Source: a phage
Direction: 5' to 3' (one strand)
NCBI GenBank assembly: GCA_016390365.1
Contig: GCA_016390365.1_3043.1
Length of the DNA: 64,000 nt
Shown: positions 1 through 64,000 of the stretch, piece by piece
How the letters are laid out: each line of letters starts with the position of its first letter
Numbering within the stretch: the stretch's first letter is position 1
Notes under the pieces: model-generated
Seen by the model: the letters and a program-made list of their open reading frames with translations, nothing else
The model's database searches: none
Told to the model about the DNA's origin: nothing
Program-made: the position numbers and the translations under genes

Positions 1-34
1 GTTAACGAACGCTGAATGGTTTACGGATAAGAAT

Positions 35-295
35 ATGCTTCTGTGGTATATCATTAGTCTTCCTGCGTCATCATTCGTATTTTACTTCTTTGGAAAAAAT
101 CCAATGGACAGAATAGGAGATTGGGCTCTTTGTACTATATTTGTTAATATTTTTACTGCAGCAATATTATCCGGAATATGGTGTGTGTTCATTGAAATGC
201 CATGGCGGTTACGCAGACAACAAAAGATTTTTGATGAAAAGAAATATGCTCAAAATTTAAATAACTTTATCACTGAATGCAGGAAATTAAAATGA
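35..295 (+). CDS. hypothetical small membrane protein upstream of nudE
   Basis: 86-codon ORF with hydrophobic segments; overlaps nudE start; function unknown. Confidence 0.4.
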   Translation: MLLWYIISLPASSFVFYFFGKNPMDRIGDWALCTIFVNIFTAAILSGIWCVFIEMPWRLRRQQKIFDEKKYAQNLNNFITECRKLK

Positions 296-732
296 AAACA
301 TTATCAGCTGGTATTATCTTTATGACAGAAGATAAAGATTTATTTATGGGTCGGGTTACTGGTTCTCGTAAGCCTGGAATGATGGCACATCGTTGGGATA
401 TTCCAAAGGGCCGCGTAGAAAATTCTGATTTAAGCGCACTAGATGCAGCACGAAGAGAATGCTTAGAAGAGACTGGTTTTAGCAATTATAATCCAGACCT
501 TCTAGAAGACCTAGGTGTATTTAAATATTCTAGTAATAAAGACTTACAGTTATTTTATTATACGATTCCAGTAGAGCATGAGATGTTCAGAAATTGCTAT
601 TGTGAGTCTTATTTTGAAAATAAAGATGGCGTTATGATTCCAGAGATGGATGCTTTTGCTCTTATTCCTCGTACTCAGTGGCAATATGTGATGGGTCCTT
701 CACTTTACCGAATAATGAACAACCTCTTTTAA
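292..732 (+). CDS. nudE: Nudix hydrolase NudE (e.1)
   Basis: Nudix box GRVENSDLSALDAARRECLEETG; start moved to ATG 292 with SD aggaaa; N-terminus MKTLSAGIIFMTEDKD matches recalled T4 NudE. Confidence 0.85.
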   Translation: MKTLSAGIIFMTEDKDLFMGRVTGSRKPGMMAHRWDIPKGRVENSDLSALDAARRECLEETGFSNYNPDLLEDLGVFKYSSNKDLQLFYYTIPVEHEMFRNCYCESYFENKDGVMIPEMDAFALIPRTQWQYVMGPSLYRIMNNLF

Positions 733-1263
<531 letters not shown>

Positions 1264-1264
1264 A

Positions 1265-1300
1265 GTTGTTTACTTTCTCCTAGAATTGTGATAGTATATT
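1265..1300 (+). promoter_or_regulatory. early promoter (GTTTAC -35, 17-bp spacer, TGn-extended -10) for denV
   Basis: gtttac at 1268-1273; tgtgatagtat -10 region; SD ggaggg before ATG 1323. Confidence 0.5.
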
Positions 1301-1322
1301 CACAGTTAATTGGAGGGATAAA

Positions 1323-1739
1323 ATGACTCGTATTAATTTGACTTTAGTATCTGAACTTGCTGATCAACATTTAATCGCAGAATACCGTGAATTGCCACGT
1401 GTTTTTGGTATAGTTCGTAAACACGTGGCAAATGGTAAACGGGTTAAAGATTTTAAAATATCTTCCGAGTTTATTTTAGGTTCTGGTCATGTCACGTTCT
1501 TTTACGATAAGTTAGAATTTTTGCGAAAGCGTCAATCAGACATTATAACGGAATGCTTAAAACGTGGGTTTAGTATAAAAGATACTGAAGTTCCTGACAT
1601 CAGCGATATTCCAGCAGAATGGAAAAATGATTATAACCCATGCAAATCGGCTATTAAATTGAGTCAACAACGACTCGATGAAAAAATTTTAATGAAGCCA
1701 CACTGGTATAAATACTACGGCAAAAATATTTACATTTAA
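1323..1739 (+). CDS. denV: endonuclease V, pyrimidine-dimer DNA glycosylase
   Basis: 138 aa [17 protein letters not shown]..., matches recalled T4 DenV. Confidence 0.95.
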
Positions 1740-1748
1740 AGGAAACAC

Positions 1749-2222
1749 ATGAAAACATATCAAGAATTTATCACTGAAGCAGCTATTAATTCTCAAATTA
1801 TTGCTGAATCTTTTACTGATCTTTTGAAATTTAAAAAAGGTCAAAAAATCACTGCTGTATTAGATGATGGTACAGAAGTTGAGATGGATGTACAGGGATA
1901 TAATTATGCAGTAGATGGAAAACTGTATAATAAATCTCATGCTAAATTTGATTCATTTGACGATTTTGTTAATACAGTTGAAGATGAAAAAACTCGTAGA
2001 TCCATTGCAACTGGCGACGCTAAGGTTCTTATGGCACACGGTCATGAACGTATCCGCGCCAAACAGAATAAAATGGGCGAAGATAATTTTGCATTAGTTG
2101 GTTATCAATCTGGTAAACAAACTTATGGTTATCAGCGTACTGCTACCATGTATAATAAAAATGGTAAAATCGCTTTCGTGAATAGCAAAGGCTCTATTCA
2201 GTACGTCAAATCATTCAAATAA
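1749..2222 (+). CDS. internal head protein, IPII/IPIII-like, with capsid targeting sequence
   Basis: N-terminus MKTYQEFITEA matches the T4 internal-protein CTS (MKTYQEFIAE, cleaved after E by prohead protease); body differs from T4 IPs. Confidence 0.7.
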   Translation: MKTYQEFITEAAINSQIIAESFTDLLKFKKGQKITAVLDDGTEVEMDVQGYNYAVDGKLYNKSHAKFDSFDDFVNTVEDEKTRRSIATGDAKVLMAHGHERIRAKQNKMGEDNFALVGYQSGKQTYGYQRTATMYNKNGKIAFVNSKGSIQYVKSFK

Positions 2223-2375
2223 GCAAATAAGAAATATGGGAACAACCTGGACCTCATGATTCTATGAGGGATTCCCGCCAACCTGTAATAAGGTCGAGCC
2301 CAAGTGCGGTAATGGGTAAATACAGAAATGGACAATTCATGCGCCACGGAATGGCCCAAATTTAGAGAGAATAAA

Positions 2376-2915
2376 ATGAGAACATTTTTAACTGGCCCGT
2401 ATCTATCCCTGATGAATGCTTTTACACACCATTCTGATGCTAGAGTAGAAGAAATTTGTAAAAACGAATATATCCCGCCATTTGAAGAATTACTTAAACA
2501 GTACTGTACACTTCGACTAGATGGTGGACGTCAATCTGGTAAATCAACTGCGGTAACTAATTTTGCCGCTAATTGGTTGTATGATGGCGGAACAGTTATT
2601 GTTCTTTCTAATACTTCAGCTTACGCTAAAATTTCTGCAGGCCACATTAAAAAAGAATTTTCTCGTTATTCTAGTAATGATATTCGATTCCGCTTATTTA
2701 CTGATTCTGTCCGTAGTTTTATCGGTAATAAAGGAAGCAAGTTCAGAGGTTTATCTCTTTCGCGAATTTTGTATATAATCGATGAGCCTGTTAAATCTCC
2801 TGATATGGATAAAATTTACGATATTCATATTGAAACTGTGCAACACTGCTGTAATAGTAAATGTTGCATTGGTGGTATTACTCGTCCGCAGTTTTTCGTA
2901 ATCGGAATGCAATGA
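2376..2915 (+). CDS. hypothetical protein with P-loop-like motif
   Basis: Walker A-like GGRQSGKST and hhhhDE (ILYIIDE); start placed at ATG 2376 after SD gagaga. Confidence 0.5.
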   Translation: MRTFLTGPYLSLMNAFTHHSDARVEEICKNEYIPPFEELLKQYCTLRLDGGRQSGKSTAVTNFAANWLYDGGTVIVLSNTSAYAKISAGHIKKEFSRYSSNDIRFRLFTDSVRSFIGNKGSKFRGLSLSRILYIIDEPVKSPDMDKIYDIHIETVQHCCNSKCCIGGITRPQFFVIGMQ

Positions 2916-3241
2916 TGACAGACACACAGCTTTTCGAATATCTTTATTTTTCGCCAAAAACTATTAAAAATAAATTGGTGAATCATTTTGAAATTTTGGC
3001 AAATAACAACGTCTTGAGCGAATTTTATCCTAAGCAATACAAATTACAAAAAGGTGTATTCAAAGGATGCAGAGTTTTGTGTACTGCTCCTAATGCAAGA
3101 TTAATGAATAAAATTCCATATTTTACCATGGAATTTATTGATGGACCTTTTAAAGGACTAATCACCCAAAGTTTAATGGCATATGATTCTGAGCCATTTT
3201 TAATTAAAGAACAATCTTGGATAAATTTATTTTCTAATTGA
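2912..3241 (+). CDS. hypothetical protein
   Basis: ORF starting MMTDTQLFEY; ATGATG overlaps upstream stop codon. Confidence 0.45.
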   Translation: MMTDTQLFEYLYFSPKTIKNKLVNHFEILANNNVLSEFYPKQYKLQKGVFKGCRVLCTAPNARLMNKIPYFTMEFIDGPFKGLITQSLMAYDSEPFLIKEQSWINLFSN

Positions 3242-3247
3242 GGTTAT

Positions 3248-3610
3248 ATGAAAGCATATCAAATTCTTGAAGGCACACATAAAGGTACTATTTATTTTGA
3301 AGATGGTATTCAAGCACGAATTATTGTTTCTAAAACCTTTAAAGAGGACTCTTTTGTAGACCCAGAAATTTTCTACGGTTTGCATGCCCGTGAAATTGAA
3401 ATTGAGCCACAGCCTACAGTTAAAATTGAAGGTGGTCAACACCTGAACGTTAACGTTCTGCGTCGTGAAACTTTGGAAGATGCAGTTAAGCATCCGGAAA
3501 AATATCCGCAGCTGACCATCCGTGTATCAGGTTATGCAGTTCGTTTTAACTCTCTGACTCCGGAACAGCAGCGCGACGTTATCGCTCGTACCTTTACTGA
3601 GAGTCTGTAA
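3248..3610 (+). CDS. autonomous glycyl radical cofactor, GrcA/YfiD-like
   Basis: C-terminal [29 protein letters not shown] glycyl-radical motif; 3' half GC-rich with E. coli-like codons. Confidence 0.8.
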
Positions 3611-3831
3611 TGGCAAAGATAATTATTGAAGGTTCTAAAGATGTGCTAAATGCTTTCGCAGAATGGTTTAGTAATTCAGGCGAACAGCAATTTAATGAAG
3701 CGTGGAATATGGGTGATATTAGTGGAATTTATCCTACGACAGAAATTTCTGTTCAGGGATATGGCATTCATGAACCTATTCGTTTAGTTGAATATGATTT
3801 GGGAACGGGCGAGGAAGTCAAATATGATTGA
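3610..3831 (+). CDS. hypothetical protein
   Basis: 73-codon ORF, TAATG coupling to upstream gene. Confidence 0.5.
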   Translation: MAKIIIEGSKDVLNAFAEWFSNSGEQQFNEAWNMGDISGIYPTTEISVQGYGIHEPIRLVEYDLGTGEEVKYD

Positions 3832-4090
3832 AGATATTAAAGGTTATAAGCCTCACACTGAAGAGAAAATCGATAAAGTGAATGCTATCAAAGACGCTGA
3901 AGTTCGTTTAGGACTTATCTTTGACGCTTTATATGATGAATTCTGGGAAGCACTAGATAATTGTGAAGACTACGAATTCGCAAAGAATTATGCTGAAAGC
4001 CTAGATCAGTTAACTATTGCTAAAACGAAACTCAAAGAAGCTAGTATGTGGGCTTGTCGTGCTGTGTTCCAACCAGAGGAAAAATATTAA
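3824..4090 (+). CDS. hypothetical small helical protein at the T4 vs.4 position (candidate Acb2-like)
   Basis: start ATG 3824 after SD gaggaag; syntenic position two ORFs upstream of regB; identity to Acb2 not verifiable from memory. Confidence 0.5.
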
Positions 4091-4368
4091 TGGCTCAATT
4101 AAGCGCAGGGTTTGGTTATGAGTATTATACTGCCCCTCGTCGTGTATCTATTGCTTCTAAGAAAATTCAAAGTCTTGATGATTTCCAGGAAGTAGTCCGT
4201 AAAGCTTTCCAGGACTATGCACGTTATCTTAAAGAAGATTCACAGGACTGTCTCGAAGAAGATGAAATTGCTTACTATGAGCAGCGTCTTGAACAGCTTA
4301 AAAACTTACATGAGGTTCGTGCAGAAGTTTCAAAGTCTATGAATAAATTGATTAGATTTAAAGAATAA
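4090..4368 (+). CDS. hypothetical protein (vs.3 position)
   Basis: 92-codon ORF starting [18 protein letters not shown] coupling. Confidence 0.5.
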
Positions 4369-4375
4369 CTGTTTA

Positions 4376-4412
4376 CTTTTCCTCTTGACTGTGGTATAAT
4401 TTTTCTATCAGT
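4376..4412 (+). promoter_or_regulatory. early promoter for regB
   Basis: gtttac 4381-4386, 17-bp spacer, tgtggtataat. Confidence 0.6.
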
Positions 4413-4427
4413 TAAGAGGAGAATAAC

Positions 4428-4889
4428 ATGACTATCAATACAGAAGTTTTTATCCGTCGAAATAAGCTTCGTCGTCACTTTGAGTCGGAGTTTCGTCAAA
4501 TTAACAATGAGATTCGTGAGGCATCAAAAGCAGCAGGAGTCTCATCGTTTCATCTAAAATATTCTCAGCATCTTCTTGATCGTGCAATTCAACGGGAGAT
4601 TGATGAGACATATGTTTTTGAATTATTCCATAAAATAAAAGACCATGTTTTAGAAGTTAATGAATTCCTGAGTATGCCTCCGCGTCCTGACATTGACGAG
4701 GATTTTATTGATGGGGTTGAATATCGTCCTGGACGTTTAGAAATCACAGATGGAAATCTTTGGCTTGGATTTACAGTTTGTAAGCCTAATGAGAAGTTCA
4801 AAAACCCGTCACTTCAATGCAGGATGGCAATTATCAACAGTCGTCGTTTACCAGGAAAGGCTTCTAAAGCAGTAATTAAAACTCAATGA
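4428..4889 (+). CDS. regB: RegB sequence-specific endoribonuclease
   Basis: 153 aa MTINTEVFIRRNKLRRHFESEFRQINNEIRE, matches recalled T4 RegB. Confidence 0.95.
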   Translation: MTINTEVFIRRNKLRRHFESEFRQINNEIREASKAAGVSSFHLKYSQHLLDRAIQREIDETYVFELFHKIKDHVLEVNEFLSMPPRPDIDEDFIDGVEYRPGRLEITDGNLWLGFTVCKPNEKFKNPSLQCRMAIINSRRLPGKASKAVIKTQ

Positions 4890-4896
4890 GGTAAAC

Positions 4897-5442
4897 ATGA
4901 GAAAAGCACTACTCGCTGGTCTATTGGCCATTTCAATGATGGCACATAGCTCCGAGCATACTTTCAGTAATGTCCAACTCGATAACATGCGTTACGCGTA
5001 TCAATTCGGGGAACAATTTTCTAAGGATGGAAAATATAAAACACACAAAAATATCCACAAGAGCGGATTAGGTCATATAATGGCTGCCATTTTATGGCAA
5101 GAAAGCTCTGGCGGAGTTAATTTAAAATCTAAACCAAAGCATCACGCCTACGGAATGTTCCAAAATTATTTGCCTACTATGCGAGCAAGAGTTAAGGAAC
5201 TTGGTTATAATATGACCGATGCTGAAATAAAAAGAATGTTGAATAAACGGTCCAATTCAGCTTCCTGGGCGTACATTGAACTTTCTTATTGGTTAAATAT
5301 ACATAAGGGCGATATAAGAAAAGCAATATCCTCTTATAATTCGGGATGGAATGTTAAAGCAGGTTCTAAATATGCTTCTGAAGTCCTAGAAAAGGCTAAT
5401 TACCTTAAAAATAATAAACTTTTGGAAATAGTAAATGACTAA
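4897..5442 (+). CDS. secreted lytic-transglycosylase-domain protein (vs.1 position)
   Basis: signal peptide MRKALLAGLLAISMMAHS; SLT-like motifs WQESSGG, YGMFQ, SYNSG. Confidence 0.6.
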   Translation: MRKALLAGLLAISMMAHSSEHTFSNVQLDNMRYAYQFGEQFSKDGKYKTHKNIHKSGLGHIMAAILWQESSGGVNLKSKPKHHAYGMFQNYLPTMRARVKELGYNMTDAEIKRMLNKRSNSASWAYIELSYWLNIHKGDIRKAISSYNSGWNVKAGSKYASEVLEKANYLKNNKLLEIVND

Positions 5443-5776
5443 AATTTTGGTTTTATGTATAGGATTAATTTCATTTTCTGCGTTAGCAGATACATCATAT
5501 ACTGAAATTAGAGAGTATGTAAACCGTACTGCAGCGGATTATTGCGGGAAAAATAAAGCATGCCAAGCTGAATTTGCACAGAAATTAATATATGCATATA
5601 AAGACGGAGAAAGAGATAAATCAAGCAGATACAAAAATGATACATTGTTAAAACGATATGCTAAAAAGTGGAATACCTTAGAATGTTCAGTTGCGGAGGA
5701 AAAAGATAAAGCCGCTTGTCATTCAATGGTTGACCGTTTGGTAGATTCTTATAATCGAGGATTGAGTACTAGATGA
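5435..5776 (+). CDS. secreted small protein (vs position)
   Basis: N-terminal signal-like MTKILVLCIGLISFSALA; synteny with T4 vs. Confidence 0.45.
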   Translation: MTKILVLCIGLISFSALADTSYTEIREYVNRTAADYCGKNKACQAEFAQKLIYAYKDGERDKSSRYKNDTLLKRYAKKWNTLECSVAEEKDKAACHSMVDRLVDSYNRGLSTR

Positions 5777-6252
5777 TTGTAAAATATATCAAGGGCGATA
5801 TTGTCGCCCTATTTCTTCAAGGTAATATTATTGCGCACGGGTGCAATTGTTTTCATACTATGGGTTCAGGTGTAGCGGGTCAATTAGCCAGAGCCTATCC
5901 CAAAATTTTAGAAATAGATAAAACCACTACTGAGTACGGTTCTCGCGATAAATTAGGCGATATGTCTATTGTTTTTAAACATAAACCTAATGGTTTTGGC
6001 ATATGTTATAACTTGTATACGCAATACGAACCAGGTCCTAATCTTGATTATGGTGCTTTAGTAAACTGCATGATAGAATTAAATCTACAGGCAGAAACCC
6101 TTTTGTTTAAACCAGTAATTTACATTCCACGCATAGGTTGTGGTATTGCTGGCGGCGATTGGGATAAGGTTTCTAAATTAATCGACATGTTTACTCCTGA
6201 TATTGATTTAATAGTGGTGGATTATGAAAGTACATTACCCACATCCGTTTGA
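5773..6252 (+). CDS. macro-domain protein (TARG1/Poa1p-like ADP-ribose processing fold)
   Basis: motif HGCNCFHTMGSGVAGQL resembles the HCISxDCxMGAGIA signature of TARG1-type macro domains. Confidence 0.6.
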   Translation: MIVKYIKGDIVALFLQGNIIAHGCNCFHTMGSGVAGQLARAYPKILEIDKTTTEYGSRDKLGDMSIVFKHKPNGFGICYNLYTQYEPGPNLDYGALVNCMIELNLQAETLLFKPVIYIPRIGCGIAGGDWDKVSKLIDMFTPDIDLIVVDYESTLPTSV

Positions 6253-6436
6253 TCCTAAAAACAAAGTGGAAATTATTCGTCAATGGGAACGCATTTGCCG
6301 TACTAAATGTCCAATTAATAGTCCACATGATGTAGATAAAGACTACATTGGAACATTCGTTGAATATACCTTTATTGATAAGAAAGGTCGTAAACAACAT
6401 GTAGAAGAATATTGCTTAAAGGTTACATGGTTATGA
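6224..6436 (+). CDS. hypothetical protein
   Basis: 70-codon ORF; start uncertain (overlap with upstream gene). Confidence 0.4.
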   Translation: MKVHYPHPFDPKNKVEIIRQWERICRTKCPINSPHDVDKDYIGTFVEYTFIDKKGRKQHVEEYCLKVTWL

Positions 6437-6639
6437 GCCAAACTAGTATTCTTAAAAATGCCCACTGTGAAAAGTGTAAGTGGCCTGTTGTTTTTGCTTT
6501 ATGTAATGATGAAATGGCTTGTGATTTCGATTATTGGTGCTATTGTTCTAATAAAGGATGCATCAATCATAAAGGTGAAGGATTTTATTCAGGATTTTAT
6601 CCTTATCCTGATTTCGTTAAAGAAGGTAAACCGAAATGA
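6412..6639 (+). CDS. hypothetical Cys-rich small protein
   Basis: CEKCKW...CNDEMACDFDYWCYCSNKGC, likely metal-binding. Confidence 0.4.
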   Translation: MLKGYMVMSQTSILKNAHCEKCKWPVVFALCNDEMACDFDYWCYCSNKGCINHKGEGFYSGFYPYPDFVKEGKPK

Positions 6640-6809
6640 ATAGTTTTGAGTTACAATATGAAGTGTTACGTGAGCTTGATAATTTAATTGAACTCGCTGT
6701 CAATAAAGGTTTTGCCATTGGAATCGGTCAAAAAGATACTGGTCATTTAACTATGGAAATATTTAAGCAAAAGCGAATTATTTTAAAACTCCTGGAAATT
6801 AATATATGA
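6636..6809 (+). CDS. hypothetical small protein
   Basis: 57-aa ORF MNSFELQYEV..., not in ORF track; ATGA coupling to next gene. Confidence 0.35.
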   Translation: MNSFELQYEVLRELDNLIELAVNKGFAIGIGQKDTGHLTMEIFKQKRIILKLLEINI

Positions 6810-6991
6810 GTCTGAGTAAAGAACAAAAAGATAAATTGTTTGAGCTTATCCATGAACTTCTAGATGAGCATACAGAAGCAAACACCTTTTATGATGAATA
6901 CGGCCCGCTATCTCCCGATCAGCAAGAAGAATTTGCTGATCGGTTTGATAAGAAAGAAAACGAATTAATAGCTTATGTGAATATGCTTTAA
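6806..6991 (+). CDS. hypothetical acidic small protein
   Basis: 61-codon ORF immediately upstream of tk. Confidence 0.4.
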   Translation: MSLSKEQKDKLFELIHELLDEHTEANTFYDEYGPLSPDQQEEFADRFDKKENELIAYVNML

Positions 6992-7000
6992 GAAGGTGAT

Positions 7001-7582
7001 ATGGCGAGTTTAATTTTTACTTACGCAGCAATGAATGCTGGAAAATCTGCTTCTCTTTTGACTGCTGCACATAATTATAAAGAACGCGGAATGGGTGTAT
7101 TAGTTCTTAAGCCTGCTATTGATACTCGTGATTCTGTCTGTGAAGTCGTTTCTCGCATTGGAATTAAGCAGGAAGCGAATATTATTACGGATGATATGGA
7201 TATTTTTGAGTTCTATAAATGGGCTGAAGCACAAAAAGATATTCATTGTGTATTTGTAGATGAAGCTCAGTTTTTAAAAACTGAACAGGTGCATCAATTA
7301 AGTCGAATTGTTGATACATATAATGTTCCTGTTATGGCTTATGGGCTAAGGACTGATTTCGCTGGAAAATTATTTGAAGGTTCTAAAGAACTTTTGGCGA
7401 TTGCAGATAAACTTATTGAACTAAAGGCAGTTTGTCATTGTGGTAAAAAGGCTATTATGACAGCTCGATTAATGGAAGATGGAACACCGGTTAAAGAAGG
7501 TAATCAAATCTGTATTGGTGATGAAATTTATGTTTCTTTGTGTAGAAAACATTGGAATGAATTAACTAAAAAGCTCGGTTAG
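7001..7582 (+). CDS. tk: thymidine kinase
   Basis: 193 aa; P-loop AAMNAGKSASLL; zinc ribbon CHCGKK...C...C; matches recalled T4 Tk. Confidence 0.95.
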   Translation: MASLIFTYAAMNAGKSASLLTAAHNYKERGMGVLVLKPAIDTRDSVCEVVSRIGIKQEANIITDDMDIFEFYKWAEAQKDIHCVFVDEAQFLKTEQVHQLSRIVDTYNVPVMAYGLRTDFAGKLFEGSKELLAIADKLIELKAVCHCGKKAIMTARLMEDGTPVKEGNQICIGDEIYVSLCRKHWNELTKKLG

Positions 7583-7591
7583 TGCAAAAGT

Positions 7592-7599
7592 TATAAATA
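7592..7599 (+). promoter_or_regulatory. late-promoter box TATAAATA
   Basis: exact TATAAATA about 25 nt upstream of ATG 7625. Confidence 0.4.
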
Positions 7600-7624
7600 G
7601 GTTTATCTAACTAAAGGGGTATAT

Positions 7625-7837
7625 ATGCTACAATTAACTGAAAAGCAACTTCGCAATCTTACTGTTCTTCAATTAGATGAAATTCGTAGGGAAGTTGGAA
7701 ATATCATTTCAGCTTTGCGTCGGGAAGTATCACTCAACCAATCTCCGGCAGACTATACTAGATTGCGAAATTTTGAAAAATACCTTGATAAAGTTAAGGC
7801 CGTGCATCGGCATAAAGTAAATACAGGACAAAAATGA
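7625..7837 (+). CDS. hypothetical protein (rI.1 position)
   Basis: 70-codon ORF upstream of rI. Confidence 0.5.
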
Positions 7838-7849
7838 TAGGAGGCCTTT

Positions 7850-8143
7850 ATGGCCTTAAAAGCAACGGCACTATTTGCCATGCTAGGATTAGCGTTTGCT
7901 TTATCTCCACCAATTGAAGCGAATGTCGATCCTCATTTTGATAAATTTATGGAATCTGGTATTAGACACGTTTATATGCTTTTTGAAAATAAAAGCGTAG
8001 AATCATCTGAACAGTTCTATAGTTTTATGCGAACGACTTATAAAAATGACCCGTGCTCTTCCGATTTTGAATGTATAGAGCGAGGCGCGGAGATGGCACA
8101 ATCATACGCTAGAATTATGAACATTAAATTGGAGACTGAATGA
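7850..8143 (+). CDS. rI: lysis inhibition regulator RI (antiholin)
   Basis: 97 aa MALKATALFAMLGLAFALSPPIEANVDPHFDKF, matches recalled T4 RI. Confidence 0.9.
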   Translation: MALKATALFAMLGLAFALSPPIEANVDPHFDKFMESGIRHVYMLFENKSVESSEQFYSFMRTTYKNDPCSSDFECIERGAEMAQSYARIMNIKLETE

Positions 8144-8526
8144 AATTCAGCGACTTTTCACAAAGTGGAAAACCTTCAAAGGCAGATGAATACTTAGGTT
8201 TATTAATGGCTGCACAAGCTTATTTTCATTCTGCGCATTTTGAAACTAAAAGTTATGCTAGACACAAAGCATACGATTTTATTTTCTCTGAGTTGCCAGA
8301 TTTGATTGATAAATTTGGTGAGCAATATTTGGGGTATTCTGGTAGAAAATACACGCCTTCTATTCCAGATGCCAGTAAACTTCCTACCGACACAATTAGA
8401 ATGATTGATCACATACTAGACCAATCTAACAGCATTTATAAAGAAATGCCTCCAGCCATTCAAAGCACGATAGATGATATTACTGGGATGTTTTACCAGA
8501 GCAAATATCTTCTTTCCCTCGAATAA
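8140..8526 (+). CDS. hypothetical protein (rI.-1 position)
   Basis: 128-codon ORF, ATGA overlap with rI stop. Confidence 0.6.
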
Positions 8527-8530
8527 CATT

Positions 8531-8554
8531 AGTCTCCTTCGGGAGACTTTTTTC
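8531..8554 (+). terminator. rho-independent terminator, UUCG tetraloop
   Basis: agtctcc-ttcg-ggagact followed by T6. Confidence 0.75.
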
Positions 8555-8559
8555 ATTTT

Positions 8560-8595
8560 ACCAGTTTACTTTCAATTTGAGCTGTGATACTATAC
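8560..8595 (+). promoter_or_regulatory. early promoter
   Basis: gtttac 8564-8569, 17-bp spacer, tgtgatactat. Confidence 0.5.
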
Positions 8596-8621
8596 AACCA
8601 TCGGATAAAGAGGAGAACATC

Positions 8622-8810
8622 ATGAAAATTGAAGCACTCAATCAAGAAGGAAATATCTACGTCATCATTAATGGTGATTTTTTCGTCGACATGGATGAAG
8701 TTACTAGTGAAGAACTTGTAGAACTTCTTAAGAAACGTTATGATATGTGTGATGAAGCTGCAACTCATATGGCGTGTGCAATATTCTCTCTTTCATATGT
8801 GGTGGAATAA
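8622..8810 (+). CDS. hypothetical acidic small protein
   Basis: ATG 8622 after SD gaggaga. Confidence 0.45.
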
Positions 8811-9013
8811 TGATTAGAATTGAACAAGCAGATAAAATTAAAGAATTGGTAGCTTTAATTCGCAAAGCAGATGAGGAACTTAGTGACTTTGCTTGGTTTT
8901 CGGCAGGCATTGCAAATAAAGGTATTGAAAAATTTGAAGCTAAAGTTGATAATGCTGTAGAAGCTTTAGATATGTTTCTTGATGAAATTATCGATCATAA
9001 TACGAGAGTTTAA
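8810..9013 (+). CDS. hypothetical protein
   Basis: [21 protein letters not shown] coupling. Confidence 0.45.
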   Translation: MIRIEQADKIKELVALIRKADEELSDFAWFSAGIANKGIEKFEAKVDNAVEALDMFLDEIIDHNTRV

Positions 9014-9015
9014 GT

Positions 9016-9210
9016 ATGCTAACACGTGAACAGTTTGAAAAAATTATTAAATTAGCACGTGATGTTGAAATAGATTCATATCAATTAGCAGTTGAGCATT
9101 GTGAAGGATACTCATACGATGGTATAGAAGCAGCTAAAAAGGATTTGGATAAATCCAAAGCTAAGTTAGTTCAATATCTTGAAATGATTAGGTGGAATAA
9201 TGAAAACTGA
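9016..9210 (+). CDS. hypothetical protein
   Basis: 64-codon ORF. Confidence 0.45.
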   Translation: MLTREQFEKIIKLARDVEIDSYQLAVEHCEGYSYDGIEAAKKDLDKSKAKLVQYLEMIRWNNEN

Positions 9211-9373
9211 AAAGCAGATGTTTTTAATGAAGCTAATTGAAGAATATGCTAATGCAGTTTCTGACTATGAGTATTCTGCTCGAGAAAGAGGTACAGCTTT
9301 CGCAAAGGAAGAAATGAAAATCATGGTTGATGCTCACACAAAGCTTCAGAATTTTATTGAAAACGTCATTTAA
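9200..9373 (+). CDS. hypothetical small protein
   Basis: 57-aa ORF MKTEKQMFLMKLIEEY, not in track; overlaps upstream stop. Confidence 0.35.
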   Translation: MKTEKQMFLMKLIEEYANAVSDYEYSARERGTAFAKEEMKIMVDAHTKLQNFIENVI

Positions 9374-9406
9374 TGGTTTACAAGTTGGCAAGGTTATGAT
9401 ATAGTA
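9372..9406 (+). promoter_or_regulatory. early promoter
   Basis: gtttac 9376-9381, 17-bp spacer, tatgatatagt. Confidence 0.45.
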
Positions 9407-9534
9407 ATCTTGTCAACTGCCAAGGAGAAGAGAATGAAAGTTTTGTTTGTTGTGTATGTGATGATTCAATATAATTATCCTTTGTTTACCTATAATCTGG
9501 TGAATAACATTATTGATATGATTCAGAGGAGTAT

Positions 9535-9723
9535 GTGATGACAAGTGAGCAGGCTTTTAAATTAAGAGAATTAATTGAAACATATAGCAAAGCTGTTCAT
9601 ACAGCAACAGTTATTGATGAATCAGCTTTCTCCGGACATGCTAACAAGATTAAATACAAAACTCTTATGGAAGAAGCTAAAGTAAATCTTGATTCTTATA
9701 TTGAAACTTTAATTGGTAAATAA
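9535..9723 (+). CDS. hypothetical protein
   Basis: 62-codon ORF. Confidence 0.4.
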   Translation: MMTSEQAFKLRELIETYSKAVHTATVIDESAFSGHANKIKYKTLMEEAKVNLDSYIETLIGK

Positions 9724-9724
9724 T

Positions 9725-10267
9725 ATGAAAGCTGTAATTGAAACAACTGATTTGTTCGGTGACCTGGTTATCGAAAAACGTGGTAATGTATACGTTCTGA
9801 CGCAGGAAGACGATAGTATTACTATTCTTCCTATGGAACTGGCTGCGATTTTATCTTATGCTCCCTCAGGAGTTACCGGTGTAACTAATATTACAGACGA
9901 CCTCCAAGTTCGTTTTTATCGTGGCCTTTACGGCGGTAATATTGAAACTGAATTTATGTGTCTTTCTATCAGCAATTGGGCAACATTCGTTGTCAAGGTG
10001 AAAGAATTCTTAGAATCTGAAACAGTCGAAACACCCGAAAAGACTAAACTTCAATGGGCTAAAGATCGCGGTGCTAACATTATTAATCCAGTAGCTGCAA
10101 ATTATACTACGACTTTGGATGTCAAGACTTCTTATGAAGATGGTGATGTCTTAACTATTCGTCAAATTGATGATTTTCGATCGTATATTGTCACATTTAC
10201 CAAAGACGAAGCTATTGCGCTAAAGACTTATCTCGATTCTGTCATTCCAACTATGATTTCAAAGTGA
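9725..10267 (+). CDS. hypothetical protein, paralog of the next ORF
   Basis: start ATG 9725; C-terminus TFTKDEAIALKTYLDSVIPTM resembles SLSKSEAEAMIKYLTTVTPSM of 10274..10795. Confidence 0.55.
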   Translation: MKAVIETTDLFGDLVIEKRGNVYVLTQEDDSITILPMELAAILSYAPSGVTGVTNITDDLQVRFYRGLYGGNIETEFMCLSISNWATFVVKVKEFLESETVETPEKTKLQWAKDRGANIINPVAANYTTTLDVKTSYEDGDVLTIRQIDDFRSYIVTFTKDEAIALKTYLDSVIPTMISK

Positions 10268-10273
10268 GGAAAT

Positions 10274-10795
10274 ATGTTTATTTCAAGTGGAAGTGGTTTA
10301 ATTCGTGTTGAATTTAAAAATGACATCTTCCTTATTCAAGGAGATGATATTATTAAAATGAGTTATGATGAAATTAAGAAAATTTGTAATGCTCTTGAAA
10401 GTCATGGAAAAGTGAACGCTGTTATTGATATTGGTGATTTATGGGTGACACTTTATGAAGTATCCGAAGGATTTAATATTGAAGATGAAAACAACATCTT
10501 AGCTATTGATAAAAGAAGCGATTTGTTTGATGTGTTAAAAGTTTATGAACAGTCAAACGGTGGAAGAAAAGCTGTATTGATTTATCAAAAACCACATTCA
10601 TGTGGAACTGCTTCAATCATTTCAGATATTGAAGATGAAACTGATACTTATATGTGTGTTTTAAAAGCTGGTGGTGACCGTCATCCGGATTTTATTTCTA
10701 TTCGTCAAAACAATGGAGAAATTTCATTATCAAAATCAGAAGCTGAAGCTATGATTAAGTATTTAACAACTGTTACACCTTCAATGAAAGGATAA
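10274..10795 (+). CDS. hypothetical protein, paralog of the previous ORF
   Basis: 173-codon ORF with shared C-terminal motif. Confidence 0.55.
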   Translation: MFISSGSGLIRVEFKNDIFLIQGDDIIKMSYDEIKKICNALESHGKVNAVIDIGDLWVTLYEVSEGFNIEDENNILAIDKRSDLFDVLKVYEQSNGGRKAVLIYQKPHSCGTASIISDIEDETDTYMCVLKAGGDRHPDFISIRQNNGEISLSKSEAEAMIKYLTTVTPSMKG

Positions 10796-10797
10796 TT

Positions 10798-10998
10798 ATG
10801 ATTATTAATGAAAACTCTTGGCACTATAAATTATTCAAACTGTTTAACGACGAATGGAAACGACCTAAGACACTGTGTGCATACTTTTGGTCTATTGTTA
10901 TCCCTACATTTTTCGTTTCTTTTTTCGGATGTACTATACTCGCAGGTCTAACTATTATCTGTGCAGAAATCATACAGAAATGGCTTATTTTTTGGTAG
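10798..10998 (+). CDS. hypothetical membrane protein (N-terminal part, possible frameshifted gene)
   Basis: hydrophobic TM segment; ORF ends at a T6 run where the next frame continues. Confidence 0.4.
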   Translation: MIINENSWHYKLFKLFNDEWKRPKTLCAYFWSIVIPTFFVSFFGCTILAGLTIICAEIIQKWLIFW

Positions 10999-11260
10999 TT
11001 TATGGACTCTTATTCCATCAGCATTTATACTTGCCATTTTGCTTATTTTACTTATTATTGGTTCATTTGTTATTCCTGCACAACTGCATGAAAAATATAA
11101 AGATTATAAATGGAAAAAGGATTATGCTTTACATGTAGAAAATATTGATAGGGCGTATAAAGGTTTACCTCCTATTCAACCCAAGAAATCTATTATCGTC
11201 GAATTTTTAAAAGCGCGTAAAGCTAAAGTATGTCCTGTTATTGAATATAAGGCTGAATGA
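10961..11260 (+). CDS. hypothetical membrane protein (C-terminal part, possible frameshifted gene)
   Basis: no ATG (track start is GTG); strongly hydrophobic LIPSAFILAILLILLIIGSFVIP. Confidence 0.4.
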   Translation: MQKSYRNGLFFGSLWTLIPSAFILAILLILLIIGSFVIPAQLHEKYKDYKWKKDYALHVENIDRAYKGLPPIQPKKSIIVEFLKARKAKVCPVIEYKAE

Positions 11261-12270
11261 TGAAAACAGTAATGAAAAGCTATTTTGGTAGTCATCTTTA
11301 TGGAACTTCTACCCCAGAATCTGATGTAGATTTTAAAGAAATCTTTGTTCCTCCTGCTCGCGATATTCTTATCGGAAATGTCAAAGAGCACATGAGTAAA
11401 AACACTAACAACACATCATCTAAAAACACTAAAGATGATATTGACCATGAACTATACAGTCTTAAGTATTTCTTTAAATTAGCGGCAGATGGTGAAACTG
11501 TAGCGTTGGATATGCTTCACACTCCACCTGAACTAGTGGTTAAATCTGATTTGCCTGATGTGTGGAAGTTTATTCAAGACAACCGTTCTCGTTTTTATAC
11601 GACTAACATGAAATCATATTTAGGATATGTCCGCAAGCAAGCTTCTAAATACGGTGTCAAGGGTTCTCGTTTGGCTGCATTACGTGATGTATTGAAAGTA
11701 GTTAATCAAATCCCTGAGCAATGGGTTGATTACCAAGAAGATGGTTCTATTAAGCAGCGTCGTACTAAAGTTGAAGATATTAAGCATCGTCTTCCAGAAA
11801 ACGAATTCTGTGAATGGGTGTTCCATAATCATGAGAAAACAGGCCCACAAACGTTCTACACTGTGTTGGGTCGTAAATATCAGACAACTCTTTCTCTTAT
11901 TGAGCTTAAGCAGTCACTGAACAAATTAGATGCTGAATACGGTGAACGTGCTCGTAAGGCCGAAGCCAACGAAGGCATTGACTGGAAAGCTCTGAGCCAT
12001 GCTTGTCGTGGTGGACTTCAACTATTGGAAATTTACAAAACTGGTGACTTGGTTTATCCACTCCAAGATGCTCCATTTATTCTCGACGTGAAGTTGGGTA
12101 AGCATCCATTTAAAACAGTTCAAGAGTTTTTGGAAGATGTGGTCGATCAAGTAGAAGCAGCATCTACTGAAGCTTCTAAGAACGGTATGCAGCAAAAAGT
12201 AGACATGGGTTTCTGGGATGACTTCCTTGAGAAGGTTTATCTTGAAAACCACCGAAGTTATTATAAATGA
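11257..12270 (+). CDS. predicted nucleotidyltransferase (Pol-beta-like NTase fold)
   Basis: signature GS-x10-DVD in YFGSHLYGTSTPESDVDF. Confidence 0.6.
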   Translation: MMKTVMKSYFGSHLYGTSTPESDVDFKEIFVPPARDILIGNVKEHMSKNTNNTSSKNTKDDIDHELYSLKYFFKLAADGETVALDMLHTPPELVVKSDLPDVWKFIQDNRSRFYTTNMKSYLGYVRKQASKYGVKGSRLAALRDVLKVVNQIPEQWVDYQEDGSIKQRRTKVEDIKHRLPENEFCEWVFHNHEKTGPQTFYTVLGRKYQTTLSLIELKQSLNKLDAEYGERARKAEANEGIDWKALSHACRGGLQLLEIYKTGDLVYPLQDAPFILDVKLGKHPFKTVQEFLEDVVDQVEAASTEASKNGMQQKVDMGFWDDFLEKVYLENHRSYYK

Positions 12271-12272
12271 TA

Positions 12273-12298
12273 GGGAGCCTTCGGGCTCCCTTTTTTTT
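12273..12298 (+). terminator. rho-independent terminator, UUCG tetraloop
   Basis: gggagcc-ttcg-ggctccc followed by T8. Confidence 0.8.
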
Positions 12299-12319
12299 AT
12301 TTCAAAAATTTTTTCACAA

Positions 12320-12387
12320 AATTGTTTACAAGCATAAAGCTTTATGGTACTATACAACTATCAACTGATACGGATTTGGAGAATAAA
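12320..12387 (+). promoter_or_regulatory. early promoter plus conserved leader (PeSL-like cassette)
   Basis: gtttac 12324-12329; TGGTACTATACAACTATCAACT core; leader GATTTGGAGAATAAAATG shared with 38697..38745. Confidence 0.55.
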
Positions 12388-13356
12388 ATGAAAACTGTAA
12401 CTATCAATAAGGGTATTTACTTCGGTAAAGAAATCTCTGGAACTTTTGAGCTCTTAGGCGAATGGTTCCCAGATAATGCTCCAGTAGATGCACAAGGAGA
12501 TGGTAAAGTTTTTGTTGAAATTGACGGTAAACGTCGCGGTGTTTGGGTTTACAAATCAGACATTTCATATGATGGTGTAAAAGTTGAAGAAGTTAAAGAA
12601 TCGTATGAAGATATGAAAACCCGCATTAATAAAAGATTTAATGTTATGGGAATGATGACGAATGGTATTATTAACGGAAACATTCGTTCATTAATTATCT
12701 CTGGTGCGGCAGGCATTGGTAAAACGTATTCTTTAGATAAAGCTTTAAATAAAGCAAATGATATTGGATACATTGAATATAAAAGCATTAATGGTAAAAT
12801 CTCTGGTATTGGTCTTTATGAACAGCTTTGGAATAATCGTGAAGAGAATTCTGTCCTTTTGATTGATGATGTGGATGTTTTCTCTGATATGGACATTCTT
12901 AATCTTCTGAAAGCTGCTCTGGACACCGGAGAGACCCGTAAAGTCTGCTGGAGCACTGCGTCTTCTTACTTAGAAGAAAAAGGCATTGAGCGTGAGTTTG
13001 AATTTAAAGGAACGATTGTTTTTATCACAAACGTTGACATTGACCGCGAATTAGACCGTGGTACTAAACTTGCTCCACATTTACAAGCATTAGTGTCCCG
13101 CTCAGTTTATTTGGATTTGGGTGTTCACACTAATGAAGAAATTATGGTCAGGGTTGAAGATGTTATTCTTTCAACTGACATGATGCAAAAGCGCGGTCTT
13201 TCTGATGAAGAAACTTATAAAGCATTATCATGGATGAAAGTTAATGTTAATCGTTTACGCAATGTTTCACTGCGTACTGCTCTTTATCTTGCTGACTTTA
13301 TTATGACCGACAAAAACGGTTGGGAAGAAATTGCTGAGGTTACTCTTCTGAAATAA
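12388..13356 (+). CDS. AAA+/P-loop ATPase
   Basis: Walker A ISGAAGIGKT, Walker B VLLIDDVD, sensor-like FITN; start ATG 12388. Confidence 0.6.
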   Translation: MKTVTINKGIYFGKEISGTFELLGEWFPDNAPVDAQGDGKVFVEIDGKRRGVWVYKSDISYDGVKVEEVKESYEDMKTRINKRFNVMGMMTNGIINGNIRSLIISGAAGIGKTYSLDKALNKANDIGYIEYKSINGKISGIGLYEQLWNNREENSVLLIDDVDVFSDMDILNLLKAALDTGETRKVCWSTASSYLEEKGIEREFEFKGTIVFITNVDIDRELDRGTKLAPHLQALVSRSVYLDLGVHTNEEIMVRVEDVILSTDMMQKRGLSDEETYKALSWMKVNVNRLRNVSLRTALYLADFIMTDKNGWEEIAEVTLLK

Positions 13357-13454
13357 TTCATAAGAGGACTTCTATGACAAAAAGGCAGTTCAGAAATAGA
13401 TTATATGGACTGCCATTAAAAAGATGACTAGAATTAAACTGGTGAATGGAGGTA

Positions 13455-13760
13455 ATGATGTTATACTCAAAGGCTCGTGAAATTTACGAAACTAAAATTA
13501 AAGAAGCAGTATTTAAGTTCGCAACGACAATGCGATGGACAAATGACTGGGAGTATTCAAAAAATCATAAGAAGCCCATGGTGACAAGAAAGGCTCATAT
13601 GTTAGTGTTAATAGACCGTGAGCAGATTAAAGCCCGAGAAGCCCTCCAGAATCATAAAAAGGCTGCCTTTGAATGGTTTATGGATAACACTGCTCCTGAG
13701 ACTAAGAAAGCGGTAAGCGCATGGTTCAGTGGAAAAAATTGTGAAAGAAGTTTCTTTTAG
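13455..13760 (+). CDS. hypothetical protein
   Basis: start chosen at ATG 13455 after SD ggagg. Confidence 0.45.
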   Translation: MMLYSKAREIYETKIKEAVFKFATTMRWTNDWEYSKNHKKPMVTRKAHMLVLIDREQIKAREALQNHKKAAFEWFMDNTAPETKKAVSAWFSGKNCERSFF

Positions 13761-13805
13761 TGGTTTACAAGACTGTTCCTCTGTGGTACTATACAACTAT
13801 CAACT
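13760..13805 (+). promoter_or_regulatory. early promoter plus conserved core (PeSL-like cassette)
   Basis: gtttac 13764-13769; TGGTACTATACAACTATCAACT core 13784-13805. Confidence 0.5.
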
Positions 13806-13820
13806 ACGGAGGAACACAAA

Positions 13821-14348
13821 ATGAACGCTAAAGATATTTTCAACCTGGTAAATTACAACGATGGTAAATTTAAATCTGAAGCACAAAGCAAGTTCTTTAA
13901 TGACATCTCAATCGGAGGTGAAATCACGGTTGATGGAGGACAAATTTACAAATCTCGTTGGAATTGGATCGTTATTATCGATGAGATTGGTATTGTAGAA
14001 ATTTACAAGAATACGAATAAAAATCGTACATTACACTGGTCTCGTGATACTAACGAACAGTACAAAAAGGATAAAGCATCTAAATTATCTCGTGTAACTC
14101 AAGAAGATATTGAGTTCATCAAGAAAGATATTTTGATGTATGATAACTTAATTGCTGAAGAGCAAGCTGTTATTGATAAATTTGACGAGATTAAAGCTTC
14201 TCGTGAAATTCCTGATTTTATGAAAGAATCAGTAAATGAACGATACACTCTCATTTCAGAGCGTATTGAAACTTACAAAAAGCAAAGAGCTGAACGCCAG
14301 AATACTCTTCGGAAGTTTGAAGAACGGTTAAAGACGGTACTCGCATAA
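13821..14348 (+). CDS. hypothetical protein
   Basis: 175-codon ORF after SD ggagg. Confidence 0.5.
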   Translation: MNAKDIFNLVNYNDGKFKSEAQSKFFNDISIGGEITVDGGQIYKSRWNWIVIIDEIGIVEIYKNTNKNRTLHWSRDTNEQYKKDKASKLSRVTQEDIEFIKKDILMYDNLIAEEQAVIDKFDEIKASREIPDFMKESVNERYTLISERIETYKKQRAERQNTLRKFEERLKTVLA

Positions 14349-14403
14349 CCGCTTTATACCAAGGATGGTATAATGGTTCTAAGCCCTTTTAATTGAGATT
14401 ATT

Positions 14404-14811
14404 ATGAAACAGTTGATAATTAAAAGATTGAATTTATTGATATGTTGTTTATGTATAGTAATTGCATATGGTTATTACGCAATTAATGATTATATGCATT
14501 ATAAAGATTATGATGTTACTGTAGTTAATACCTTTACAGGAACTCAAGGAAAGGGGTCTAGTTTATCGTTTATTGCCGTATATGAACTAAATGACGGTTA
14601 TAGATTTAGCGAATATATTTCACCGGAGATGTATTCTTCAATAGAAAAAGGTGATAATATTACTGTAAGTTTACGTCCTTTCGACGTAAAACAGACATTG
14701 TTTGATAATATTGTTTGGTTCTTTGGAATGGTATTAGTTCAATCTGTGTGTGGTGCTTATATAGTCTGTTCCATCTTATTCTGTATATTTAGTAAAATTG
14801 AAATTGAGTGA
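14404..14811 (+). CDS. hypothetical membrane protein
   Basis: N-terminal and C-terminal hydrophobic segments. Confidence 0.45.
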   Translation: MKQLIIKRLNLLICCLCIVIAYGYYAINDYMHYKDYDVTVVNTFTGTQGKGSSLSFIAVYELNDGYRFSEYISPEMYSSIEKGDNITVSLRPFDVKQTLFDNIVWFFGMVLVQSVCGAYIVCSILFCIFSKIEIE

Positions 14812-14818
14812 GGAAAAT

Positions 14819-15706
14819 ATGTCAGTAGTAATTAATAATGTCAATGCAGTAATTAAATCTTTAGTTAATAAAAAATTGAATGAATGGACTGTACTTCGTC
14901 GTGGAGAGCCAGATAAATTTTTTCATAGATTTAACCCAACTTTGGATTTGAATGTTATTGACAGAGATGTTCATGCTGAAATATTAGATAAGTTTAAAGT
15001 TGATATTGGGTTTGGATTAGATAAACATTTACAACGAACAAACGGGTCTGGAATGGGTTTATCTAATCGCATCATGAAAGCCCTTAATAAAATTGGAGCG
15101 TTGTCTCGTATTAATGCGAGTGAAATCCTTCGCAATTATAATAAAGGATATGACCTTTATGGTCGACTAATGCCGAAATTATCATTCGATCAAATGATTG
15201 CGGATTTGTGGGAAAATCAACGACGATTATTAGCATTAGGCGCTCGATTAGCTAAAGGTCTAGATAAACAAATGATTTTTAAGACCAATAATACAGAAGA
15301 CCTTAAATGCTTTAAATTTAGTATTCGTGGCGATGATTATTATATCAGAGCTCACTCTACAGATTATGTTAATATGGGGCATCATCTCTGTTTAGCTTTT
15401 GAAGTTTTAAAAGAAGCCGGAACATTAGAATATTCATCTGGTGCAAAATGCCCTATTGGTTCAAGTTGTATTTTAATTTATCGCCCGGATGAATCCAGTT
15501 CAACTAAATTGCCTACAAAACCTGTACCAGTTCGTAGTAATGAAAAACATTCTGAGCAAATTGATTATTTTAATAAGCAAATTGAAGAGCTGAATATTTC
15601 TATTCAACAATATGATGATGAAATTTTCAGACTATCTGGACTGAGTAGTAAAGCTAAATCTGAGCGTGAAAAGTTAATTAAAATTATCGATTTACTTAAA
15701 TCTTAA
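14819..15706 (+). CDS. hypothetical protein with C-terminal coiled coil
   Basis: start ATG 14819 after SD gaggaaa; C-terminal heptad-like region. Confidence 0.5.
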   Translation: MSVVINNVNAVIKSLVNKKLNEWTVLRRGEPDKFFHRFNPTLDLNVIDRDVHAEILDKFKVDIGFGLDKHLQRTNGSGMGLSNRIMKALNKIGALSRINASEILRNYNKGYDLYGRLMPKLSFDQMIADLWENQRRLLALGARLAKGLDKQMIFKTNNTEDLKCFKFSIRGDDYYIRAHSTDYVNMGHHLCLAFEVLKEAGTLEYSSGAKCPIGSSCILIYRPDESSSTKLPTKPVPVRSNEKHSEQIDYFNKQIEELNISIQQYDDEIFRLSGLSSKAKSEREKLIKIIDLLKS

Positions 15707-15714
15707 GGAACACC

Positions 15715-16737
15715 ATGAAAACTCGTTCTCAAATTGAAGATATGGTTCGTAATGCCAGCTATACTCGTGATGCTATGACATTTTTGTGCGAAAATAATTT
15801 AGACCTTGGTAAAGTTAATTGTTCCATTCACGCCTTTAAACATCTGAACAGCAGTGAATGGGTGCGTAATTTTAATGAAGCTGGGTATATTACTCAAATG
15901 ACTGCTCGTGAACAGCTCACCGATTTCTGTAAAACTATTGATTATAAAAATCCTCTATTTGTTCAAGGTGTTGGTCAGAGTAAGGTCGATTTATCATCTG
16001 GATTTTTTAATCCAAATCATTATCGTCTTGAATGGAGATTTATTGCTCTATTCCGTAAACAATTAAAGCAAATTTTGTCGACGGCTAGTCGATTAAAAGG
16101 CTCTGATATTAACTTAAAGAATCTGAAATTTGATGGTTATACTCTTCAGATGGAAGTAAGACCGTTAAAAGAAAATAATAGAACTGCACGAATTAGCTTT
16201 AAGCCTAATACTAAAAATTCTCTTTCAATTTGTGAATGCCTTAAATCACAGTTGACAGAAGCATTTAAGTATATGGATGTAGTTGCCGTGGTTCAGTCTA
16301 AGATTTTACCTCATTTTGAGCGAAATTGGGAACATACAACAACGTATGAACTTGATATGATCGTTTCATTTAAATACGATTTTTTGAGAAAGGACGAAGT
16401 CCCGCAAGAGAAAAAGCAGGAAGTGCAAGATATCTTAAATTTATCCAATTACTCATCAAATGATCCTAAATTTTGGATGTATAGTTCAGGTAATAAAGAT
16501 ACATGGAAATTCAATAAAGTGAATTTTCTTCCTATTGAAAATCCGAGTCTTAAACCTGTTGAAAAATGGCACGCGGATGCGATTGAGAAGTCCCTTAAGG
16601 CAGTAGATGATGAACTCGTTAAAGCGACCAATGAAGTGTTAGAAGCTGAAAAGATGCTAGAAAAAGCACAAGAAAAAGTCAAAAATCTCACGAAGCAACG
16701 TTCTAAACTGAACAATGCATTAAATGCACTGAACTAG
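15715..16737 (+). CDS. hypothetical protein, member of tandem paralog family with C-terminal coiled coil
   Basis: MKTR N-terminus; internal motif RLEWRFIALFRKQLKQILSTASRL shared with 16795..17796. Confidence 0.55.
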   Translation: MKTRSQIEDMVRNASYTRDAMTFLCENNLDLGKVNCSIHAFKHLNSSEWVRNFNEAGYITQMTAREQLTDFCKTIDYKNPLFVQGVGQSKVDLSSGFFNPNHYRLEWRFIALFRKQLKQILSTASRLKGSDINLKNLKFDGYTLQMEVRPLKENNRTARISFKPNTKNSLSICECLKSQLTEAFKYMDVVAVVQSKILPHFERNWEHTTTYELDMIVSFKYDFLRKDEVPQEKKQEVQDILNLSNYSSNDPKFWMYSSGNKDTWKFNKVNFLPIENPSLKPVEKWHADAIEKSLKAVDDELVKATNEVLEAEKMLEKAQEKVKNLTKQRSKLNNALNALN

Positions 16738-16768
16738 TTTACTTTACCACAAGGATGTGGTATAATGT
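16735..16768 (+). promoter_or_regulatory. early promoter (30 nt identical to the copy at 61416)
   Basis: gtttac 16737-16742, 17-bp spacer, tgtggtataat. Confidence 0.6.
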
Positions 16769-16794
16769 TCTTACTTTCTACTGAGGAGATTATT

Positions 16795-17796
16795 ATGACT
16801 CGTAACGAATATATCAAATCATTCAATAGCGTTATTGATGATAAAGCTATACCGATGTTTGGTCAAAATATCGTTCTTTCTATTATCAATCAATGGCTCA
16901 ATAGTGTTGATGCAAGTATTGTTTCTTCTACTAAATTTATTCATGAAATTCGTAAAATTTCTAGCCGTGTAGATAAAGATGTTATCAAGAAAACCTTTAA
17001 AGAGTCTCGTCTTCTTTCATATTTGGTTAATCGGGATATTCTTGGTAATTTTGGGAAAGAAATTAAACGAACTAAAGATGTAGTAGGATATAATTGGTTC
17101 GGTGATGTTAATTCTTATCATCTCAATAATAAAGAAGACCCTGAGAATATTTTTACTCGTCGTTGGATTAGTAATTTCAGACTTTTCAAGAAGCAAATTC
17201 TAAAATCAGCTTCTAAATTATGTTATGGCGATTATCGTCAAATTCATCCTTTGGCTTCTGATATGATTATCATAAAAGAATATGAACTTGATAAAAATAA
17301 AGTAGCTATTTTTGTGAATTATGGATTTTTTACACCAGAAACTAACCAAAAGAACATTAATAAATTTTTCTCAATTGCTAGCACTATAACTCGTCAATTA
17401 GAGACCGCATTACTTTGTATGGAAACAGTAGAAAATATTCATACATATCCTTTTAAGAATATATGCGGTTGGGAAGGATATAAAATTGTAGTTAGTCTTC
17501 GTGAAGTGAAATGTACTTATTCACCTACTAGTAAAGAAATTTACCAACAAAAATGTGATGAAATTGTGAATACTCCTAAAGAAGAAACTACCCTTGAGGA
17601 ACTAATGGAATGTCTTGATGATTCACCTGAACCGGTAGAAATTCGTCCAGAAGTTATTGCACTAGAAAAAGCTTATAAAGAAGTTCTAGAAATTTCTAAT
17701 AAAGCGCAGAAAGAATATGAGCAGGCTAAAAGGATTTGGGAAGAATCTGTTAATCGCCTGGATCGTCTTGAACAAGCTTTACAGTTAATTAAGTAA
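16795..17796 (+). CDS. hypothetical protein, member of tandem paralog family with C-terminal coiled coil
   Basis: start ATG 16795 after SD gaggag (track ATG 16765 lies inside the promoter -10); motif FTRRWISNFRLFKKQILKSASKL. Confidence 0.55.
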   Translation: MTRNEYIKSFNSVIDDKAIPMFGQNIVLSIINQWLNSVDASIVSSTKFIHEIRKISSRVDKDVIKKTFKESRLLSYLVNRDILGNFGKEIKRTKDVVGYNWFGDVNSYHLNNKEDPENIFTRRWISNFRLFKKQILKSASKLCYGDYRQIHPLASDMIIIKEYELDKNKVAIFVNYGFFTPETNQKNINKFFSIASTITRQLETALLCMETVENIHTYPFKNICGWEGYKIVVSLREVKCTYSPTSKEIYQQKCDEIVNTPKEETTLEELMECLDDSPEPVEIRPEVIALEKAYKEVLEISNKAQKEYEQAKRIWEESVNRLDRLEQALQLIK

Positions 17797-17848
17797 TTTA
17801 AAGCCAAGGATGGCTCGGAGTATAAATCATTAACCAAGTGAGAAGAAC

Positions 17849-18778
17849 ATGAAAACTCGTAAACATTATATTGATTATTTTGACAGTCTTATTACTAAAC
17901 ATCGTAATTATCAGATAGGGCACAGAGCAGTAATCAATAATATTCTTCGTGATTTCCTTCAATATGTTGGCCAGGAAAATCATATCTGTAAAGATACTCA
18001 AAACGCTTATTCTCATTCGTTAGGCAATTTGCTTGAATGGTTTAAACGTTCTCGTATGTTATCTTCTACTGTAGCTCGCGATAACATTAAAAACTTTATG
18101 AAGCCGAGCTTCATTAAATCTGAGACATCTATAACCGATTTGGTTGAATTTACTATTGTTAACGATGTTAAAAAGACTCATTTGGCTGATTGGTTATCTA
18201 CCATTCCCGAAACTAAATTTGCTGATAAATTCGCTTGTCAATTCAATGACCAAGTGAATATGCTTTTTAAGCATGCTCGTAAACTATTTACCGCGGGCGA
18301 TGACCGTACAAATACAGTTCATGTTAAGGATTGGGTTATTGCTGATGAAGTAACACACAAGCCAGGTGGTTCATCAGTATTAATTAATATCCAGGTTCCT
18401 TATTATTACTCACGTAATCTCGGCACCATGACAGCTAGAGAAATTAATAAGCACAACAAAATTATTCGTTCGTTGTCTTATAAACTCTGCACGATGGTGG
18501 AGATGATGGACGTAGTGGAAATGTATGACGAAACCGAAGATAATGGTTCAATGCTGTACAGTTCACGCATTCTAATTAAACTGAAGAACCCTAATACATA
18601 TAAGCAAGTTGTAAAAGAACCTAAAGCAGAAAAGGCTGATAATCTGAGTGAAGAACGCGAATATCTCAATGCTCGTTTGATTGAAGTTGAAGCCCAAATT
18701 GCAGAACACACCAAATTGTTAAAAGCTCTTAATGCAAAAGCAAATGGTTTACGTAATGCTATTGAGGTATTGAAATGA
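17849..18778 (+). CDS. hypothetical protein, member of tandem paralog family with C-terminal coiled coil
   Basis: MKTRKHYIDYF N-terminus; C-terminal coiled coil EEREYLNARLIEVEAQIAEHTKLLKAL. Confidence 0.55.
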   Translation: MKTRKHYIDYFDSLITKHRNYQIGHRAVINNILRDFLQYVGQENHICKDTQNAYSHSLGNLLEWFKRSRMLSSTVARDNIKNFMKPSFIKSETSITDLVEFTIVNDVKKTHLADWLSTIPETKFADKFACQFNDQVNMLFKHARKLFTAGDDRTNTVHVKDWVIADEVTHKPGGSSVLINIQVPYYYSRNLGTMTAREINKHNKIIRSLSYKLCTMVEMMDVVEMYDETEDNGSMLYSSRILIKLKNPNTYKQVVKEPKAEKADNLSEEREYLNARLIEVEAQIAEHTKLLKALNAKANGLRNAIEVLK

Positions 18779-19089
18779 AAAAGCGTCTATTAGAAGACAT
18801 TGCAGCTTCAAGTAATTCCAGTTTAATTAAAATTATTATGGCCGGTGAAGAAGACGATTTGGAAATGCGTGGAAAGATTCATGGTTGTGATGATTATAGC
18901 AGCCCTATTAATTGGGATTCTGTAATGGTCATGGTTGAACGCCGCGAACGTGCTTCTAAAAACGTTCCTAATTGCCCTGAATGTGGAACTGAACAGGTGC
19001 AATTGGTCCATTGGCAGACTAGTAATCTTCGTTATAAATGTCGCCATTGTAAACACCGATTTGACCGAGAAGAAAATGACAAAGCGTAA
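18775..19089 (+). CDS. hypothetical zinc-ribbon protein
   Basis: CPECG...CRHCKH C-terminal CxxC pair. Confidence 0.5.
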
Positions 19090-19318
19090 AGAATATATGG
19101 AGGCTGCTGAAAAGGCAGTCCGTGAATTAGCAATAGCTTATTATAATGAACACGGTAAATTTCCTGATAGATACAGCGTGCTTAAATCTGCTTTAACTCG
19201 TTCATATAAAAATATGCTATCAGAAGTAAGTGATATTATATACAAACATAAAGAACAAACAGGCCAAAGTCTTGATTACGACGAGACTTTTAAACAAGTA
19301 TTAGGAATTAAGGAATAA
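19076..19318 (+). CDS. hypothetical protein
   Basis: start ATG 19076 (MTKRKEY), overlaps upstream stop. Confidence 0.45.
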
Positions 19319-19319
19319 T

Positions 19320-19583
19320 ATGTTTAAAGTATATGGTTATGATAGCAACATCCACAAATGCGTGTATTGCGATAATGCAAAACGTCTTTTGACCGTGAAG
19401 AAACAGCCGTTTGAATTTATCAACATTATGCCGGAAAAAGGTGTTTTTGATGATGAGAAAATCGCTGAGCTTCTGACTAAACTAGGTCGTGATACTCAAA
19501 TCGGCTTAACAGTGCCTCAGGTATTTGCTCCTGATGGAAGTCATATTGGTGGATTTGACCAATTGCGGGAATACTTTAAATGA
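19320..19583 (+). CDS. nrdC: thioredoxin/glutaredoxin NrdC
   Basis: 87 aa MFKVYGYDSNIHKCVYCDNAKRLL with CVYC active site, matches recalled T4 NrdC. Confidence 0.95.
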   Translation: MFKVYGYDSNIHKCVYCDNAKRLLTVKKQPFEFINIMPEKGVFDDEKIAELLTKLGRDTQIGLTVPQVFAPDGSHIGGFDQLREYFK

Positions 19584-19795
19584 TGCTCGAAGGAACTGAT
19601 TATATCCATGATTACCGCGGAAGCGCGGTATATGTAGGTGATGAAGTTGCAGTTTACTATGGGTATGGAACTTTAATGACAGCCAAGGTTATTCAAATTA
19701 AAAATAACCGTGCTAAACTCGAAGTTTATTATTCTAATGGCGAAAAGTCTATTTCTAAGTGGAAATACGGCGATTGCATGGTCAAACTGGGGTAA
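19580..19795 (+). CDS. hypothetical protein
   Basis: 71-codon ORF, ATGA coupling. Confidence 0.45.
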   Translation: MMLEGTDYIHDYRGSAVYVGDEVAVYYGYGTLMTAKVIQIKNNRAKLEVYYSNGEKSISKWKYGDCMVKLG

Positions 19796-19797
19796 AT

Positions 19798-19968
19798 ATG
19801 ATTTACGATATTAGTGTATCAAGAACTCCATCAATGGTTACTATTCCAGCTGAAGAACTAGATCGTCTTCAGAAAATTGAAGAGCTTCTTTGGGAAATTG
19901 AATCTGATTTGCCATCAGGACTAGAATCCTGGATTGATTATGAAGAACTTAATAAGCTTCGGGGTTAA
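19798..19968 (+). CDS. hypothetical small protein
   Basis: start ATG 19798 after SD ggggtaaat. Confidence 0.4.
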   Translation: MIYDISVSRTPSMVTIPAEELDRLQKIEELLWEIESDLPSGLESWIDYEELNKLRG

Positions 19969-20072
19969 ACCCTGGTGGGCGGCTAGATGGGAAACTGTAG
20001 AGCCAGAGCCGGAAGAACCGGTTTACACTGATGAAGAAACAGTATATAATGAACCAACGATAAATGACTTAA

Positions 20073-20576
20073 TTGATATGGAGATGGGACATGATTACAG
20101 TAGATAAGTGGTTTAGAATTAATCGTGTTGATACAGGGCTATGTAATTACTGGCCGGAACTTAGTGCAGGTACTGTCTTTAAAGTTCGTGAACTTACAAA
20201 AGAATGTGAAGATGATATAGAGCCTGATACTGGAATTATTGAAATTGAACTTTCCGACGGAAAGATTATTAACATCTATGATAAGCCAATTACGTATTGG
20301 TGCTTGTGGAATACTGAATCCGTTGAAAATGGCGAAATTGAAGAAGTTGTAGAGAGAACTAGCCAAGATGTTCAGAAGCCTAAAGCCGCTTTTCAAGGTG
20401 AACGTATTTCATATGCATTAGCTAAAGTGGCATTGAAAAAAGATATTGATGATTATGAAGGTAACCTGATGCAAGCTGCGGCAGAATATATTGAATGGCT
20501 TGAAACACAAAATTCTTTTTCTGACCAAAAGATTCGGCAATATAAGCGATTGAATCAAATGTTTTACAATACTTGA
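20073..20576 (+). CDS. hypothetical protein at the pin position (possible protease inhibitor Pin)
   Basis: 167 aa; synteny nrdC-x-x-pin-x-49 as recalled for T4; sequence identity to Pin not verifiable. Confidence 0.5.
   Translation: MIWRWDMITVDKWFRINRVDTGLCNYWPELSAGTVFKVRELTKECEDDIEPDTGIIEIELSDGKIINIYDKPITYWCLWNTESVENGEIEEVVERTSQDVQKPKAAFQGERISYALAKVALKKDIDDYEGNLMQAAAEYIEWLETQNSFSDQKIRQYKRLNQMFYNT
20529..20576 (+). repeat. direct repeat copy 1 (3' coding module ...IRQYKRLNQMFYNT)
   Basis: about 80 percent identical to 20742..20789; flanked by aaaattctttttctgac copies at 20509 and 20584. Confidence 0.6.
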
Positions 20577-20612
20577 AAAAACTCAAAATTCTTTTTCTGA
20601 CAAGGCATTTTA

Positions 20613-20789
20613 ATGAAAACCGAATTGGTTTATACTGAAAAGTTAAATGGCGGTAAGGTTTGGAAACTTTTTATTAAAGGACATTCTACGGACCCTCATA
20701 TGACCACTTGCGTAGGAACCTATTCTCGTCCTACTAAAAAGATGATTCGACAGTATAAACGATTGCATCGAATGTTTTACAATACTTAA
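20613..20789 (+). CDS. hypothetical small protein sharing C-terminal module with upstream gene
   Basis: 58 aa ending MIRQYKRLHRMFYNT; not in ORF track. Confidence 0.35.
   Translation: MKTELVYTEKLNGGKVWKLFIKGHSTDPHMTTCVGTYSRPTKKMIRQYKRLHRMFYNT
20742..20789 (+). repeat. direct repeat copy 2 (3' coding module)
   Basis: matches 20529..20576. Confidence 0.6.
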
Positions 20790-20790
20790 A

Positions 20791-20822
20791 AATAATAAAT
20801 ACCCTTATCTATTTAAGGTAAG
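20791..20822 (+). terminator. putative hairpin terminator
   Basis: accctta...taagggt stem followed by ttttatt. Confidence 0.45.
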
Positions 20823-20831
20823 GGTTTTATT

Positions 20832-21305
20832 ATGTTATTGACTGGCAAATTATATAAAGAAGAAAAACAGAAATTTTATGATGCACAAAACGGTAAATGT
20901 TTAATTTGCCAACGAGAACTAAATCCTGATGTTCAAGCTAATCATCTTGATCATGACCATGAATTAAATGGACCAAAAGCAGGAAAGGTACGTGGATTGC
21001 TTTGTAATCTCTGCAATGCTGCAGAAGGTCAAATGAAGCATAAATTTAATCGTTCTGGATTAAAGGGACAAGGTGTTGATTATCTTGAATGGTTAGAAAA
21101 TTTACTTACTTATTTAAAATCCGATTACACCCAAAATAATATTCACCCTAACTTTGTTGGAGATAAATCAAAGGAATTTTCTCGTTTAGGAAAAGAGGAA
21201 ATGATGGCCGAGATGCTTCAAAGAGGATTTGAATATAATGAATCTGACACCAAAACACAGTTAATAGCTTCATTTAAGAAGCAGCTTAGAAAGAGTTTAA
21301 AATGA
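20832..21305 (+). CDS. 49: endonuclease VII (Holliday junction resolvase)
   Basis: 157 aa MLLTGKLYKEEKQKFYDAQNGKCLICQ, matches recalled T4 gp49. Confidence 0.95.
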   Translation: MLLTGKLYKEEKQKFYDAQNGKCLICQRELNPDVQANHLDHDHELNGPKAGKVRGLLCNLCNAAEGQMKHKFNRSGLKGQGVDYLEWLENLLTYLKSDYTQNNIHPNFVGDKSKEFSRLGKEEMMAEMLQRGFEYNESDTKTQLIASFKKQLRKSLK

Positions 21306-23119
21306 CAATTGAAAAAGAAATTGAAGGATTGATTCATAAAACTAATAAAGACCTTTTAAACGAGAATGCTAATAAAGATTCTCGTGTTTTTCCAACTCAA
21401 CGGGACCTTATGGCTGGTATTGTGTCTAAACACATTGCCAAAAATATGGTCCCGTCTTTTATTATGAAAGCGCATGAAAGCGGAATTATTCATTTCCATG
21501 ATATTGATTATTCCCCTGCTCTCCCATTTACTAATTGCTGTTTAGTAGATTTAAAAGGAATGCTTGAAAACGGATTTAAGCTAGGTAATGCGCAGATTGA
21601 AACTCCTAAATCAATTGGCGTTGCTACTGCAATTATGGCGCAAATTACTGCGCAAGTTGCTTCCCATCAATACGGCGGAACGACTTTTGCGAATGTAGAT
21701 AAAGTACTTTCTCCTTATGTTAAACGCACCTATGCAAAACATATTGAGGATGCAGAAAAATGGCAAATCGCTGATGCGTTGAATTATGCTCAATCTAAAA
21801 CAGAAAAAGACGTATACGATGCATTTCAAGCTTATGAATATGAAGTAAACACTCTCTTTAGTTCAAACGGACAAACGCCTTTTGTAACAATTACATTTGG
21901 TACGGGAACTGACTGGACTGAACGAATGATTCAGAAAGCAATTCTGAAAAATCGTATTAAAGGTCTTGGTCGTGATGGGATAACTCCTATTTTCCCTAAG
22001 CTTGTTATGTTTGTTGAAGAAGGTGTTAATCTTTATAAAGACGATCCGAACTATGATATTAAGCAGCTTGCTCTAGAGTGCGCAAGCAAAAGAATGTATC
22101 CTGATATTATTTCAGCTAAGAACAATAAAGCTATCACCGGTTCATCTATTCCTGTTTCTCCGATGGGTTGCCGTAGTTTCTTGAGCGTATGGAAAGATTC
22201 GACTGGTAATGAAATTCTTGATGGACGTAATAATCTTGGTGTTGTAACACTGAATCTTCCTCGTATCGCATTAGATTCTTATATTGGAACACAGTTCAAT
22301 GAACAGAAATTTATCGAATTGTTCAATGAGCGAATGGATTTATGTTTTGAAGCTTTGATGTGTAGAATTAGTTCATTAAAAGGAGTTAAAGCGACTGTTG
22401 CTCCTATTCTTTACCAAGAAGGTGCATTCGGGGTTCGTCTTAAACCTGATGACGACATAATTGAGTTATTTAAAAACGGTAGAAGTTCAGTGTCCCTAGG
22501 ATACATTGGTATTCACGAATTGAATATTCTTGTCGGTCGTGATATTGGACAGGAAATTTTAACTAAAATGAATGCTCGTCTTAAACAGTGGACTGAAAGA
22601 ACCGGTTTTGCTTTTAGCTTGTATTCTACTCCCGCTGAAAACCTTTGTTATCGCTTCTGTAAACTTGATACTGAAAAATATGGAAGTGTAAAAGATGTTA
22701 CTGATAAAGGCTGGTACACTAATAGTTTCCATGTTTCAGTAGAAGAAAATATTACTCCGTTTGAAAAGATTTCTCGCGAAGCCCCATATCATTTCATTGC
22801 GACAGGTGGTCACATTTCTTATGTTGAACTTCCTGATATGAAAAATAACCTAAAAGGTCTTGAGGCTGTCTGGGATTATGCTGCACAACATTTAGATTAT
22901 TTTGGTGTTAATATGCCAGTAGATAAATGTTTTACATGTGGAAGTACCCATGAAATGACTCCTACTGAAAACGGATTTGTTTGTTCTATTTGTGGAGAAA
23001 CTGATCCTAAAAAGATGAACACAATAAGAAGAACATGTGGTTATTTGGGAAATCCGAACGAACGCGGATTTAATCTCGGCAAAAATAAAGAAATCATGCA
23101 TAGGGTTAAGCATCAATGA
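21302..23119 (+). CDS. nrdD: anaerobic ribonucleoside-triphosphate reductase NrdD
   Basis: 605 aa continuous ORF; C-terminal zinc site CFTCGSTHE...CSICG and glycyl-radical region RRTCGYLG. Confidence 0.95.
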   Translation: MTIEKEIEGLIHKTNKDLLNENANKDSRVFPTQRDLMAGIVSKHIAKNMVPSFIMKAHESGIIHFHDIDYSPALPFTNCCLVDLKGMLENGFKLGNAQIETPKSIGVATAIMAQITAQVASHQYGGTTFANVDKVLSPYVKRTYAKHIEDAEKWQIADALNYAQSKTEKDVYDAFQAYEYEVNTLFSSNGQTPFVTITFGTGTDWTERMIQKAILKNRIKGLGRDGITPIFPKLVMFVEEGVNLYKDDPNYDIKQLALECASKRMYPDIISAKNNKAITGSSIPVSPMGCRSFLSVWKDSTGNEILDGRNNLGVVTLNLPRIALDSYIGTQFNEQKFIELFNERMDLCFEALMCRISSLKGVKATVAPILYQEGAFGVRLKPDDDIIELFKNGRSSVSLGYIGIHELNILVGRDIGQEILTKMNARLKQWTERTGFAFSLYSTPAENLCYRFCKLDTEKYGSVKDVTDKGWYTNSFHVSVEENITPFEKISREAPYHFIATGGHISYVELPDMKNNLKGLEAVWDYAAQHLDYFGVNMPVDKCFTCGSTHEMTPTENGFVCSICGETDPKKMNTIRRTCGYLGNPNERGFNLGKNKEIMHRVKHQ

Positions 23120-23586
23120 ATTATGACAGAATATACCCGTGCTGCTTCGTGAATGGCCCTGGATGCAGGACCGTTCTTTTCGTTACAGGTTGTTTGCATA
23201 AATGCGAAGGGTGTTATAATAAATCAACATGGAATGCTAGAAATGGTATTCCATTTACTGGTGAAACACTAGAACAATTAATTGAATGTTTGAATAATGA
23301 TTATATAGAAGGATTAACTATAACTGGAGGAGACCCTCTTTATCCTGATAACAGAGACGTGATTCATTGCATTGTTCAAACAGTAAAAAATCTTTATCCC
23401 AATAAAAGCATTTGGTTGTGGACAGGATATAAATTTGAAGATATTAAACAACTAGAAATGCTTAAATATGTTGATGTTATTATTGATGGGAAGTATGAGA
23501 AAAATCTTCCGACTAAAAAGCTGTGGCGAGGATCAGATAATCAGCGGCTTTGGTCAAATACCGATGGGGTGTGGAAACATGATTAA
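23116..23586 (+). CDS. nrdG: anaerobic RNR activating enzyme NrdG (radical SAM)
   Basis: 156 aa with Cys cluster CRTVLFVTGCLHKCEGC. Confidence 0.9.
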   Translation: MNYDRIYPCCFVNGPGCRTVLFVTGCLHKCEGCYNKSTWNARNGIPFTGETLEQLIECLNNDYIEGLTITGGDPLYPDNRDVIHCIVQTVKNLYPNKSIWLWTGYKFEDIKQLEMLKYVDVIIDGKYEKNLPTKKLWRGSDNQRLWSNTDGVWKHD

Positions 23587-23701
23587 ATTGAATTATATTA
23601 TGGATACTATAAATGATATGATTTTTCATTTTGGTCCAGAATTTTATTCGCAATATAGTTTAGTGCTTATCAATGCTTGGTTAATTAATTAAGGGTAAAA
23701 T

Positions 23702-23917
23702 ATGTATAAATTTCGTAAAGGTTTAGCTGATTTTCTTACAACTGTAACATTCTTTCTGTTTATGGCAGTTGGAGCTATTTTCCTTATTCCTTTTATTGTT
23801 ATATTTTTCGTGATCAGTTTAATTTCTCCAGAAAAGGGCTTATCTTCTAGCGAGTTCAATGAGCGTCTGGATAAAATTACTAACAAACTGAATGCTGTTC
23901 TTGATAAAAAGGCCTAA
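23702..23917 (+). CDS. hypothetical small membrane protein
   Basis: TM segment VTFFLFMAVGAIFLIPFIVIFFVISLI. Confidence 0.45.
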   Translation: MYKFRKGLADFLTTVTFFLFMAVGAIFLIPFIVIFFVISLISPEKGLSSSEFNERLDKITNKLNAVLDKKA

Positions 23918-23919
23918 TT

Positions 23920-24231
23920 ATGATTAGTTTTGAGCGATATGTGGTAGAGAGTTGGAAGGGTTTTGATATGTTCGGTAATGACTATTATTTCTATGAATGT
24001 AGTCTAAATCCTAGTTTTTGGGCTGGACGTGAACGAGATCTCGAAGAAATTAATGCTCGTGTCGAATTGTTAGGTGAACTGCCTACGGTTTATTTTACCT
24101 TTGATGCATCTGGATTTGTTATCCAGGTTTATTTTCCTGAAGAAAACTCTGGTGAGGATTCTGTTAATCCTCCTTATTGGGCTTACCAAGGAATTATTTC
24201 TCGTGGAACAAAACTCGAACTTAAAGAATAA
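23920..24231 (+). CDS. hypothetical protein
   Basis: 103-codon ORF directly upstream of nrdH-like frame. Confidence 0.45.
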   Translation: MISFERYVVESWKGFDMFGNDYYFYECSLNPSFWAGRERDLEEINARVELLGELPTVYFTFDASGFVIQVYFPEENSGEDSVNPPYWAYQGIISRGTKLELKE

Positions 24232-24526
24232 GATTGAAGTCTATGGAATTCCAGATGAAGTAGGTCGTTGTCCTGGATGTCAATCAGTTACAAAACTTCT
24301 AAAGGAGCTCAATGCTCCTTTTACTTTCTATAAAGTTCTTACAAATAATGGTAAGATTGAGTATGATCGTCCACTGATTGTATCTCTTGCTAAACGCGCT
24401 GGATTCACATCTCTTAACATTCGTTATCCAGTCATTTTCATCAATGATTCTAGACAAAAGAACATTAAACACTTCAAAGAAACTCTCATTTCACTTGGAT
24501 ATGATAGAGATATCATAGAAGACTAA
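24203..24526 (+). CDS. nrdH: glutaredoxin-like protein NrdH (start codon uncertain)
   Basis: KIEVYGIPDEVGRCPGCQ with CPGC active site; no nearby in-frame ATG, GTG 24203 used provisionally. Confidence 0.6.
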   Translation: MEQNSNLKNKIEVYGIPDEVGRCPGCQSVTKLLKELNAPFTFYKVLTNNGKIEYDRPLIVSLAKRAGFTSLNIRYPVIFINDSRQKNIKHFKETLISLGYDRDIIED

Positions 24527-24553
24527 GGCGGGCCCTCTGGGCCTTTCTTTCTT
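24527..24553 (+). terminator. putative rho-independent terminator
   Basis: gggccc-tct-gggcc hairpin followed by T-rich tract. Confidence 0.5.
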
Positions 24554-24621
24554 ACATTCTGTATATTACCATTCTAAGCTATCGTTCCCTTCTTGTCATT
24601 CCCTAAAATATTTTTCACAAA

Positions 24622-24656
24622 GTTGTTTACAACAAGTTCAAACCGTGGTATTATTA
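24622..24656 (+). promoter_or_regulatory. early promoter
   Basis: gtttac 24625-24630, 17-bp spacer, cgtggtattat. Confidence 0.5.
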
Positions 24657-24684
24657 ACATATGAATTACCTTTGAGGAATTGAT

Positions 24685-24867
24685 ATGGTTGTGGTTGATA
24701 AAGAAATTAAAAAGGGACAATATTATTTTATTAATGGTAATGTTGTTCGTGTTACTTACGTAAATGGTTATGATGTTTATTATCTTATACTTAAGTTACA
24801 TAAACACATGATTTGTGATCGTGCTGTATTTAGTTCAGTTGCTAAGGAAATTAAACTCCATGGGTAA
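24685..24867 (+). CDS. hypothetical protein
   Basis: 60-codon ORF after SD gaggaa. Confidence 0.4.
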   Translation: MVVVDKEIKKGQYYFINGNVVRVTYVNGYDVYYLILKLHKHMICDRAVFSSVAKEIKLHG

Positions 24868-25153
24868 AACGTATCGTCGTAAAGACTTGAAAGTTCGTGA
24901 TTATGACTATTTCGGAAAGCGTAAAGCTCCTGATGGGGTAAGTCATAAAGATATGGTTGAAAACATTTTTCGTTCAGATAAATGGCGACGTATGCGAGGT
25001 GTTGATTCAGAGGTTAAGAATGAATTGAATCGTCAACTGCGTGGTGAAGTAAGAAAGTTGAAAAAATCAGTTTACATTGACGATGATTTTGATTATAATA
25101 CATCTCAACGAGTTGCTAAGCGCAAATCAAACGAGTGTTATCGTTACAGCTGA
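24860..25153 (+). CDS. hypothetical basic protein
   Basis: start ATG 24860; Arg/Lys-rich. Confidence 0.45.
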   Translation: MGKTYRRKDLKVRDYDYFGKRKAPDGVSHKDMVENIFRSDKWRRMRGVDSEVKNELNRQLRGEVRKLKKSVYIDDDFDYNTSQRVAKRKSNECYRYS

Positions 25154-25160
25154 GGAAAAT

Positions 25161-25292
25161 ATGAATATCAAACGAATGCTTTTTAAGCAGGGGTTATACA
25201 CTTTAAATGTTACTCCAAAAGGCGATACAACTAAGTGGTCAGTAAATGACTGGATTAAATTCATTGATGAAAATGGTAATTGGGAAATTTAA
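25161..25292 (+). CDS. hypothetical small protein
   Basis: 43-aa ORF after SD gaggaaa. Confidence 0.3.
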   Translation: MNIKRMLFKQGLYTLNVTPKGDTTKWSVNDWIKFIDENGNWEI

Positions 25293-25493
25293 ATGAATCC
25301 TGAATCTAAATTATCGCAGCGAATTGCTGAAGAACGCGCCAAATTTTTCCAGAACATGAAACACAATGGTATTGAGGATGAAGTTTTTCTAAATTGGTTC
25401 TGGAATAATAAGTATGCAGCATGCGAAGGAGCTTTGTCATTGTCAGTCGCAATGATGTATGAAGGCTGGAAGGGTGCCAAAAAGTTTAGCTAA
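25293..25493 (+). CDS. hypothetical protein
   Basis: 66-codon ORF followed by terminator. Confidence 0.4.
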   Translation: MNPESKLSQRIAEERAKFFQNMKHNGIEDEVFLNWFWNNKYAACEGALSLSVAMMYEGWKGAKKFS

Positions 25494-25512
25494 GGGCTTC
25501 GGCCCCTTTTTT
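25493..25512 (+). terminator. rho-independent terminator, UUCG tetraloop
   Basis: gggc-ttcg-gccc followed by T7. Confidence 0.6.
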
Positions 25513-25547
25513 GGATAATAAAATTTTAACGTAATTGAGGATAATGT

Positions 25548-25874
25548 ATGACTATTCAAATTAAAAACGCCATTAATTCTTACGCATATGATAAAGTAGT
25601 TTCTTTGCTAGAAAAAGGCGATATTGTAACTCCTCAAATTTTGGATAAATGGGAAAAAGAGCTTCATCAGACGATGAAACAGAATGATCAGAAGATTGGA
25701 CGCAATACTGTCCGTGAATTGTTAGTTCAATATATCTTGTCAGAATTTGATGTTAAAGCTTTTGGCGTAGAATCTAAAGCTTATCAAAAACATGAAATTT
25801 CCGATAAAACTATTCGTCGCATGAAAAATCAACGCAAGAAAAAATTTGCAGACCTGAAAATTACTAAGGTATGA
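25548..25874 (+). CDS. hypothetical protein
   Basis: 108-codon ORF after SD gagga. Confidence 0.45.
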   Translation: MTIQIKNAINSYAYDKVVSLLEKGDIVTPQILDKWEKELHQTMKQNDQKIGRNTVRELLVQYILSEFDVKAFGVESKAYQKHEISDKTIRRMKNQRKKKFADLKITKV

Positions 25875-26092
25875 ATATGAACGAAGCTCTTATTAACGAT
25901 TTACGTCTTGCCGGATATGAAGTAAATACAAACGGCAATGGTTTAACTCAAATTGAAGGAAATGGATTCATCATTGAGTATGAATTTAGCCAATGGTGGT
26001 TATATGCCAATTACGGCGAATTGATTGAATATGTTGACCAATTTGATTCACTAGATGCAGCTCTTGGAGCGGCTAAGTTGATGAATGTATGA
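25871..26092 (+). CDS. hypothetical protein
   Basis: 73-codon ORF, ATGA coupling. Confidence 0.45.
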   Translation: MNMNEALINDLRLAGYEVNTNGNGLTQIEGNGFIIEYEFSQWWLYANYGELIEYVDQFDSLDAALGAAKLMNV

Positions 26093-26358
26093 AATTTATT
26101 AATATTTCTATTACTATTGAAAATTATGGCATTTTCTATGTTGACCAATACATGAAAATTTCATTTTTCCCAAATAAGACTGGTGTTGGATATTGGGAAA
26201 GTCATGTTTCTGAATTAAATGAAAGTGAATATGTTAGCACACATGAAAAGTTTTTAGACTTTTTATATCATGCTGATTTAACTAGTCATTATATAGATAT
26301 TCATGAATTTAAAAAGATGATGGAGAAAGTGTTCCAAGCATACTGTTTACTTAGATAA
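26089..26358 (+). CDS. hypothetical protein
   Basis: 89-codon ORF, ATGA coupling. Confidence 0.4.
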   Translation: MKFINISITIENYGIFYVDQYMKISFFPNKTGVGYWESHVSELNESEYVSTHEKFLDFLYHADLTSHYIDIHEFKKMMEKVFQAYCLLR

Positions 26359-26371
26359 CCGATATCCTCTG

Positions 26372-26400
26372 TGCTTTAAGATAGATCTTCAAATATTATG
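26372..26400 (+). promoter_or_regulatory. candidate MotA-box middle promoter upstream of gene 55
   Basis: TGCTTTA at 26372-26378 followed by AT-rich -10 candidates; spacing not ideal. Confidence 0.4.
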
Positions 26401-26436
26401 ATATAATAGATCTATGAATTGAGCTAAGAGGTGAAA

Positions 26437-26994
26437 ATGTCAGAAACTAAGCCTAAATATAATTACGTAAACAATAAAGAGCTTTTACAAGCTATTATTG
26501 ATTGGAAAACAGAATTAGCAAATAATAAAGACCCAAATAAAGTAGTTCGTCAGAATGATACTATCGGATTAGCCATTATGCTTATTGCAGAAGGCTTATC
26601 TAAGCGTTTCAACTTTTCAGGATACACCCAGTCTTGGAAACAAGAAATGATTGCAGATGGTATAGAAGCTTCTATTAAGGGGCTTCACAATTTTGATGAA
26701 ACGAAATATAAAAACCCACATGCATATATAACTCAAGCTTGTTTTAATGCATTCGTCCAACGTATTAAAAAAGAACGTAAGGAAGTTGCAAAGAAATATA
26801 GTTACTTCGTTCACAATGTCTATGACAGTCGTGACGACGATATGGTTGCGTTAGTAGATGAAACTTTTATTCAAGACATCTACGATAAAATGACGCATTA
26901 CGAAGAATCAACCTATAGAACACCGGGGGCTGAAAAGAAAAGTGTTGTAGACGATTCTCCTAGTTTGGATTTTTTATATGAGGCTAACGATTAA
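26437..26994 (+). CDS. 55: late sigma factor gp55
   Basis: 185 aa [24 protein letters not shown] matches recalled T4 gp55; track start 26431 is GTG. Confidence 0.95.
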
Positions 26995-27196
26995 CCTCTC
27001 CGGATTCTTGGAAGAAATACCTGAAGTTGAAGCTATTCCCTATTTACTTAAAATGTATCTCAGGGAAGTTTTAGCTCTTGACATTGATATTGATCCAGAA
27101 AATCCGTACGATACCGCTTTTAAATCTAATGGTGTAGAATTAAATTACAGGTATCATTTAACAGATGATGATTTTTATTTTATATTAGAGAAATAA
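26978..27196 (+). CDS. hypothetical protein
   Basis: 72-codon ORF overlapping 55 stop. Confidence 0.4.
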
Positions 27197-27197
27197 T

Positions 27198-27515
27198 ATG
27201 ACTGATAAACCCGAAATTAATGATGAAGTGGAAAAGCTTATTTCTTCTATTGAAGAAAAGAACCGTCTTGAAGCAGAAAGAAAAGCAAATAAGTTATTGT
27301 CTAAAAACAAACGCGAACTGAATCGTCTTTATAAGCACGCTCAGATCGCAGCTGAAAATAATAATTTTGCTCAATACGAATATGCTATCAAGAAAAGTCG
27401 GGATATTCTAAAACAGCCATATAACGATGAACTTATCAGTATTCTTTGGAAGACTACTAGATCGCAAATTGAGGATATGATTGATGCTTACACACGTAAA
27501 ATTCAAGCGTCTTAA
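27198..27515 (+). CDS. hypothetical protein
   Basis: 105-codon ORF. Confidence 0.45.
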   Translation: MTDKPEINDEVEKLISSIEEKNRLEAERKANKLLSKNKRELNRLYKHAQIAAENNNFAQYEYAIKKSRDILKQPYNDELISILWKTTRSQIEDMIDAYTRKIQAS

Positions 27516-27687
27516 AATTAATGCAGGATTTACTGAATCTTTGAATGGTCATCTTTGTGTGAAAATTTCTGAAAAAGAATACCATGATAGTTCAATTAAA
27601 GAAGTTAATCCTCCTATTGTAAGAGCAGACCCTAATATGAAAGTGTGGGTTGATTCTTATCAAGTTAAAAAATGGTGGCAGTTATGA
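27481..27687 (+). CDS. hypothetical protein
   Basis: 68-codon ORF; start uncertain. Confidence 0.35.
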   Translation: MMLTHVKFKRLKINAGFTESLNGHLCVKISEKEYHDSSIKEVNPPIVRADPNMKVWVDSYQVKKWWQL

Positions 27688-27692
27688 AAGAT

Positions 27693-27866
27693 GAACATCC
27701 AGACTTCTGAAATAGATTATAATAAAATTCGTTCCTCTAAAGAGGAAATGATGAGACGCTTTAAAGAGTCTCATGATAAAGCTAAAGCAGAAGGAACTAT
27801 AACATATAAGCGCATAAAATTTAAAAGTTCTAATGAGCCTCTGTATGGCGTATTATGTGGATAGGA
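27693..27866 (+). CDS. hypothetical small protein
   Basis: 57-aa ORF MNIQTSEIDYNKIRSSKEE, not in track. Confidence 0.3.
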
Positions 27867-27888
27867 GCTTCGGCTCCTATATTGCTTT
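27862..27888 (+). terminator. hairpin terminator, UUCG tetraloop
   Basis: taggagc-ttcg-gctccta. Confidence 0.55.
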
Positions 27889-27906
27889 ATAAATTTTTGG
27901 TAAAAT
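27883..27906 (+). promoter_or_regulatory. candidate MotA-box middle promoter for a-gt
   Basis: TGCTTTA 27883-27889, 11-nt gap, TAAAAT. Confidence 0.4.
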
Positions 27907-27930
27907 AAACCAAAACAAAGAGGATATTAA

Positions 27931-29133
27931 ATGAAAGTATGTATTTTTATGGCTCGAGGTCTTGAAGGTTGTGGTGTAACAAAATTCTCACTCGAGCAAC
28001 GTGATTGGTTTATTAAAAATGGTCATGAAGTGACTTTGGTTTATGCTAAAGATAAATCATTTACTCGTAATTGCGCGCATGATTATAAATCATTTTCAAT
28101 TCCGGTTTTATTGGCAAAAGAATATGATAAAACACTTAAGCTGGTAAATGATTGTGATATTCTAATTATCAATTCAGTTCCTGCTACTTCGGTTGAAGAA
28201 GACACGATTAATAACTATAAAAAAATTATTGATAACATTAAACCTTCTGTTCGTGTTGTAGTTTATCAACATGACCATTCTTCTCTTTCTTTGCGTCGAA
28301 ATTTGGGATTAGAAGAAACTGTTCGTCGAGCTGATGTTATTTTTAGCCATTCTGATAATGGTGATTTTAATAAAGTTCTGATGAAAGAATGGTATCCTGA
28401 AACAGTTTCTCTGTTTGATGATATTGAAGAAGCACCGACAGTATATAACTTTCAGCCTCCTATGGATATTGCGAAGGTTCGGTCAACCTACTGGAAAGAT
28501 GTTTCTGAAATTAACATGAATATCAACCGTTGGATTGGTCGTACGACCACATGGAAAGGTTTTTATCAGATGTTTGATTTTCATGAAAAACATCTTAAAC
28601 CTGCAGGACTAAGTACTATTATGGAAGGTCTGGAACGTTCTCCAGCGTTCATTCCTATTAAAGAAAAAGGAATTCCATACGAGTATTATCGTCTTCATCA
28701 AGTAGACCAAATTAAAATTGCTCCTAATTTGCCAACGCAAATTCTTGACCGTTATGTAAATAGCGAAATGCTTGAACGTATGAGTAAATCCGGTTTTGGT
28801 TATCAGTTGAGTAAGTTGGATAAAAAATATCTACAACGTTCTTTAGAATATACTCATCTCGAGCTTGGTGCATGTGGAACAATTCCGGTATTTTGGAAAT
28901 CTACTGGCGAAAATTTAAAATTCCGTGTTGATAATACTCCTTTGACCTCGCATGATAGCGGTATCATTTGGTTTGATGAAAATGACATGGAATCAACATT
29001 TGAACGTATTAAAGAACTGTCATCTGACCGAACTCTTTATGACCGCGAACGCGAAAAAGCTTATGAATTTTTGTATCAGCATCAAGATTCAAGCTTCTGC
29101 TTTAAAGAACAGTTTGACATTATTACAAAATAA
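27931..29133 (+). CDS. agt: DNA alpha-glucosyltransferase
   Basis: 400 aa; N-terminus ICIFMARGLEGCGVTKFSLEQRDWFIKNGHEV matches recalled T4 alpha-gt. Confidence 0.9.
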   Translation: MKVCIFMARGLEGCGVTKFSLEQRDWFIKNGHEVTLVYAKDKSFTRNCAHDYKSFSIPVLLAKEYDKTLKLVNDCDILIINSVPATSVEEDTINNYKKIIDNIKPSVRVVVYQHDHSSLSLRRNLGLEETVRRADVIFSHSDNGDFNKVLMKEWYPETVSLFDDIEEAPTVYNFQPPMDIAKVRSTYWKDVSEINMNINRWIGRTTTWKGFYQMFDFHEKHLKPAGLSTIMEGLERSPAFIPIKEKGIPYEYYRLHQVDQIKIAPNLPTQILDRYVNSEMLERMSKSGFGYQLSKLDKKYLQRSLEYTHLELGACGTIPVFWKSTGENLKFRVDNTPLTSHDSGIIWFDENDMESTFERIKELSSDRTLYDREREKAYEFLYQHQDSSFCFKEQFDIITK

Positions 29134-29156
29134 AGGGCTTCGGCCCTTTAGCTTTA
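29133..29156 (+). terminator. hairpin terminator, UUCG tetraloop
   Basis: agggc-ttcg-gccct followed by ttagcttt. Confidence 0.6.
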
Positions 29157-29172
29157 TGCGGAGTTTGATATA

Positions 29173-29313
29173 ATGATATTTCTTGGATATGTGATACTTT
29201 TTCTCGCGTTTTATCTTTTCACTAGAGCGTGTTGGATTGGATTCTTTAGCACTCCAGATGGATTTATTTCAATAATTTTATTTTGCATTTCAATGACGGT
29301 TCTTGATATATGA
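29173..29313 (+). CDS. hypothetical small membrane protein
   Basis: 46-aa hydrophobic ORF MIFLGYVILFLAFYLF..., ATGA coupling to gene 47. Confidence 0.35.
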   Translation: MIFLGYVILFLAFYLFTRACWIGFFSTPDGFISIILFCISMTVLDI

Positions 29314-30329
29314 AAATTTTAAATTTAGGTGATTGGCATTTAGGCGTTAAAGCCGATGATGAGTGGGTTCAATCCATTCAGTTGGATGGAATTAAACAAG
29401 CAATAGAATATTCTAAGAAAAATGGAATTACTACATGGATTCAATACGGCGATATTTTTGATGTGCGAAAAGCAATCACGCATAAAACTATGGAGTTCGC
29501 TCGTGAAATAGTTCAAATGCTTGATGATGCTGGTATTACCCTACATACTGTTGTAGGAAACCATGATATGCACTTTAAAAATACTTTAACTCCAAATGCC
29601 TCTACTGAGCTTTTGGCTAAATATCCTAATGTTAAAGTATATGATAAGCCTACTACAGTAGATTTTGACGGATGTTTAATTGATTTAATTCCTTGGATGT
29701 GTGAAGAAAATACTGGTGAAATTCTTGAACACATCAAAACTTCATCTGCTTCTTTTTGCGTTGGTCACTGGGAACTGAACGGATTTTATTTTTATAAAGG
29801 AATGAAATCTCACGGTCTTGAACCTGATTTCCTTAAGACTTATAAGGAAGTGTGGTCTGGTCACTTCCATACTATCTCTGAGGCTGCTAACGTCAGATAT
29901 ATTGGGACACCATGGACACTAACTGCAGGTGACGAGAATGACCCTCGTGGGTTCTGGATGTTTGATACAGAAACAGAACGAATGGAATTTATTCCAAACA
30001 ATACTACCTGGCATCGTAGAATTCATTATCCATTTAAAGGAAAAATTGACTATAAAGATTTTACAAATCTATCAGTACGTGTTATAGTAACTGAGGTAGA
30101 CAAAAATCTGACGAAGTTCGAATCTGAACTAGAGAAAGTTGTGCATTCGTTACGAGTTGTGTCAAAGATTGATAACTCTGTCGAGTCAGATGACAGCGAA
30201 GAGGTTGAAGTTCAATCTCTTCAGACGTTGATGGAAGAATACATTAATGCAATTCCAGACATCACTGATTCTGACCGTGAAGCATTTATTCAATATGCAA
30301 ATCAGTTATATGTAGAGGCAACACAATGA
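29310..30329 (+). CDS. 47: recombination nuclease subunit gp47 (Mre11-like)
   Basis: 339 aa; phosphoesterase motifs GDWHLG, GNHD, GHWE, GHFH. Confidence 0.95.
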   Translation: MKILNLGDWHLGVKADDEWVQSIQLDGIKQAIEYSKKNGITTWIQYGDIFDVRKAITHKTMEFAREIVQMLDDAGITLHTVVGNHDMHFKNTLTPNASTELLAKYPNVKVYDKPTTVDFDGCLIDLIPWMCEENTGEILEHIKTSSASFCVGHWELNGFYFYKGMKSHGLEPDFLKTYKEVWSGHFHTISEAANVRYIGTPWTLTAGDENDPRGFWMFDTETERMEFIPNNTTWHRRIHYPFKGKIDYKDFTNLSVRVIVTEVDKNLTKFESELEKVVHSLRVVSKIDNSVESDDSEEVEVQSLQTLMEEYINAIPDITDSDREAFIQYANQLYVEATQ

Positions 30330-30589
30330 CTTTTGATGAATTTAAAAATGTTATGATGAGTCAGCATTTTGAATGCGAAGTAAAAGATGATATTGGGCAT
30401 AAAGAAATTATTGAATATTGGTTTGAACCGCTAGAGGTTGAAGATAATTGTATTAAAAAGGTTACGGTCTGCACTGACTGGGCTGTATCTTTTAACTTCA
30501 ACATTTTAGATAATGACACACCTAAATCATTGCGAGATATGGCCGTATCTTGTATTAAGGATGCATACTGTGAAGTTTTCGACATTTGA
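30326..30589 (+). CDS. hypothetical protein
   Basis: 87-codon ORF, ATGA coupling. Confidence 0.45.
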   Translation: MTFDEFKNVMMSQHFECEVKDDIGHKEIIEYWFEPLEVEDNCIKKVTVCTDWAVSFNFNILDNDTPKSLRDMAVSCIKDAYCEVFDI

Positions 30590-30776
30590 CATTAATGATG
30601 AATTCATAGCAAACATTGATTATACCGAAGAAGATTCTAGATATGTTGGAATAATTTATATTACATCAAAAACAGCACAAGGCGTTGTTTGCATGGCTGA
30701 ATTTGATGAATACTTTTTAGATTATAATGATATGATAGAATGGTCTAAAAGATACATTAAAAGGAATCTTTTGTGA
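30561..30776 (+). CDS. hypothetical protein
   Basis: start uncertain (ATG 30561 or GTG 30570). Confidence 0.4.
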   Translation: MHTVKFSTFDINDEFIANIDYTEEDSRYVGIIYITSKTAQGVVCMAEFDEYFLDYNDMIEWSKRYIKRNLL

Positions 30777-32455
30777 AGAATTTTAAACTAAACCGAGTTA
30801 GGTATCAAAATATAATGTCAGTAGGTGGAAATCCTATTGACATTCAATTAGATAAGGTTCAAAAAACTCTTATTACTGGCCGAAATGGCGGTGGTAAGTC
30901 TACTATGTTAGAAGCCATCACATTTGGGCTTTTTGGCAAGCCATTTCGTGATGTAAAGAAAGGTCAATTAATAAACAGCACAAATAAGAAAGAACTTTTA
31001 GTTGAATTGTGGATGGAATATGATGAGAAAAAGTACTATATCAAAAGAGGACAAAAACCAAACGTTTTCGAAATCACCGTTAACGGTACACGTCTTAATG
31101 AATCTGCCAGCAGTAAAGATTTCCAAGCAGAATTTGAACAGCTTATCGGAATGTCATATGCCAGTTTCAAGCAGATTGTTGTTCTTGGTACAGCAGGGTA
31201 TACCCCTTTCATGGGTTTGTCGACCCCTGCGCGAAGAAAGCTTGTGGAAGACCTGCTTGAGGTAGGAACATTAGCTGAAATGGATAAGCTTAATAAAGCA
31301 CTAATACGTGAATTAAATTCACAAAACCAAGTGCTTGATGTTAAAAAAGATAGTATTATCCAACAAATTAAAATATATAATGATAACGTTGAACGCCAGA
31401 AAAAATTAACGGGTGACAACCTTACTCGTCTTCAAAATATGTATGATGATTTGGCAAAAGAAGCTAGAACGCTAAAATCGGAAATAGAAGAAGCTAATGA
31501 AAGATTAGTTAATATTGTTTTAGATGAAGACCCGACTGATGCATTTAATAAAATCGGTCAAGAAGCATTTTTAATTAAATCAAAAATTGACTCGTATAAT
31601 AAAGTCATTAATATGTATCACGAAGGTGGATTATGTCCAACCTGTTTGTCACAATTAAGTTCCGGTGATAAAGTTGTTTCTAAAATTAAAGATAAAGTTT
31701 CTGAATGCACGCATTCGTTTGAACAGCTTTCAACACATCGTGATAATTTAAAAGTTCTTGTTGATGAATACCGAGATAATATTAAAACCCAGCAGTCGTT
31801 GGCAAATGATATTCGCAATAAAAAGCAATCTCTAATCACGACGGTAGATAAAGCTAAAAAAGTTAAAGCAGCTATAGAAAAAGCATCTTCTGAGTTTATT
31901 GACCATGCTGATGAAATAGCATTGCTTCAAGAAGAACTTGATAAAATTGTTGAGACAAAAACTAATTTAGTAATGGAAAAATACCACCGAGGAATTTTGA
32001 CTGATATGCTCAAAGATTCTGGTATTAAAGGTGCTATTATTAAAAAGTACATTCCATTATTTAATAAGCAGATTAACCATTATCTTAAAATAATGGAAGC
32101 GGATTATGTGTTTACATTAGATGAAGAATTTAATGAGACAATTAAATCTCGTGGTCGTGAAGATTTTAGTTATGCTTCATTTAGTGAAGGTGAAAAGGCA
32201 AGAATTGATATTGCTCTTTTATTTACTTGGCGTGATATTGCTTCTATTGTATCTGGTGTTAGTATTAGTACATTAATACTCGATGAAGTGTTTGATGGGT
32301 CATTTGACGCCGAAGGTATTAAAGGTGTAGCTAATATTATAAATTCAATGAAAAACACTAATGTTTTTATAATTTCGCATAAAGACCATGACCCGCAAGA
32401 ATATGGTCAGCATCTTCAAATGAAGAAAGTTGGTCGATTTACTGTAATGGTTTAA
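30773..32455 (+). CDS. 46: recombination nuclease subunit gp46 (Rad50/SbcC-like ATPase)
   Basis: 560 aa; Walker A GRNGGGKST, zinc hook CPTC, signature motif SFSEGEKARI, D-loop LILDEVFD; GTG start. Confidence 0.95.
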   Translation: MKNFKLNRVRYQNIMSVGGNPIDIQLDKVQKTLITGRNGGGKSTMLEAITFGLFGKPFRDVKKGQLINSTNKKELLVELWMEYDEKKYYIKRGQKPNVFEITVNGTRLNESASSKDFQAEFEQLIGMSYASFKQIVVLGTAGYTPFMGLSTPARRKLVEDLLEVGTLAEMDKLNKALIRELNSQNQVLDVKKDSIIQQIKIYNDNVERQKKLTGDNLTRLQNMYDDLAKEARTLKSEIEEANERLVNIVLDEDPTDAFNKIGQEAFLIKSKIDSYNKVINMYHEGGLCPTCLSQLSSGDKVVSKIKDKVSECTHSFEQLSTHRDNLKVLVDEYRDNIKTQQSLANDIRNKKQSLITTVDKAKKVKAAIEKASSEFIDHADEIALLQEELDKIVETKTNLVMEKYHRGILTDMLKDSGIKGAIIKKYIPLFNKQINHYLKIMEADYVFTLDEEFNETIKSRGREDFSYASFSEGEKARIDIALLFTWRDIASIVSGVSISTLILDEVFDGSFDAEGIKGVANIINSMKNTNVFIISHKDHDPQEYGQHLQMKKVGRFTVMV

Positions 32456-32510
32456 TTTATAAGAGATTATGCTTTAATTTATTAGAGTATAATCTCTATG
32501 GAGGAAAAAC

Positions 32511-32699
32511 ATGGAATATTCAACTGGACAGCATTTATTAACTTTTCCTGAAATAAAACGATATATTCTGAGAAATAATTTTTCTAATGAAGAGCATATA
32601 GTTACTGAATCTATGCTTAGGAATGCATTTAAAGCAGAATATACAAAAATAATGTCCAATAGAAATGAAGCTTGGACTGTTACTGATTATTATGACTAA
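32511..32699 (+). CDS. hypothetical protein
   Basis: 62-codon ORF after SD ggaggaaa. Confidence 0.45.
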   Translation: MEYSTGQHLLTFPEIKRYILRNNFSNEEHIVTESMLRNAFKAEYTKIMSNRNEAWTVTDYYD

Positions 32700-32708
32700 A
32701 GGTGTATT

Positions 32709-33098
32709 ATGACTAAAATTACTGTGAATTATACTGTTGATGTAAAAGATATTCAGCCAAAACACGTGCGTTCTGAATCAAATCCACAAAACCAAAATAA
32801 AATTCGTCGCGCATGGGTTTTGTCTCTTTCTGATAACGCAATGGAAGTTATTCAGAACAAAATTAAATCTGCACCTGCTCGTCATGCGTATTATGAAGCT
32901 ATCGATCGTGAAGTAAGTAATAAATGGATTGAACTAATGCGCAAACATACTACAGAATCCCTAAACGCCGGTGCTAAATTTATTATGACTTCATGCGGTG
33001 AACGTCTTGAAGATGATTATTGCGGTAATGCAGATGAACGTCTAATTGTTGCTGCTCAAATTGTTGCGGAAACAATTGCGGCTGATTTTAATCGTTAA
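32709..33098 (+). CDS. rpbA: RNA polymerase-binding protein RpbA
   Basis: 129 aa; position between 46 and 45; matches recalled T4 RpbA. Confidence 0.8.
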
Positions 33099-33099
33099 T

Positions 33100-33124
33100 T
33101 GCTTTATTAAATTAGTTATAAAAT
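33100..33124 (+). promoter_or_regulatory. candidate MotA-box middle promoter for gene 45
   Basis: TGCTTTA 33100-33106, 12-nt gap, TAAAAT. Confidence 0.4.
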
Positions 33125-33153
33125 TAAATCTCATTTGAATTGAAGGAAATTAC

Positions 33154-33840
33154 ATGAAACTGTCTAAAGATACTACTGCTCTGCTTAAAAATTTCGCTAC
33201 TATTAACTCTGGCATTATGCTTAAATCTGGTCAATTTATTATGACTCGCGCAGTTAATGGTACAACTTATGCGGAAGCAAATATTTCCGACACCATTGAT
33301 TTTGATGTAGCAATTTACGATTTGAACGGTTTTCTCGGTATTCTGTCCCTAGTTAATGACGATGCAGAAATTTCCCAGTCAGAAGATGGAAATATTAAAA
33401 TTGCTGATGCTCGTTCAACAATTTTTTGGCCAGCAGCCGATCCGAGTACAGTAGTTGCTCCTAATAAACCAATTCCATTCCCGGTAGCATCTGTTGTTAC
33501 TGAAATTAAAGCTGAAGACCTTCAACAGCTGTTGCGTGTATCTCGTGGTCTGCAGATTGATACAATTGCTATCACAGTAAAAGAAGGTAAAATCGTAATT
33601 AACGGTTTTAATAAAGTAGAAGATTCTGCTCTTACCCGTGTTAAATATTCTTTGACTCTTGGTGATTATGATGGTGAAAATACATTTAATTTCATTATCA
33701 ATATGGCAAATATGAAAATGCAACCAGGAAATTATAAACTTCTGCTCTGGGCAAAAGGTAAACAAGGTGCTGCTAAATTTGAAGGTGAACACGCGAATTA
33801 TGTAGTAGCTCTTGAAGCTGATTCTACCCACGATTTTTAA
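33154..33840 (+). CDS. 45: sliding clamp gp45
   Basis: 228 aa MKLSKDTTALLKNFATINSGIMLKSGQFIMTRAVNGTTYAEANI. Confidence 0.95.
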   Translation: MKLSKDTTALLKNFATINSGIMLKSGQFIMTRAVNGTTYAEANISDTIDFDVAIYDLNGFLGILSLVNDDAEISQSEDGNIKIADARSTIFWPAADPSTVVAPNKPIPFPVASVVTEIKAEDLQQLLRVSRGLQIDTIAITVKEGKIVINGFNKVEDSALTRVKYSLTLGDYDGENTFNFIINMANMKMQPGNYKLLLWAKGKQGAAKFEGEHANYVVALEADSTHDF

Positions 33841-33842
33841 TA

Positions 33843-33864
33843 GAGGGCTTCGGCCCTTAAATTT
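33843..33864 (+). terminator. hairpin terminator, UUCG tetraloop
   Basis: agggc-ttcg-gccct; weak T-tract. Confidence 0.5.
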
Positions 33865-33889
33865 ACACTAAAACTTGAATGAGGAAATT

Positions 33890-34849
33890 ATGATTACCGT
33901 AAATGAAAAAGAACACATTCTTGAACAGAAATATCGTCCATCTACTATCGATGAATGTATTCTTCCTGCCTTTGATAAAGAAACCTTTAAATCTATTACA
34001 AGTAAAGGTAAGATTCCACATATTATTCTTCATTCTCCTTCTCCAGGAACAGGTAAAACAACTGTAGCAAAAGCATTGTGTCATGATGTAAATGCTGATA
34101 TGATGTTTGTGAATGGTTCAGATTGTAAAATTGATTTCGTTCGTGGTCCTTTGACTAATTTTGCCAGCGCCGCTTCATTTGATGGTCGTCAAAAAGTAAT
34201 CGTTATTGATGAATTTGACCGTTCAGGTTTAGCAGAATCTCAGCGACATCTTCGTTCCTTTATGGAAGCTTATAGTTCAAACTGTAGTATTATTATTACT
34301 GCTAACAATATTGATGGTATTATTAAACCACTTCAGTCACGCTGCCGAGTTATTACGTTCGGTCAACCGACCGATGAAGATAAAATTGAAATGATGAAGC
34401 AGATGATTCGTCGATTGACTGAAATCTGTAAACATGAAGGTATTGCTATAGCTGATATGAAAGTTGTAGCAGCTTTGGTTAAAAAGAATTTTCCTGATTT
34501 TCGTAAAACTATTGGCGAGCTCGATAGTTATTCATCTAAAGGTGTTTTGGATGCTGGTATTTTATCACTGGTTACTAACGATCGTGGTGTTATTGATGAT
34601 GTTCTTGAGTCTCTCAAAAATAAAGATGTTAAACAACTCAGAGCTTTAGCACCAAAATATGCAGCCGATTATTCTTGGTTTGTTGGTAAACTTGCCGAAG
34701 AAATCTATTCACGTGTAACTCCACAGAGCATTATTCGTATGTACGAAATTGTCGGCGAAAATAATCAGTATCATGGTATTGCAGCTAATACTGAATTGCA
34801 TCTAGCTTATCTTTTCATTCAATTAGCATGCGAAATGCAGTGGAAGTGA
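33890..34849 (+). CDS. 44: clamp loader large subunit gp44
   Basis: 319 aa from ATG 33890 ([17 protein letters not shown]); Walker [11 protein letters not shown]. Confidence 0.95.
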
Positions 34850-34850
34850 T

Positions 34851-35414
34851 ATGAGCTTATTTGAAGATGATATTCAATTAAACAAGCATCAAGTTGCTTG
34901 GTATTCAAAAGATTGGACAGCTGTCCAATCCGCTGCTGATTCTTTTAAAGAAAAAGCTGAAAATGAATTTTTTGAAATAATTGGAGCTATTAATAATAAA
35001 ACTAAATGCTCTATTGCTCAAAAAGATTATTCAAAATTCATGGTTGAAAATGCATTATCACAATTTCCAGAGTGCATGCCAGCTGTATATGCTATGAATT
35101 TAATCGGTTCTGGATTAAGTGATGAAGCTCATTTTAATTATCTAATGGCTGCAGTTCCTCGGGGTAAAAGATATGGTAAATGGGCAAAACTAGTTGAAGA
35201 TTCCACCGAAGTATTGATTATTAAGTTACTTGCTAAGCGGTATCAAGTTAATACAAATGATGCAATTAACTATAAATCAATTATTACTAAAAATGGAAAA
35301 CTACCTTTAGTATTAAAAGAACTTAAAGGATTAGTCACGGATGATTTTTTGAAAGAAGTGACTAAGAACGTAAAAGAACAGAAACAGCTCAAAAAACTAG
35401 CATTGGAATGGTAA
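34851..35414 (+). CDS. 62: clamp loader small subunit gp62
   Basis: 187 aa [22 protein letters not shown]. Confidence 0.95.
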
Positions 35415-35415
35415 A

Positions 35416-35784
35416 ATGATTGAAATTACTCTTAAAAAACCTGAAGATTTTCTGAAAGTAAAAGAAACTTTGACTCGTATGGGAATTGCTAATAATAAAG
35501 ATAAAGTTCTGTATCAGTCCTGTCATATTCTTCAGAAAAAAGGACTATACTATATCGTTCATTTTAAAGAAATGCTTCGTATGGATGGTCGCCAGGTTGA
35601 AATGACAGAAGAAGATGAAGTTCGTCGTGATTCGATTGCATGGCTGTTAGAAGATTGGGGACTGATTGAAATCGTTCCTGGTCAAAGAACTTTTATGAAA
35701 GATTTAACTAATAATTTCCGAGTTATTTCTTTTAAACAAAAACATGAATGGAAACTCGTTCCTAAATATACGATTGGTAATTAA
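35416..35784 (+). CDS. regA: translational repressor RegA
   Basis: 122 aa MIEITLKKPEDFLKVKETLTRMGIANN. Confidence 0.95.
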   Translation: MIEITLKKPEDFLKVKETLTRMGIANNKDKVLYQSCHILQKKGLYYIVHFKEMLRMDGRQVEMTEEDEVRRDSIAWLLEDWGLIEIVPGQRTFMKDLTNNFRVISFKQKHEWKLVPKYTIGN

Positions 35785-35786
35785 GC

Positions 35787-35806
35787 AAGGGGCTTCGGCC
35801 CCTTAA
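35787..35806 (+). terminator. hairpin, UUCG tetraloop (weak T-tract)
   Basis: aagggg-c-ttcg-g-cccctt. Confidence 0.45.
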
Positions 35807-35819
35807 TTGGAGTATAATA

Positions 35820-35862
35820 TATCAAGAGCCTAATAACTCGGGCTATAAACTAAGGAATATCT
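35820..35862 (+). promoter_or_regulatory. gene 43 translational operator region (hairpin plus SD)
   Basis: gagcc-taataactc-gggct hairpin just upstream of SD aaggaa and ATG 35863, as described for gp43 autoregulation. Confidence 0.5.
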
Positions 35863-38559
35863 ATGAAAGAATTTTATATCTCTATTGAAACAGTCGGAAA
35901 TAACATTGTTGAACGTTATATTGATGAAAACGGAAAGGAACGTACTCGTGAAGTAGAATATCTTCCGACTATGTTTAGGCATTGTAAGGAAGAGTCAAAA
36001 TACAAAGACATCTATGGTAAAAATTGTGCTCCTCAAAAATTTCCATCAATGAAAGATGCACGAGACTGGATGAAACGAATGGAAGACATTGGTCTCGAAG
36101 CTCTCGGTATGAACGATTTTAAACTCGCTTATATCAGTGATACATATGGTTCAGAAATTGTTTATGACCGAAAATTTGTTCGTGTAGCTAACTGTGACAT
36201 TGAGGTTACTGGTGATAAATTTCCTGACCCAATGAAAGCAGAATATGAAATTGATGCTATCACTCATTATGATTCAATTGACGATCGTTTTTACGTCTTT
36301 GATTTGTTGAATTCAATGTACGGTTCAGTATCAAAATGGGATGCAAAGTTAGCTGCTAAGCTTGACTGTGAAGGTGGTGATGAAGTTCCTCAAGAAATTC
36401 TTGACCGAGTAATTTATATGCCATTCGATAATGAGCGTGATATGCTCATGGAATATATCAATCTTTGGGAACAGAAACGACCTGCTATTTTTACCGGTTG
36501 GAATATTGAGGGATTTGACGTTCCGTATATCATGAATCGCGTTAAAATGGTTCTCGGTGAACGCAGTATGAAACGTTTCTCTCCAATCGGTCGAGTAAAA
36601 TCTAAACTAATTCAAAATATGTACGGTAGCAAAGAAATTTATTCTATTGATGGCGTATCTATTCTTGATTATTTAGATTTGTACAAGAAATTCGCTTTTA
36701 CTAATTTGCCGTCATTCTCTTTGGAATCAGTTGCTCAACATGAAACCAAAAAAGGTAAATTACCATACGACGGTCCTATTAATAAACTTCGTGAGACTAA
36801 TCATCAACGATACATTAGTTATAACATCATTGACGTAGAATCAGTTCAAGCAATTGATAAAATTCGCGGGTTTATCGATCTAGTTTTAAGTATGTCTTAT
36901 TACGCTAAAATGCCTTTTTCTGGTGTAATGAGTCCTATTAAAACCTGGGATGCTATTATTTTTAACTCATTGAAAGGTGAACATAAGGTTATTCCTCAAC
37001 AAGGTTCGCACGTTAAACAGAGTTTTCCGGGTGCATTTGTGTTTGAACCTAAACCAATTGCTCGTCGATATATTATGAGTTTTGACTTGACGTCTCTATA
37101 TCCTAGCATTATTCGTCAGGTTAACATTAGTCCTGAAACTATTCGTGGACAATTTAAAGTTCATCCAATTCATGAATATATCGCAGGAACAGCTCCTAAA
37201 CCGAGTGATGAATATTCTTGTTCTCCGAATGGATGGATGTATGATAAGCATCAAGAAGGTATCATTCCAAAGGAAATCGCTAAAGTATTTTTCCAGCGTA
37301 AAGACTGGAAAAAGAAAATGTTCGCTGAAGAAATGAATGCCGAAGCTATTAAAAAGATTATTATGAAAGGCGCAGGGTCTTGTTCAACTAAACCAGAAGT
37401 TGAACGATATGTTAAGTTCAGTGATGATTTCTTAAATGAACTATCGAATTATACTGAATCTGTTCTCAATAGTCTGATTGAGGAATGTGAAAAAGCAGCT
37501 ACACTTGCTAATACAAATCAGCTGAACCGTAAAATTCTTATTAACAGTCTTTATGGTGCTCTTGGTAATATTCATTTCCGTTACTATGATTTGCGAAATG
37601 CTACTGCTATCACAATTTTCGGCCAAGTTGGTATTCAGTGGATTGCTCGTAAAATTAATGAATATCTGAATAAAGTATGCGGAACCAATGGCGAAGATTT
37701 CATCGCAGCAGGTGATACTGATTCGGTATATGTTTGTGTAGATAAAGTTATTGAAAAAGTTGGTCTTGACCGATTCAAAGAGCAGAACGATTTAGTTGAA
37801 TTCATGAATCAGTTCGGTAAGAAAAAGATGGAACCTATGATTGATGTTGCATATCGTGAGTTATGTGATTATATGAATAACCGCGAGCATCTGATGCATA
37901 TGGACCGTGAAGCTATTTCTTGCCCTCCACTTGGTTCAAAGGGCGTTGGTGGATTTTGGAAAGCGAAAAAGCGTTATGCTCTGAACGTTTATGATATGGA
38001 AGATAAGCGATTTGCTGAACCGCATCTAAAAATCATGGGTATGGAAACTCAGCAGAGTTCAACGCCCAAAGCGGTCCAAGAAGCTCTCGAAGAAAGTATT
38101 CGTCGTATTCTTCAGGAAGGTGAAGAGTCTGTCCAAGAATATTACAAGAACTTCGAGAAAGAATATCGTCAACTCGACTATAAAGTTATTGCTGAAGTAA
38201 AAACTGCGAACGATATAGCGAAATATGATGATAAAGGTTGGCCAGGATTTAAATGTCCGTTCCATATTCGTGGTGTGCTAACTTATCGTCGAGCTGTTAG
38301 CGGTTTAGGTGTAGCTCCAATTTTGGATGGAAATAAAGTAATGGTTCTTCCATTGCGTGAAGGAAATCCATTTGGTGACAAATGCATTGCTTGGCCGTCG
38401 GGTACAGAACTTCCAAAAGAAATTCGTTCTGACGTACTGTCTTGGATTGACTACTCAACTTTGTTCCAAAAATCGTTTGTTAAACCGCTTGCGGGCATGT
38501 GTGAATCGGCTGGTATGGACTATGAAGAAAAAGCTTCGTTAGACTTCCTGTTTGGCTGA
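35863..38559 (+). CDS. 43: DNA polymerase gp43 (family B)
   Basis: 898 aa; exo motifs and polymerase motifs SLYPS, YGDTDS. Confidence 0.97.
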   Translation: MKEFYISIETVGNNIVERYIDENGKERTREVEYLPTMFRHCKEESKYKDIYGKNCAPQKFPSMKDARDWMKRMEDIGLEALGMNDFKLAYISDTYGSEIVYDRKFVRVANCDIEVTGDKFPDPMKAEYEIDAITHYDSIDDRFYVFDLLNSMYGSVSKWDAKLAAKLDCEGGDEVPQEILDRVIYMPFDNERDMLMEYINLWEQKRPAIFTGWNIEGFDVPYIMNRVKMVLGERSMKRFSPIGRVKSKLIQNMYGSKEIYSIDGVSILDYLDLYKKFAFTNLPSFSLESVAQHETKKGKLPYDGPINKLRETNHQRYISYNIIDVESVQAIDKIRGFIDLVLSMSYYAKMPFSGVMSPIKTWDAIIFNSLKGEHKVIPQQGSHVKQSFPGAFVFEPKPIARRYIMSFDLTSLYPSIIRQVNISPETIRGQFKVHPIHEYIAGTAPKPSDEYSCSPNGWMYDKHQEGIIPKEIAKVFFQRKDWKKKMFAEEMNAEAIKKIIMKGAGSCSTKPEVERYVKFSDDFLNELSNYTESVLNSLIEECEKAATLANTNQLNRKILINSLYGALGNIHFRYYDLRNATAITIFGQVGIQWIARKINEYLNKVCGTNGEDFIAAGDTDSVYVCVDKVIEKVGLDRFKEQNDLVEFMNQFGKKKMEPMIDVAYRELCDYMNNREHLMHMDREAISCPPLGSKGVGGFWKAKKRYALNVYDMEDKRFAEPHLKIMGMETQQSSTPKAVQEALEESIRRILQEGEESVQEYYKNFEKEYRQLDYKVIAEVKTANDIAKYDDKGWPGFKCPFHIRGVLTYRRAVSGLGVAPILDGNKVMVLPLREGNPFGDKCIAWPSGTELPKEIRSDVLSWIDYSTLFQKSFVKPLAGMCESAGMDYEEKASLDFLFG

Positions 38560-38571
38560 TAGAATAAATCT

Positions 38572-38593
38572 AGGGACCTCCGGGTCCCTTTTT
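38572..38593 (+). terminator. rho-independent terminator
   Basis: gggacc-tccg-ggtccc followed by T5. Confidence 0.8.
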
Positions 38594-38671
38594 CATACAA
38601 GTAATATAAATCTATACTTAGGAAAAATAGATGATTCTGGACCCTTTGGATTCATTAAAATTTTTTCACAA

Positions 38672-38742
38672 AACTGTTTACATCCCTGTTCTTCCATGGT
38701 ACTATACAACTATCAACTACTGATACAGATTTGGAGAATAAA
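38672..38742 (+). promoter_or_regulatory. early promoter plus conserved leader (PeSL-like cassette)
   Basis: gtttac 38676-38681; core TGGTACTATACAACTATCAACT and leader GATTTGGAGAATAAAATGAAAA shared with 12345..12392. Confidence 0.55.
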
Positions 38743-38979
38743 ATGAAAATTGTTATGGGATGCTTAGCAGTTTGTTTAGTTGCATTAGCAGCAGTTCCAT
38801 TTGTTAGTGTTGAAAATGATACTCAACCTGTGATTGAATCTAGCACTGTTATTCACACTAATGGTAAAATATCAGTTAAAATTGATGATAATCTTCATGC
38901 GAATACAAATGGATCTTTAGGTGTGCAAATGGGTAATACCTGCATAAGCACTACTGGAGTAATTACTACTTGCATTTGA
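38743..38979 (+). CDS. hypothetical secreted small protein
   Basis: start ATG 38743; signal peptide MKIVMGCLAVCLVALAAVPFVSV. Confidence 0.5.
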   Translation: MKIVMGCLAVCLVALAAVPFVSVENDTQPVIESSTVIHTNGKISVKIDDNLHANTNGSLGVQMGNTCISTTGVITTCI

Positions 38980-38989
38980 GGAAATTATT

Positions 38990-39370
38990 ATGAAAATCGC
39001 TATTTTGGTTATTGCATTAGGTCTTACTGGTTGTGTAGCTCAAGGACCGGTAGTAAATCAGTCTGATGTAGGAAAAATTGTAAACTGTTCAAGCAAGTTT
39101 TATAATCCTAATGTCAAGTGTTATAAAGAAGCTCCAAAACAGACAGTAGAACAAATGCAGGCGAATTTTGACGAAGCTATTCGTCCAGATGAATCTGCTC
39201 AAGCATATCGTAATTCTGATGTAATTACACGCGAAGAAAAAATTGAAAACTACTGCGCCGAAATTTGGGCTAATTGGGCTAATAATTACCAATGGCGTAC
39301 TGGTAAAAATGCTCCGATGGAGTATGTAGTGAATTCTTATAATTCATGTGTAAAAAATTTGACTAAGTGA
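38990..39370 (+). CDS. hypothetical lipoprotein
   Basis: signal peptide with lipobox LTGC (MKIAILVIALGLTGC). Confidence 0.55.
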   Translation: MKIAILVIALGLTGCVAQGPVVNQSDVGKIVNCSSKFYNPNVKCYKEAPKQTVEQMQANFDEAIRPDESAQAYRNSDVITREEKIENYCAEIWANWANNYQWRTGKNAPMEYVVNSYNSCVKNLTK

Positions 39371-39377
39371 GGAAAAC

Positions 39378-39629
39378 ATGGAAACTTTAGTAGCAGGTTC
39401 AATTTTTATGGTTTTAGTTTCAGGTGTGTTGGCTATTATTATATACATGCTTCCATGGTTCATCGCCTTGATGCGTGGGTCAAAATCAACAGTAGGAATC
39501 TTTTTCACGTCTTTACTGTTTAACTGGTCAATTATTGGTTGGTTTATTACATTTATTTGGTCAATTGCGGGTGAAACTAAAAAGTCTGCACAACCAAATC
39601 AGGTAATTATCATCAGAGAGAAGGAATGA
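39378..39629 (+). CDS. imm: superinfection immunity membrane protein Imm
   Basis: 83 aa, two hydrophobic TM segments; position between 43 and 42. Confidence 0.7.
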   Translation: METLVAGSIFMVLVSGVLAIIIYMLPWFIALMRGSKSTVGIFFTSLLFNWSIIGWFITFIWSIAGETKKSAQPNQVIIIREKE

Positions 39630-39775
39630 AAAGCAAAATTATAACAGTGTTGCTTTTAATCTTGATGATTATAATAAGTATATACTATAGTGTAACGGTT
39701 CCTCTTATGATTCCAACTATTATTTTAGGTTGGAGCTTATTACTGTTACAAGTTAAATATGAATGTATCAATTGA
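39626..39775 (+). CDS. hypothetical small membrane protein
   Basis: 49-aa hydrophobic ORF, ATGA coupling to imm; not in track. Confidence 0.35.
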   Translation: MKSKIITVLLLILMIIISIYYSVTVPLMIPTIILGWSLLLLQVKYECIN

Positions 39776-39782
39776 GGTTTAA

Positions 39783-40523
39783 ATGATTAGTGACTCTATG
39801 ACAGTTGAAGAAATCCGTCTTCATTTGGGGCTTGCATTAAAAGAAAAAGATTTCGTAGTTGATAAAACCGGTGTTAAAACTATTGAAATTATTGGCGCAT
39901 CATTTGTAGCAGATGAACCGTTTATTTTTGGCGCTCTTAATGATGAATACATTCAGCGCGAACTTGAATGGTATAAATCTAAGAGCTTGTTTGTTAAAGA
40001 TATTCCAGGTGAAACACCAAAGATTTGGCAGCAGGTAGCATCTTCTAAAGGCGAAATTAACTCGAATTATGGTTGGGCTATTTGGTCAGAAGATAACTAT
40101 GCCCAGTATGATATGTGTTTAGCTGAACTTGGTCAAAATCCTGATTCTCGGCGTGGTATCATGATTTATACTCGTCCATCCATGCAATTTGACTACAATA
40201 AAGATGGTATGTCAGATTTCATGTGTACTAATACAGTACAGTACCTGATTCGTGATAAGAAAGTCAATGCAGTAGTAAGCATGCGCTCAAATGACGTGGT
40301 CTTCGGATTCCGTAATGATTATGCATGGCAAAAATATGTATTAGATAAATTAGTATCTGATTTGAATGCAGGCGATTCAACTCGTCAGTATAAAGCAGGT
40401 TCTATTATATGGAATGTTGGAAGTCTTCATGTATATTCTCGTCATTTTTACTTGGTTGATCATTGGTGGAATACTGGCGAAACTCATATTGTGAAAAAAG
40501 ATTATAACGGTGAGTGGAAATGA
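39783..40523 (+). CDS. 42: dCMP hydroxymethylase gp42
   Basis: 246 aa; thymidylate-synthase-like fold; matches recalled T4 gp42. Confidence 0.95.
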   Translation: MISDSMTVEEIRLHLGLALKEKDFVVDKTGVKTIEIIGASFVADEPFIFGALNDEYIQRELEWYKSKSLFVKDIPGETPKIWQQVASSKGEINSNYGWAIWSEDNYAQYDMCLAELGQNPDSRRGIMIYTRPSMQFDYNKDGMSDFMCTNTVQYLIRDKKVNAVVSMRSNDVVFGFRNDYAWQKYVLDKLVSDLNAGDSTRQYKAGSIIWNVGSLHVYSRHFYLVDHWWNTGETHIVKKDYNGEWK

Positions 40524-41362
40524 TTCAATTCGTAATTCCAAGCTATCAACGTGTAGGGGCAGTTTCTGCCCTTGATATGTTTCCGACTGATTATGAACCT
40601 CATATCGTAGTACGTGAACATGAAGAAAAAGCTTATTATGATGCCTATGGGTCTAGAGCTAAAATTATAACTATTCCTGATGATGTAAACGGAATTGCCG
40701 GTACTCGTAAAGCAATTACTGATATGTATGCAGGTCAACGAATCTGGATGATTGACGATGATACTACTATTCGTATGAGTTTAATGCGAAAAAGAGATGA
40801 CCGTCGTTGTGTAGATAAAGTCAATCAATTGACTCGTGAACAGTTCTATGAATTGATTCAATATGTTGAGGATGCCATGGATTGCGGGTATTATCATGGC
40901 CATGCTCGTCTACCAATTTTTAAAATTACTTCATCTTGGGGTAATTATCGTGAAAATTCATATGGATTTACGAATACATGGTATGACCTCGGAAAACTTA
41001 CGACAGAACAAATTGGGTATGGAAAAATTGATTTATGCGAAGATATGTATGCATTTCTCAATTTAATTAATCAAGGTTATCCGCATTTGGCCTTGTTCAA
41101 ATATCTGGTTGTATCTGGAAAAGCACAAGCTCCTGGCGGGTGTAGTTCAATTCGTAGTAATTCTAAACATAATAGAGCGCTTGAGCAAATCAATAGAGAG
41201 TTTCCAGAGCAAGCTCGTTGGAAAACTTCTAATATCGAAAAACGAAAATCGTTGGGTGAAGAAGACGAGCCATTAAAGGTTCTTCGCATGTGTGTTTCGC
41301 GCAAAGAAAAATCAGAAGCATTTCATAAGTTTAATGCTATTCATCCGATAGCAGTTGATTAA
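40520..41362 (+). CDS. DNA glucosyltransferase, GT-A-like with DxD motif (beta-alpha-gt type rather than T4 beta-gt)
   Basis: 280 aa with IWMIDDDTTI DxD motif; occupies the bgt slot between 42 and uvsX but does not resemble T4 beta-gt. Confidence 0.6.
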   Translation: MIQFVIPSYQRVGAVSALDMFPTDYEPHIVVREHEEKAYYDAYGSRAKIITIPDDVNGIAGTRKAITDMYAGQRIWMIDDDTTIRMSLMRKRDDRRCVDKVNQLTREQFYELIQYVEDAMDCGYYHGHARLPIFKITSSWGNYRENSYGFTNTWYDLGKLTTEQIGYGKIDLCEDMYAFLNLINQGYPHLALFKYLVVSGKAQAPGGCSSIRSNSKHNRALEQINREFPEQARWKTSNIEKRKSLGEEDEPLKVLRMCVSRKEKSEAFHKFNAIHPIAVD

Positions 41363-41439
41363 TGCCTAAATTTATTGTGTTATAATTACTCTATCTTTAA
41401 CCAGTGAGGAAAATATAATGATGCCTATGGAAAAAATGA

Positions 41440-42621
41440 ATGTCTATTGCAGATTTAAAATCCCGTTTGATTAAAGCTTCCACTTCTAAAATGACTGCTG
41501 AACTGACTACATCTAAATTCTTTAATGAAAAGGATGTAATTCGTACAAAAATTCCAATGCTTAATATTGCTATTTCTGGTGCGATTGATGGCGGCATGCA
41601 GTCTGGTTTAACTATTTTCGCAGGGCCTTCTAAACACTTTAAATCAAATATGTCTTTGACTATGGTTGCGGCGTATTTGAACAAATATCCTGACGCGGTT
41701 TGTCTATTCTATGATAGTGAATTTGGTATTACTCCAGCTTATTTGCGATCCATGGGAGTTGACCCGGAACGAGTAATTCATACGCCAATCCAGTCAGTTG
41801 AACAGCTGAAAATTGATATGGTGAATCAGCTTGAAGCTATTGAGCGCGGTGAAAAAGTTATTGTATTCATCGACTCAATTGGTAATATGGCTTCTAAGAA
41901 AGAAACGGAAGATGCCTTGAATGAAAAATCTGTGGCAGATATGACTCGTGCTAAATCACTGAAGTCATTATTCCGTATTGTTACTCCTTACTTTAGCATT
42001 AAAAATATTCCATGTGTTGCGGTTAACCATACAATTGAAACAATTGAAATGTTTAGTAAAACCGTGATGACAGGTGGTACAGGCGTAATGTATTCGGCTG
42101 ATACCGTATTCATTATCGGTAAGCGTCAGATTAAAGATGGTTCTGATCTTCAGGGGTATCAATTTGTTCTAAATGTAGAAAAATCTCGTACCGTTAAAGA
42201 AAAAAGTAAATTCTTTATTGATGTTAAATTTGACGGTGGTATCGATCCTTATTCTGGATTGTTAGATATGGCTCTAGAATTAGGATTTGTAGTAAAACCT
42301 AAAAATGGCTGGTATGCTCGTGAATTTCTTGACGAAGAAACCGGCGAGATGATTCGCGAAGAAAAATCTTGGCGTGCAAAAGATACTAACTGCACTACAT
42401 TCTGGGGTCCTTTATTTAAGCATCAACCATTCCGAGATGCTATTAAACGTGCTTATCAGTTAGGTGCTATTGATAGTAATGAAATTGTTGAAGCTGAAGT
42501 CGATGAATTGATTAACTCAAAGGTTGAAAAATTTAAATCTCCAGAAAGTAAAAGTAAATCAGCTGCTGATTTAGAAACTGACCTCGAGCAGTTAAGTGAT
42601 ATGGAAGAATTTAATGAATAA
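41440..42621 (+). CDS. uvsX: RecA-like recombinase UvsX
   Basis: 393 aa; Walker A GPSKHFKS; closely matches recalled T4 UvsX. Confidence 0.95.
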   Translation: MSIADLKSRLIKASTSKMTAELTTSKFFNEKDVIRTKIPMLNIAISGAIDGGMQSGLTIFAGPSKHFKSNMSLTMVAAYLNKYPDAVCLFYDSEFGITPAYLRSMGVDPERVIHTPIQSVEQLKIDMVNQLEAIERGEKVIVFIDSIGNMASKKETEDALNEKSVADMTRAKSLKSLFRIVTPYFSIKNIPCVAVNHTIETIEMFSKTVMTGGTGVMYSADTVFIIGKRQIKDGSDLQGYQFVLNVEKSRTVKEKSKFFIDVKFDGGIDPYSGLLDMALELGFVVKPKNGWYAREFLDEETGEMIREEKSWRAKDTNCTTFWGPLFKHQPFRDAIKRAYQLGAIDSNEIVEAEVDELINSKVEKFKSPESKSKSAADLETDLEQLSDMEEFNE

Positions 42622-42958
42622 AGATGATTTAGATTTAGATCTAGAAATTATCGATGAATCCCCCTCTTCGGAGGGGGAAGAAGAAAGAAAAGAACGTCTT
42701 TTTAATGAATCTCTTAAGATAATTAAATCCGCTATGGAAAATGTTATCCAGGAGATTGTCATTAAACTAGAAGATGGTTCTACACATATAGTGTATGTAA
42801 CTAAACTGGATTGGGTTGATGGAAAGGTTGTAATGGACTTTGCTGTTCTTGACCAAGAAAGAAAAGCTGAGTTAGCTCCTCATGTAGAAAAATGTATTAC
42901 AATGCAACTACAAGATGCATTTAATAAAAGGTCAAAGAAAAAGTTTAAATTCTTTTAA
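42614..42958 (+). CDS. 40: head vertex assembly chaperone gp40
   Basis: start ATG 42614 overlapping uvsX stop; acidic N-terminus. Confidence 0.75.
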   Translation: MNKDDLDLDLEIIDESPSSEGEEERKERLFNESLKIIKSAMENVIQEIVIKLEDGSTHIVYVTKLDWVDGKVVMDFAVLDQERKAELAPHVEKCITMQLQDAFNKRSKKKFKFF

Positions 42959-42967
42959 GGAGTAAGT

Positions 42968-44395
42968 GTGGTAGAAATTATTCTTTCTCATCTTATATTT
43001 GATCAAGCTTATTTTTCAAAAGTTTGGCCATATATGGATTCAGAATATTTTGAAAGTGGTCCAGCTAAAAATACATTCAAATTAATTAAATCTCATGTTA
43101 ATGAGTACCATAGCGTTCCATCTATTAATGCGTTAAATGTTGCATTAGAAAATAGTTCATTTACTGAAACAGAATATTCTGGTGTAAAAACACTTATTTC
43201 GAAACTAGCCGATTCTCCAGAAGACCATAGCTGGTTAGTAAAAGAAACAGAAAAATATGTTCAGCAAAGGGCGATGTTTAATGCTACGTCTAAAATAATT
43301 GAAATTCAAACTAATGCTGAGCTTCCTCCGGAAAAACGAAATAAGAAAATGCCAGATGTAGGTGCTATTCCTGACATCATGCGCCAAGCATTATCAATTT
43401 CATTTGATAGTTACGTTGGTCATGATTGGATGGATGACTACGAAGCACGTTGGCTATCTTATATGAATAAAGCTCGTAAGGTTCCATTTAGACTCAAAAT
43501 TCTAAATAAAATTACTAAAGGTGGAGCTGAAACTGGAACACTGAACGTTTTAATGGCTGGTGTTAACGTCGGTAAGTCATTAGGTCTGTGTTCATTGGCA
43601 GCAGATTATTTGCAGCTCGGACATAATGTTCTTTACATTTCCATGGAAATGGCAGAAGAAGTCTGTGCTAAGCGTATTGATGCTAATATGCTTGATGTTT
43701 CTCTTGATGACATTGATGACGGGCATATTTCTTACGCTGAGTATAAAGGAAAAATGGAAAAATGGCGCGAGAAATCTACTCTCGGTCGTTTAATAGTTAA
43801 ACAGTATCCTACTGGTGGAGCAGATGCTAATACATTTCGATCGCTTTTAAACGAATTAAAGCTCAAGAAGAATTTTGTTCCAACAATCATTATTGTCGAC
43901 TATCTGGGTATTTGTAAATCTTGCCGCATTAGAGTTTACTCAGAAAATAGTTACACAACTGTTAAAGCCATTGCAGAGGAATTACGTGCTCTTGCTGTTG
44001 AAACCGAAACTGTTCTTTGGACTGCAGCACAGGTTGGTAAACAAGCTTGGGATTCTTCTGATGTTAACATGAGCGATATTGCAGAATCTGCCGGTCTTCC
44101 AGCAACAGCTGATTTTATGCTTGCGGTCATTGAAACCGAGGAGTTAGCAGCTGCTGAACAACAACTTATTAAGCAAATCAAATCACGATATGGTGATAAG
44201 AATAAATGGAATAAGTTTTTGATGGGTGTTCAAAAAGGAAATCAGAAATGGGTAGAAATTGAACAAGATTCTACTCCAACTGAAGTGATTGAGGTAGCAG
44301 GTTCACAACAGATACAAGCTGAACAGAATCGCTATCAAAGAAATGAATCGACTCGAGCTCAGTTAGATGCTTTGGCAAATGAATTAAAATTTTAG
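42968..44395 (+). CDS. 41: replicative DNA helicase gp41 (DnaB-like)
   Basis: 475 aa, GTG start; Walker A GVNVGKS. Confidence 0.95.
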   Translation: MVEIILSHLIFDQAYFSKVWPYMDSEYFESGPAKNTFKLIKSHVNEYHSVPSINALNVALENSSFTETEYSGVKTLISKLADSPEDHSWLVKETEKYVQQRAMFNATSKIIEIQTNAELPPEKRNKKMPDVGAIPDIMRQALSISFDSYVGHDWMDDYEARWLSYMNKARKVPFRLKILNKITKGGAETGTLNVLMAGVNVGKSLGLCSLAADYLQLGHNVLYISMEMAEEVCAKRIDANMLDVSLDDIDDGHISYAEYKGKMEKWREKSTLGRLIVKQYPTGGADANTFRSLLNELKLKKNFVPTIIIVDYLGICKSCRIRVYSENSYTTVKAIAEELRALAVETETVLWTAAQVGKQAWDSSDVNMSDIAESAGLPATADFMLAVIETEELAAAEQQLIKQIKSRYGDKNKWNKFLMGVQKGNQKWVEIEQDSTPTEVIEVAGSQQIQAEQNRYQRNESTRAQLDALANELKF

Positions 44396-44426
44396 TTTAC
44401 AAGCTGACAAGACTATGGTATAGTAG
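44392..44426 (+). promoter_or_regulatory. early promoter with stem-loop around -10
   Basis: gtttac 44395-44400; inverted repeat acaagact/agtcttgt flanks atggtatagt. Confidence 0.55.
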
Positions 44427-44453
44427 TCTTGTTGGTTAAATGAGGAGATTGTT

Positions 44454-44636
44454 ATGGAATTGGTAAAGGTAGTTTTTATGGGGTGGTTTAAGAATGAAAG
44501 CATGTTTACTAAAGAAACCACAATGATGAAAGATGACGTTCAATGGGCTACTACTCAATATGCTGAAGTTAATAAAGCATTAGTTAAAGCTTTCATTGAT
44601 GACAAGAAAGTATGTGAAGTTGATTGCCGAGGATAA
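44454..44636 (+). CDS. dmd: Dmd, antitoxin against RnlA/LsoA
   Basis: 60 aa MELVKVVFMGWFKNESMFTKE... matches recalled T4 Dmd. Confidence 0.9.
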   Translation: MELVKVVFMGWFKNESMFTKETTMMKDDVQWATTQYAEVNKALVKAFIDDKKVCEVDCRG

Positions 44637-44637
44637 T

Positions 44638-44895
44638 ATGCATATTGTTTTATTTAAACCTACACCGTATAACATCAGGAAAAATACTCAATTCAAAGCA
44701 CTTATTGCAGATACGTGGGAATTGGTGTTAGATATTCCACCAGAAGAAAGTCCTCCATCTGGTCGAGTGGAATTTATTAAGTTTGCTGTACGTCCTACGA
44801 AGCGACAGATTCGCCAATGCAAAAGATACTTTCGTAAAATCGTCAAGCTAGAGAAACAGTTTGTAACATGTGATTACGCAGAAGTTTTAAAATAA
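44638..44895 (+). CDS. 61.4-like small protein (possibly TifA-like anti-ToxIN factor)
   Basis: start ATG 44638 after SD gagga; synteny dmd-61.4-sp; TifA identity from memory only. Confidence 0.5.
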   Translation: MHIVLFKPTPYNIRKNTQFKALIADTWELVLDIPPEESPPSGRVEFIKFAVRPTKRQIRQCKRYFRKIVKLEKQFVTCDYAEVLK

Positions 44896-44955
44896 CTATT
44901 TACTTTTGTTGGAAATTGAGATATTATATAAACATAAACTACCGAGGAGATTATC

Positions 44956-45249
44956 ATGAAAAAATTTATCTTTGCTGCAATTTTTGCTTTAGCTTCTTGC
45001 GCTGCTCAACCTGCCATGGCAGGCTATGATAAAGATTTGTGCGAATGGTCTATGACTGCGGATCAGACTGAGGTTGAAACTCAAATTGAAGCAGATATTA
45101 TGAATATCGTTGAGCGCGATCGCCCCGAAATGAAAGCTGAAGTGCAAAAACAGCTTAAGTCTGGTGGTGTAATGCAGTATAATTATGTTCTGTATTGCGA
45201 TAAAAACTTTAATAATAAAAATATCGTAACCGAAATCACAGGCGAATAA
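44956..45249 (+). CDS. sp: Spackle periplasmic protein Sp
   Basis: 97 aa MKKFIFAAIFALASCAAQPAMAGYDKDLCEW matches recalled T4 Sp. Confidence 0.9.
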   Translation: MKKFIFAAIFALASCAAQPAMAGYDKDLCEWSMTADQTEVETQIEADIMNIVERDRPEMKAEVQKQLKSGGVMQYNYVLYCDKNFNNKNIVTEITGE

Positions 45250-45250
45250 T

Positions 45251-45883
45251 ATGATTTATTATATGCACAAAAATCCACCGTTTAAATACGGTAAATTTCC
45301 TGATGCACAATGTTATAATATAACGCCTGATGAAAATAACCGTGGATATCTTATTGGCACAATTTTTGTAATTGTTAAAGATAACGAAATCGTTGCCTGG
45401 GCAGATTTTAAAGGTACAACATATGATGTTAATCCGGTGCCTTTCACATATTACAATTTAATGGATTTGGCATACGATTATAATTGGTTTAATCATGATA
45501 CTTTGGCTCATATTGAAGGTGTAGGATTTGATATTTCATATTCGGAATACACTTTAAGCCCTATGAGTCGAGCCCATAAAGAACCTGAATATTTTTCATT
45601 TAGGAAACGTGTAAACTTTAAACGCAGCACAGAGTATGTCGGTGGAATTTTTGTTAAAGATAATCGAATTATTCGTATTAATTATCCTTTGAGCGTTAGT
45701 CAAAAAGATATTGATGTTGATTTAGATTTCACTGAAAATAATATTAATAATATTGCTTCTGTGTATTTTGGTATCGATCACAAAATTGTAATATGTGGAT
45801 ATGAATTACCGTTTGAAGAACAGCCTAAAGTAAAAGTTTCTATTGACGATCAAATTTTTAATGCTTTTATGAATAAAGGTTAA
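45251..45883 (+). CDS. 61.2-like protein with internal repeats
   Basis: 210 aa; repeated VKDN-containing motifs; C-terminus IDDQIFNAFMNKG. Confidence 0.6.
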   Translation: MIYYMHKNPPFKYGKFPDAQCYNITPDENNRGYLIGTIFVIVKDNEIVAWADFKGTTYDVNPVPFTYYNLMDLAYDYNWFNHDTLAHIEGVGFDISYSEYTLSPMSRAHKEPEYFSFRKRVNFKRSTEYVGGIFVKDNRIIRINYPLSVSQKDIDVDLDFTENNINNIASVYFGIDHKIVICGYELPFEEQPKVKVSIDDQIFNAFMNKG

Positions 45884-45887
45884 TATG
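45839..45887 (+). repeat. direct repeat copy 1 (gene 3' end)
   Basis: 49 nt, about 4 mismatches to 46197..46245. Confidence 0.7.
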
Positions 45888-46241
45888 TATAGTTCTGAAT
45901 TTTCATATTTAAAAATGGAAAAAATTTCATACGATTTTATAGATGAAAAGGTTTATTACAGTTTCCATGAACCGCGTTTTAATAGTGAGGTTGGGTTTAT
46001 TGTAGTAAAAGACAATTTCATTTTAAAGATATATTCGGCATTAAAGGATTTTCACTACGAAAATATTAACCTAAAATTTGATAAAGAAAACGTTCGTAAT
46101 TGTGCAGTAACAATTACAGGAAATAAAGGTGCATGTGTTATGCTATCTGATGAAATTAATGATTTGCTAAATGATGCAGAAAATATTACTGCGCCATCTA
46201 TTGATGACCAAATTTTTAATGCTTTTATGAATAGAGGTTAA
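45885..46241 (+). CDS. hypothetical protein sharing C-terminal module with 61.2-like gene
   Basis: 118 aa ending IDDQIFNAFMNRG. Confidence 0.5.
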   Translation: MYSSEFSYLKMEKISYDFIDEKVYYSFHEPRFNSEVGFIVVKDNFILKIYSALKDFHYENINLKFDKENVRNCAVTITGNKGACVMLSDEINDLLNDAENITAPSIDDQIFNAFMNRG

Positions 46242-46245
46242 TATG
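46197..46245 (+). repeat. direct repeat copy 2 (gene 3' end)
   Basis: matches 45839..45887. Confidence 0.7.
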
Positions 46246-46407
46246 AAAACATATAAAGAATTTATCAAAGAAGATATGGTTGCTGGAGATTCAGGTGGTA
46301 ATCCTGAAAATATCTCTACTGGAACAGCGTCAGGCGCTGTAGTAAATAAAGGCCCTGAACAGATTTCTAAAAAGAAAAAAGAGGAATCTAAAGAAAAAGA
46401 AGAGTAA
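46243..46407 (+). CDS. hypothetical small protein with capsid-targeting-like N-terminus
   Basis: 54 aa MKTYKEFIKEDMVAGDSGG...; N-terminus resembles internal-protein CTS; Lys/Glu-rich tail; not in track. Confidence 0.4.
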   Translation: MKTYKEFIKEDMVAGDSGGNPENISTGTASGAVVNKGPEQISKKKKEESKEKEE

Positions 46408-46409
46408 AA

Positions 46410-47438
46410 ATGTCATCAATACCTTGGATTGATAATGAGTTTGCGTATCGTGCATTAGCTCATTTACCTAAATTCACACAAGTAAATAATAGTTCAACTT
46501 TTAAATTACGGTTTAGATGCCCAGTGTGTGGAGATTCAAAAACCGACCAGAATAAAGCCCGTGGATGGTATTATGGTGATAATAATGAAGGAAATATTCA
46601 TTGTTATAACTGTAACTATCATGCACCAATCGGAATATATTTAAAGGAGTTTGAACCCGATTTATATCGTGAGTATATCTTTGAAATAAGAAAAGAAAAA
46701 GGTAAAAGTCGTCCAGTAGAAAAACCTAAAGAACTTCCTAAACAACCTGAGAAGAAAATAATTAAATCTCTTCCGTCATGTGTTAGATTAGATAAACTGG
46801 CGGAAGACCATCCAATTATAAAATATGTAAAAGCTCGTTGTATTCCAAAGGATAAATGGAAATATCTTTGGTTTACAACTGAATGGCCTAAATTAGTTAA
46901 TAGTATAGCTCCAGGAACATATAAAAAGGAAACACCTGAGCCTCGTCTTGTTATTCCAATTTATAATGCTAACGGAAAAGCTGAGTCTTTTCAAGGACGT
47001 GCATTAAAGAAAGATGCTCCTCAAAAATATATCACCATCAAAGCTTATCCTGAGGCAACAAAAATCTATGGAGTCGAACGAGTCAAAGATGGTGATGTAT
47101 ATGTTCTAGAAGGACCTATAGATTCGCTTTTTATTGAAAATGGTATAGCTATTACAGGTGGTCAATTAGACCTAGAAGTTGTTCCATTTAAAGATAGACG
47201 TGTGTGGGTTTTAGATAATGAACCTCGTCATCCTGACACTATTAAGCGAATGACTAAATTAGTTGATGCAGGAGAAAGGGTTATGTTTTGGGATAAATCT
47301 CCCTGGAAATCAAAAGATGTTAATGATATGATTAGAAAGGAAGGTGCAACCACTGAACAAATTATGGAATATATGAAAAATAATATTGCTCAGGGGTTGA
47401 TGGCTAAAATGCGGTTATCTAAATATGCTAAGATTTAA
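46410..47438 (+). CDS. 61: DNA primase gp61
   Basis: 342 aa; zinc ribbon CPVCGDSK...CYNC; Toprim region. Confidence 0.95.
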   Translation: MSSIPWIDNEFAYRALAHLPKFTQVNNSSTFKLRFRCPVCGDSKTDQNKARGWYYGDNNEGNIHCYNCNYHAPIGIYLKEFEPDLYREYIFEIRKEKGKSRPVEKPKELPKQPEKKIIKSLPSCVRLDKLAEDHPIIKYVKARCIPKDKWKYLWFTTEWPKLVNSIAPGTYKKETPEPRLVIPIYNANGKAESFQGRALKKDAPQKYITIKAYPEATKIYGVERVKDGDVYVLEGPIDSLFIENGIAITGGQLDLEVVPFKDRRVWVLDNEPRHPDTIKRMTKLVDAGERVMFWDKSPWKSKDVNDMIRKEGATTEQIMEYMKNNIAQGLMAKMRLSKYAKI

Positions 47439-47647
47439 ATTAACCCAACTAAAGCGAATGCTAAATCTACGAATGTATCAAGAGTAACTACTGGAATATT
47501 AATACCATGTGCAATTGCAACAGGTGATAAAATAAAGTTCCAGAGTAAAATTCCTACCATAGCAGAAATAGTAAAAGCTATACGCTTTTTATTACCTTTA
47601 TGGCATTAACAAGTGCCATTAATTTTTGTACCATGTGTCCTCCTTAT

Positions 47648-47671
47648 TGCTTTATATATTTATTGTATAAT
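47648..47671 (+). promoter_or_regulatory. MotA-box middle promoter for gene 56
   Basis: TGCTTTA 47648-47654, 11-nt gap, TATAAT 47666-47671. Confidence 0.5.
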
Positions 47672-47705
47672 TAATCTACTAACCCATGAATTGAAAGGAA
47701 AAATA

Positions 47706-48224
47706 ATGGCATACTTTAATGAATGTTCACAACTGATTGAAGGCGCTGATAAAGCTCAAAATGAATACTGGGATATTCTCGGTGATGAAAAAGACCCGTT
47801 GCAAGTTATGCTTGATATGCAGAAATCTCTGCAGGTTCGTTTAGCTAAAGATAAACCTGAATATAACCGTCATCCTGATGATTTGGCTACTGCGGGTGAA
47901 GTTGTTGATTGGCTGCGTAATCAGAAAGATTATATTGATGATGAATTCCGCGAACTATTGACTTCTCTTGGTGGTATGAGCAATGGTGAAAAAGATGCAT
48001 CTGCTGTATGGAAGCCTTGGAAAGCTCAACATGGTGAACGACGTGAAACTCTGATTACTGATTTGTCTCCACAAGACCAGTTGGAAATTAAATTCGAAAT
48101 GATTGATATTCTTCATTTCGTTCTGAACATGTTCCAAGGCCTCGGTCTTACGGCTGAAGAAATCTTTAAACTTTATTATCTGAAAAATGCTGAAAACTTC
48201 GCTCGTCAAGACCGAGGTTATTAA
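47706..48224 (+). CDS. 56: dCTPase/dUTPase gp56
   Basis: 172 aa from ATG 47706 (MAYFNECSQLIEGADKAQNEYWDILGDEKDP), matches recalled T4 gp56. Confidence 0.9.
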   Translation: MAYFNECSQLIEGADKAQNEYWDILGDEKDPLQVMLDMQKSLQVRLAKDKPEYNRHPDDLATAGEVVDWLRNQKDYIDDEFRELLTSLGGMSNGEKDASAVWKPWKAQHGERRETLITDLSPQDQLEIKFEMIDILHFVLNMFQGLGLTAEEIFKLYYLKNAENFARQDRGY

Positions 48225-48424
48225 TGGCTCGTTTAAATAAACGCCAGCTTAAGAAAGCCCACAAGAAACGTATTGACCAGCTATTTAAAAATTATGACAA
48301 GGAGCTCACATACGAGCTCTTATCTAATCAGCTTCGTGTAGTTGATTGGGGTGTAGAAGAAGGTCTTGATGAAATTTTTGTCAGTAAAGAAGCCTTAAAA
48401 TTAATTATAGAGCATTCAAAATGA
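48224..48424 (+). CDS. hypothetical basic small protein
   Basis: 66-codon ORF, TAATG coupling to 56. Confidence 0.45.
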   Translation: MARLNKRQLKKAHKKRIDQLFKNYDKELTYELLSNQLRVVDWGVEEGLDEIFVSKEALKLIIEHSK

Positions 48425-48594
48425 AAATATCCAAAGAAGAATTTATTAGACGACAAAAAGCTTTAATTAATTTATACGAGTGGTATGCCTATCAACTTAA
48501 AGTAGATAGCTCTAATATAAATGCTGTAATGGCTTTATATAAACAAATTCAAGATGAACACGAATTCCTGGCACAAGTTTTCATTGAAGACTGA
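48421..48594 (+). CDS. hypothetical small protein
   Basis: 57-aa ORF MKISKEEFIRRQKAL; not in track. Confidence 0.4.
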   Translation: MKISKEEFIRRQKALINLYEWYAYQLKVDSSNINAVMALYKQIQDEHEFLAQVFIED

Positions 48595-48602
48595 TATAAA
48601 TA
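48595..48602 (+). promoter_or_regulatory. late-promoter box TATAAATA upstream of soc
   Basis: exact TATAAATA about 30 nt upstream of ATG 48634. Confidence 0.5.
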
Positions 48603-48633
48603 CACCTGTAATTAAACAATAAAGGAGTTTATT

Positions 48634-48870
48634 ATGGGTGGTTTCGTTAACATCAAGACCTTTACTCATCCAGCAGGTGAAGGCAAAGAAGTTAAAGGTA
48701 TGGAAGTTTCTGTAGCATTTGATGTATATTCAAATGAACACCGTATTGCAGATTCTCATTATCAAATCTTTCCGTCAGAAAAAGCAGCTTATTCTGATGT
48801 AGTTTCCGATGCAACAACTTGGAAAACTAAGAATGCTGCAATGTTTACGCCTACAGAAATAGGTGGTTAA
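48634..48870 (+). CDS. soc: small outer capsid protein Soc
   Basis: 78 aa GFVNIKTF...EVSVAFDVYS...HYQIFPSEKAAYS resembles recalled T4 Soc; late promoter upstream. Confidence 0.8.
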   Translation: MGGFVNIKTFTHPAGEGKEVKGMEVSVAFDVYSNEHRIADSHYQIFPSEKAAYSDVVSDATTWKTKNAAMFTPTEIGG

Positions 48871-48878
48871 TAATTCAA

Positions 48879-48903
48879 GGACTCCTTCGGGAGTCCTTTT
48901 TTC
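48879..48903 (+). terminator. rho-independent terminator, UUCG tetraloop
   Basis: ggactcc-ttcg-ggagtcc followed by T6. Confidence 0.8.
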
Positions 48904-48909
48904 ATTTTA

Positions 48910-48944
48910 CCGGTTTACTTTCCAAAATGAGTATGGTATAATAG
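48910..48944 (+). promoter_or_regulatory. early promoter
   Basis: gtttac 48913-48918, 17-bp spacer, tatggtataat. Confidence 0.55.
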
Positions 48945-48968
48945 AATTATCTTATAGAGGAGAGCACT

Positions 48969-49175
48969 ATGTTAAATCGCTGGATTAAACCAAATGAAGA
49001 TTTAGATATTATCATTTCACGGCATGTAATGAAGAAATATGAACTACAGCCATGGTCTACAGAAGTTGTTGTGCATTCATTTATGATGTACGCAGATGGT
49101 TCTGTTGAATTTAATGCAGAGATTCGATATGATTATGGCGAGAAGCAAGTTGAATTCAAAAGAGGCTTTTTGTAA
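48969..49175 (+). CDS. hypothetical protein
   Basis: 68-codon ORF after SD gaggagag. Confidence 0.45.
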   Translation: MLNRWIKPNEDLDIIISRHVMKKYELQPWSTEVVVHSFMMYADGSVEFNAEIRYDYGEKQVEFKRGFL

Positions 49176-49513
49176 TGTTTATCTTTAATTGGTTTAAAAG
49201 TTTCTTTACGGATTTTTTCTCTACAACTCCCGGAGAAGGTGTAGTTCCTATTTCAAATGACTACCTTCCTTTAACTGTAGTTGAATATGTTTATATGGGA
49301 GATGGAACAGTAGAAGCGGTTACTATGACTTATGAAGAAGCCCAGGAATATTATAAAAATCCTTGGCGTTGGTCAACACCTACATCATCTAATACGCAGA
49401 ATACACAGCCTAGTTCTGATTCATATGACACTAATGTTCCTGTTCATGTATGGACGGGCGATTCATGTGGAAGTTCTTGTGATTCTAGTTGTTCATCTAC
49501 ATCTTGTGATTGA
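49175..49513 (+). CDS. hypothetical protein with Ser/Cys-rich C-terminal tail
   Basis: C-terminus [17 protein letters not shown]. Confidence 0.45.
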
Positions 49514-49521
49514 GGAAAATT

Positions 49522-50007
49522 ATGGAAGCGATTTTGTTTGAAATGTATATTAGCAGTAATAGTATGTCGTTTGCTAAAGACGTTCCAATTACCGTAGCAG
49601 TAATGATTGATAAGGGTTATTGTGACCCAATGTATCTCGTAGAAAATTTCGTTTCAATGCCAGTTCCAGAAGATGCTGAAATAAAACTTAAAAAGATTGG
49701 TATTATTGAAACTGTACCAAATATTCCATTTAGAGCAATTGAAGCATTTACTAAATCCGAATACATTAATGTTAGCGCAGAACAATATAATGATAAGCCT
49801 TTATCTTTTTATTCGTACGATTCACTATATAGTTGGAAAATAGATAAAGGAAATAAATTTATAATTGCAAGTGAAGATGCGTTATCATACTTTATTTCTT
49901 CTGTATGGAATAGTTTACATCCAAATTTGCTAAAAATTCATGAATTTGATGATGCTCCTACTGTTGTTTTAGGTAAAACAAATGAAAGCTCTGAAGAAGA
50001 TGCTTGA
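49522..50007 (+). CDS. hypothetical protein (mrh position)
   Basis: start ATG 49522 after SD gaggaaa; 161 aa, same length as recalled Mrh; identity unverified. Confidence 0.45.
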
Positions 50008-50185
50008 ATGGTTCAATAGACCAAACTCAATGTATATTGATGATGGTTGGGTTGAACAAGCAAATAAAGAAATACAGAACGAGTCAGAAGAATGGATGAA
50101 ATCAATGATTAGTGCTGAGAAAGAAAAGAAATTAGAACGCTCAGCGCTTAAATTGATGAGAGACATCTATGGTGATAAATCATGA
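49982..50185 (+). CDS. hypothetical protein
   Basis: 67-codon ORF. Confidence 0.4.
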
Positions 50186-50345
50186 CCAAAGATATGACGT
50201 TAGAAGAGGCAAAGGCTAAAGCAAATGAAGCAATGGATTTGCTTCTTAAAATTGGCAGTAAAATGATGGAAGAAAATGAGAAATATATCCAGGAAAATAA
50301 AATTCCTGACGGTCCATTAGTAGGCAAGAGGAAATCGCATGATTG
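50181..50345 (+). CDS. hypothetical small protein
   Basis: 54-aa [19 protein letters not shown]; not in track. Confidence 0.35.
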
Positions 50346-50644
50346 AAGTAGCAAAACATTATTCAATAGAATTTATGTCTAAAGAAGGTAAATCAGTAAA
50401 TACACTTGATAAAAAATGCTCATTAATTATTCCTTTAGCAGAAAATCCGGATCTTTTAATTAAAGATATAAAAGAAAGAAAATATCCAGAAAATGTTATT
50501 CTAATTATAAAGCATACTGAAGATATTTTACAGAATACTGATTCACCGTTTTCTTCTTCTGAAGCTTTAACTATTAAAGGCTATAAAAGAGCTCATGAAT
50601 ATGGGGTCTTTTTGCCCTGTTTGAAGACGATAAAGTTAAATTAG
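50339..50644 (+). CDS. hypothetical protein (possibly 5' part of a frameshifted gene)
   Basis: 101-codon ORF; downstream frame stays open to 50823. Confidence 0.45.
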
Positions 50645-50831
50645 CACTTAATTTAGCAGGTCAACCTTCTAAAAGTAAAACATTCATTATTGAAGATATT
50701 AAAGATATAAATGCATTTGTTAAGATGGTCTGGGCTCATTTTGATGTTGGACTACGCTGGAGAATATCTGAAGAAGAAAGAAAGATTATTGAAGCTAATC
50801 GTTATTTTGGTTTTTATCGCTAGGAATTAAT

Positions 50832-51014
50832 ATGGATTTATTTGAGATGTTAGAAGATAATCATTCTACGAATATCCAGAATGATTCTAGTGATTATAAG
50901 AAAGAGTACCGTATAGTATTACAGAATTATGGAATTGAAGCCCCAGATGCTCTTCTAGAAGAACTAGCTTCATACCATCTTGACCCTCCGCCTTGGGCTC
51001 CCTGGGCAAAATAA
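50832..51014 (+). CDS. hypothetical protein
   Basis: 60-codon ORF. Confidence 0.4.
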   Translation: MDLFEMLEDNHSTNIQNDSSDYKKEYRIVLQNYGIEAPDALLEELASYHLDPPPWAPWAK

Positions 51015-51021
51015 TTCAAAA

Positions 51022-51057
51022 AGTTGTTTACTTTCCTTTCTAACGATGATATGATAG
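51022..51057 (+). promoter_or_regulatory. early promoter
   Basis: gtttac 51026-51031, 17-bp spacer, gatatgatag. Confidence 0.5.
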
Positions 51058-51082
51058 CTTCTGAAAGTATACGGAGGCTATC

Positions 51083-51694
51083 ATGATTATTAATCTTGCA
51101 GATGTTGAACAGTTATCTATAAAAGCTGAAAGCGTTGATTTTCAATATGATATGTATAAAAAAGTCTGTGAAAAATTTACTGACTTTGAGCAATCTGTTC
51201 TTTGGCAATGTATGGAAGCTAAAAAGAATGAAGCTCTTCATAGGCAGTTGAATAAAATCATTAAAAAGCATTTAACTAAATCACCTTATCAGCTATATCG
51301 TGGTATATCAAAATCAACAGAAGAACTTATTAAAGATTTACAAGTCGGAGAAGTGTTTTCAACGAACAGGGTAGATTCATTTACTACTAGTTTGCACATA
51401 GCATGTGGTTTTTCTTATGTGTATTTCACTGAAATAATATTTCGCTTAAAAACTAATAAAGCTTTTAATTATTCTGACCATATCAGCGATATTATACTTT
51501 CTTCTCCTAATACTGAGTTTAAGTACACGTATGAAGATACTGATGGATTAGATTCAGAGCGTACTGATAACTTAATGATGATTGTGCGTGAACAAGAATG
51601 GATGATTCCAATTGGAAAGTATAGAATAACTTCATTTCAAAAGAAAAATTACACGATTCATTTGGAACATTTAAAGTTTATGATATTGAGGTAG
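51083..51694 (+). CDS. modB: ADP-ribosyltransferase ModB
   Basis: 203 aa; R-S-ExE pattern: R73 (LYRG), TTS, EQE 170-172. Confidence 0.75.
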   Translation: MIINLADVEQLSIKAESVDFQYDMYKKVCEKFTDFEQSVLWQCMEAKKNEALHRQLNKIIKKHLTKSPYQLYRGISKSTEELIKDLQVGEVFSTNRVDSFTTSLHIACGFSYVYFTEIIFRLKTNKAFNYSDHISDIILSSPNTEFKYTYEDTDGLDSERTDNLMMIVREQEWMIPIGKYRITSFQKKNYTIHLEHLKFMILR

Positions 51695-51698
51695 TTGA

Positions 51699-52301
51699 AT
51701 GAAATACTCAGTAATGCAACTAAAAGATTTTAAAATAAAATCAATGGATGCATCGGTGCGTGCTTCTATTCGTGAAGAATTACTTTCTGAAGGATTTAAT
51801 TTATCTGAAATTGAACTTTTAATTCATTGTATTACCAACAAACCAGATGACCATACTTGGTTAAATGAAATAATCAAATCTCGTTTGGAACCAAACGATA
51901 AACCTCTTTGGAGAGGTGTTCCAGCTGAGACTAAGCAAGTATTAAATCAAGGAATTGATATTATTACATTTGATAAAGTAGTATCAGCTTCATATGATAA
52001 AAATATAGCTCTGCATTTTGCTTCTGGTTTAGAGTATAACACACAAGTTATTTTTGAATTCAAAGCTCCTATGGTATTCAATTTCCAGGAGTATGCTATA
52101 AAAGCTCTACGCTGTAAAGAATACAATCCAAACTTTAAGTTTCCAGATAGCCATCGTTATCGTAATATGGAATTAGTTTCAGATGAACAAGAAGTAATGA
52201 TACCAGCTGGAAGTGTATTTAGAATTGCAGATAGATATGAGTACAAAAAGTATTCAACATACACTATCTATACTCTTGATTTTGAAGGATTTAATCTATA
52301 A
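51699..52301 (+). CDS. modA: ADP-ribosyltransferase ModA
   Basis: 200 aa; R72 (WRG), SAS, EQE 163-165, matching recalled ModA catalytic residues R72/E165. Confidence 0.75.
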   Translation: MKYSVMQLKDFKIKSMDASVRASIREELLSEGFNLSEIELLIHCITNKPDDHTWLNEIIKSRLEPNDKPLWRGVPAETKQVLNQGIDIITFDKVVSASYDKNIALHFASGLEYNTQVIFEFKAPMVFNFQEYAIKALRCKEYNPNFKFPDSHRYRNMELVSDEQEVMIPAGSVFRIADRYEYKKYSTYTIYTLDFEGFNL

Positions 52302-52355
52302 TGGAAGGACTTAGATTCATTATACCATGAAAGTTTTAAAGCATTTTTACATAAA

Positions 52356-52390
52356 GTTGTTTACAAGTTAAGGTAAAAATGTTATAGTAT
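52356..52390 (+). promoter_or_regulatory. early promoter
   Basis: gtttac 52359-52364, 17-bp spacer, atgttatagtat. Confidence 0.5.
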
Positions 52391-52424
52391 AAGTAGTTAA
52401 CCGTCCGTAAGATGTGAGAAAAAT

Positions 52425-53171
52425 ATGAAGCTGTCTAATAATCAAATTCGTAAAATTAAACGTCGTTTAGAGCATACTCAGGCATCTGCTAAAAGACGTT
52501 CTAAAGATTTTAACTTAGACTTCAATTACATTAAGAACATTTTAGACCAAAAAGTTTGTGCTTACTCGGGAGAACCTTTTGATAATCGTATTGAAGGAGA
52601 GAAATTATCATTAGAACGTTTTGATAATAACGTTGGATACATTAAAGGGAATGTTATTGCAGTAAAGAAAAAGTATAATACATTTCGTTCTGATTATACT
52701 TTAGAAGAGCTGATTGAAAAGCGTGATTTATTTGCTTTGCGAATTGGTCGTTCATCTGCGAAAAAAGTTCATAAACTAAATTTAGATGAAAAGAAATGGG
52801 CTAAAATCAAAAAGACTTATAATCAAATTAAAGCTATACAGAAAAAACGTGAAAACCGAATTGAACACATTTCTCGGCTTTCTAAATCAAAACAAACCTC
52901 TGACGTTAAGCTAACGATTGTAGCACTCAAAGCTCGTATTGATGGTTCTCGTATAGCAGAAGGCGCTGAAGTTGTTAAATTGAACGTTCTTCTTAAAGGC
53001 TCTGATTGGAAAACTGTGAAAAAGTTGTCAGAAGCAGAAATGCAATATGATATGTGTGATAAAATTATTCAAGGTGTAGAGCGGTATCAAAACTTGTCTT
53101 TTATTGATAAACTTAAACTGAAAAGAGGATACCCGTTAAATTGTTCAATTTTTAAACTTATCCGAGGATAA
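52425..53171 (+). CDS. hypothetical basic protein at the srd position
   Basis: 248 aa, Lys/Arg-rich; synteny modA-srd-dda.1-dda; identity to Srd unverified. Confidence 0.5.
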   Translation: MKLSNNQIRKIKRRLEHTQASAKRRSKDFNLDFNYIKNILDQKVCAYSGEPFDNRIEGEKLSLERFDNNVGYIKGNVIAVKKKYNTFRSDYTLEELIEKRDLFALRIGRSSAKKVHKLNLDEKKWAKIKKTYNQIKAIQKKRENRIEHISRLSKSKQTSDVKLTIVALKARIDGSRIAEGAEVVKLNVLLKGSDWKTVKKLSEAEMQYDMCDKIIQGVERYQNLSFIDKLKLKRGYPLNCSIFKLIRG

Positions 53172-53172
53172 T

Positions 53173-53484
53173 ATGTTTTATGTATATGCGATAGTGTATA
53201 GAGATAAAGATGGATTTACGGCGCCAGTTCCACTTGATGAACATCGTCCTGCTGTATTTTTTGAAAGGGAGATTGCTGATAAAGTATTTACCACTCTTAA
53301 AGAGCAGTATCGACTAGCTTTAGGTATGGGAATTCCGAGATTAGTTGAGACTCCACGCAAGTTTTGGTTTAATAAAATAGAAGTTAAACATGTTAAGCCT
53401 GATGTAGACACACAAAGATTATATCGGCGAATTTTAGATACTGGGCGTATTGTTAGTATACCAATTGCAGGGAATTTACGATGA
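53173..53484 (+). CDS. hypothetical protein (dda.1 position)
   Basis: 103-codon ORF overlapping dda start. Confidence 0.5.
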   Translation: MFYVYAIVYRDKDGFTAPVPLDEHRPAVFFEREIADKVFTTLKEQYRLALGMGIPRLVETPRKFWFNKIEVKHVKPDVDTQRLYRRILDTGRIVSIPIAGNLR

Positions 53485-54800
53485 CATTTGATGATTTGAC
53501 TGAAGGCCAGAAAAATGCCTTTAACATCGTTATGAGGGCTATTAAAGAAAAGAAACATCATGTAACTATTAATGGACCTGCTGGTACTGGTAAGACTACT
53601 CTTACTAAGTTCATCATTGAAGCTTTAATATCTACGGGTGAAACTGGTATCATTTTGGCAGCTCCTACACATGCAGCTAAAAAGATTCTTTCAAAACTGT
53701 CGGGGAAAGAAGCAAGTACTATTCACAGTATTCTTAAAATTAACCCAGTTACGTATGAAGAAAACGTTCTTTTTGAACAGAAGGAAGTACCAGATTTAGC
53801 TAAATGCAGGGTATTAATCTGCGACGAAGTGTCAATGTATGATAGAAAGCTATTTAAAATTCTGCTTTCAACTATCCCGCCGTGGTGTACTATAATTGGA
53901 ATAGGGGATAATAAGCAGATTAGACCTGTTGATCCAGGAGAAAACACCGCTTATATCAGTCCGTTCTTTACACATAAAGATTTTTATCAGTGTGAACTCA
54001 CTGAAGTTAAACGCAGTAATGCTCCTATTATTGATGTAGCTACTGATGTTCGTAACGGTAAGTGGATTTATGATAAAGTTGTTGACGGGCATGGAGTACG
54101 TGGATTTACTGGTGATACCGCTTTACGCGATTTTATGGTAAATTATTTTTCAATCGTAAAATCATTAGATGATTTGTTTGAAAATCGCGTAATGGCATTT
54201 ACGAATAAATCTGTTGACAAGTTAAATAGCATTATTCGTAAAAAGATTTTTGAAACTGATAAAGATTTTATTGTCGGTGAAATTATTGTAATGCAGGAAC
54301 CATTAATTAAAACATATAAAATTGATGGAAAGCCTGTGTCAGAAATTATTTTTAATAATGGACAATTAGTTCGTATTATAGAAGCAGAGTATACATCGAC
54401 GTTTGTTAAAGCTCGTGGTGTTCCTGGAGAATACTTAATTCGTCATTGGGATTTAACAGTAGAAACTTACGGCGATGATGAATATTATCGTGAAAAGATT
54501 AAAATAATTTCATCTGATGAAGAGCTGTATAAGTTTAACTTATTTTTAGGTAAAACGGCAGAAACATATAAAAATTGGAATAAAGGCGGAAAAGCTCCAT
54601 GGAGTGATTTTTGGGATGCTAAATCACAGTTCAGTAAAGTGAAAGCACTTCCCGCATCAACATTCCACAAAGCTCAGGGCATGTCTGTAGACCGTGCTTT
54701 CATTTATACGCCTTGTATTCATTATGCAGACGCTGAACTAGCTCAGCAGCTTCTTTATGTTGGTGTTACTCGTGGTCGTTATGATGTGTTTTATGTGTGA
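53481..54800 (+). CDS. dda: Dda 5'-3' DNA helicase (SF1B)
   Basis: 439 aa; Walker A GPAGTGKTT; matches recalled T4 Dda. Confidence 0.95.
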   Translation: MTFDDLTEGQKNAFNIVMRAIKEKKHHVTINGPAGTGKTTLTKFIIEALISTGETGIILAAPTHAAKKILSKLSGKEASTIHSILKINPVTYEENVLFEQKEVPDLAKCRVLICDEVSMYDRKLFKILLSTIPPWCTIIGIGDNKQIRPVDPGENTAYISPFFTHKDFYQCELTEVKRSNAPIIDVATDVRNGKWIYDKVVDGHGVRGFTGDTALRDFMVNYFSIVKSLDDLFENRVMAFTNKSVDKLNSIIRKKIFETDKDFIVGEIIVMQEPLIKTYKIDGKPVSEIIFNNGQLVRIIEAEYTSTFVKARGVPGEYLIRHWDLTVETYGDDEYYREKIKIISSDEELYKFNLFLGKTAETYKNWNKGGKAPWSDFWDAKSQFSKVKALPASTFHKAQGMSVDRAFIYTPCIHYADAELAQQLLYVGVTRGRYDVFYV

Positions 54801-54806
54801 GGATAT

Positions 54807-54998
54807 ATGATTAACATCAATTCAAAATATTTAAATCGTCTAATAGATGGTATAAAGAAGCATACTGATAAGCAAGATAACCTCAGTGTTATGGTAACAG
54901 GAGCTGAGCTCCTTTATAAACTTAATCTTATAAGTGATACTATACTAGCAATTAAACGAATTGAAAACAATCATATCATAGTAATACAGACACGGTAA
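54807..54998 (+). CDS. hypothetical protein
   Basis: 63-codon ORF after SD gagga. Confidence 0.45.
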   Translation: MININSKYLNRLIDGIKKHTDKQDNLSVMVTGAELLYKLNLISDTILAIKRIENNHIIVIQTR

Positions 54999-55052
54999 TT
55001 ACATTAGATGAAAGTGTCTGTAAGCTGCTGATTAAATTTGAGGAAGCTATTC

Positions 55053-55298
55053 GTGGAAATAACTAAAGACCAGTTTTATCTGCTTCAAGATAAAGTGAGC
55101 GAAATTTATGAAATAGCTTATAGTAAAAATCGCAAAAACGTGAAAATTGAATCAGGCAAGTTAATGCTTCAATTGGAAGAAATTGAACGAGATTTGATTG
55201 CGTTAGAATTCTTTTGCGGTGAAGTGAAAACTGTTACAATCAATGATTATATTTTAGGCGAAATTAGCTATCTTTATAAGGCGATTATTAATGATTGA
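55053..55298 (+). CDS. hypothetical protein, paralog of next ORF
   Basis: GTG 55053 after SD gaggaag; motifs EIERDLIALE and VTINDYILGEI parallel the next ORF. Confidence 0.45.
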   Translation: MEITKDQFYLLQDKVSEIYEIAYSKNRKNVKIESGKLMLQLEEIERDLIALEFFCGEVKTVTINDYILGEISYLYKAIIND

Positions 55299-55533
55299 AT
55301 TAAGTTGGTGTCAGTTTAAATCTCTTATGACAAATGTTAAAGCTGTCATTGAGAAAAATTCTGGTCCTGAAAATATTACTATTCGCGAAAAAGCTTTAAA
55401 GATAATATACAGTCTTGAAGAGATGCAAAAAGATATTGAATCTATGGCAAAATTTATTGATGAGCCCATTAATAAAGTTTATATCCAAGATTATACTGTA
55501 GGTCAAATTCGCGATTTAGCGAGGAAAGTTTAA
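55291..55533 (+). CDS. hypothetical protein, paralog of previous ORF
   Basis: motifs EMQKDIESMA and VYIQDYTVGQI. Confidence 0.45.
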   Translation: MIELSWCQFKSLMTNVKAVIEKNSGPENITIREKALKIIYSLEEMQKDIESMAKFIDEPINKVYIQDYTVGQIRDLARKV

Positions 55534-56216
55534 TGTTTGATTTTATTATAGATTTTGAAACGATGGGAAGCGGTGAAAAAGCAGCTGTTATTGATTTGGC
55601 TGTAATTGCTTTTGACCCTAACCCGGAAGTTGTTGAAACATTCGATGAACTAGTTTCACGTGGCATTAAAATCAAATTTGATTTAAAAAGCCAAAAAGGA
55701 CATCGTCTTTTTACTAAAAGCACTATCGAATGGTGGAAAAATCAGTCTCCTGAAGCTCGAAAAAATATTGCACCATCTGATGAAGATGTAAGCACTATCG
55801 ATGGTATTGCAAAATTTAATGATTACATCAATGCGCATAATATCGATCCTTGGAAATCTCAAGGCTGGTGCCGTGGAATGTCGTTTGATTTTCCAATTTT
55901 AGTCGATCTCATTCGTGATATTCAACGTCTTAATGGTGTTTCTGAGAATGAGCTTGACACATTTAAGTTAGAACCGTGTAAATTCTGGAATCAGCGTGAT
56001 ATTCGTACCAGAATTGAAGCACTTCTGCTTGTTCGTGATATGACCACATGTCCTCTTCCAAAGGGAACTTTAGATGGATTCGTTGCACATGATTCTATTC
56101 ATGACTGTGCAAAAGACATCCTGATGATGAAGTATGCTTTGCGCTATGCTATGGGTCTTGAAGACGCTCCATCAGAGGAAGAGTGCGATCCTCTATCTCT
56201 TCCAACAAAACGATAA
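55533..56216 (+). CDS. dexA: exonuclease A DexA (DnaQ-like 3'-5' exonuclease)
   Basis: 227 aa; DFET exo motif (MFDFIIDFETMG); matches recalled T4 DexA. Confidence 0.95.
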   Translation: MFDFIIDFETMGSGEKAAVIDLAVIAFDPNPEVVETFDELVSRGIKIKFDLKSQKGHRLFTKSTIEWWKNQSPEARKNIAPSDEDVSTIDGIAKFNDYINAHNIDPWKSQGWCRGMSFDFPILVDLIRDIQRLNGVSENELDTFKLEPCKFWNQRDIRTRIEALLLVRDMTTCPLPKGTLDGFVAHDSIHDCAKDILMMKYALRYAMGLEDAPSEEECDPLSLPTKR

Positions 56217-56218
56217 AA

Positions 56219-56254
56219 AGTTGTTTACTTCCTCGGTTAGTTGTGGTATTATAA
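56219..56254 (+). promoter_or_regulatory. early promoter
   Basis: gtttac 56223-56228, 17-bp spacer, tgtggtattat. Confidence 0.5.
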
Positions 56255-56279
56255 CACCATAGCTACTGAGGATAATAAA

Positions 56280-56633
56280 ATGAAAATTTATCGTGTTGAA
56301 TCATCGTTTAGCGCATTAAATGATGATAGTGGTATAATGAAAATTAGGAAAGAGTTATGCGTCCAATCGACTCCTTATCGTGGATTTGATTCTATGAAAA
56401 CTCGAACTTGGTTAAAATTTTGTGGTATTAATTCATCATCATTTCATCATCATAGCGATAATTATGAAAGTCATGAAAGTATTCCTATTCCACACGATGA
56501 TAAGTTATTAGTTGAAAATGCTAATGATGCTATTAAAACTAAATGGAATAAAGATTATTTACGAATTGAAAATTATATTCCATTGTGGTTTATTGCATTA
56601 TATCTTTTGCTTTCGCTACTGAATATGATATGA
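56280..56633 (+). CDS. hypothetical protein with C-terminal hydrophobic segment
   Basis: start ATG 56280; His-rich SSSFHHHSDNYESHES; C-terminal TM-like tail. Confidence 0.45.
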   Translation: MKIYRVESSFSALNDDSGIMKIRKELCVQSTPYRGFDSMKTRTWLKFCGINSSSFHHHSDNYESHESIPIPHDDKLLVENANDAIKTKWNKDYLRIENYIPLWFIALYLLLSLLNMI

Positions 56634-56791
56634 TGAGATGGTTCACCCGAGAAGAGCGTGAAGACTTAAAAGATCGTGGAATGTACACTGCGATTTATGA
56701 AGTGCCAGATGACCAAGTTATCATTGGTGGGCATCAAGTAATGTTCCGTAAATCCCATGCTGAACTTGTAGATTTTATTGAAATGAGATAA
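56630..56791 (+). CDS. hypothetical small protein
   Basis: start ATGATG 56630 overlapping upstream stop. Confidence 0.4.
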   Translation: MMRWFTREEREDLKDRGMYTAIYEVPDDQVIIGGHQVMFRKSHAELVDFIEMR

Positions 56792-56793
56792 TT

Positions 56794-57336
56794 ATGAAAT
56801 TTAATTATAATCCTGAATACACACCGAATCCTGTAGATAAACCGTTTGATATGGATATAGCAAGCATGTACGGCACTCTTGTTAAACCATTAGAAATTAA
56901 GGAAACATTTATGACTGCTCGGACCATCGAAACTGGCAAAACCTACAAACTGGTTGAAACTGAAATTAAAACTACTGAACTAGATTTGGGTTATAAAGCA
57001 TTGACTAGTGTTTTTGGTGAAGGCGAGTTTGTGGTTAAAAGTTTTTCAAAAAGTAATTGGCATGATAAGAATAAAGCTTATGTGATTCGAGCACATCGCT
57101 TAGATAATGATGAAGTAATTAAAACTATAGTCTTTGAAGCAGAGCTTATCCTCTTCCAAGAAGTTGATCCTACTGACCTTTTGACTCGTGCAGTTGCTAT
57201 CAAGACTCCATTCATTTGCGTCTGCGGTTGGGTAACAGACCAATGGATTGAAGATGGTGTTGAACTCCTGAACGTTGTTCATGCAGGTGATTTTAGCGTA
57301 GTACCTCGTAGTGCAGTGGTAGCTATTTTGAATTAA
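56794..57336 (+). CDS. MotB-like paralog
   Basis: C-terminal motif ICVCGWVTDQWIEDGVELLNVVHAGDFSVVPRS parallels MCAYITDQWVEDGVKLYNAVFLGTYKVIPES of motB. Confidence 0.5.
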   Translation: MKFNYNPEYTPNPVDKPFDMDIASMYGTLVKPLEIKETFMTARTIETGKTYKLVETEIKTTELDLGYKALTSVFGEGEFVVKSFSKSNWHDKNKAYVIRAHRLDNDEVIKTIVFEAELILFQEVDPTDLLTRAVAIKTPFICVCGWVTDQWIEDGVELLNVVHAGDFSVVPRSAVVAILN

Positions 57337-57374
57337 TAGTTTACAAACTCTTGGGACCAGAGTATAATGGTCCT
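57337..57374 (+). promoter_or_regulatory. early promoter with stem-loop around -10
   Basis: gtttac 57339-57344; inverted repeat ggacca/tggtcc flanks agtataat. Confidence 0.55.
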
Positions 57375-57412
57375 GTGGAGTATAAAATCTTTTTAACAAG
57401 TGAGAGATAATT

Positions 57413-57904
57413 ATGAATATTAATATCGGTGAAATTGCTCGTGTATCTGATAAATCCCGTTCTAAAGCAGCAGGAAAATTGGTCGAAGTTGTAAGCATTC
57501 AGCTTAAACACGGTGTTAAAGATGAAGATTCTGAAGTAAAAGTACGTATCATTGCTAAAGATGGAATGTCTAAGCCCCAGTTTGGTTATGTTCGATGGAA
57601 ATTTCTTGAGCCTGCGTTTTTGAAAGCTGTTCCTGCTAAAGGAATTGAAACGATTGATACTTCGCATGTAGGTGTAGACTTTAAGTGGAAACTTGGTCAA
57701 GCTATCAAGTTCATTGCTCCTTATGAGTTTGAATTTACCGAAGGTGGACAACCACTTCCTCGGCGTACTCGCGCTATGTGTGCATACATTACTGATCAAT
57801 GGGTAGAAGATGGCGTTAAGTTATACAACGCGGTATTTTTAGGAACATACAAAGTCATTCCTGAAAGTTGGATTAAACACTATAGCAAAGCTCGCTATGC
57901 ATAA
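57413..57904 (+). CDS. motB: MotB (modifier of transcription B)
   Basis: 163 aa; position dexA-x-x-motB-cef-goF as recalled; sequence consistent with recalled T4 MotB. Confidence 0.7.
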   Translation: MNINIGEIARVSDKSRSKAAGKLVEVVSIQLKHGVKDEDSEVKVRIIAKDGMSKPQFGYVRWKFLEPAFLKAVPAKGIETIDTSHVGVDFKWKLGQAIKFIAPYEFEFTEGGQPLPRRTRAMCAYITDQWVEDGVKLYNAVFLGTYKVIPESWIKHYSKARYA

Positions 57905-57934
57905 AGTTTAAAATTTTTTCATAAAACTATATAC

Positions 57935-58004
57935 ATCAGTAGTTGATTATGGTACTATATCAATATCAACTACTGATATAGAAAATAATTTGGAGAATAA
58001 AATG
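57935..58004 (+). repeat. PeSL-like cassette with 13-bp perfect inverted repeat and orphan start
   Basis: atcagtagttgat ... atcaactactgat flank tatggtactatat; leader TTTGGAGAATAAAATG followed by only an 11-codon ORF. Confidence 0.55.
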
Positions 58005-58076
58005 GAAAATTTGCCAAAGGTGCTGCTACTCTTCTGAAACGCATCGCTCCAATGTTCAATTAACGAGGAAATTGTA

Positions 58077-58292
58077 ATGAAACGTAAAATTGTTCAGAAC
58101 TGCACTAATGACGAATTTGAAGATGTGTTATTCGATCCAGATTTGGTAGTAGTTCAAAAGGAACACACTGCTAAGTTTACTCACTTGACTTCGGTTTATG
58201 TGTATGAAAAGGTTGGGGATAAACAACCAATTTACGGTGTATTTCGTGAAATCACTGAAGATGGTACAACTTACTGGAAGGAAATTTATTAA
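58077..58292 (+). CDS. hypothetical protein (cef position)
   Basis: 71 aa; synteny suggests cef, unverified. Confidence 0.45.
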
Positions 58293-58711
58293 TGGCTATT
58301 AAATTTGAAGTTAATAAATGGTATCAATTTAAAAATAAACAAGCTCAAGAAAATTTTATTAAAGACCATACTGATAACGGAATCTATGCGCGGCGTTTAG
58401 GTATGGAACCTTTTAAAGTTATAGATATTGACCATCTTGGTCGTCCTACTAAAATTGTGACATCTACTGGAAGATTGGCGTTATCCTCCGGTAAAGATAT
58501 TTTGGATGAAGATTTTATTTGGCTTTCAACGAGCGAAGCTGAGTTCTTTAATGAAGTGGAAAATCCATATCAGGCAGCTGAAGAACAAGAGCAGGAAGAG
58601 CAAGAACAAATAGAAGATTTCACAGAATTCCCGATCATGAAAGTTACTATTGAAAATAATGAACAAGCATGGTCCTTGTATCAGATGTTGAAAGCACACT
58701 TTAAGGAATAA
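58292..58711 (+). CDS. hypothetical acidic protein (goF position)
   Basis: 139 aa with [10 protein letters not shown] tract; synteny suggests goF, unverified. Confidence 0.45.
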
Positions 58712-58713
58712 TT

Positions 58714-58890
58714 ATGCCAATGTATGATTATAAATGCCAATCCGAAGATTGCGGGCATGAATATGAAAAAATTAAAAAGATTTCTGAACGAGAAAATGAT
58801 GTTTGCCCTAAATGTCATCGTCTGTCTACTCGTCGGCCTTCTGCTCCTAAGCATGTGAATGGTGGATTTTACGACTTACTTAAAGGGTAA
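58714..58890 (+). CDS. FmdB-family zinc-ribbon small protein
   Basis: MPMYDYKCQSEDCGHEYE...CPKCH matches the MPxYxYxCxxCG zinc-ribbon pattern; not in track. Confidence 0.45.
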   Translation: MPMYDYKCQSEDCGHEYEKIKKISERENDVCPKCHRLSTRRPSAPKHVNGGFYDLLKG

Positions 58891-58892
58891 TT

Positions 58893-59264
58893 ATGTTTAA
58901 AATCGGTAAGAAATATCGCATTCGTGAAGGTGAAGAACAGAAATATCTACTTTCTGCTAGTAATAGGAATAGTTCTATTAATGCTGTAATATTGACTAGT
59001 GAATTTATCGTTGAAGATATGAAAGGTCATAATGTTACAATGATTAGTACAGCATCTGGAAATGATGGAAAAATTCTTCATAGTTGTCAGAGTAATGTTC
59101 TAATTTATGATGAAGAATTTGACTTCTTCAAAGAAGTTTCCGAAGATTTTGATTTTGAATGTACTATTACTATGAAATCTGGTGACCCTCTTTCTTTTAC
59201 AGTTAAAGATGAAAGAAGTCGTTTGAGAGTTATTAGTCTCCTTCAAGCCATTAAATTTGAGTGA
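58893..59264 (+). CDS. hypothetical protein
   Basis: 123-codon ORF. Confidence 0.45.
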   Translation: MFKIGKKYRIREGEEQKYLLSASNRNSSINAVILTSEFIVEDMKGHNVTMISTASGNDGKILHSCQSNVLIYDEEFDFFKEVSEDFDFECTITMKSGDPLSFTVKDERSRLRVISLLQAIKFE

Positions 59265-59268
59265 AATT

Positions 59269-59529
59269 ATGAAATATATTAATCGTTCTATCGCAGCATT
59301 AGTATTAGCAGTGTCTTTAGCAGGATGTACTGATACTGATAATGCAACCAAAATTTTATCATCAAGCGGTTTTACTAATATTGAAATCACTGGATATAAT
59401 TGGTTTGGTTGCTCTGAAAATGATTTCCAACACACTGGATTTCGTGCTATTGGACCTACCGGGCAGAAAGTAGAAGGAACAGTATGTTCTGGTCTATTCT
59501 TCAAAGATTCGACTATCCGTTTTAAATAA
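59269..59529 (+). CDS. hypothetical lipoprotein
   Basis: start ATG 59269; signal peptide with lipobox LAGC. Confidence 0.45.
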   Translation: MKYINRSIAALVLAVSLAGCTDTDNATKILSSSGFTNIEITGYNWFGCSENDFQHTGFRAIGPTGQKVEGTVCSGLFFKDSTIRFK

Positions 59530-59552
59530 AAGGCCTTCGGGCCTTTAGCTTT
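59530..59552 (+). terminator. hairpin terminator, UUCG tetraloop
   Basis: aggcc-ttcg-ggcct followed by ttagcttt. Confidence 0.6.
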
Positions 59553-59598
59553 ATGATTACCGGAGTATAATATTCCCGAAACCAAACGAGGATAAGTG

Positions 59599-61416
59599 AT
59601 GATTAAGAATGAAATTAAAATTCTGAGCGATATTGAACATATCAAAAAGCGTAGCGGCATGTATATTGGCTCTTCTGCTAATGAAATGCATGAGCGCTTT
59701 CTGTTTGGTAAATGGGAAAGTGTTCAGTATGTACCTGGTCTTGTTAAGCTTATTGATGAAATTATCGATAACTCAGTAGATGAAGGTATTCGTACTAAGT
59801 TTAAATTCGCAAATAAAATTAATGTTACTATTAAAAACAATCAAGTAACAGTTGAAGATAACGGTCGCGGTATTCCACAAGCGATGGTTAAAACACCTAC
59901 CGGTGAAGAAATTCCTGGTCCTGTTGCTGCATGGACTATTCCAAAAGCAGGTGGTAACTTTGGTGATGATAAAGAACGCGTCACTGGCGGTATGAATGGT
60001 GTTGGTTCTAGTTTGACAAACATTTTTTCTGTGATGTTTGTCGGTGAAACTGGTGATGGTCAAAATAATATTGTAGTTCGTTGTTCAAATGGCATGGAAA
60101 ATAAATCATGGGAAGATATTCCTGGAAAATGGAAAGGAACTCGTGTTACTTTCATTCCTGATTTTATGTCATTTGAAACTAATGAGCTGTCCCAAGTTTA
60201 TCTTGACATTACACTAGATCGTCTCCAGACACTTGCAGTAGTTTATCCTGATATTCAATTTACCTTTAATGGTAAAAAGGTTCAGGGCAATTTTAAGAAA
60301 TATGCACGCCAATATGATGAGCATGCTATTGTTCAAGAACAAGAAAATTGCTCTATTGCGGTTGGTCGTTCACCGGATGGTTTTCGTCAATTAACTTATG
60401 TGAATAACATTCACACTAAGAATGGTGGCCATCACATTGACTGTGTTATGGATGATATTTGTGAAGACCTTATTCCACAAATCAAACGTAAGTTCAAAAT
60501 TGATGTGACTAAAGCACGCGTTAAAGAATGTTTGACTATCGTTATGTTTGTCCGTGATATGAAAAACATGCGATTTGATTCTCAAACTAAAGAGCGTTTG
60601 ACTTCTCCATTTGGCGAAATTCGTAGTCATATTCAACTCGACGCTAAAAAGATTTCACGCGCTATTCTAAATAATGAAGCAATTCTGATGCCGATTATTG
60701 AAGCTGCACTAGCTCGTAAATTGGCGGCGGAAAAGGCAGCAGAAACTAAAGCAGCTAAAAAGGCTTCTAAAGCTAAGGTTCATAAACATATTAAAGCGAA
60801 TCTTTGTGGTAAAGATGCTGACACTACTCTTTTCTTGACTGAGGGTGATTCGGCTATCGGATATCTTATTGATGTTCGTGATAAAGAACTTCACGGTGGT
60901 TATCCATTACGTGGTAAAGTTCTCAACAGTTGGGGTATGTCTTATGCAGATATGCTTAAAAACAAAGAACTATTTGATATTTGCGCAATCACTGGATTAG
61001 TTCTCGGTGAAAAAGCTGAAAACTTGAATTATCATAATATCGCTATTATGACTGATGCTGACCATGATGGCCTAGGAAGCATTTATCCTTCTCTGCTTGG
61101 ATTTTTTAGTAATTGGCCAGAACTGTTTGAGCAAGGACGAATTCGCTTTGTCAAAACTCCTGTAATCATCGCACAGATTGGTAAAAAACAAGAATGGTTT
61201 TATACAGTCGCTGAATATGAGAGTGCTAAAGATGCTCTACCTAAACATAGCATCCGTTATATTAAAGGACTTGGCTCTTTGGAAAAATCTGAATATCGTG
61301 AGATGATTCAAAATCCAGTATATGATGTTGTTAAACTTCCTGAGAATTGGAAAGAGCTTTTTGAAATGCTCATGGGAGATAATGCTGACCTTCGTAAAGA
61401 ATGGATGAGCCAGTAG
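59599..61416 (+). CDS. 39: DNA topoisomerase II large subunit gp39 (GyrB-like ATPase), unsplit form
   Basis: 605 aa continuous; GHKL ATPase and Toprim motifs (EGDSA); no separate gene 60. Confidence 0.95.
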   Translation: MIKNEIKILSDIEHIKKRSGMYIGSSANEMHERFLFGKWESVQYVPGLVKLIDEIIDNSVDEGIRTKFKFANKINVTIKNNQVTVEDNGRGIPQAMVKTPTGEEIPGPVAAWTIPKAGGNFGDDKERVTGGMNGVGSSLTNIFSVMFVGETGDGQNNIVVRCSNGMENKSWEDIPGKWKGTRVTFIPDFMSFETNELSQVYLDITLDRLQTLAVVYPDIQFTFNGKKVQGNFKKYARQYDEHAIVQEQENCSIAVGRSPDGFRQLTYVNNIHTKNGGHHIDCVMDDICEDLIPQIKRKFKIDVTKARVKECLTIVMFVRDMKNMRFDSQTKERLTSPFGEIRSHIQLDAKKISRAILNNEAILMPIIEAALARKLAAEKAAETKAAKKASKAKVHKHIKANLCGKDADTTLFLTEGDSAIGYLIDVRDKELHGGYPLRGKVLNSWGMSYADMLKNKELFDICAITGLVLGEKAENLNYHNIAIMTDADHDGLGSIYPSLLGFFSNWPELFEQGRIRFVKTPVIIAQIGKKQEWFYTVAEYESAKDALPKHSIRYIKGLGSLEKSEYREMIQNPVYDVVKLPENWKELFEMLMGDNADLRKEWMSQ

Positions 61417-61447
61417 TTTACTTTACCACAAGGATGTGGTATAATTA
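61413..61447 (+). promoter_or_regulatory. early promoter (30 nt identical to copy at 16737)
   Basis: gtttactttaccacaaggatgtggtataat. Confidence 0.6.
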
Positions 61448-61470
61448 ATTGGGCAAATGAGGATATTGAA

Positions 61471-61674
61471 ATGAAATCATATAAAGTAAATTTAGAGCTT
61501 TTTGATAAAGCAGTTCATCGAGAATATAGAATAATTCAACGCTTTTTCGATATGGGAGAAGCCGAAGAATTTAAAAACCGCTTTAAGGATATTAGAGATA
61601 AAATTCAATCCGACACCGCAACTAAAGATGAACTACTAGAAGTTGCTGAAGTTATTAAACGCAATATGAATTAA
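61471..61674 (+). CDS. rIIA.1: rIIA.1 small protein
   Basis: 67 aa [22 protein letters not shown], position between 39 and rIIA. Confidence 0.8.
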
Positions 61675-61684
61675 TGAGGAAATT

Positions 61685-63862
61685 ATGATTATCACCACTG
61701 AAAAAGAAACAATTCTTGGTAATGGTTCTAAATCAAAAGCATTTAGCATCACAGCATCTCCTAAAGTATTTAAAATTCTATCATCTGATTTGTATACAAA
61801 CAAGATTCGCGCAGTAGTCCGTGAATTGATTACTAACATGATTGATGCCCATGCTCTCAATGGAAATCCTGAAAAATTTATCATACAAGTTCCAGGACGT
61901 TTAGACCCACGATTTGTTTGTCGAGATTTTGGTCCGGGTATGAGTGATTTTGATATTCAAGGTGATGATAATTCTCCTGGTCTGTATAATTCATACTTCA
62001 GTTCATCTAAGGCTGAATCTAACGATTTCATTGGCGGATTTGGTTTAGGTTCTAAATCTCCGTTTAGTTATACTGATACGTTTAGTATTACTTCGTATCA
62101 TAAAGGTGAAATTCGTGGTTATGTAGCTTACATGGATGGTGATGGTCCACAGATTAAACCTACATTCGTAAAAGAAATGGGTCCAAATGATAAAACTGGT
62201 ATTGAAATCGTAGTTCCAGTTGAAGAAAAAGACTTTAGAAACTTTGCTTATGAAGTTTCTTATATCATGCGACCATTCAAAGATTTGGCTATCATTAATG
62301 GTCTTGACCGCGAAATTGATTATTTTCCTGATTTTGATGACTATTACGGTGTAAATCCAGAAAGATACTGGCCAGATCGTGGTGGATTATATGCTATCTA
62401 TGGCGGTATTGTTTATCCTATCGATGGTGTTATTAGAGACCGTAACTGGCTAAGCATCCGCAATGAAGTGAATTACATTAAGTTTCCAATGGGTTCACTT
62501 GATATTGCTCCATCTCGCGAGGCTCTTTCACTGGATGATCGTACTCGTAAAAATATTATTGAACGAGTTAAAGAACTCAGTGAGAAAGCATTTAATGAAG
62601 ATGTAAAACGATTTAAAGAATCTACATCTCCTCGTCACACATATCGTGAATTGATGAAGATGGGGTATTCTGCTCGAGATTATATGATTAGTAATTCAGT
62701 CAAATTTACGACTAAAAATCTGTCATATAAGAAGATGCAAAGCATGTTTGAACCTGATAGTAAGTTATGCAACGCGGGGGTTGTGTATGAAGTAAATCTT
62801 GACCCTCGACTGAAACGAATTAAACAAAGCCATGAAACTTCGGCCGTTGCATCAAGTTATCGTCTGTTTGGTATTAATGCAACAAAAATTAATATCGTTA
62901 TTGATAATATTAAAAATCGTGTTAATATTGTCCGTGGATTAGCACGTGCGTTAGATGATAGTGAATTTAATAACACTTTGAATATTCATCACAACGAACG
63001 CCTTCTGTTTATTAATCCAGAAGTAGAATCGCAGATTGATTTGCTTCCTGATATTATGGCGATGTTTGAAAGTGATGAAGTTAACATTCATTATTTGTCA
63101 GAAATTGAAGCTTTAGTTAAAAGCTATATTCCAAAGGTAGTTAAAAGTAAAGCTCCTCGTCCTAAAGCTGCTACAGCATTTAAGTTTGAAATTAAAGACG
63201 GACGCTGGGAAAAAGAGGAATTATTTACGCTCACATCAGAAGCAGATGAAATTACTGGGTATGTAGCGTATATGCATCGTTCTGATATTTTCTCTATGGA
63301 TGGTACTACATCTCTTTGTCATCCATCTATGAATATTTTGATTCGTATGGCTAATCTTATTGGCATTAATGAATTTTATGTTATTCGTCCGCTTTTACAG
63401 AAAAAGGTAAAAGAACTCGGTCAGTGCCAATGTATTTTTGAAGCTTTGCGTGATTTATATGTAGATGCTTTTGATGATGTAGATTATGATAAGTATGTAG
63501 GTTATTCAAGTTCAGCTAAACGATATATTGATAAAATTATCAAGTATCCTGAGTTAGATTTTATGATGAAGTACTTCAGTGTAGATGAAGTTTCTGAAGA
63601 ATATACACGACTCGCTAATATGGTTAGTTCATTACAGGGTGTATATTTCAACGGTGGAAAAGATACCATCGGTCATGATATCTGGACAGTAACTAATCTT
63701 TTTGATGTATTATCAAATAATGCTTCAAAAAACAGTGATAAAATGGTTGCTGAGTTTACCAAGAAATTCCGTATTGTTTCCGACTTCATCGGATATCGCA
63801 ACTCTTTAAGTGATGATGAAGTTTCTCAAATCGCTAAAACTATGAAGGCCCTTGCGGCCTAA
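61685..63862 (+). CDS. rIIA: rIIA protein
   Basis: 725 aa [32 protein letters not shown], near-identical to recalled T4 rIIA. Confidence 0.97.
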
Positions 63863-63873
63863 TAAGGAAAATT

Positions 63874-64000
63874 ATGTACAATATTAAATGCCTGACCAAA
63901 AACGAACAAGCTGAAATTGTTAAACTGTATTCAAGCGGTAATTACACCCAGCAGGAATTGGCTGATTGGCAAGGTGTATCGGTTGACACAATCCGTCGTG
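63874..64000 (+). CDS. rIIB: rIIB protein (5' partial, runs off window)
   Basis: MYNIKCLTKNEQAEIVKLYSSGNYTQQELADWQGVSVDTIRR matches recalled T4 rIIB N-terminus. Confidence 0.9.
   Translation, partial: MYNIKCLTKNEQAEIVKLYSSGNYTQQELADWQGVSVDTIRR

Follow-up and report, generated by a model that had tools for sequence, protein, structure and literature searches.

The window analysed here, a stretch of 64,000 nucleotides of phage DNA, contains a gene for a nucleotidyltransferase (NTase) followed by a gene for an AAA+ ATPase. This arrangement raises two questions: on what does the nucleotidyltransferase act, and do the two genes work together? A first-pass annotation of the window had described the pair as unexplored, had implied that the two products belong together, and had suggested RNA or tRNA end repair or nucleotide signalling as the task of the first. 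Our own reading, to which we give a probability of about 60%, is that the two are independent early genes, nrdC.11 encoding an RlaP-type NTase that would heal RNA ends and nrdC.10 an unrelated AAA+ protein.

Two T-even early genes and the signals between them

The window belongs to a T2/T4-type phage, and its nrdC.11 and nrdC.10 genes are syntenic with the annotations of T4 and UFV13. The predicted NrdC.11 protein is identical to T4 NrdC.11 (NP_049709, annotated "nucleotidyltransferase") at 330/336 residues (98%), and its identity to a T2 protein (a cluster representative) is 100%. NrdC.10 matches T4 NrdC.10 (NP_049708) at 314 of 316 aligned residues (99%), with no notable difference between the two. 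In T4, too, nrdC.11 is located between the mobD region and nrdC.10; however, T4 carries the mobD homing endonuclease gene directly upstream of nrdC.11, and the window lacks mobD. The T4 NrdC.11 reference sequence also shows N60 and X101, whereas the window protein has the family-typical D60. The features of the locus are as follows.

11260..12270, + strand: nrdC.11, predicted RlaP-family, Pol-beta-type nucleotidyltransferase of 336 aa (ORF; T4/T2 identity; PF10127; AF2 model)
11287..11331, + strand: NTase catalytic signature, G10 S11, ten residues, D22-V-D24 in the 336-aa numbering (sequence; 50 homologues)
11443..11445, + strand: predicted third catalytic carboxylate, D62 (invariant, as is the D72 of canonical RlaP with which it aligns)
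11719..11883, + strand: beta-rich insertion, residues about 154-208, found in the NrdC.11-type branch only (AF2 secondary structure; Pfam and hhalign extents)
11986..12009, + strand: motif K243-x3-H247-x2-R250 (DWKAxSHAxR) of the C-terminal helical domain (K243, H247 and R250 invariant in 50 homologues)
12272..12299, + strand: intrinsic terminator ending the transcription unit with nrdC.11 (8-bp stem, UUCG loop, T8)
12325..12353, + strand: promoter-like site of T4 early type, TTTACA-17 nt-TACTAT with an upstream TG and a preceding A/T-rich stretch (consensus and position)
12388..13356, + strand: nrdC.10, 322 aa (T4 identity; AF2 model; Foldseek)
12703..12726, + strand: Walker A, GAAGIGKT, G106-T113 (G106, G109, G111 and K112 invariant in 32 homologues)
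12856..12876, + strand: Walker B, LLIDDVD (D160 and D161 invariant in 32 homologues)
13030..13101, + strand: putative sensor 1, N215 (nt 13030-13032), through the S-R-S motif with R238 (nt 13099-13101) (invariant columns; model)

An alternative ATG at 11257 would extend NrdC.11 to 337 aa; annotations of orthologues take the second ATG, at 11260. For nrdC.10 the start is ATG 12388, with a GGAG ribosome-binding site at 12378-12381. A longer form from TTG 12322, given by the mechanical ORF listing, was rejected, as this start falls within the promoter.

The strong terminator seen in the first pass is confirmed. A GC-rich stem of 8 bp, AGGGAGCC-TTCG-GGCTCCCT at 12272-12291, is followed by T8, and the folding energy is -18.6 kcal/mol (z -4.1). 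A promoter had also been placed after the terminator, and a putative T4-early-type site is indeed found at 12325-12353. The promoter scan as a whole returned 28 sites against 25 +/- 5 in shuffled sequence, with no enrichment, and the predicted promoter therefore rests on its position and its consensus.

Both genes are thus already catalogued, separately transcribed T2/T4 early genes. They have long been annotated, with published domain assignments that date from 2006 (PMC1524935), and a 2025 preprint places T4 NrdC.11 in the RlaP family, naming it an "RlaP of unknown function" (PMC12776372); the pair is therefore not the unexplored ground that it had been taken for. T4 tolerates deletion of nrdC.11 in the laboratory (PMC9825161), which fits an accessory role without saying which. 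To this record the present analysis adds that the NrdC.11-type branch itself, beyond canonical RlaP, sits among RNA-repair and tRNA genes in bacteria and non-T4 phages, that a large insertion separates this branch from the RlaPs that have been assayed, that its genes frequently stand in tandem with canonical RlaP in bacteria, and that the AAA+ gene nrdC.10 is unrelated to its neighbour.

NrdC.11 and its branch of the RlaP family

The Pol-beta signature GS-x10-DVD, first noticed in ORF 11257..12270, consists of G10 S11 (nt 11287-11292) and D22 V23 D24 (nt 11323-11331). In an alignment of 50 diverse homologues (34-54% identity) G10, S11, D22, D24 and D62 are all invariant, and this conservation, with the profile matches given below, shows that the signature is not a chance motif. 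The first-pass annotation had made its case depend on catalytic aspartates surviving careful alignment, which D22, D24 and D62 do. NrdC.11 matches the Pfam RlaP family PF10127 over residues 7-135 (E 2.5e-11; 44.2 bits, the curated gathering threshold being 23 bits) and PHROG 388, "nucleotidyltransferase" (E 8e-137), and PF10127 is present in all 120 NrdC.11 homologues among the matches listed. A profile alignment to canonical RlaP by hhalign (probability 93.9, E 1.6e-7) covers residues 3-92 and puts the GS, D22, D24 and D62 of NrdC.11 in register with the GS, D39, D41 and D72 of canonical RlaP. The AF2 model (pLDDT 93.5) has a Pol-beta-type core and a helical domain. No match was found when a copy of the PDB that lacks the PfRlaP crystal structure was searched directly by sequence with NrdC.11, the 50-sequence profile and canonical RlaP. 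Judged from its sequence, NrdC.11 is a member of the RlaP family (PF10127) with an intact catalytic triad. The subclassification by profile and structure searches that had been proposed thus yields RlaP, by PF10127, with matches to CCA-adding enzymes and CD-NTases absent.

Within the family, NrdC.11-type enzymes are a distinct branch carrying the beta-rich insertion. Canonical RlaP (250 aa) lacks it; the insertion is put at about 90 residues, and NrdC.11 as a whole exceeds the assayed RlaPs by about 85. The PF10127 match ends at residue 135, and the hhalign alignment stays within residues 3-92 unless the insertion is removed; when it was deleted in silico, the alignment to canonical RlaP became longer and collinear, with no rise in score. 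The isolated C-terminal domains of NrdC.11 and canonical RlaP align at a marginal E of 0.045, with their K-x3-[H/Y]-x2-R motifs in register. Significant sequence similarity to canonical RlaP is confined to the N-terminal ~90 residues and does not extend to the C-terminal 240, so the substrate choice of NrdC.11 could differ.

NrdC.10 and the question of a two-gene unit

The P-loop ATPase proposed for the second gene stands, with Walker A GAAGIGKT at nt 12703-12726, Walker B LLIDDVD at nt 12856-12876, invariant residues in both and a model of AAA+ fold. All catalytic motifs of an AAA+ ATPase are intact in NrdC.10, which is predicted on this basis to be a stand-alone enzyme of that class. In the AF2 model (pLDDT 89.7) residues 1-62 form a beta-rich N-terminal domain; a linker helix, a five-stranded AAA+ core and a helical lid follow, the C-terminal bundle having five helices. 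N215, R238, R291 and R296 are invariant in the 32 homologues; in the model N215 ends strand 4, R238 ends helix 4, and R291 and R296 lie in the lid. We infer sensor 1, arginine-finger and sensor 2 roles for these residues, R238 being the probable arginine finger, like that of the clamp-loader SRC motif.

The placement of NrdC.10 among AAA+ proteins is broad. All of the top Foldseek matches listed are AAA+ proteins, at a probability of about 1.0, and they are spread over E1 helicase, ORC, dynein, NSF, RFC and RuvB, with query-normalised TM scores of 0.43 or less; E is about 1e-5 for ORC, Cdc6, RFC, Hda and RuvB. No curated Pfam or NCBIfam threshold is reached, the best match being AAA_14 at 23.5 bits against a threshold of 27. 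AAA_22 is matched below threshold by 29 of the 32 homologues at E < 0.01, and the sole NCBIfam match is Hda (E 0.017). Weak matches to particular clades are those to a PHROG clamp loader (E 1e-4) and, in a PDB profile search, to Cdc6 (E 0.14), and comparison to the window's own gp44 by hhalign gives a probability of 0.5 (E 0.13). Thus Pfam searches with the 32 homologues, the PDB profile search, hhalign against gp44 and Foldseek yield only a generic AAA+ signal. NrdC.10 also matches PHROG 1250, of unknown function, at E 1e-166, and no function is assigned to its family in Pfam, NCBIfam, PHROG or PADLOC. The clamp-loader, RarA and initiator ATPases (T4 gp44, RFC, Cdc6/ORC, Hda) share with NrdC.10 the motif order of Walker A, hhhDD Walker B and sensor 1 TN, and the S-R-S motif of NrdC.10 stands where clamp loaders have S-R-C. 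What sets NrdC.10 apart from that group is a private beta domain at its N-terminus and, ahead of sensor 1, a conserved insert in which W188, T190 and S192 are invariant. That NrdC.10 remodels nucleic acid or protein, as these ATPases do, is only a guess.

The two genes could be imagined as a module, for example for counter-defence or repair, with the ATPase loading or remodelling the substrate of the NTase. In the window they are neighbours and share a strand, and they are also adjacent in Tequatrovirus, related genera and Acinetobacter T4-like phages (9 of 31 viral NrdC.10 loci, plus Acj9 and Acj61), down to about 66% NrdC.10 identity. In the other 22 of the 31 loci, where NrdC.10 identity is 58% or less, no NrdC.11 homologue occurs within 5 kb, nor is there one near the NrdC.10 homologue in Aeromonas B614, a 179-kb ENA contig or a Vibrio record. 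Conversely, none of 80 NrdC.11-type viral loci has an NrdC.10 homologue, and the conserved neighbours in 72 bacterial NrdC.11-type loci are RNA-repair genes. In Vibrio phage V07 the two genes are 62 kb apart, and a 2006 survey found nrdC.10 in 3/6 T4-like genomes and nrdC.11 in more. A search of the 31 viral loci for a conserved partner of NrdC.10 found none beyond T4-like synteny. Since the genes are adjacent only in close T4 relatives, and a strong terminator and a separate predicted promoter stand between them, a module is highly improbable; the NTase-ATPase pairing implied earlier is not supported. The nrdC.10 gene appears to have its own promoter and no detectable functional tie to nrdC.11.

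RNA-repair neighbourhoods and the role of NrdC.11

RNA repair was first discovered in T4, where Pnk and RNA ligase reverse the cleavage of tRNA-Lys by PrrC. Wobble-excising nucleases such as RloC have been proposed to defeat this repair. The T4 genes for Pnk, RNA ligase and tRNAs lie elsewhere in the T4 genome. Around nrdC.11 the window has small unknown ORFs and no gene for Pnk, RNA ligase or tRNA, and neither an Rfam nor a tRNA scan over its full length gave a match. Because these T4 genes lie apart from nrdC.11, the link to repair genes within the T-even phages rests on analogy.

More distant homologues do have such neighbours. Among 72 bacterial NrdC.11-type loci, canonical RlaP is directly downstream in 17, RtcB, Pnkp, Hen1 or Ro60 is present in 12, and one of these four or a second RlaP in 24; examples are the operons Hen1>Pnkp>NTase>RlaP and RtcB>NTase>RlaP. 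That the NrdC.11 type and canonical RlaP stand side by side in bacteria suggests non-redundant roles. On non-T4 viral contigs, a T4-type Pnk, RNA ligase or RtcB lies within 6 kb in 23/80 loci versus 0/44 control loci (Fisher 1.5e-5), and tRNA genes occur in 23/80 versus 4/44 (p 0.012), some adjoining the NTase gene; the loci compared are related and non-independent, and the control set of 44 is not random. Since NrdC.11-type homologues in bacteria and non-T4 phages adjoin RNA-repair genes, RNA or tRNA end repair is the best-supported function of NrdC.11. Of the two functions offered in the first-pass annotation, this one is favoured by the RlaP family and by the repair and tRNA neighbourhoods; nucleotide signalling, with no PADLOC match, no CD-NTase or cGAS match and no effector partner, is not.

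The biochemistry of the family is known from the Pseudomonas enzymes PfRlaP and PaRlaP, which extend the 3'-OH ends of RNA by one or two nucleotides, prefer Mn2+, show little NTP specificity, add without base specificity, and prefer a nicked anticodon loop over the acceptor-side fragment (PMC12776372). RlaP enzymes also label full-length tRNAs; E. coli proteins and DNA were not labelled (PMC12776372). By analogy with these assayed RlaPs, NrdC.11 would most likely coordinate two metal ions through D22, D24 and D62 and, with their help, extend a broken RNA at its 3'-OH by one or two untemplated NMPs. In the pathway that we propose, Pnk would strip the 2',3'-cyclic phosphate and phosphorylate the 5' end, NrdC.11 would then restore the nucleotide lost to an RloC-type, "trimming" anticodon nuclease, and RNA ligase would finally seal the break. 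Putative in this scheme are the identity of the RNA substrate, how many nucleotides are added, and the cooperation with Pnk and Rnl. The 3'-OH product, as we infer from PMC12776372, suits the 5'-phosphate ligases of T-even phages. For the RlaP family, the idea that the wobble nucleotide is restored is already in print (Burroughs and Aravind 2016, as cited in PMC7824862 and PMC12776372).

A different RNA end might be the target. NrdC.11 could repair or complete the 3' acceptor (CCA) end of tRNAs, backing or supplementing the host CCA-adding enzyme. In Rheinheimera phage Barba31A the gene for a class II CCA-adding enzyme (PolyA_pol and HD domains) belongs to the same row of genes as the NrdC.11-type gene; when viral sequences were scanned with only the Barba31A protein, there was no match beyond Barba31A itself. 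Together with the tRNA genes that adjoin the NTase gene in several viral contigs, and with the labelling of full-length tRNAs at little NTP specificity, this gene order would suit acceptor-end repair. However, NrdC.11 has no match to PF01743, the CCA-adding/poly(A) polymerase family, in Pfam, and no such enzyme is among its structural matches. The one or two nucleotides added without base specificity, and the preference for the anticodon-loop nick, also speak against it, and the neighbours are mostly healing and sealing enzymes (Pnk, RNA ligase, RtcB) for which CCA repair has no need. The dependence of some T4 tRNAs on the host cca enzyme is a further argument against a CCA-adding activity encoded by the phage. 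On balance we regard acceptor-end repair as unlikely.

Substrates other than RNA ends fare worse. NrdC.11 shares a minimal NTase and helical-bundle architecture with MntA antitoxins and with KNTase, ANT and LinB enzymes, and might like them nucleotidylylate a protein or small molecule, but scores to such enzymes are low, NrdC.11 lacks the HEPN R-x4-6-H motif, the window has no HEPN partner gene, the gene neighbourhood of the type is one of RNA repair, and the absence of labelled E. coli proteins or DNA in RlaP assays also weighs against this, making it quite improbable. Synthesis of a signal, either a HalB-like protein-primed oligo-dA that keeps a Hailong-type channel closed or a CD-NTase-like messenger, we hold to be the most remote of the readings. 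The likeness to Hailong HalB (PDB 9dbh; 15% identity) is that of a generic NTase core plus helices, with a Foldseek E of 6e-3 and a TM score of about 0.25-0.37. HalB, a tetramer of 217 aa chains, has the HalA channel as its partner and synthesises protein-primed oligo-dA, whereas NrdC.11 has no such partner gene. The sequence puts NrdC.11 in RlaP, PADLOC gave no match for it or for NrdC.10, no CD-NTase or cGAS structure is among its structural matches, no effector gene is among the neighbours of nrdC.11 in the window, and the homologues sit in RNA-repair operons, not beside channels or effectors.

Repair of RNA ends by NrdC.11 is directly testable with existing T4 genetics. If NrdC.11 does restore the lost nucleotide, the phage would have an answer to wobble-excising nucleases, and a 35-year-old pathway would gain a third step. 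We put forward more tentatively a stronger version, in which NrdC.11 is the third T-even tRNA-repair enzyme and, once Pnk has healed a tRNA stripped of its wobble nucleotide by a "smart" RloC-type anticodon nuclease, restores that nucleotide for full-length sealing by Rnl1, its distinct RlaP branch forms an obligate pair with canonical RlaP in bacteria (the tandem of 17/72 loci), and NrdC.10 represents a new phage-specific AAA+ clade. An obligate bacterial pair would mean an undescribed division of labour between two RNA-end NTases.

Compared with the assayed PfRlaP and PaRlaP, NrdC.11 has in common the Pol-beta NTase core with its GS and three Asp in register, a layout with the NTase domain at the N-terminus and a helical domain at the C-terminus, and, for the NrdC.11 type, a tie to RtcB or RNA-ligase repair operons. 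In similarity clustering the two Pseudomonas enzymes fall in cluster 1a, whereas NrdC.11 falls in cluster 5 (PMC12776372).

Identity of the two genes and the signals between them

The window comes from a T-even (Tequatrovirus) phage and is given in reverse orientation relative to the T4 map. A search with 2.6 kb around 11257-13356 matched 728 phage records; in 479 the match spans most of the query, and the best reach 99% identity. The annotated T4 and UFV13 records name the two ORFs nrdC.11 ("nucleotidyltransferase") and nrdC.10 ("hypothetical protein"). Their window products are 98% (330/336) and 99% (314/316) identical to those of T4, respectively, and a phage T2 protein record is 100% identical to the window nucleotidyltransferase (NTase). 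All the elements described in the first-pass annotation, from the NTase ORF and its signature through the terminator and promoter-like site to the P-loop ORF with its two motifs, were located in the sequence.

Features of the nrdC.11-nrdC.10 region (window coordinates)
11257-12270: nrdC.11 ORF; 336 aa from the second ATG (11260), the start used in orthologues
11287-11331: NTase signature, G10 S11, ten residues, D22-V-D24 (336-aa numbering)
12272-12299: terminator hairpin directly after the nrdC.11 stop codon; 8-bp GC-rich stem, UUCG loop, T8
12325-12353: promoter-like site of T4 early promoter shape; TTTACA, 17 nt, TACTAT, TG upstream
12388: ATG start of nrdC.10, with GGAG upstream at 12378-12381
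12703-12726: GAAGIGKT, nrdC.10 ORF
12856-12876: LLIDDVD, nrdC.10 ORF

The terminator folds at -18.6 kcal/mol, which makes it more stable than shuffles of the sequence by 4.1 standard deviations. The promoter-like site was assigned from consensus and position only, because the whole promoter scan was not enriched relative to shuffles. A TTG at 12322 in the mechanical ORF list is not the nrdC.10 start, because it falls within the promoter. The same shape (TTTACA, 17 nt, TA(C/T)(T/A)(A/G)T, upstream TG) occurs at 9377-9405, 12325-12353 and 13764-13792, each time ahead of a gene or gene block, consistent with a T4 early promoter series across the nrdC.x region. Both genes are already known from T4, and their domains were assigned in print in 2006, nrdC.11 as an NTase (COG3541) and nrdC.10 as an AAA protein (PMC1524935).

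Directly upstream of nrdC.11 lies a membrane-protein gene, homologues of which precede nrdC.11 in 9 of 9 T4-like viral loci examined. It is a single 153-aa ORF in phage UFV13; in the window (10798-11260) it is split into two overlapping ORFs, 10798-10998 and 10961-11260, by one extra T in the homopolymer at 10988-10993 (T6 vs T5 in UFV13). The split may mark a pseudogene, an error in sequencing the homopolymer, or a site of slippage. In T4 (compared over 56429-57208) the same place is occupied by mobD, an HNH homing endonuclease gene that is absent from the window between the mobD.1-like genes and nrdC.11 (about 10795-11260). The adjacent ORFs at 9713-10267 (184 aa) and 10274-10795 (173 aa) are MobD.1-like and paralogous to each other in tandem, aligning over 173 residues at 28% identity (E 2e-5). 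The small ORFs at 9016-9723 look, from their translations alone, like a family of short helical paralogues.

NrdC.11 and NrdC.10: conserved residues, predicted folds and linkage

NrdC.11 matches the Pfam RlaP family (PF10127) at 44.2 bits (cut-off 23, E 2.5e-11) over residues 7-135 only, and PHROG 388, "nucleotidyltransferase", covers it end to end. Homologues number 3,416 cluster representatives (50% identity clusters, E <= 0.001), 828 of them below 1e-30; most of the representatives listed are full length, at 300-350 aa. Alignment of 50 homologues with 34-54% identity to the query revealed G10, S11, G15, S21, D22, D24, N56, D62, Y123 and Y131 to be invariant, together with R230, K243, H247, A248, R250, P267 and K278. 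Since D22, D24 and D62 are among these, all three carboxylates of a two-metal Pol-beta-type NTase are present, and the earlier assignment to this fold withstands the careful alignment of its catalytic aspartates. A confident AlphaFold model built from the same alignment (pLDDT 93.5, pTM 0.81) begins with an alpha/beta NTase core at the N-terminus, continues through a helical region and a beta-rich insertion (about 154-208), and ends in a C-terminal helical bundle. Position 60 is N in the T4 reference protein (13436-14446 of its locus) and D in the window and at least 90% of the family; position 101 of the T4 reference is an undetermined residue, X.

For NrdC.10 the earlier reading as an AAA+ ATPase was borne out. 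Among 32 homologues, reaching down to 55% identity, Walker A (G106, G109, G111, K112) and Walker B (D160, D161) are invariant, as are N215, an S-R-S motif around R238, R291 and R296, and W188, T190 and S192 in a conserved segment ahead of sensor 1. In the model (pLDDT 89.7), residues 1-62 form an N-terminal beta domain of five strands, which a long helix links to the AAA+ alpha/beta core and its helical lid. The top-ranking Foldseek matches listed were all AAA+ proteins (E about 1e-5, query-normalised TM at most 0.43) and were scattered across E1 helicase, ORC/Cdc6, dynein, NSF, RFC, RuvB and Hda. The motif order hhhDD, LL..ALD.GE, TN, SRS is like that of clamp loaders and RarA; the PHROG clamp loader matched at E 1e-4, Cdc6 in a PDB profile search at E 0.14, and the window's own gp44 by hhalign with a probability of 0.5. 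NrdC.10 is assigned to PHROG 1250 (E 1e-166; annotated "unknown function") and reaches none of the curated Pfam or NCBIfam thresholds (best, AAA_14, 23.5 bits vs 27). Judged by its sequence and model, it is an AAA+ ATPase with every motif intact and no assignable clade or target. AAA+ cores lacking the beta domain, matching residues of about 70-322 at 31-43% identity, occur in the jumbo phages 121Q (NC_025447), fHe-Yen9-04 (NC_042116) and Atu_ph07 (NC_042013) and in ten further viral loci (L188, L190-L198).

The pairing of the NTase with the ATPase did not hold up. A two-gene module was rejected, since a strong terminator and a promoter-like site separate the genes and their adjacency, confined to close T4 relatives, is not kept in distant phages. 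Both genes are common in phages, with 1,518 records for NrdC.11 and 1,312 for NrdC.10. They adjoin one another only at NrdC.10 identities of about 66% or more to the window copy (9/31 viral loci, and Acinetobacter phages Acj9 and Acj61). They are apart, or one is missing locally, in Aeromonas B614, a 179-kb metagenomic contig and a Vibrio record, and lie 62 kb apart in Vibrio phage V07. The 80 diverse NrdC.11-type viral loci yielded no NrdC.10 homologue, and the 31 NrdC.10 viral loci no other conserved neighbour of that gene. The two genes sit side by side through inheritance of gene order and not because they are functionally coupled.

Gene neighbourhoods of NrdC.11-type homologues

Within the window nrdC.11 is the final gene of a tightly packed run of small ORFs, and no tRNA genes or Rfam matches were found in the whole window. 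Because this neighbourhood is uninformative, we specifically collected homologues of the NrdC.11-type branch. The bacterial and archaeal sample comprised 72 loci (32-54% identity), with neighbour families confirmed by Pfam. In 17 of these a canonical 250-aa RlaP gene lies directly downstream on the same strand (L007, L009, L022, L024, L025, L030, L033, L036, L052, L055, L056, L060, L067, L073, L075, L077 and L080), often inside Pnkp/Hen1 or RtcB/Ro60 operons such as Hen1>Pnkp>NTase>RlaP, RtcB>NTase>RlaP and Ro60>RtcB>..>NTase>RlaP>Hen1. RtcB and Pnkp were each found in 5 loci, Hen1 and Ro60/TROVE in 4 each, and one or more of these genes or canonical RlaP in 24/72. The tandem arrangement suggests a division of labour between the two RlaP branches, or a heteromer; no second RlaP gene was found in 80 viral loci or in the window.

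The viral sample comprised 80 contigs outside the T4 group (36-52% identity to the seed sequence), and the control 44 viral loci centred on NrdC.10 homologues. By tblastn, the more sensitive count, Pnk, RNA ligase or RtcB, singly or together, occurred in 23/80 loci vs 0/44 in the control (Fisher 1.5e-5). Genes for tRNAs were present in 23/80 vs 4/44 (p 0.012), several of them only tens of bases away from the NTase. Shared ancestry among the loci and a control set not drawn at random make these figures indicative, not exact. ORF clustering placed at least one of the three enzymes in 21 of 79 anchored loci (RNA ligase, PF09414, in 7; RtcB in 6), and in 11 loci a T4-type polynucleotide kinase-phosphatase (AAA_33 + HAD_PNKP) is encoded no more than 6 kb away. 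The counts all point to an association of this branch with enzymes for healing and sealing RNA breaks.

About 20 viral loci carry HD or HD_4 phosphohydrolase genes (L107, L102, L119, L129, L138, L092 and others): HD_4, a SpoT/RelA-type hydrolase, is encoded at most a few hundred bases from the NTase in 11, and plain HD in 9 more. Such neighbours could remove 2',3'-cyclic phosphates or hydrolyse alarmones. On one 13-kb viral contig (L137), a tmRNA-like gene called by ARAGORN at 506-853, with tag AKLKAANDNNLYSEWKLAA, and three tRNA genes lie a few kb upstream of the NTase gene.

Proposed role of NrdC.11 and comparison with assayed RlaPs

The catalytic triad is intact, the core is of RlaP type, the modelled fold is a Pol-beta-type NTase core with a helical domain, and members of the same branch lie in RNA-repair neighbourhoods. 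We put the probability that NrdC.11 is an active RlaP-family NTase at about 0.9; whether it has a specific tRNA-repair role in the T-even phage is an even bet. It is established (Amitsur et al. 1987, as cited in PMC12776372) that T-even phages encode Pnk and Rnl1 (RNA ligase 1), here in genes outside the window. NrdC.11 would act after Pnk, which supplies a 3'-OH and a 5'-phosphate, and before RNA ligase 1, and may put one or two untemplated nucleotides on the RNA 3'-OH. Incompatibility of RlaP with RtcB has been discussed (PMC12776372); the 3'-OH product predicted for NrdC.11 is the substrate of T-even 5'-phosphate ligases, and therefore no such incompatibility would arise here.

Of the two roles first offered for the NTase, RNA-end repair is thus favoured by the RlaP family and the RNA-repair neighbourhoods. 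Nucleotide signalling was not upheld: synthesis of an oligonucleotide or second messenger, HalB-like activity included, is weakly suggested by a HalB structural match and the invariant tyrosines, and is contradicted by family assignment and neighbourhoods, with no PADLOC hits and no partner genes. The same evidence speaks against two other weakly suggested activities. Repair of CCA ends is hinted at by Rheinheimera phage Barba31A (L089, 4250-6900), where a class II CCA-adding enzyme (PolyA_pol + HD), a 139-aa ORF with no Pfam match and an NrdC.11-type NTase follow one another on one strand, and nucleotidylylation of a protein or small molecule by matches to KNTase, MNT and HEPN-like proteins.

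The first RlaP biochemistry appeared in a December 2025 preprint by Carruthers, Fatma and Huang (PMC12776372), which had already linked RlaP to T4: its similarity network places T4 NrdC.11, labelled "RlaP of unknown function", in cluster 5 of the family and the assayed enzymes in cluster 1a. The latter are two Pseudomonas RlaPs whose genes lie between rtcB and rtcA. They extend an RNA 3'-OH by one or two NMPs with little base specificity, prefer Mn2+ and do not use DNA or protein. Their favoured substrate is the 5' half left when a tRNA is nicked in its anticodon loop, and RlaP treatment before ligation partly restored aminoacylation of a tRNA lacking one anticodon-loop nucleotide. The authors propose that RlaP counteracts "smart" ribotoxins such as RloC, which first cut and then trim off a nucleotide (PMC12776372); according to a passage in a 2021 jumbo-phage survey (PMC7824862), Burroughs and Aravind (2016) had predicted nucleotide restoration ahead of ligation.

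NrdC.11 is a member of the Pfam RlaP family, in a branch distinct from canonical RlaP and about 85 residues longer. We compared its profile with one of ten 250-aa RlaPs from the bacterial loci. The catalytic domains align (probability 93.9, E 1.6e-7, 82 columns), with D22, D24 and D62 opposite canonical D39, D41 and D72, and the match ends at residue 92; removing the insertion extends the alignment over 210-232 columns at a score no higher. The isolated C-terminal domains align at only E 0.045, with NrdC.11 K243-x3-H247-x2-R250 in register with the invariant RlaP K-x3-Y-x2-R. Homology of the substrate-binding half of NrdC.11 to that of the assayed RlaPs is, from these alignments, plausible.

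Follow-up and report, generated by a model that had tools for sequence, protein, structure and literature searches.

Early promoters of a Tequatrovirus phage as probable long-standing PeSL-type cassettes, with accessory ORFs polymorphic behind three of four

The recurrence of one short sequence ahead of unrelated genes raises the question of whether its copies are mobile regulatory cassettes that shuffle gene modules or simply conserved promoters, and of what keeps them alike. The window analysed here, a 64,000-nt stretch of phage DNA (GenBank assembly GCA_016390365.1, contig GCA_016390365.1_3043.1), carries the 22-mer TGGTACTATACAACTATCAACT exactly on its + strand at 12345-12366, 13784-13805 and 38697-38718, together with a variant at 57950-57971, TGGTACTATATCAATATCAACT, that has three mismatches. 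All four had been listed in a preliminary description of this DNA and were recovered by a motif search of the window, while 100 dinucleotide-preserving shuffles of the window gave no match to the core; the 22-base motif is real and highly non-random. A relaxed search found a fifth, degenerate + strand copy with five mismatches (TGATACTATACAACCATCGGAT, 8585-8606), upstream of which lies a terminator-like hairpin, GTCTCCTTCGGGAGAC.

The window is approximately 98% identical to many Tequatrovirus genomes, and its + strand is colinear with the minus strand of T4 from 67766 down to 1, which is the direction of T4 early transcription. On these alignments, the window is DNA of a T4-like phage, Tequatrovirus. 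The genome-wide and between-phage motif search that had been proposed as a check placed all four cores at the homologous T4 sites on the minus strand (55363, 53922, 27059 and 6609), where they precede nrdC.10, nrdC.8, imm.1 and cef; the degenerate copy has its T4 equivalent at 58759. Genome-wide, T4 holds six exact copies of the core and 12 with at most five mismatches, all on the early-transcribed strand. The 12 sit upstream of ndd.6, ndd.4, motA, frd.3, trna.4 (just downstream of ipI), e.8, denV, rI.-1, nrdC.10, nrdC.8, imm.1 and cef, as annotated in record AF158101, which carries no promoter features. When T4 was scanned with the pattern GTTTAC-N18-TAnnnT followed by a Shine-Dalgarno sequence and ATG, 36 sites were found, a few of which, inside coding sequence, are probably false positives, and the number of core mismatches across them ran continuously from 0 to 17. 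Because the mismatch counts are continuous, we read the core not as an element apart but as the version, close to consensus, in which the −10 and first transcribed stretch of T4 early promoters most often occur. Recent duplication of the core copies was rejected, since every copy stands at an orthologous T4 site and those of nrdC.10 and nrdC.8 are also present in a Mosigvirus.

A consensus scan located TTTACA-17-TACTAT with an upstream TG at 12325-12353, 13764-13792 and 38677-38705. The first cassette, upstream of nrdC.10 (12300-12390, + strand; the same sequence stands at T4 55363), consists of the UP-like tract AAAAATTTTTTCACAAAA, the −35 TTTACA (12325-12330), a 17-bp spacer, TGG plus the −10 TACTAT (12345-12353), the 22-nt core (12345-12366) and the leader GGAGAATAAAA (12378-12388), with the ATG at 12388; transcription would start near 12360. 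The second, upstream of nrdC.8 (13763-13823, + strand; T4 equivalent 53922), has GTTTACA at 13763-13769, TACTAT at 13787-13792, its core at 13784-13805 and the leader ACGGAGGAACACAAAATG before the ATG at 13821. Its −35 begins 3 nt past the nrdC.9 stop, and its weaker UP tract lies inside the nrdC.9 coding sequence. The third, at the imm.1 site right after the gene 43 terminator (38654-38745, + strand; T4 equivalent 27059), comprises the UP-like tract AAAATTTTTTCACAAAA, TTTACA (38677-38682), TACTAT (38700-38705), the core (38697-38718), GGAGAATAAAA (38733-38743) and the ATG at 38743. The fourth, variant cassette, between motB and cef (57909-58004, + strand; the same at T4 6609), contains the UP-like tract AAAATTTTTTCATAAAA, a degenerate −35, TATACA (57930-57935), TGG plus TACTAT (57950-57958), the variant core (57950-57971), GGAGAATAAAA (57992-58002) and the ATG at 58002. 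Owing to its −35, this last copy falls below the 9/12 sigma-70 consensus threshold of the scan, while TGG-TACTAT and the UP tract are kept. The preliminary description had placed each copy downstream of GTTTAC, which holds for three (12324, 13763 and 38676) but not for copy 57950, where the corresponding sequence is ATATACA. A clear A/T-rich upstream tract occurs in three of the four cassettes, copies 12345 and 38697 having AAAATTTTTTCACAAAA(T/C)TGTTTACA in common, and a Shine-Dalgarno sequence with the ATG of the downstream ORF closes the 3′ end of all four.

T4 early promoters are composed of UP, −35, TGn and −10 elements (PMC2988021, PMC1524935), and those described by Hinton (2010, PMC2988021) and Nolan et al. 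(2006, PMC1524935) coincide with the window's in genome position and sequence; they likewise have GTTTAC at −36 to −31, a TGn-extended −10, an A-rich UP tract and extra conserved positions beyond the canonical elements. Nothing essential differs from T4, the window having a few substitutions, for example in the imm.1-site spacer, and an extra ORF behind that copy. By position and sequence, the four sites are orthologues of sigma-70 T4 early promoters, for which promoter activity is predicted. Host sigma-70 RNA polymerase would bind the A/T-rich UP-like tract, the (G)TTTACA −35 and the TGn-extended TACTAT −10, and transcription would begin about 7 nt downstream of the −10, within the conserved core.

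Each cassette also includes a stem-loop, in one of two layouts. Copies 12345 and 38697 have an upstream GC-rich terminator: the first is the intrinsic terminator ending nrdC.11 (12272-12291, + strand), identified by terminator scan and folding, in which an 8-bp GC-rich stem is followed by a T-run (−16.2 kcal/mol, z −3.65) and which we count as the stem-loop part of cassette 1; the other is the intrinsic terminator after gene 43, the DNA polymerase gene (38572-38589, + strand; −13.9 kcal/mol, z −3.86), about 88 nt upstream of the cassette 3 −35. Copies 13784 and 57950 have instead a hairpin that encloses the −10 box. In cassette 2, upstream of which the terminator scan found no terminator, the hairpin has a 14-bp stem (13774-13787 with 13803-13816; −20.2 kcal/mol, z −4.84) whose 3′ arm lies over the Shine-Dalgarno GGAGG; in cassette 4, 57935-57947 pairs with 57965-57977 (−20.2 kcal/mol, z −5.03). 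These two hairpins were considered as intrinsic terminators and judged unlikely to be such, having no T-run past the 3′ arm. In either layout, the stem-loop may insulate the unit against read-through transcription.

This combination corresponds to the promoter-early stem-loop (PeSL) cassettes reported from RB49/phi1 (Arbiol et al. 2010, PMC2839356) and from PST/T4 and nt-1/KVP40 (Comeau et al. 2014, PMC4122927). As far as the PeSL passages of these papers go, the cassettes of the window are built from the same parts (AT-rich tract, sigma-70-like early promoter, stem-loop, Shine-Dalgarno sequence and ATG); for the T4/PST pair, the promoter is given there as TTTACW-N17-TAYWAT (PMC4122927), and both stem-loop placements are described, the upstream one by Comeau et al. 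(PMC4122927). The earlier label of PeSL-like was well chosen, as each copy has the early promoter, the Shine-Dalgarno sequence with ATG and the stem-loop, and fits the PeSLs of RB49/phi1 and T4/PST in those passages.

A leader common to copies 12345 and 38697, running through the start codons of unrelated genes, had also been claimed, and it is indeed present: the two have ACTGATAC(G/A)GATTTGGAGAATAAAATGAAAA in common at a 3-nt offset, with 34/45 identities after the 3-nt shift and a 22-nt exact run ending in ATGAAAA. Neither leader has significant structure (z +0.63 and +0.19). The strong intergenic RegB/S1 cleavage site has the consensus GG*AGRAYARAA (PMC3014915; Uzan and Miller 2010), and GGAGAATAAAA matches it at 11/11 positions and overlaps the Shine-Dalgarno sequence in three copies. 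Across the 64-kb window, GGAGRAYARAA has exactly three matches (12378, 38733 and 57992), where 0.39 would be expected by chance and no shuffle gave three; all are cassette leaders, and the last base of each is the A of the start codon. Another early promoter of the window (4371) has regB itself behind it. A single site serving for both ribosome binding and RegB would account for the identity of leaders between unrelated genes, and the three start regions are likely RegB-controlled, with cleavage predicted. We propose that, because the Shine-Dalgarno sequence doubles as a RegB site, the downstream gene would be expressed in an immediate burst, followed by inactivation of its mRNA. The consensus is that of the RegB/S1 sites in T4 early translation-initiation regions, here likewise overlapping the Shine-Dalgarno sequences of early-promoter genes. 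The PeSL passages of PMC2839356 and PMC4122927 do not mention a RegB/S1 match in the leader.

The preliminary description further held that the cassettes mark recently exchanged modules at 12388-13356, 13821-14348 and 38743-39370, adding that downstream genes conserved and syntenic in all relatives would make them ordinary promoters. The first of these modules is the nrdC.10 homologue (322 aa, + strand), with weak AAA/STAND NTPase matches, and the second is the nrdC.8 homologue (175 aa, + strand); both are conserved and syntenic. The block 11256-19584 is 93% identical to T4 with no rearrangement, 495 Tequatrovirus records match 80% or more of 12000-14400 at a single location, nrdC.9 and nrdC.8 stand equally far apart in T2, AV122, FL33 and IME537, and a Mosigvirus keeps the order nrdC.11, nrdC.10, nrdC.9, nrdC.8 with promoters at the same two positions. 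Judged from this colinearity, nrdC.10 and nrdC.8 are not recent arrivals. The third module proved to be not one unit but two ORFs on the + strand. The distal one, the imm.1 homologue (38990-39370; DUF5481), has its own Shine-Dalgarno sequence, GAGGAAATTATTATG, and is conserved. The proximal one, a 78-aa ORF with a hydrophobic N-terminus (38743-38979; phrog_4189) between cassette 3 and imm.1, has no copy in T4 and is replaced in T2-type phages, so that the idea of exchange survives for this ORF and not for imm.1, and synteny behind the cassette holds for nrdC.10 and nrdC.8 but not here.

Among relatives, three of the four sites (nrdC.10, imm.1 and cef) are in fact polymorphic just behind the cassette. 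The nrdC.10 site is empty in the window and in T4 and filled in about one third of the sampled Tequatrovirus genomes, by a 50-aa ORF plus a DUF4031 gene (G9062-type), a 161-aa ORF (T2) or a 66-aa ORF (AV122). Each time the site is filled, a second promoter precedes nrdC.10, so that two promoter cassettes flank the G9062 insert and, in T2, where the second promoter is part of a second terminator-promoter unit, two full units flank the 161-aa ORF. As other genera of Tevenvirinae widely carry the DUF4031 gene, the vacancy in the window may reflect a loss there rather than a gain of nrdC.10. At the imm.1 site there are three alleles, the 78-aa ORF (326/536 records), an unrelated 83-aa ORF (T2-type, 31 records) and none (T4), all with the same core upstream and the same GAGGAAATTATTATG of imm.1 downstream; besides its 31 Tequatrovirus records, the 83-aa ORF occurs in seven Dhakavirus records at 54% identity. 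By tblastn, the 78-aa ORF was found in one place per record in its 326 records, with no copies seen at other loci, its context being examined in a few genomes. At the cef site, AR1 and about 40% of the sampled genomes have an intact 89-aa ORF (phrog_3720), and the window has an 11-codon remnant of it, MENLPKVLLLF* (58002-58037, + strand), frameshifted by a 208-bp internal deletion at an AAAATT microhomology that T4 shares; no second cassette took part in that deletion.

What keeps the copies alike is the harder question. If they were ordinary conserved promoters and nothing else, selection for promoter strength and for a RegB-sensitive ribosome-binding site would explain their identity, and they would have no part in module exchange. 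The synteny of nrdC.10 and nrdC.8 agrees with this, as do the 14-nt spacers of copies 12345 and 38697, which are unrelated although the functional parts on either side match, the pattern expected from selection alone for this pair. Searching IMG/VR for the exact core yielded 21 matches in eight T4-like contigs, too few for statistics, in which the spacers are mostly locus-specific labels across phages, so that most copies would have been inherited vertically. Nor do breakpoints gather at the cassettes: of the 21 places where the window and T4 differ in structure, one is bounded inside a cassette against 1.15 expected (P ~0.69), in a permutation of 21 gaps against 18 promoter intervals from one genome pair, with two gaps touching if the interval is widened by 5 nt. 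Since breakpoints are not enriched, the idea that cassettes chiefly drove the window and T4 apart is unsupported; many of the other gaps fall at T4 homing-endonuclease genes (mobD, I-TevII, mobC, mobB, segA, segF and mobA). In this the window departs from PeSLs as their published passages present them, its copies being mostly stable orthologous fixtures with no breakpoint enrichment in the one comparison, that with T4.

Selection on known signals nevertheless falls short at several non-homologous loci, where the likeness extends over the spacer, which holds no known signal. The T4 promoters of nrdC.10 and frd.3 have a 58-nt exact run in common, spacer included; the window nrdC.8 promoter and the T2 imm.1-site promoter are identical over 63 nt, from GTTTAC through ATGAA; and window copy 38697 matches the T4 e.8 promoter at 73/74 positions, again across the spacer. 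The imm.1 site is itself mosaic: across T4, the window, KFS-EC3 and T2, spacer and leader are combined in four ways, which implies crossovers within the conserved −35 and core segments. In Mosigvirus p000y, the nrdC.10 and nrdC.8 promoters (L016 870-990 and 2385-2455) have the core TGTTATTATAGACCTATC in common, with the same four diagnostic substitutions in both cassettes relative to both Tequatrovirus cassettes, which suggests concerted evolution of paralogous promoters; the p000y nrdC.10 leader retains GGAGAATAAAATG. Mini-circles between PeSLs have been shown experimentally in RB49/phi1, according to the PeSL part of that study (PMC2839356). Together with the G9062 and T2 inserts that lie between two cassettes, these patterns indicate that both selection and occasional recombination within cassettes operate, the latter by a putative mechanism, and make promoter conservation on its own an unlikely account. 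That mobile cassettes recently delivered nrdC.10, nrdC.8 and the 38743-39370 block into this genome is far less probable still: the true presence, absence and replacement of the ORF directly behind cassette 3 and the variable position adjoining the nrdC.10 cassette in other phages would suit it, but the nrdC.10-nrdC.9-nrdC.8 order and its cassettes are the same in T4, T2, ~495 Tequatrovirus records and a Mosigvirus, imm.1 is conserved too, and the window's vacant DUF4031 position looks like a loss.

We therefore consider it highly probable that the four T4 early promoters are PeSL-type cassettes and old fixtures of their loci, whose likeness is kept by selection together with occasional recombination. 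Selection would act on all of their signals, homologous recombination or gene conversion between copies would now and then add to the similarity, and the same recombination would make the position behind a cassette a spot where small accessory ORFs may be gained, lost or swapped. The morons of lambdoid phages (promoter-gene-terminator) are likewise small accessory ORFs with their own promoter and terminator between conserved genes. Moron flanks, according to the relevant passage of PMC2839356, do not consist of conserved repeats and are not credited with mediating insertion, whereas those in the window belong to a conserved repeat family.

A further property of these promoters concerns the spacer itself. 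The 18-nt promoter spacer is far more complementary to its own leader than to the leaders of other promoters, with cognate and non-cognate means of −11.7 and −7.5 kcal/mol for 16 promoters in the window and −11.5 and −7.0 kcal/mol for 31 in T4; 0/10000 permutations reached the observed cognate mean in either set. The pairing forms a hairpin with the −10 box in its loop, and the 3′ arm covers the Shine-Dalgarno sequence for regB, nrdC.8, denV and promoter 56223. Complementary spacer/leader promoters have their −35 at 1268, 4371, 9376, 13763, 44395, 56223 and 57930, with equivalents in T4. An RNA carries the two hairpin arms together only if it reads through from upstream. By analogy with T4 genes e, soc and 49 (PMC3014915), such transcripts may have their Shine-Dalgarno sequence masked. 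It is conceivable, though we would not favour it at present, that the cassettes are promoter-dependent RNA switches, in which read-through RNA would have its Shine-Dalgarno sequence and GGAG sequestered and be untranslated and protected from RegB, and RNA started within the cassette itself would be open, available for translation and sensitive to RegB. If true, this would extend the logic known for e, soc and 49 to early promoters and would account for the tendency of particular spacers to go with particular leaders.

Several other differences from T4 were noted along the window. At 1312-1319 (T4 66454-65359), ipIII and ipII are absent (~1.1 kb), and directly after the lysozyme gene e come one early promoter and denV, the breakpoint falling inside the promoter leader; we take this site to be the classic variable IP locus. 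A single continuous ORF of ~606 aa (59596-61416) encodes the topoisomerase large subunit, the window lacking, at 61016-61081 (T4 3911-2793), the mobA remnant, gene 60.1, the 39/60 split and the 50-nt gene 60 bypass segment. Homing-endonuclease elements of T4 are missing at gaps 21837-21840, 23116-23135, 27915-27940, 10292-11256 and 48187-48595, namely the I-TevII intron in nrdD, mobC, mobB, mobD and segF. In place of mobD, between mobD.1 and nrdC.11 (10274-11260), stand three ORFs of 173, 66 and 99 aa for which megablast and blastn found no T4 counterpart. In FL33 (L013 1354-2073) and IME537 (L014 1781-2500), nrdC.10 and nrdC.9 are separated by an inserted homing-endonuclease gene, which makes for a second kind of variation in the nrdC region that is independent of the cassettes.

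In conclusion, both this kind of element and its presence in T4 and close relatives have already been published, and the result is a rediscovery, from raw sequence, of a feature of T4-type phages rather than a new kind of element. For annotation, it delimits four early transcription units, three start regions that are likely RegB-controlled and three positions for accessory ORFs. What it adds is modest: the shared leader matches the strong RegB/S1 site, one locus has three alleles together with probable crossovers inside its cassette, and nrdC.10 and nrdC.8, on the comparisons made here, are not recent acquisitions.

Follow-up and report, generated by a model that had tools for sequence, protein, structure and literature searches.

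T4 is the best-studied lytic phage, and most of its non-essential early genes are without a known role. Among the closest described systems for the locus analysed here is T4 NrdC.5 (DUF7235; Srikant, Guegler and Laub 2022, PMC9391042). A viable T4 clone had lost nrdC.5 by deletion, and supplying the gene in trans restores plating of this clone on E. coli carrying ECOR17 dsr1; deletions that included nrdC.5 removed no essential gene (PMC9391042). A possible model for the action of NrdC.5 is DSAD1, the DSR2 inhibitor of SPbeta phage, which neutralises a defence-associated sirtuin NADase and is described in two reports (PMC11087589, PMC10981675) as blocking DSR2 by direct binding. The target (DSR2, not DSR1), the host and the phage group of DSAD1 differ from those of NrdC.5, and we liken the two by action, claiming no sequence relationship. 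T-even phages also carry counter-defence clusters, such as the dmd-tifA-adfA 'anti-TA island' and the anti-OLD gp49.2, consisting of non-essential genes in variable stretches that each act against one defence. Gene 49.2 lies about 1 kb from the nrdC.3-nrdC.6 array in T4, and since it inhibits OLD (PMC13096335), this stretch of the T-even genome holds other counter-defence genes. In contrast to these small and mutually unrelated genes, the nrdC array consists of large paralogues (about 300 aa) with a common, predicted coiled-coil tail.

The window (the whole stretch of 64,000 nucleotides that was analysed) derives from a Tequatrovirus, i.e. a T4-like phage. Positions 14819-18778 carry orthologues of T4 nrdC.6, nrdC.5, nrdC.4 and nrdC.3 and are 96-98% identical at the DNA level to many Tequatrovirus genomes. 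The sequence-only reading had described four consecutive ORFs here and proposed a comparison with the T4 nrdC region; the ORFs are indeed consecutive and on one strand (Table 1), and the gene order is syntenic with T4 from nrdC.7 to nrdC. The start of nrdC.4 is preceded by a GAGGAG ribosome-binding site and agrees with the T4 annotation.

Table 1. Genes, heptad segments and promoter-like site of the nrdC.6-nrdC.3 array (window positions; z, heptad-register score against composition-matched shuffles).
Feature	Position	Strand	Remarks
nrdC.6 orthologue	14819..15706	+	295 aa; 97% aa identity to T4 nrdC.6 over residues 1-258
nrdC.6 C-terminal heptad helix	15542..15703	+	residues 242-295; AlphaFold2 helices 242-271 and 277-294; z = 4.7
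nrdC.5 orthologue	15715..16737	+	340 aa; Pfam DUF7235; 90.6% aa identity to T4 nrdC.5
nrdC.5 C-terminal heptad helix	16558..16734	+	residues 282-340; AlphaFold2 helix 282-339; z = 6.6
Sigma-70-type (T4 early-type) promoter-like site before nrdC.4	16738..16766	+	10/12 consensus matches; GTTTACTTTACCACAAGGATGTGGTATAAT
nrdC.4 orthologue	16795..17796	+	333 aa; ATG start at 16795; 97.9% aa identity to T4 nrdC.4
nrdC.4 C-terminal heptad segment	17647..17793	+	last 49 residues; z = 3.9; 0/2000 shuffles reach the score
nrdC.3 orthologue, divergent allele	17849..18778	+	309 aa; 60% aa identity to T4 nrdC.3
nrdC.3 C-terminal heptad segment	18629..18775	+	last 49 residues; z = 5.1; 0/2000 shuffles reach the score

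All four genes are already catalogued, in the databases as three unrelated families (nrdC.6, nrdC.5 and nrdC.4/nrdC.3) that are joined here. NrdC.5 spans the whole of PF23882 (DUF7235; profile positions 1-307 of 307 at 415.1 bits, cut-off 30), a family that none of the other three matches. In T4, NrdC.6, NrdC.4 and NrdC.3 are hypothetical proteins, filed under phrog_2257, phrog_1435, PF26899 and PF26897, and their window orthologues stand in the same order. NrdC.6 has a full-length match to phrog_2257 (E 5.5e-153; residues 8-302 of a longer ORF starting at 14798); it gave no match in our Pfam search, for which the model set was without PF26899, and a precomputed PF26899 assignment is present on all nrdC.6 homologues found. 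In the T4 reference, nrdC.6 carries a frameshift, and its annotated product lacks the coiled coil, unlike the window protein. NrdC.4 and NrdC.3 both match phrog_1435 over their full length (E 5.2e-168 and 9.6e-116), so that PHROGs already places these two in one family.

Homology among the four proteins becomes visible at the level of profiles, as pairwise BLASTP gives nothing significant except for NrdC.4 and NrdC.3 (E 1.6e-7, 24% identity over 270 aa; hhalign 97.6%). The profile of NrdC.5 aligns with the merged NrdC.4 and NrdC.3 profile over 253 colinear columns (hhalign 90.3%, E 1.5e-6), and NrdC.4 and NrdC.3 align with NrdC.5 over nearly their whole length. The (M)KTR/TRN start and the internal motif that had been noticed in the last three proteins align across them in a multiple alignment and in hhalign. 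These three are therefore homologous by sequence comparison, NrdC.4 and NrdC.3 clearly so. NrdC.6 is only weakly linked by direct comparison: its direct profile scores are marginal, with family alignments at a Neff of about 2.3, and it joins the others transitively. The diverged paralogue family that had been proposed is supported and probably extends to the first ORF too, for which the sequence-only reading had only the coiled coil as a link. DNA repeats between 13300 and 19400 are restricted to short pairs at chance level and the ATGAAAACTCGT start common to nrdC.5 and nrdC.3; the duplications are therefore old. The upstream nrdC.8, which has a similar tail, was considered as a further member and left out of the family because it lacks profile similarity.

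All four proteins end in a heptad-patterned segment, as had been noticed, with 42-58 residues in a single register each. By a home-made heptad score over the last 35 residues, they rank 1st, 3rd, 4th and joint 5th among the 83 non-overlapping plus-strand ORFs of at least 80 aa, and four adjacent genes would all rank within the top six with a chance of about 6.5e-4 (80 windows x C(6,4)/C(83,4)). Over the last 42-56 residues, the single register reaches z = 3.5-6.6 by a likewise home-made score, and at most 0.25% of 2000 composition-matched shuffles per segment attain the observed value. AlphaFold2 predicts a long C-terminal helix in both proteins modelled, NrdC.5 and NrdC.6. The NrdC.6 monomer model has a pLDDT of 76 and a pTM of 0.65; that of NrdC.5 is poor overall (mean pLDDT 56), with a continuous C-terminal helix at pLDDT 75-89. 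Both models run in the same order, from an N-terminal region of helices through a small beta-beta-alpha-beta-beta module and a disordered linker to the C-terminal heptad helix of 45-58 residues. In the NrdC.6 and NrdC.5 families, conservation is highest in this helix. When compared alone, the C-terminal segments give no match between families save for a marginal one between NrdC.5 and NrdC.3 (47%), and homology of the tails therefore cannot be demonstrated from sequence. The heptad score and the monomer models suggest that the tails may form coiled coils and render the proteins oligomeric.

The family is restricted to Straboviridae. Profiles of NrdC.5, NrdC.4 and NrdC.3, searched exhaustively against 1.84 billion representative proteins, returned 22 matches, among which every named full-length cluster belongs to Straboviridae phages or to their sequences filed under hosts. 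Sequence searches with NrdC.6 likewise find relatives in Straboviridae only, and for the NrdC.5 and NrdC.6 models all matches among viral structure models at E <= 1e-3 are uncharacterised proteins of Straboviridae. Copy number varies: Karamvirus, Jiaodavirus and Acinetobacter phages have a single gene immediately upstream of nrdC.2/nrdC, three copies occur in Mosig-, Dhaka- and Gapriver-virus, and four in Tequatrovirus. Krischvirus JSE, Slopekvirus Matisse and Aeromonas SW69-9 have no sequence-detectable member in the corresponding neighbourhood. Duplication variants occur as well. Patchy distribution, a copy number of 1, 3 or 4, allelic variation and dispensability in T4 together mark these as accessory-type genes.

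Array genes also evolve faster than their surroundings, with dN/dS of 0.10-0.30 against 0.02-0.05 in most flanking genes (seven Tequatrovirus sequences). The fast divergence claimed for the array stands in this relative sense and for nrdC.3, which falls into two allelic classes; dN/dS is below 1 for every gene, however, and positive selection is therefore not established, while nrdC.6 is well conserved within Tequatrovirus, a pattern unlike that of an arms-race gene. The two nrdC.3 classes are about 60% identical, and the window allele differs to this degree from that of T4, whereas its neighbours remain at 96-99%. The window allele shares 95-99% identity with other Tequatrovirus alleles and about 75% with the Mosigvirus copies.

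Taken as a whole, we favour the reading that this is a Straboviridae-specific family of four genes encoding early anti-defence inhibitors with coiled-coil tails, at a probability of roughly 0.55. One Straboviridae-specific gene would be the ancestor of all four, with duplication giving three copies in Mosig-, Dhaka- and Gapriver-virus and four in Tequatrovirus. The NrdC.3-NrdC.6 proteins would most likely be anti-defence (host-range) proteins made early in infection, each acting as a stoichiometric inhibitor that uses its variable globular part to bind a single immune protein of the host. Such binding is suggested for NrdC.5 by the action of the T4 gene on the Dsr1 SIR2 NADase, and the C-terminal helix would oligomerise the protein, raising its avidity for oligomeric targets. 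The counter-defence role that had been proposed is supported for nrdC.5 by the published Dsr1 experiments, which are plating phenotypes of the T4 allele; the window gene is its orthologue at the same genomic position. It does not extend by direct support to the other three, for which the searchable literature reports no function. Because nrdC.5 counters a bacterial anti-phage system, these three are good candidates for the same job, and they may be directed against host defences too. We hold more tentatively, as a possibility on the unlikely side, that the variable heads each neutralise a host immune system of their own, Dsr1 in the case of NrdC.5, with the tail as a common oligomerisation scaffold on which new specificities would arise by duplication and allele replacement. 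Literature on DUF7235 and on later Dsr1 inhibitors yielded nothing on the family beyond PMC9391042.

Several other accounts of these proteins have to be weighed. That they are thioredoxins, the product name given to these ORFs in hundreds of GenBank records, is almost certainly wrong: Pfam finds no thioredoxin or glutaredoxin domain at E <= 1 in any of the four, the order of secondary-structure elements in the NrdC.5 and NrdC.6 models differs from that of a thioredoxin domain, and the true thioredoxin, NrdC, is encoded at 19320-19583. Most likely, the label spread from the gene names nrdC.x, which mark only a map position beside nrdC. It is also improbable, if less so, that NrdC.6 is no paralogue but a protein of unrelated origin that, like nrdC.8, has only a C-terminal coiled coil in common with its neighbours, leaving a true family of three. 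NrdC.6 shows no similarity to the NrdC.5 profile alone, which together with the BLASTP result, the unmatched tails and the precedent of nrdC.8 would fit this account, as would the top viral structure matches of the two models (E <= 1e-3), which do not overlap. Against it stand three independent links, each at E <= 3e-7 and all spanning the globular part, through the single-copy positional homologues of Enterobacter phage CC31 and Klebsiella phage FRZ284. The 332-aa CC31 protein matches the NrdC.6 profile (hhalign 93%, E 3e-7; hmmsearch 5e-10), the 324-aa FRZ284 protein matches the merged NrdC.5/4/3 profile (96%, E 1.5e-9), and the two match each other directly (BLASTP E 1e-7, 23% identity over 312 columns). 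Moreover, the NrdC.6-type CC31 protein occupies the exact position of nrdC.3 and nrdC.4 in T4, the NrdC.6 and NrdC.5 models share their order of elements, and the NrdC.6 profile does match the merged profile (74.8%, E 2.6e-5, 99 columns), aligning the same two helices that bear the internal motif.

Even with the family accepted, nrdC.5 could be its only counter-defence gene, the others having early host-takeover or housekeeping roles such as binding host or phage proteins outside immunity. Functions often diverge between paralogues at 15-25% identity, the searchable literature is silent on the other three, and most Tequatrovirus records have nrdC.6 at 95-99% conservation, with a dN/dS of 0.10. 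We nevertheless consider this account unlikely, though far from negligible, since the genes are non-essential in T4 (PMC9391042) and confined to one phage family, copy number and alleles differ between close relatives, and another anti-defence gene lies in this stretch in T4 and T6, traits that are typical of accessory host-range genes. A single hetero-oligomeric complex of all four proteins, held together by the coiled coils and serving one function in place of independent inhibitors, appears highly improbable. It would account for four adjacent genes on the same strand, for tails of about equal length with the same terminal pattern (h-x-x-A/h-h-x-x-L-K) and for the surface positions of the NrdC.6 helix, whose conservation exceeds that of the remaining protein. 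However, plasmid-expressed nrdC.5 alone is enough to restore plating of the deletion phage, one or three copies suffice in related genera, a natural phage variant carries an nrdC.5-nrdC.3 fusion with nrdC.4 deleted, and the tails of different families do not match in sequence.

If the more tentative reading, with a different host immune system for each paralogue, is borne out, the array would be the first multi-gene family of anti-defence proteins to be described from T-even phages. The useful outcome is a set of three anti-defence candidates that can be tested. NrdC.6, NrdC.4 and NrdC.3, 'hypothetical proteins' that hundreds of records wrongly call thioredoxins, become specific candidates for counter-defence genes, as they now appear to be distant paralogues of NrdC.5, the product of the lone characterised gene in the array, and to have its build. 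As the genes were already catalogued, the novelty is modest. The family also suggests a design rule in which a conserved oligomerising tail carries a variable head, and the nrdC.3 allele classes and copy-number differences between genera could be set against host range.

Gene 49.2 is absent from the window altogether. A sequence search of the PDB gave no match, nor did Rfam on positions 11000-21000, and PADLOC returned one weak BrxC coiled-coil match, which was dismissed as uninformative. An odd 173-aa protein (P0096) has an N-terminal part without a match in the phage collection. A scan of IMG/VR with NrdC.4 found only five loci, which is not enough for an analysis at population level. The region shows no excess of promoter-like sites, with 45 counted where 37 +/- 6 would be expected. 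The sequence-only reading had assigned an early promoter to two of the genes; one strong match does precede nrdC.4, while the site before nrdC.3 (TTTAAA-N18-TATAAA) is weaker. By consensus match, the nrdC.4 site reads TTTACT-N17-TATAAT with an upstream TG (also written GTTTAC-N17-(TG)TATAAT).

The window derives from a T4-like phage: over 4.2 kb surrounding the array, its DNA is 96-98% identical to that of several hundred Tequatrovirus genomes, and the gene order is the T4 map in reverse. Comparison with the T4 nrdC region, which the sequence-only reading had proposed, identifies its four ORFs as nrdC.6, nrdC.5, nrdC.4 and nrdC.3, and the span it had marked, 14819-18778, opens precisely at the start codon of nrdC.6 and closes at the stop of nrdC.3. 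These genes are preceded by nrdC.11 to nrdC.7 and followed by nrdC.2, nrdC.1 and then nrdC, the true thioredoxin gene. Good ribosome-binding sites precede the starts at 14819 and 16795, both of which match the T4 annotation. Because the genes have Pfam and PHROG families and have long been catalogued in T4, the array does not count as a novel type of element. In hundreds of phage GenBank records, the matching ORFs carry the product label 'thioredoxin'; no thioredoxin domain is present in them, and the names nrdC.x, which mark map position, appear to be where the label came from.

Features of the nrdC.x array and related sites in the window
Feature	Position	Strand	Remark
nrdC.8 orthologue	13821-14348		175 aa, two genes upstream of the array
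CCAAGGATGG/CACAAGGATGTGG motif site	14360-14374		upstream of nrdC.7
nrdC.6 orthologue	14819-15706	+	T4 gene order
nrdC.5 orthologue	15715-16737	+	T4 gene order
T4-early-type promoter-like site	16738-16766	+	before nrdC.4; GTTTAC-N17-TG-TATAAT, strong match
CCAAGGATGG/CACAAGGATGTGG motif site	16751-16766		upstream of nrdC.4
nrdC.4 orthologue	16795-17796	+	T4 gene order
CCAAGGATGG/CACAAGGATGTGG motif site	17804-17826		upstream of nrdC.3
nrdC.3 orthologue	17849-18778	+	T4 gene order
nrdC.3 + nrdC.2	17849-19089		local allele-replacement hot spot
Two small unrelated ORFs	19580-19968		71 and 69 aa, between nrdC and 49.1
80-aa ORF	55291-55533		heptad score 11.1

All four proteins had been proposed to end in a coiled coil, and this is borne out. 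In a simple home-made heptad score over the last 35 residues of 83 non-overlapping + strand ORFs of at least 80 aa, nrdC.5 ranks first, nrdC.6 third, nrdC.3 fourth and nrdC.4 joint fifth; by our own count, four adjacent genes would all fall in the top six with a chance of ~6.5e-4. One unbroken heptad register fits the last 42-56 residues of each (z = 3.5-6.6 against 2000 same-residue shuffles), and AlphaFold2 predicts two C-terminal helices for nrdC.6 and a single one for nrdC.5 (pLDDT 75-89). Judged by this score and these two models, the predicted coiled coils of all four are real. The C-terminal helix is the best-conserved part of the nrdC.6 and nrdC.5 families; in nrdC.6, conservation even at its surface positions exceeds that of the remaining protein. 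In the T4 reference (NC_000866, 11008-11894), nrdC.6 is frameshifted after residue 258 relative to the window, and the annotated 275-aa product is without the coiled coil, the last 37 residues of the intact protein lying in another frame. In RB55 and a further T4 record the gene stays in a single frame throughout, so this frameshift is either strain-specific or a sequence error. A heptad helix also ends the nrdC.8 orthologue (score 9.6; z about 4 against shuffles), a protein that has no profile similarity to the array family and is near-invariant within Tequatrovirus (dN/dS 0.02). The second-highest score in the window belongs to the 80-aa ORF.

The last three ORFs are paralogs, as the sequence-only reading had held. 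BLASTP relates nrdC.4 to nrdC.3 directly (E 1.6e-7, 24% identity, 270 residues), and phrog_1435 in PHROGs holds both. Family alignments drawn from T4, Dhakavirus Bp7, Gaprivervirus SP18 and P896, Yersinia phage P8 and Mosigvirus HX01 extend this to nrdC.5, whose profile aligns with the merged nrdC.4 and nrdC.3 profile (90.3% probability, E 1.5e-6) over 253 colinear columns, nearly the entire proteins. The internal motifs that had been picked out by eye pair with one another in this profile alignment, and the alignment of the three families shows a common N-terminal K-T-R, an '...A.D.L..FGK' helix and a C-terminal 'L..A(L/I)..LK'.

Direct evidence that nrdC.6 belongs with them is weak: it gives no profile match to nrdC.5 alone and a 99-column match to the merged three-family profile (74.8%, E 2.6e-5), in which its 'MKALNKIGALSRINASEILRNYNKG' and 'NQRRLLALGARLAKGLDKQ' line up with two conserved helices of nrdC.5, nrdC.4 and nrdC.3. 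The AlphaFold2 models of nrdC.6 and nrdC.5, in turn, have an identical order of structural elements, and a chain of homologs connects the two groups through other genera, where a single ~330-aa gene with a heptad tail lies immediately upstream of nrdC.2 or nrdC. The nrdC.6 profile picks up the single-copy protein of Enterobacter phage CC31 (hmmsearch 5e-10; hhalign 93%, E 3e-7, 200 columns), the nrdC.5/4/3 profile that of Klebsiella phage FRZ284 (96%, E 1.5e-9), and these two proteins match each other at full length (BLASTP E 1e-7, 23% identity, 312 columns). Given the shared element order and this chain, we treat all four as one family, a membership for nrdC.6 that we put at about 85%; the paralog family first noticed in the last three ORFs is thereby extended to the first. 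What is new in this is modest: the four genes would form one family from a single-copy ancestor, and the two modelled members have a predicted build of variable head, linker and conserved heptad tail.

Order of structural elements in the AlphaFold2 models (residues)
Element	nrdC.6	nrdC.5
N-terminal helices	up to 150	up to 124
Beta strands 1-2	165-170, 173-178	144-150, 156-162
Helix between strand pairs	186-199	169-185
Beta strands 3-4	204-209, 217-221	190-201, 209-219
Disordered linker	227-241	223-280
C-terminal helix	242-271 and 277-294	282-339

Copy number varies between genera: one ~330-aa gene in Karamvirus, Jiaodavirus and Acinetobacter phage AM101; three in Dhakavirus and Gaprivervirus (nrdC.6, nrdC.5-like, nrdC.4) and in Mosigvirus (nrdC.6-like, nrdC.5-like, nrdC.3-like); and all four in Tequatrovirus. 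No DNA-level repeats remain between the array copies, so the duplications are old. Searched by word index against 5.8 billion proteins, the nrdC.5 and nrdC.6 families matched only T-even-type phage proteins. With the nrdC.5/4/3 alignment as query, an exhaustive profile search over 1.84 billion cluster representatives returned 22 proteins, the named full-length clusters being from Tequatro-, Dhaka- and Mosig-virus and F48-type Klebsiella phages, or such phages under host names. Among predicted viral structures (E <= 1e-3), only uncharacterised proteins from other Straboviridae were matched, from phages of Erwinia, Klebsiella, Aeromonas and Serratia for the nrdC.5 model and of Enterobacter, Pectobacterium, Acinetobacter, Citrobacter and Yersinia for the nrdC.6 model.

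Divergence was measured as amino acid identity to the window among seven Tequatrovirus sequences (the window, T4 and five IMG/VR contigs). Identity is 98-100% for nrdC.10 (full-length matches), nrdC.9, nrdC.8 and nrdC.1, 94-99% for nrdC and nrdC.6, and lower for nrdC.5 (89-99%) and nrdC.4 (92-98%), while the nrdC.3 alleles form one class at 95-99% and another, to which T4 belongs, at about 60%. Pooled dN/dS is 0.10 for nrdC.6, 0.20 for nrdC.5, 0.18 for nrdC.4 and 0.30 for nrdC.3, against 0.02-0.05 for the flanking genes, nrdC.7 and nrdC.2 excepted. The fast divergence that had been claimed is relative: dN/dS is above that of most flanking genes, and nrdC.3 has two allele classes. Measured against their flanks, the array genes in these sequences show relaxed or diversifying evolution, short of proof of positive selection. 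The nrdC.3-nrdC.2 hot spot (nrdC.3 60% aa identical to T4; nrdC.2 57-97% among Tequatrovirus) is flanked by genes 98-100% conserved. Natural variants in public collections include an nrdC.5::nrdC.3 fusion with nrdC.4 deleted, joined at a short common FNKVN/FNDQVN motif (P0056), and a Shigella phage Sf25 nrdC.6 carrying an internal duplication (P0097). A third, of 173 aa on an 803-bp contig (P0096), joins an unrelated N-terminus to a coiled coil nearly identical to that of nrdC.5; nothing in the phage collection matches that N-terminus, so P0096 may be an assembly chimera.

Two of the genes had been credited with their own early promoter, which holds for the strong consensus match before nrdC.4; the site before nrdC.3 (TTTAAA-N18-TATAAA) is weaker. 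The TATAAT before nrdC.7 has no good -35 element at the correct spacing, and the array region shows no excess of promoter-like sites. Common to the sequences upstream of nrdC.7, nrdC.4 and nrdC.3 is CCAAGGATGG (or CACAAGGATGTGG) directly before the -10-like TATAAT/TATAAA.

The suggested role in counter-defence is partly supported, through a published experiment in the case of nrdC.5. An evolved T4 clone with large deletions lost plating on E. coli ECOR17, and regained it when dsr1 was deleted from ECOR17; cloned dsr1 protected MG1655 against the same clone, and plating returned when T4 nrdC.5 was supplied from a plasmid (Srikant, Guegler and Laub, eLife 2022, PMC9391042). Dsr1 carries a SIR2 domain and is believed to deplete NAD+, and no mechanism for NrdC.5 is given in that paper or added by the later literature searched. 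For nrdC.6, nrdC.4 and nrdC.3, on which our literature search found nothing beyond a genome note, the role is suggested by evolutionary pattern; as a further modest new point, these three uncharacterised genes become candidates for counter-defence. In T4 and T6, gp49.2, encoded some 1 kb from the array, inhibits OLD defence (2026 paper, PMC13096335), and together with the anti-Dsr1 nrdC.5 this places several counter-defence genes in this T-even stretch. The window phage itself lacks T4 49.3 and 49.2, the latter being the published OLD inhibitor; the two small ORFs replace them. Near nrdC.11, Aeromonas phage SW69-9 encodes a nicotinamide phosphoribosyltransferase and a NadM/Nudix adenylyltransferase (7013-8071 and 12769-14223 of its genome), and Klebsiella phage Matisse a NadM/Nudix-type cytidyltransferase (6099-7160). 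These are NAD+ salvage genes, and the corresponding T-even stretch has anti-Dsr1 nrdC.5; both would work against defences that deplete NAD+.
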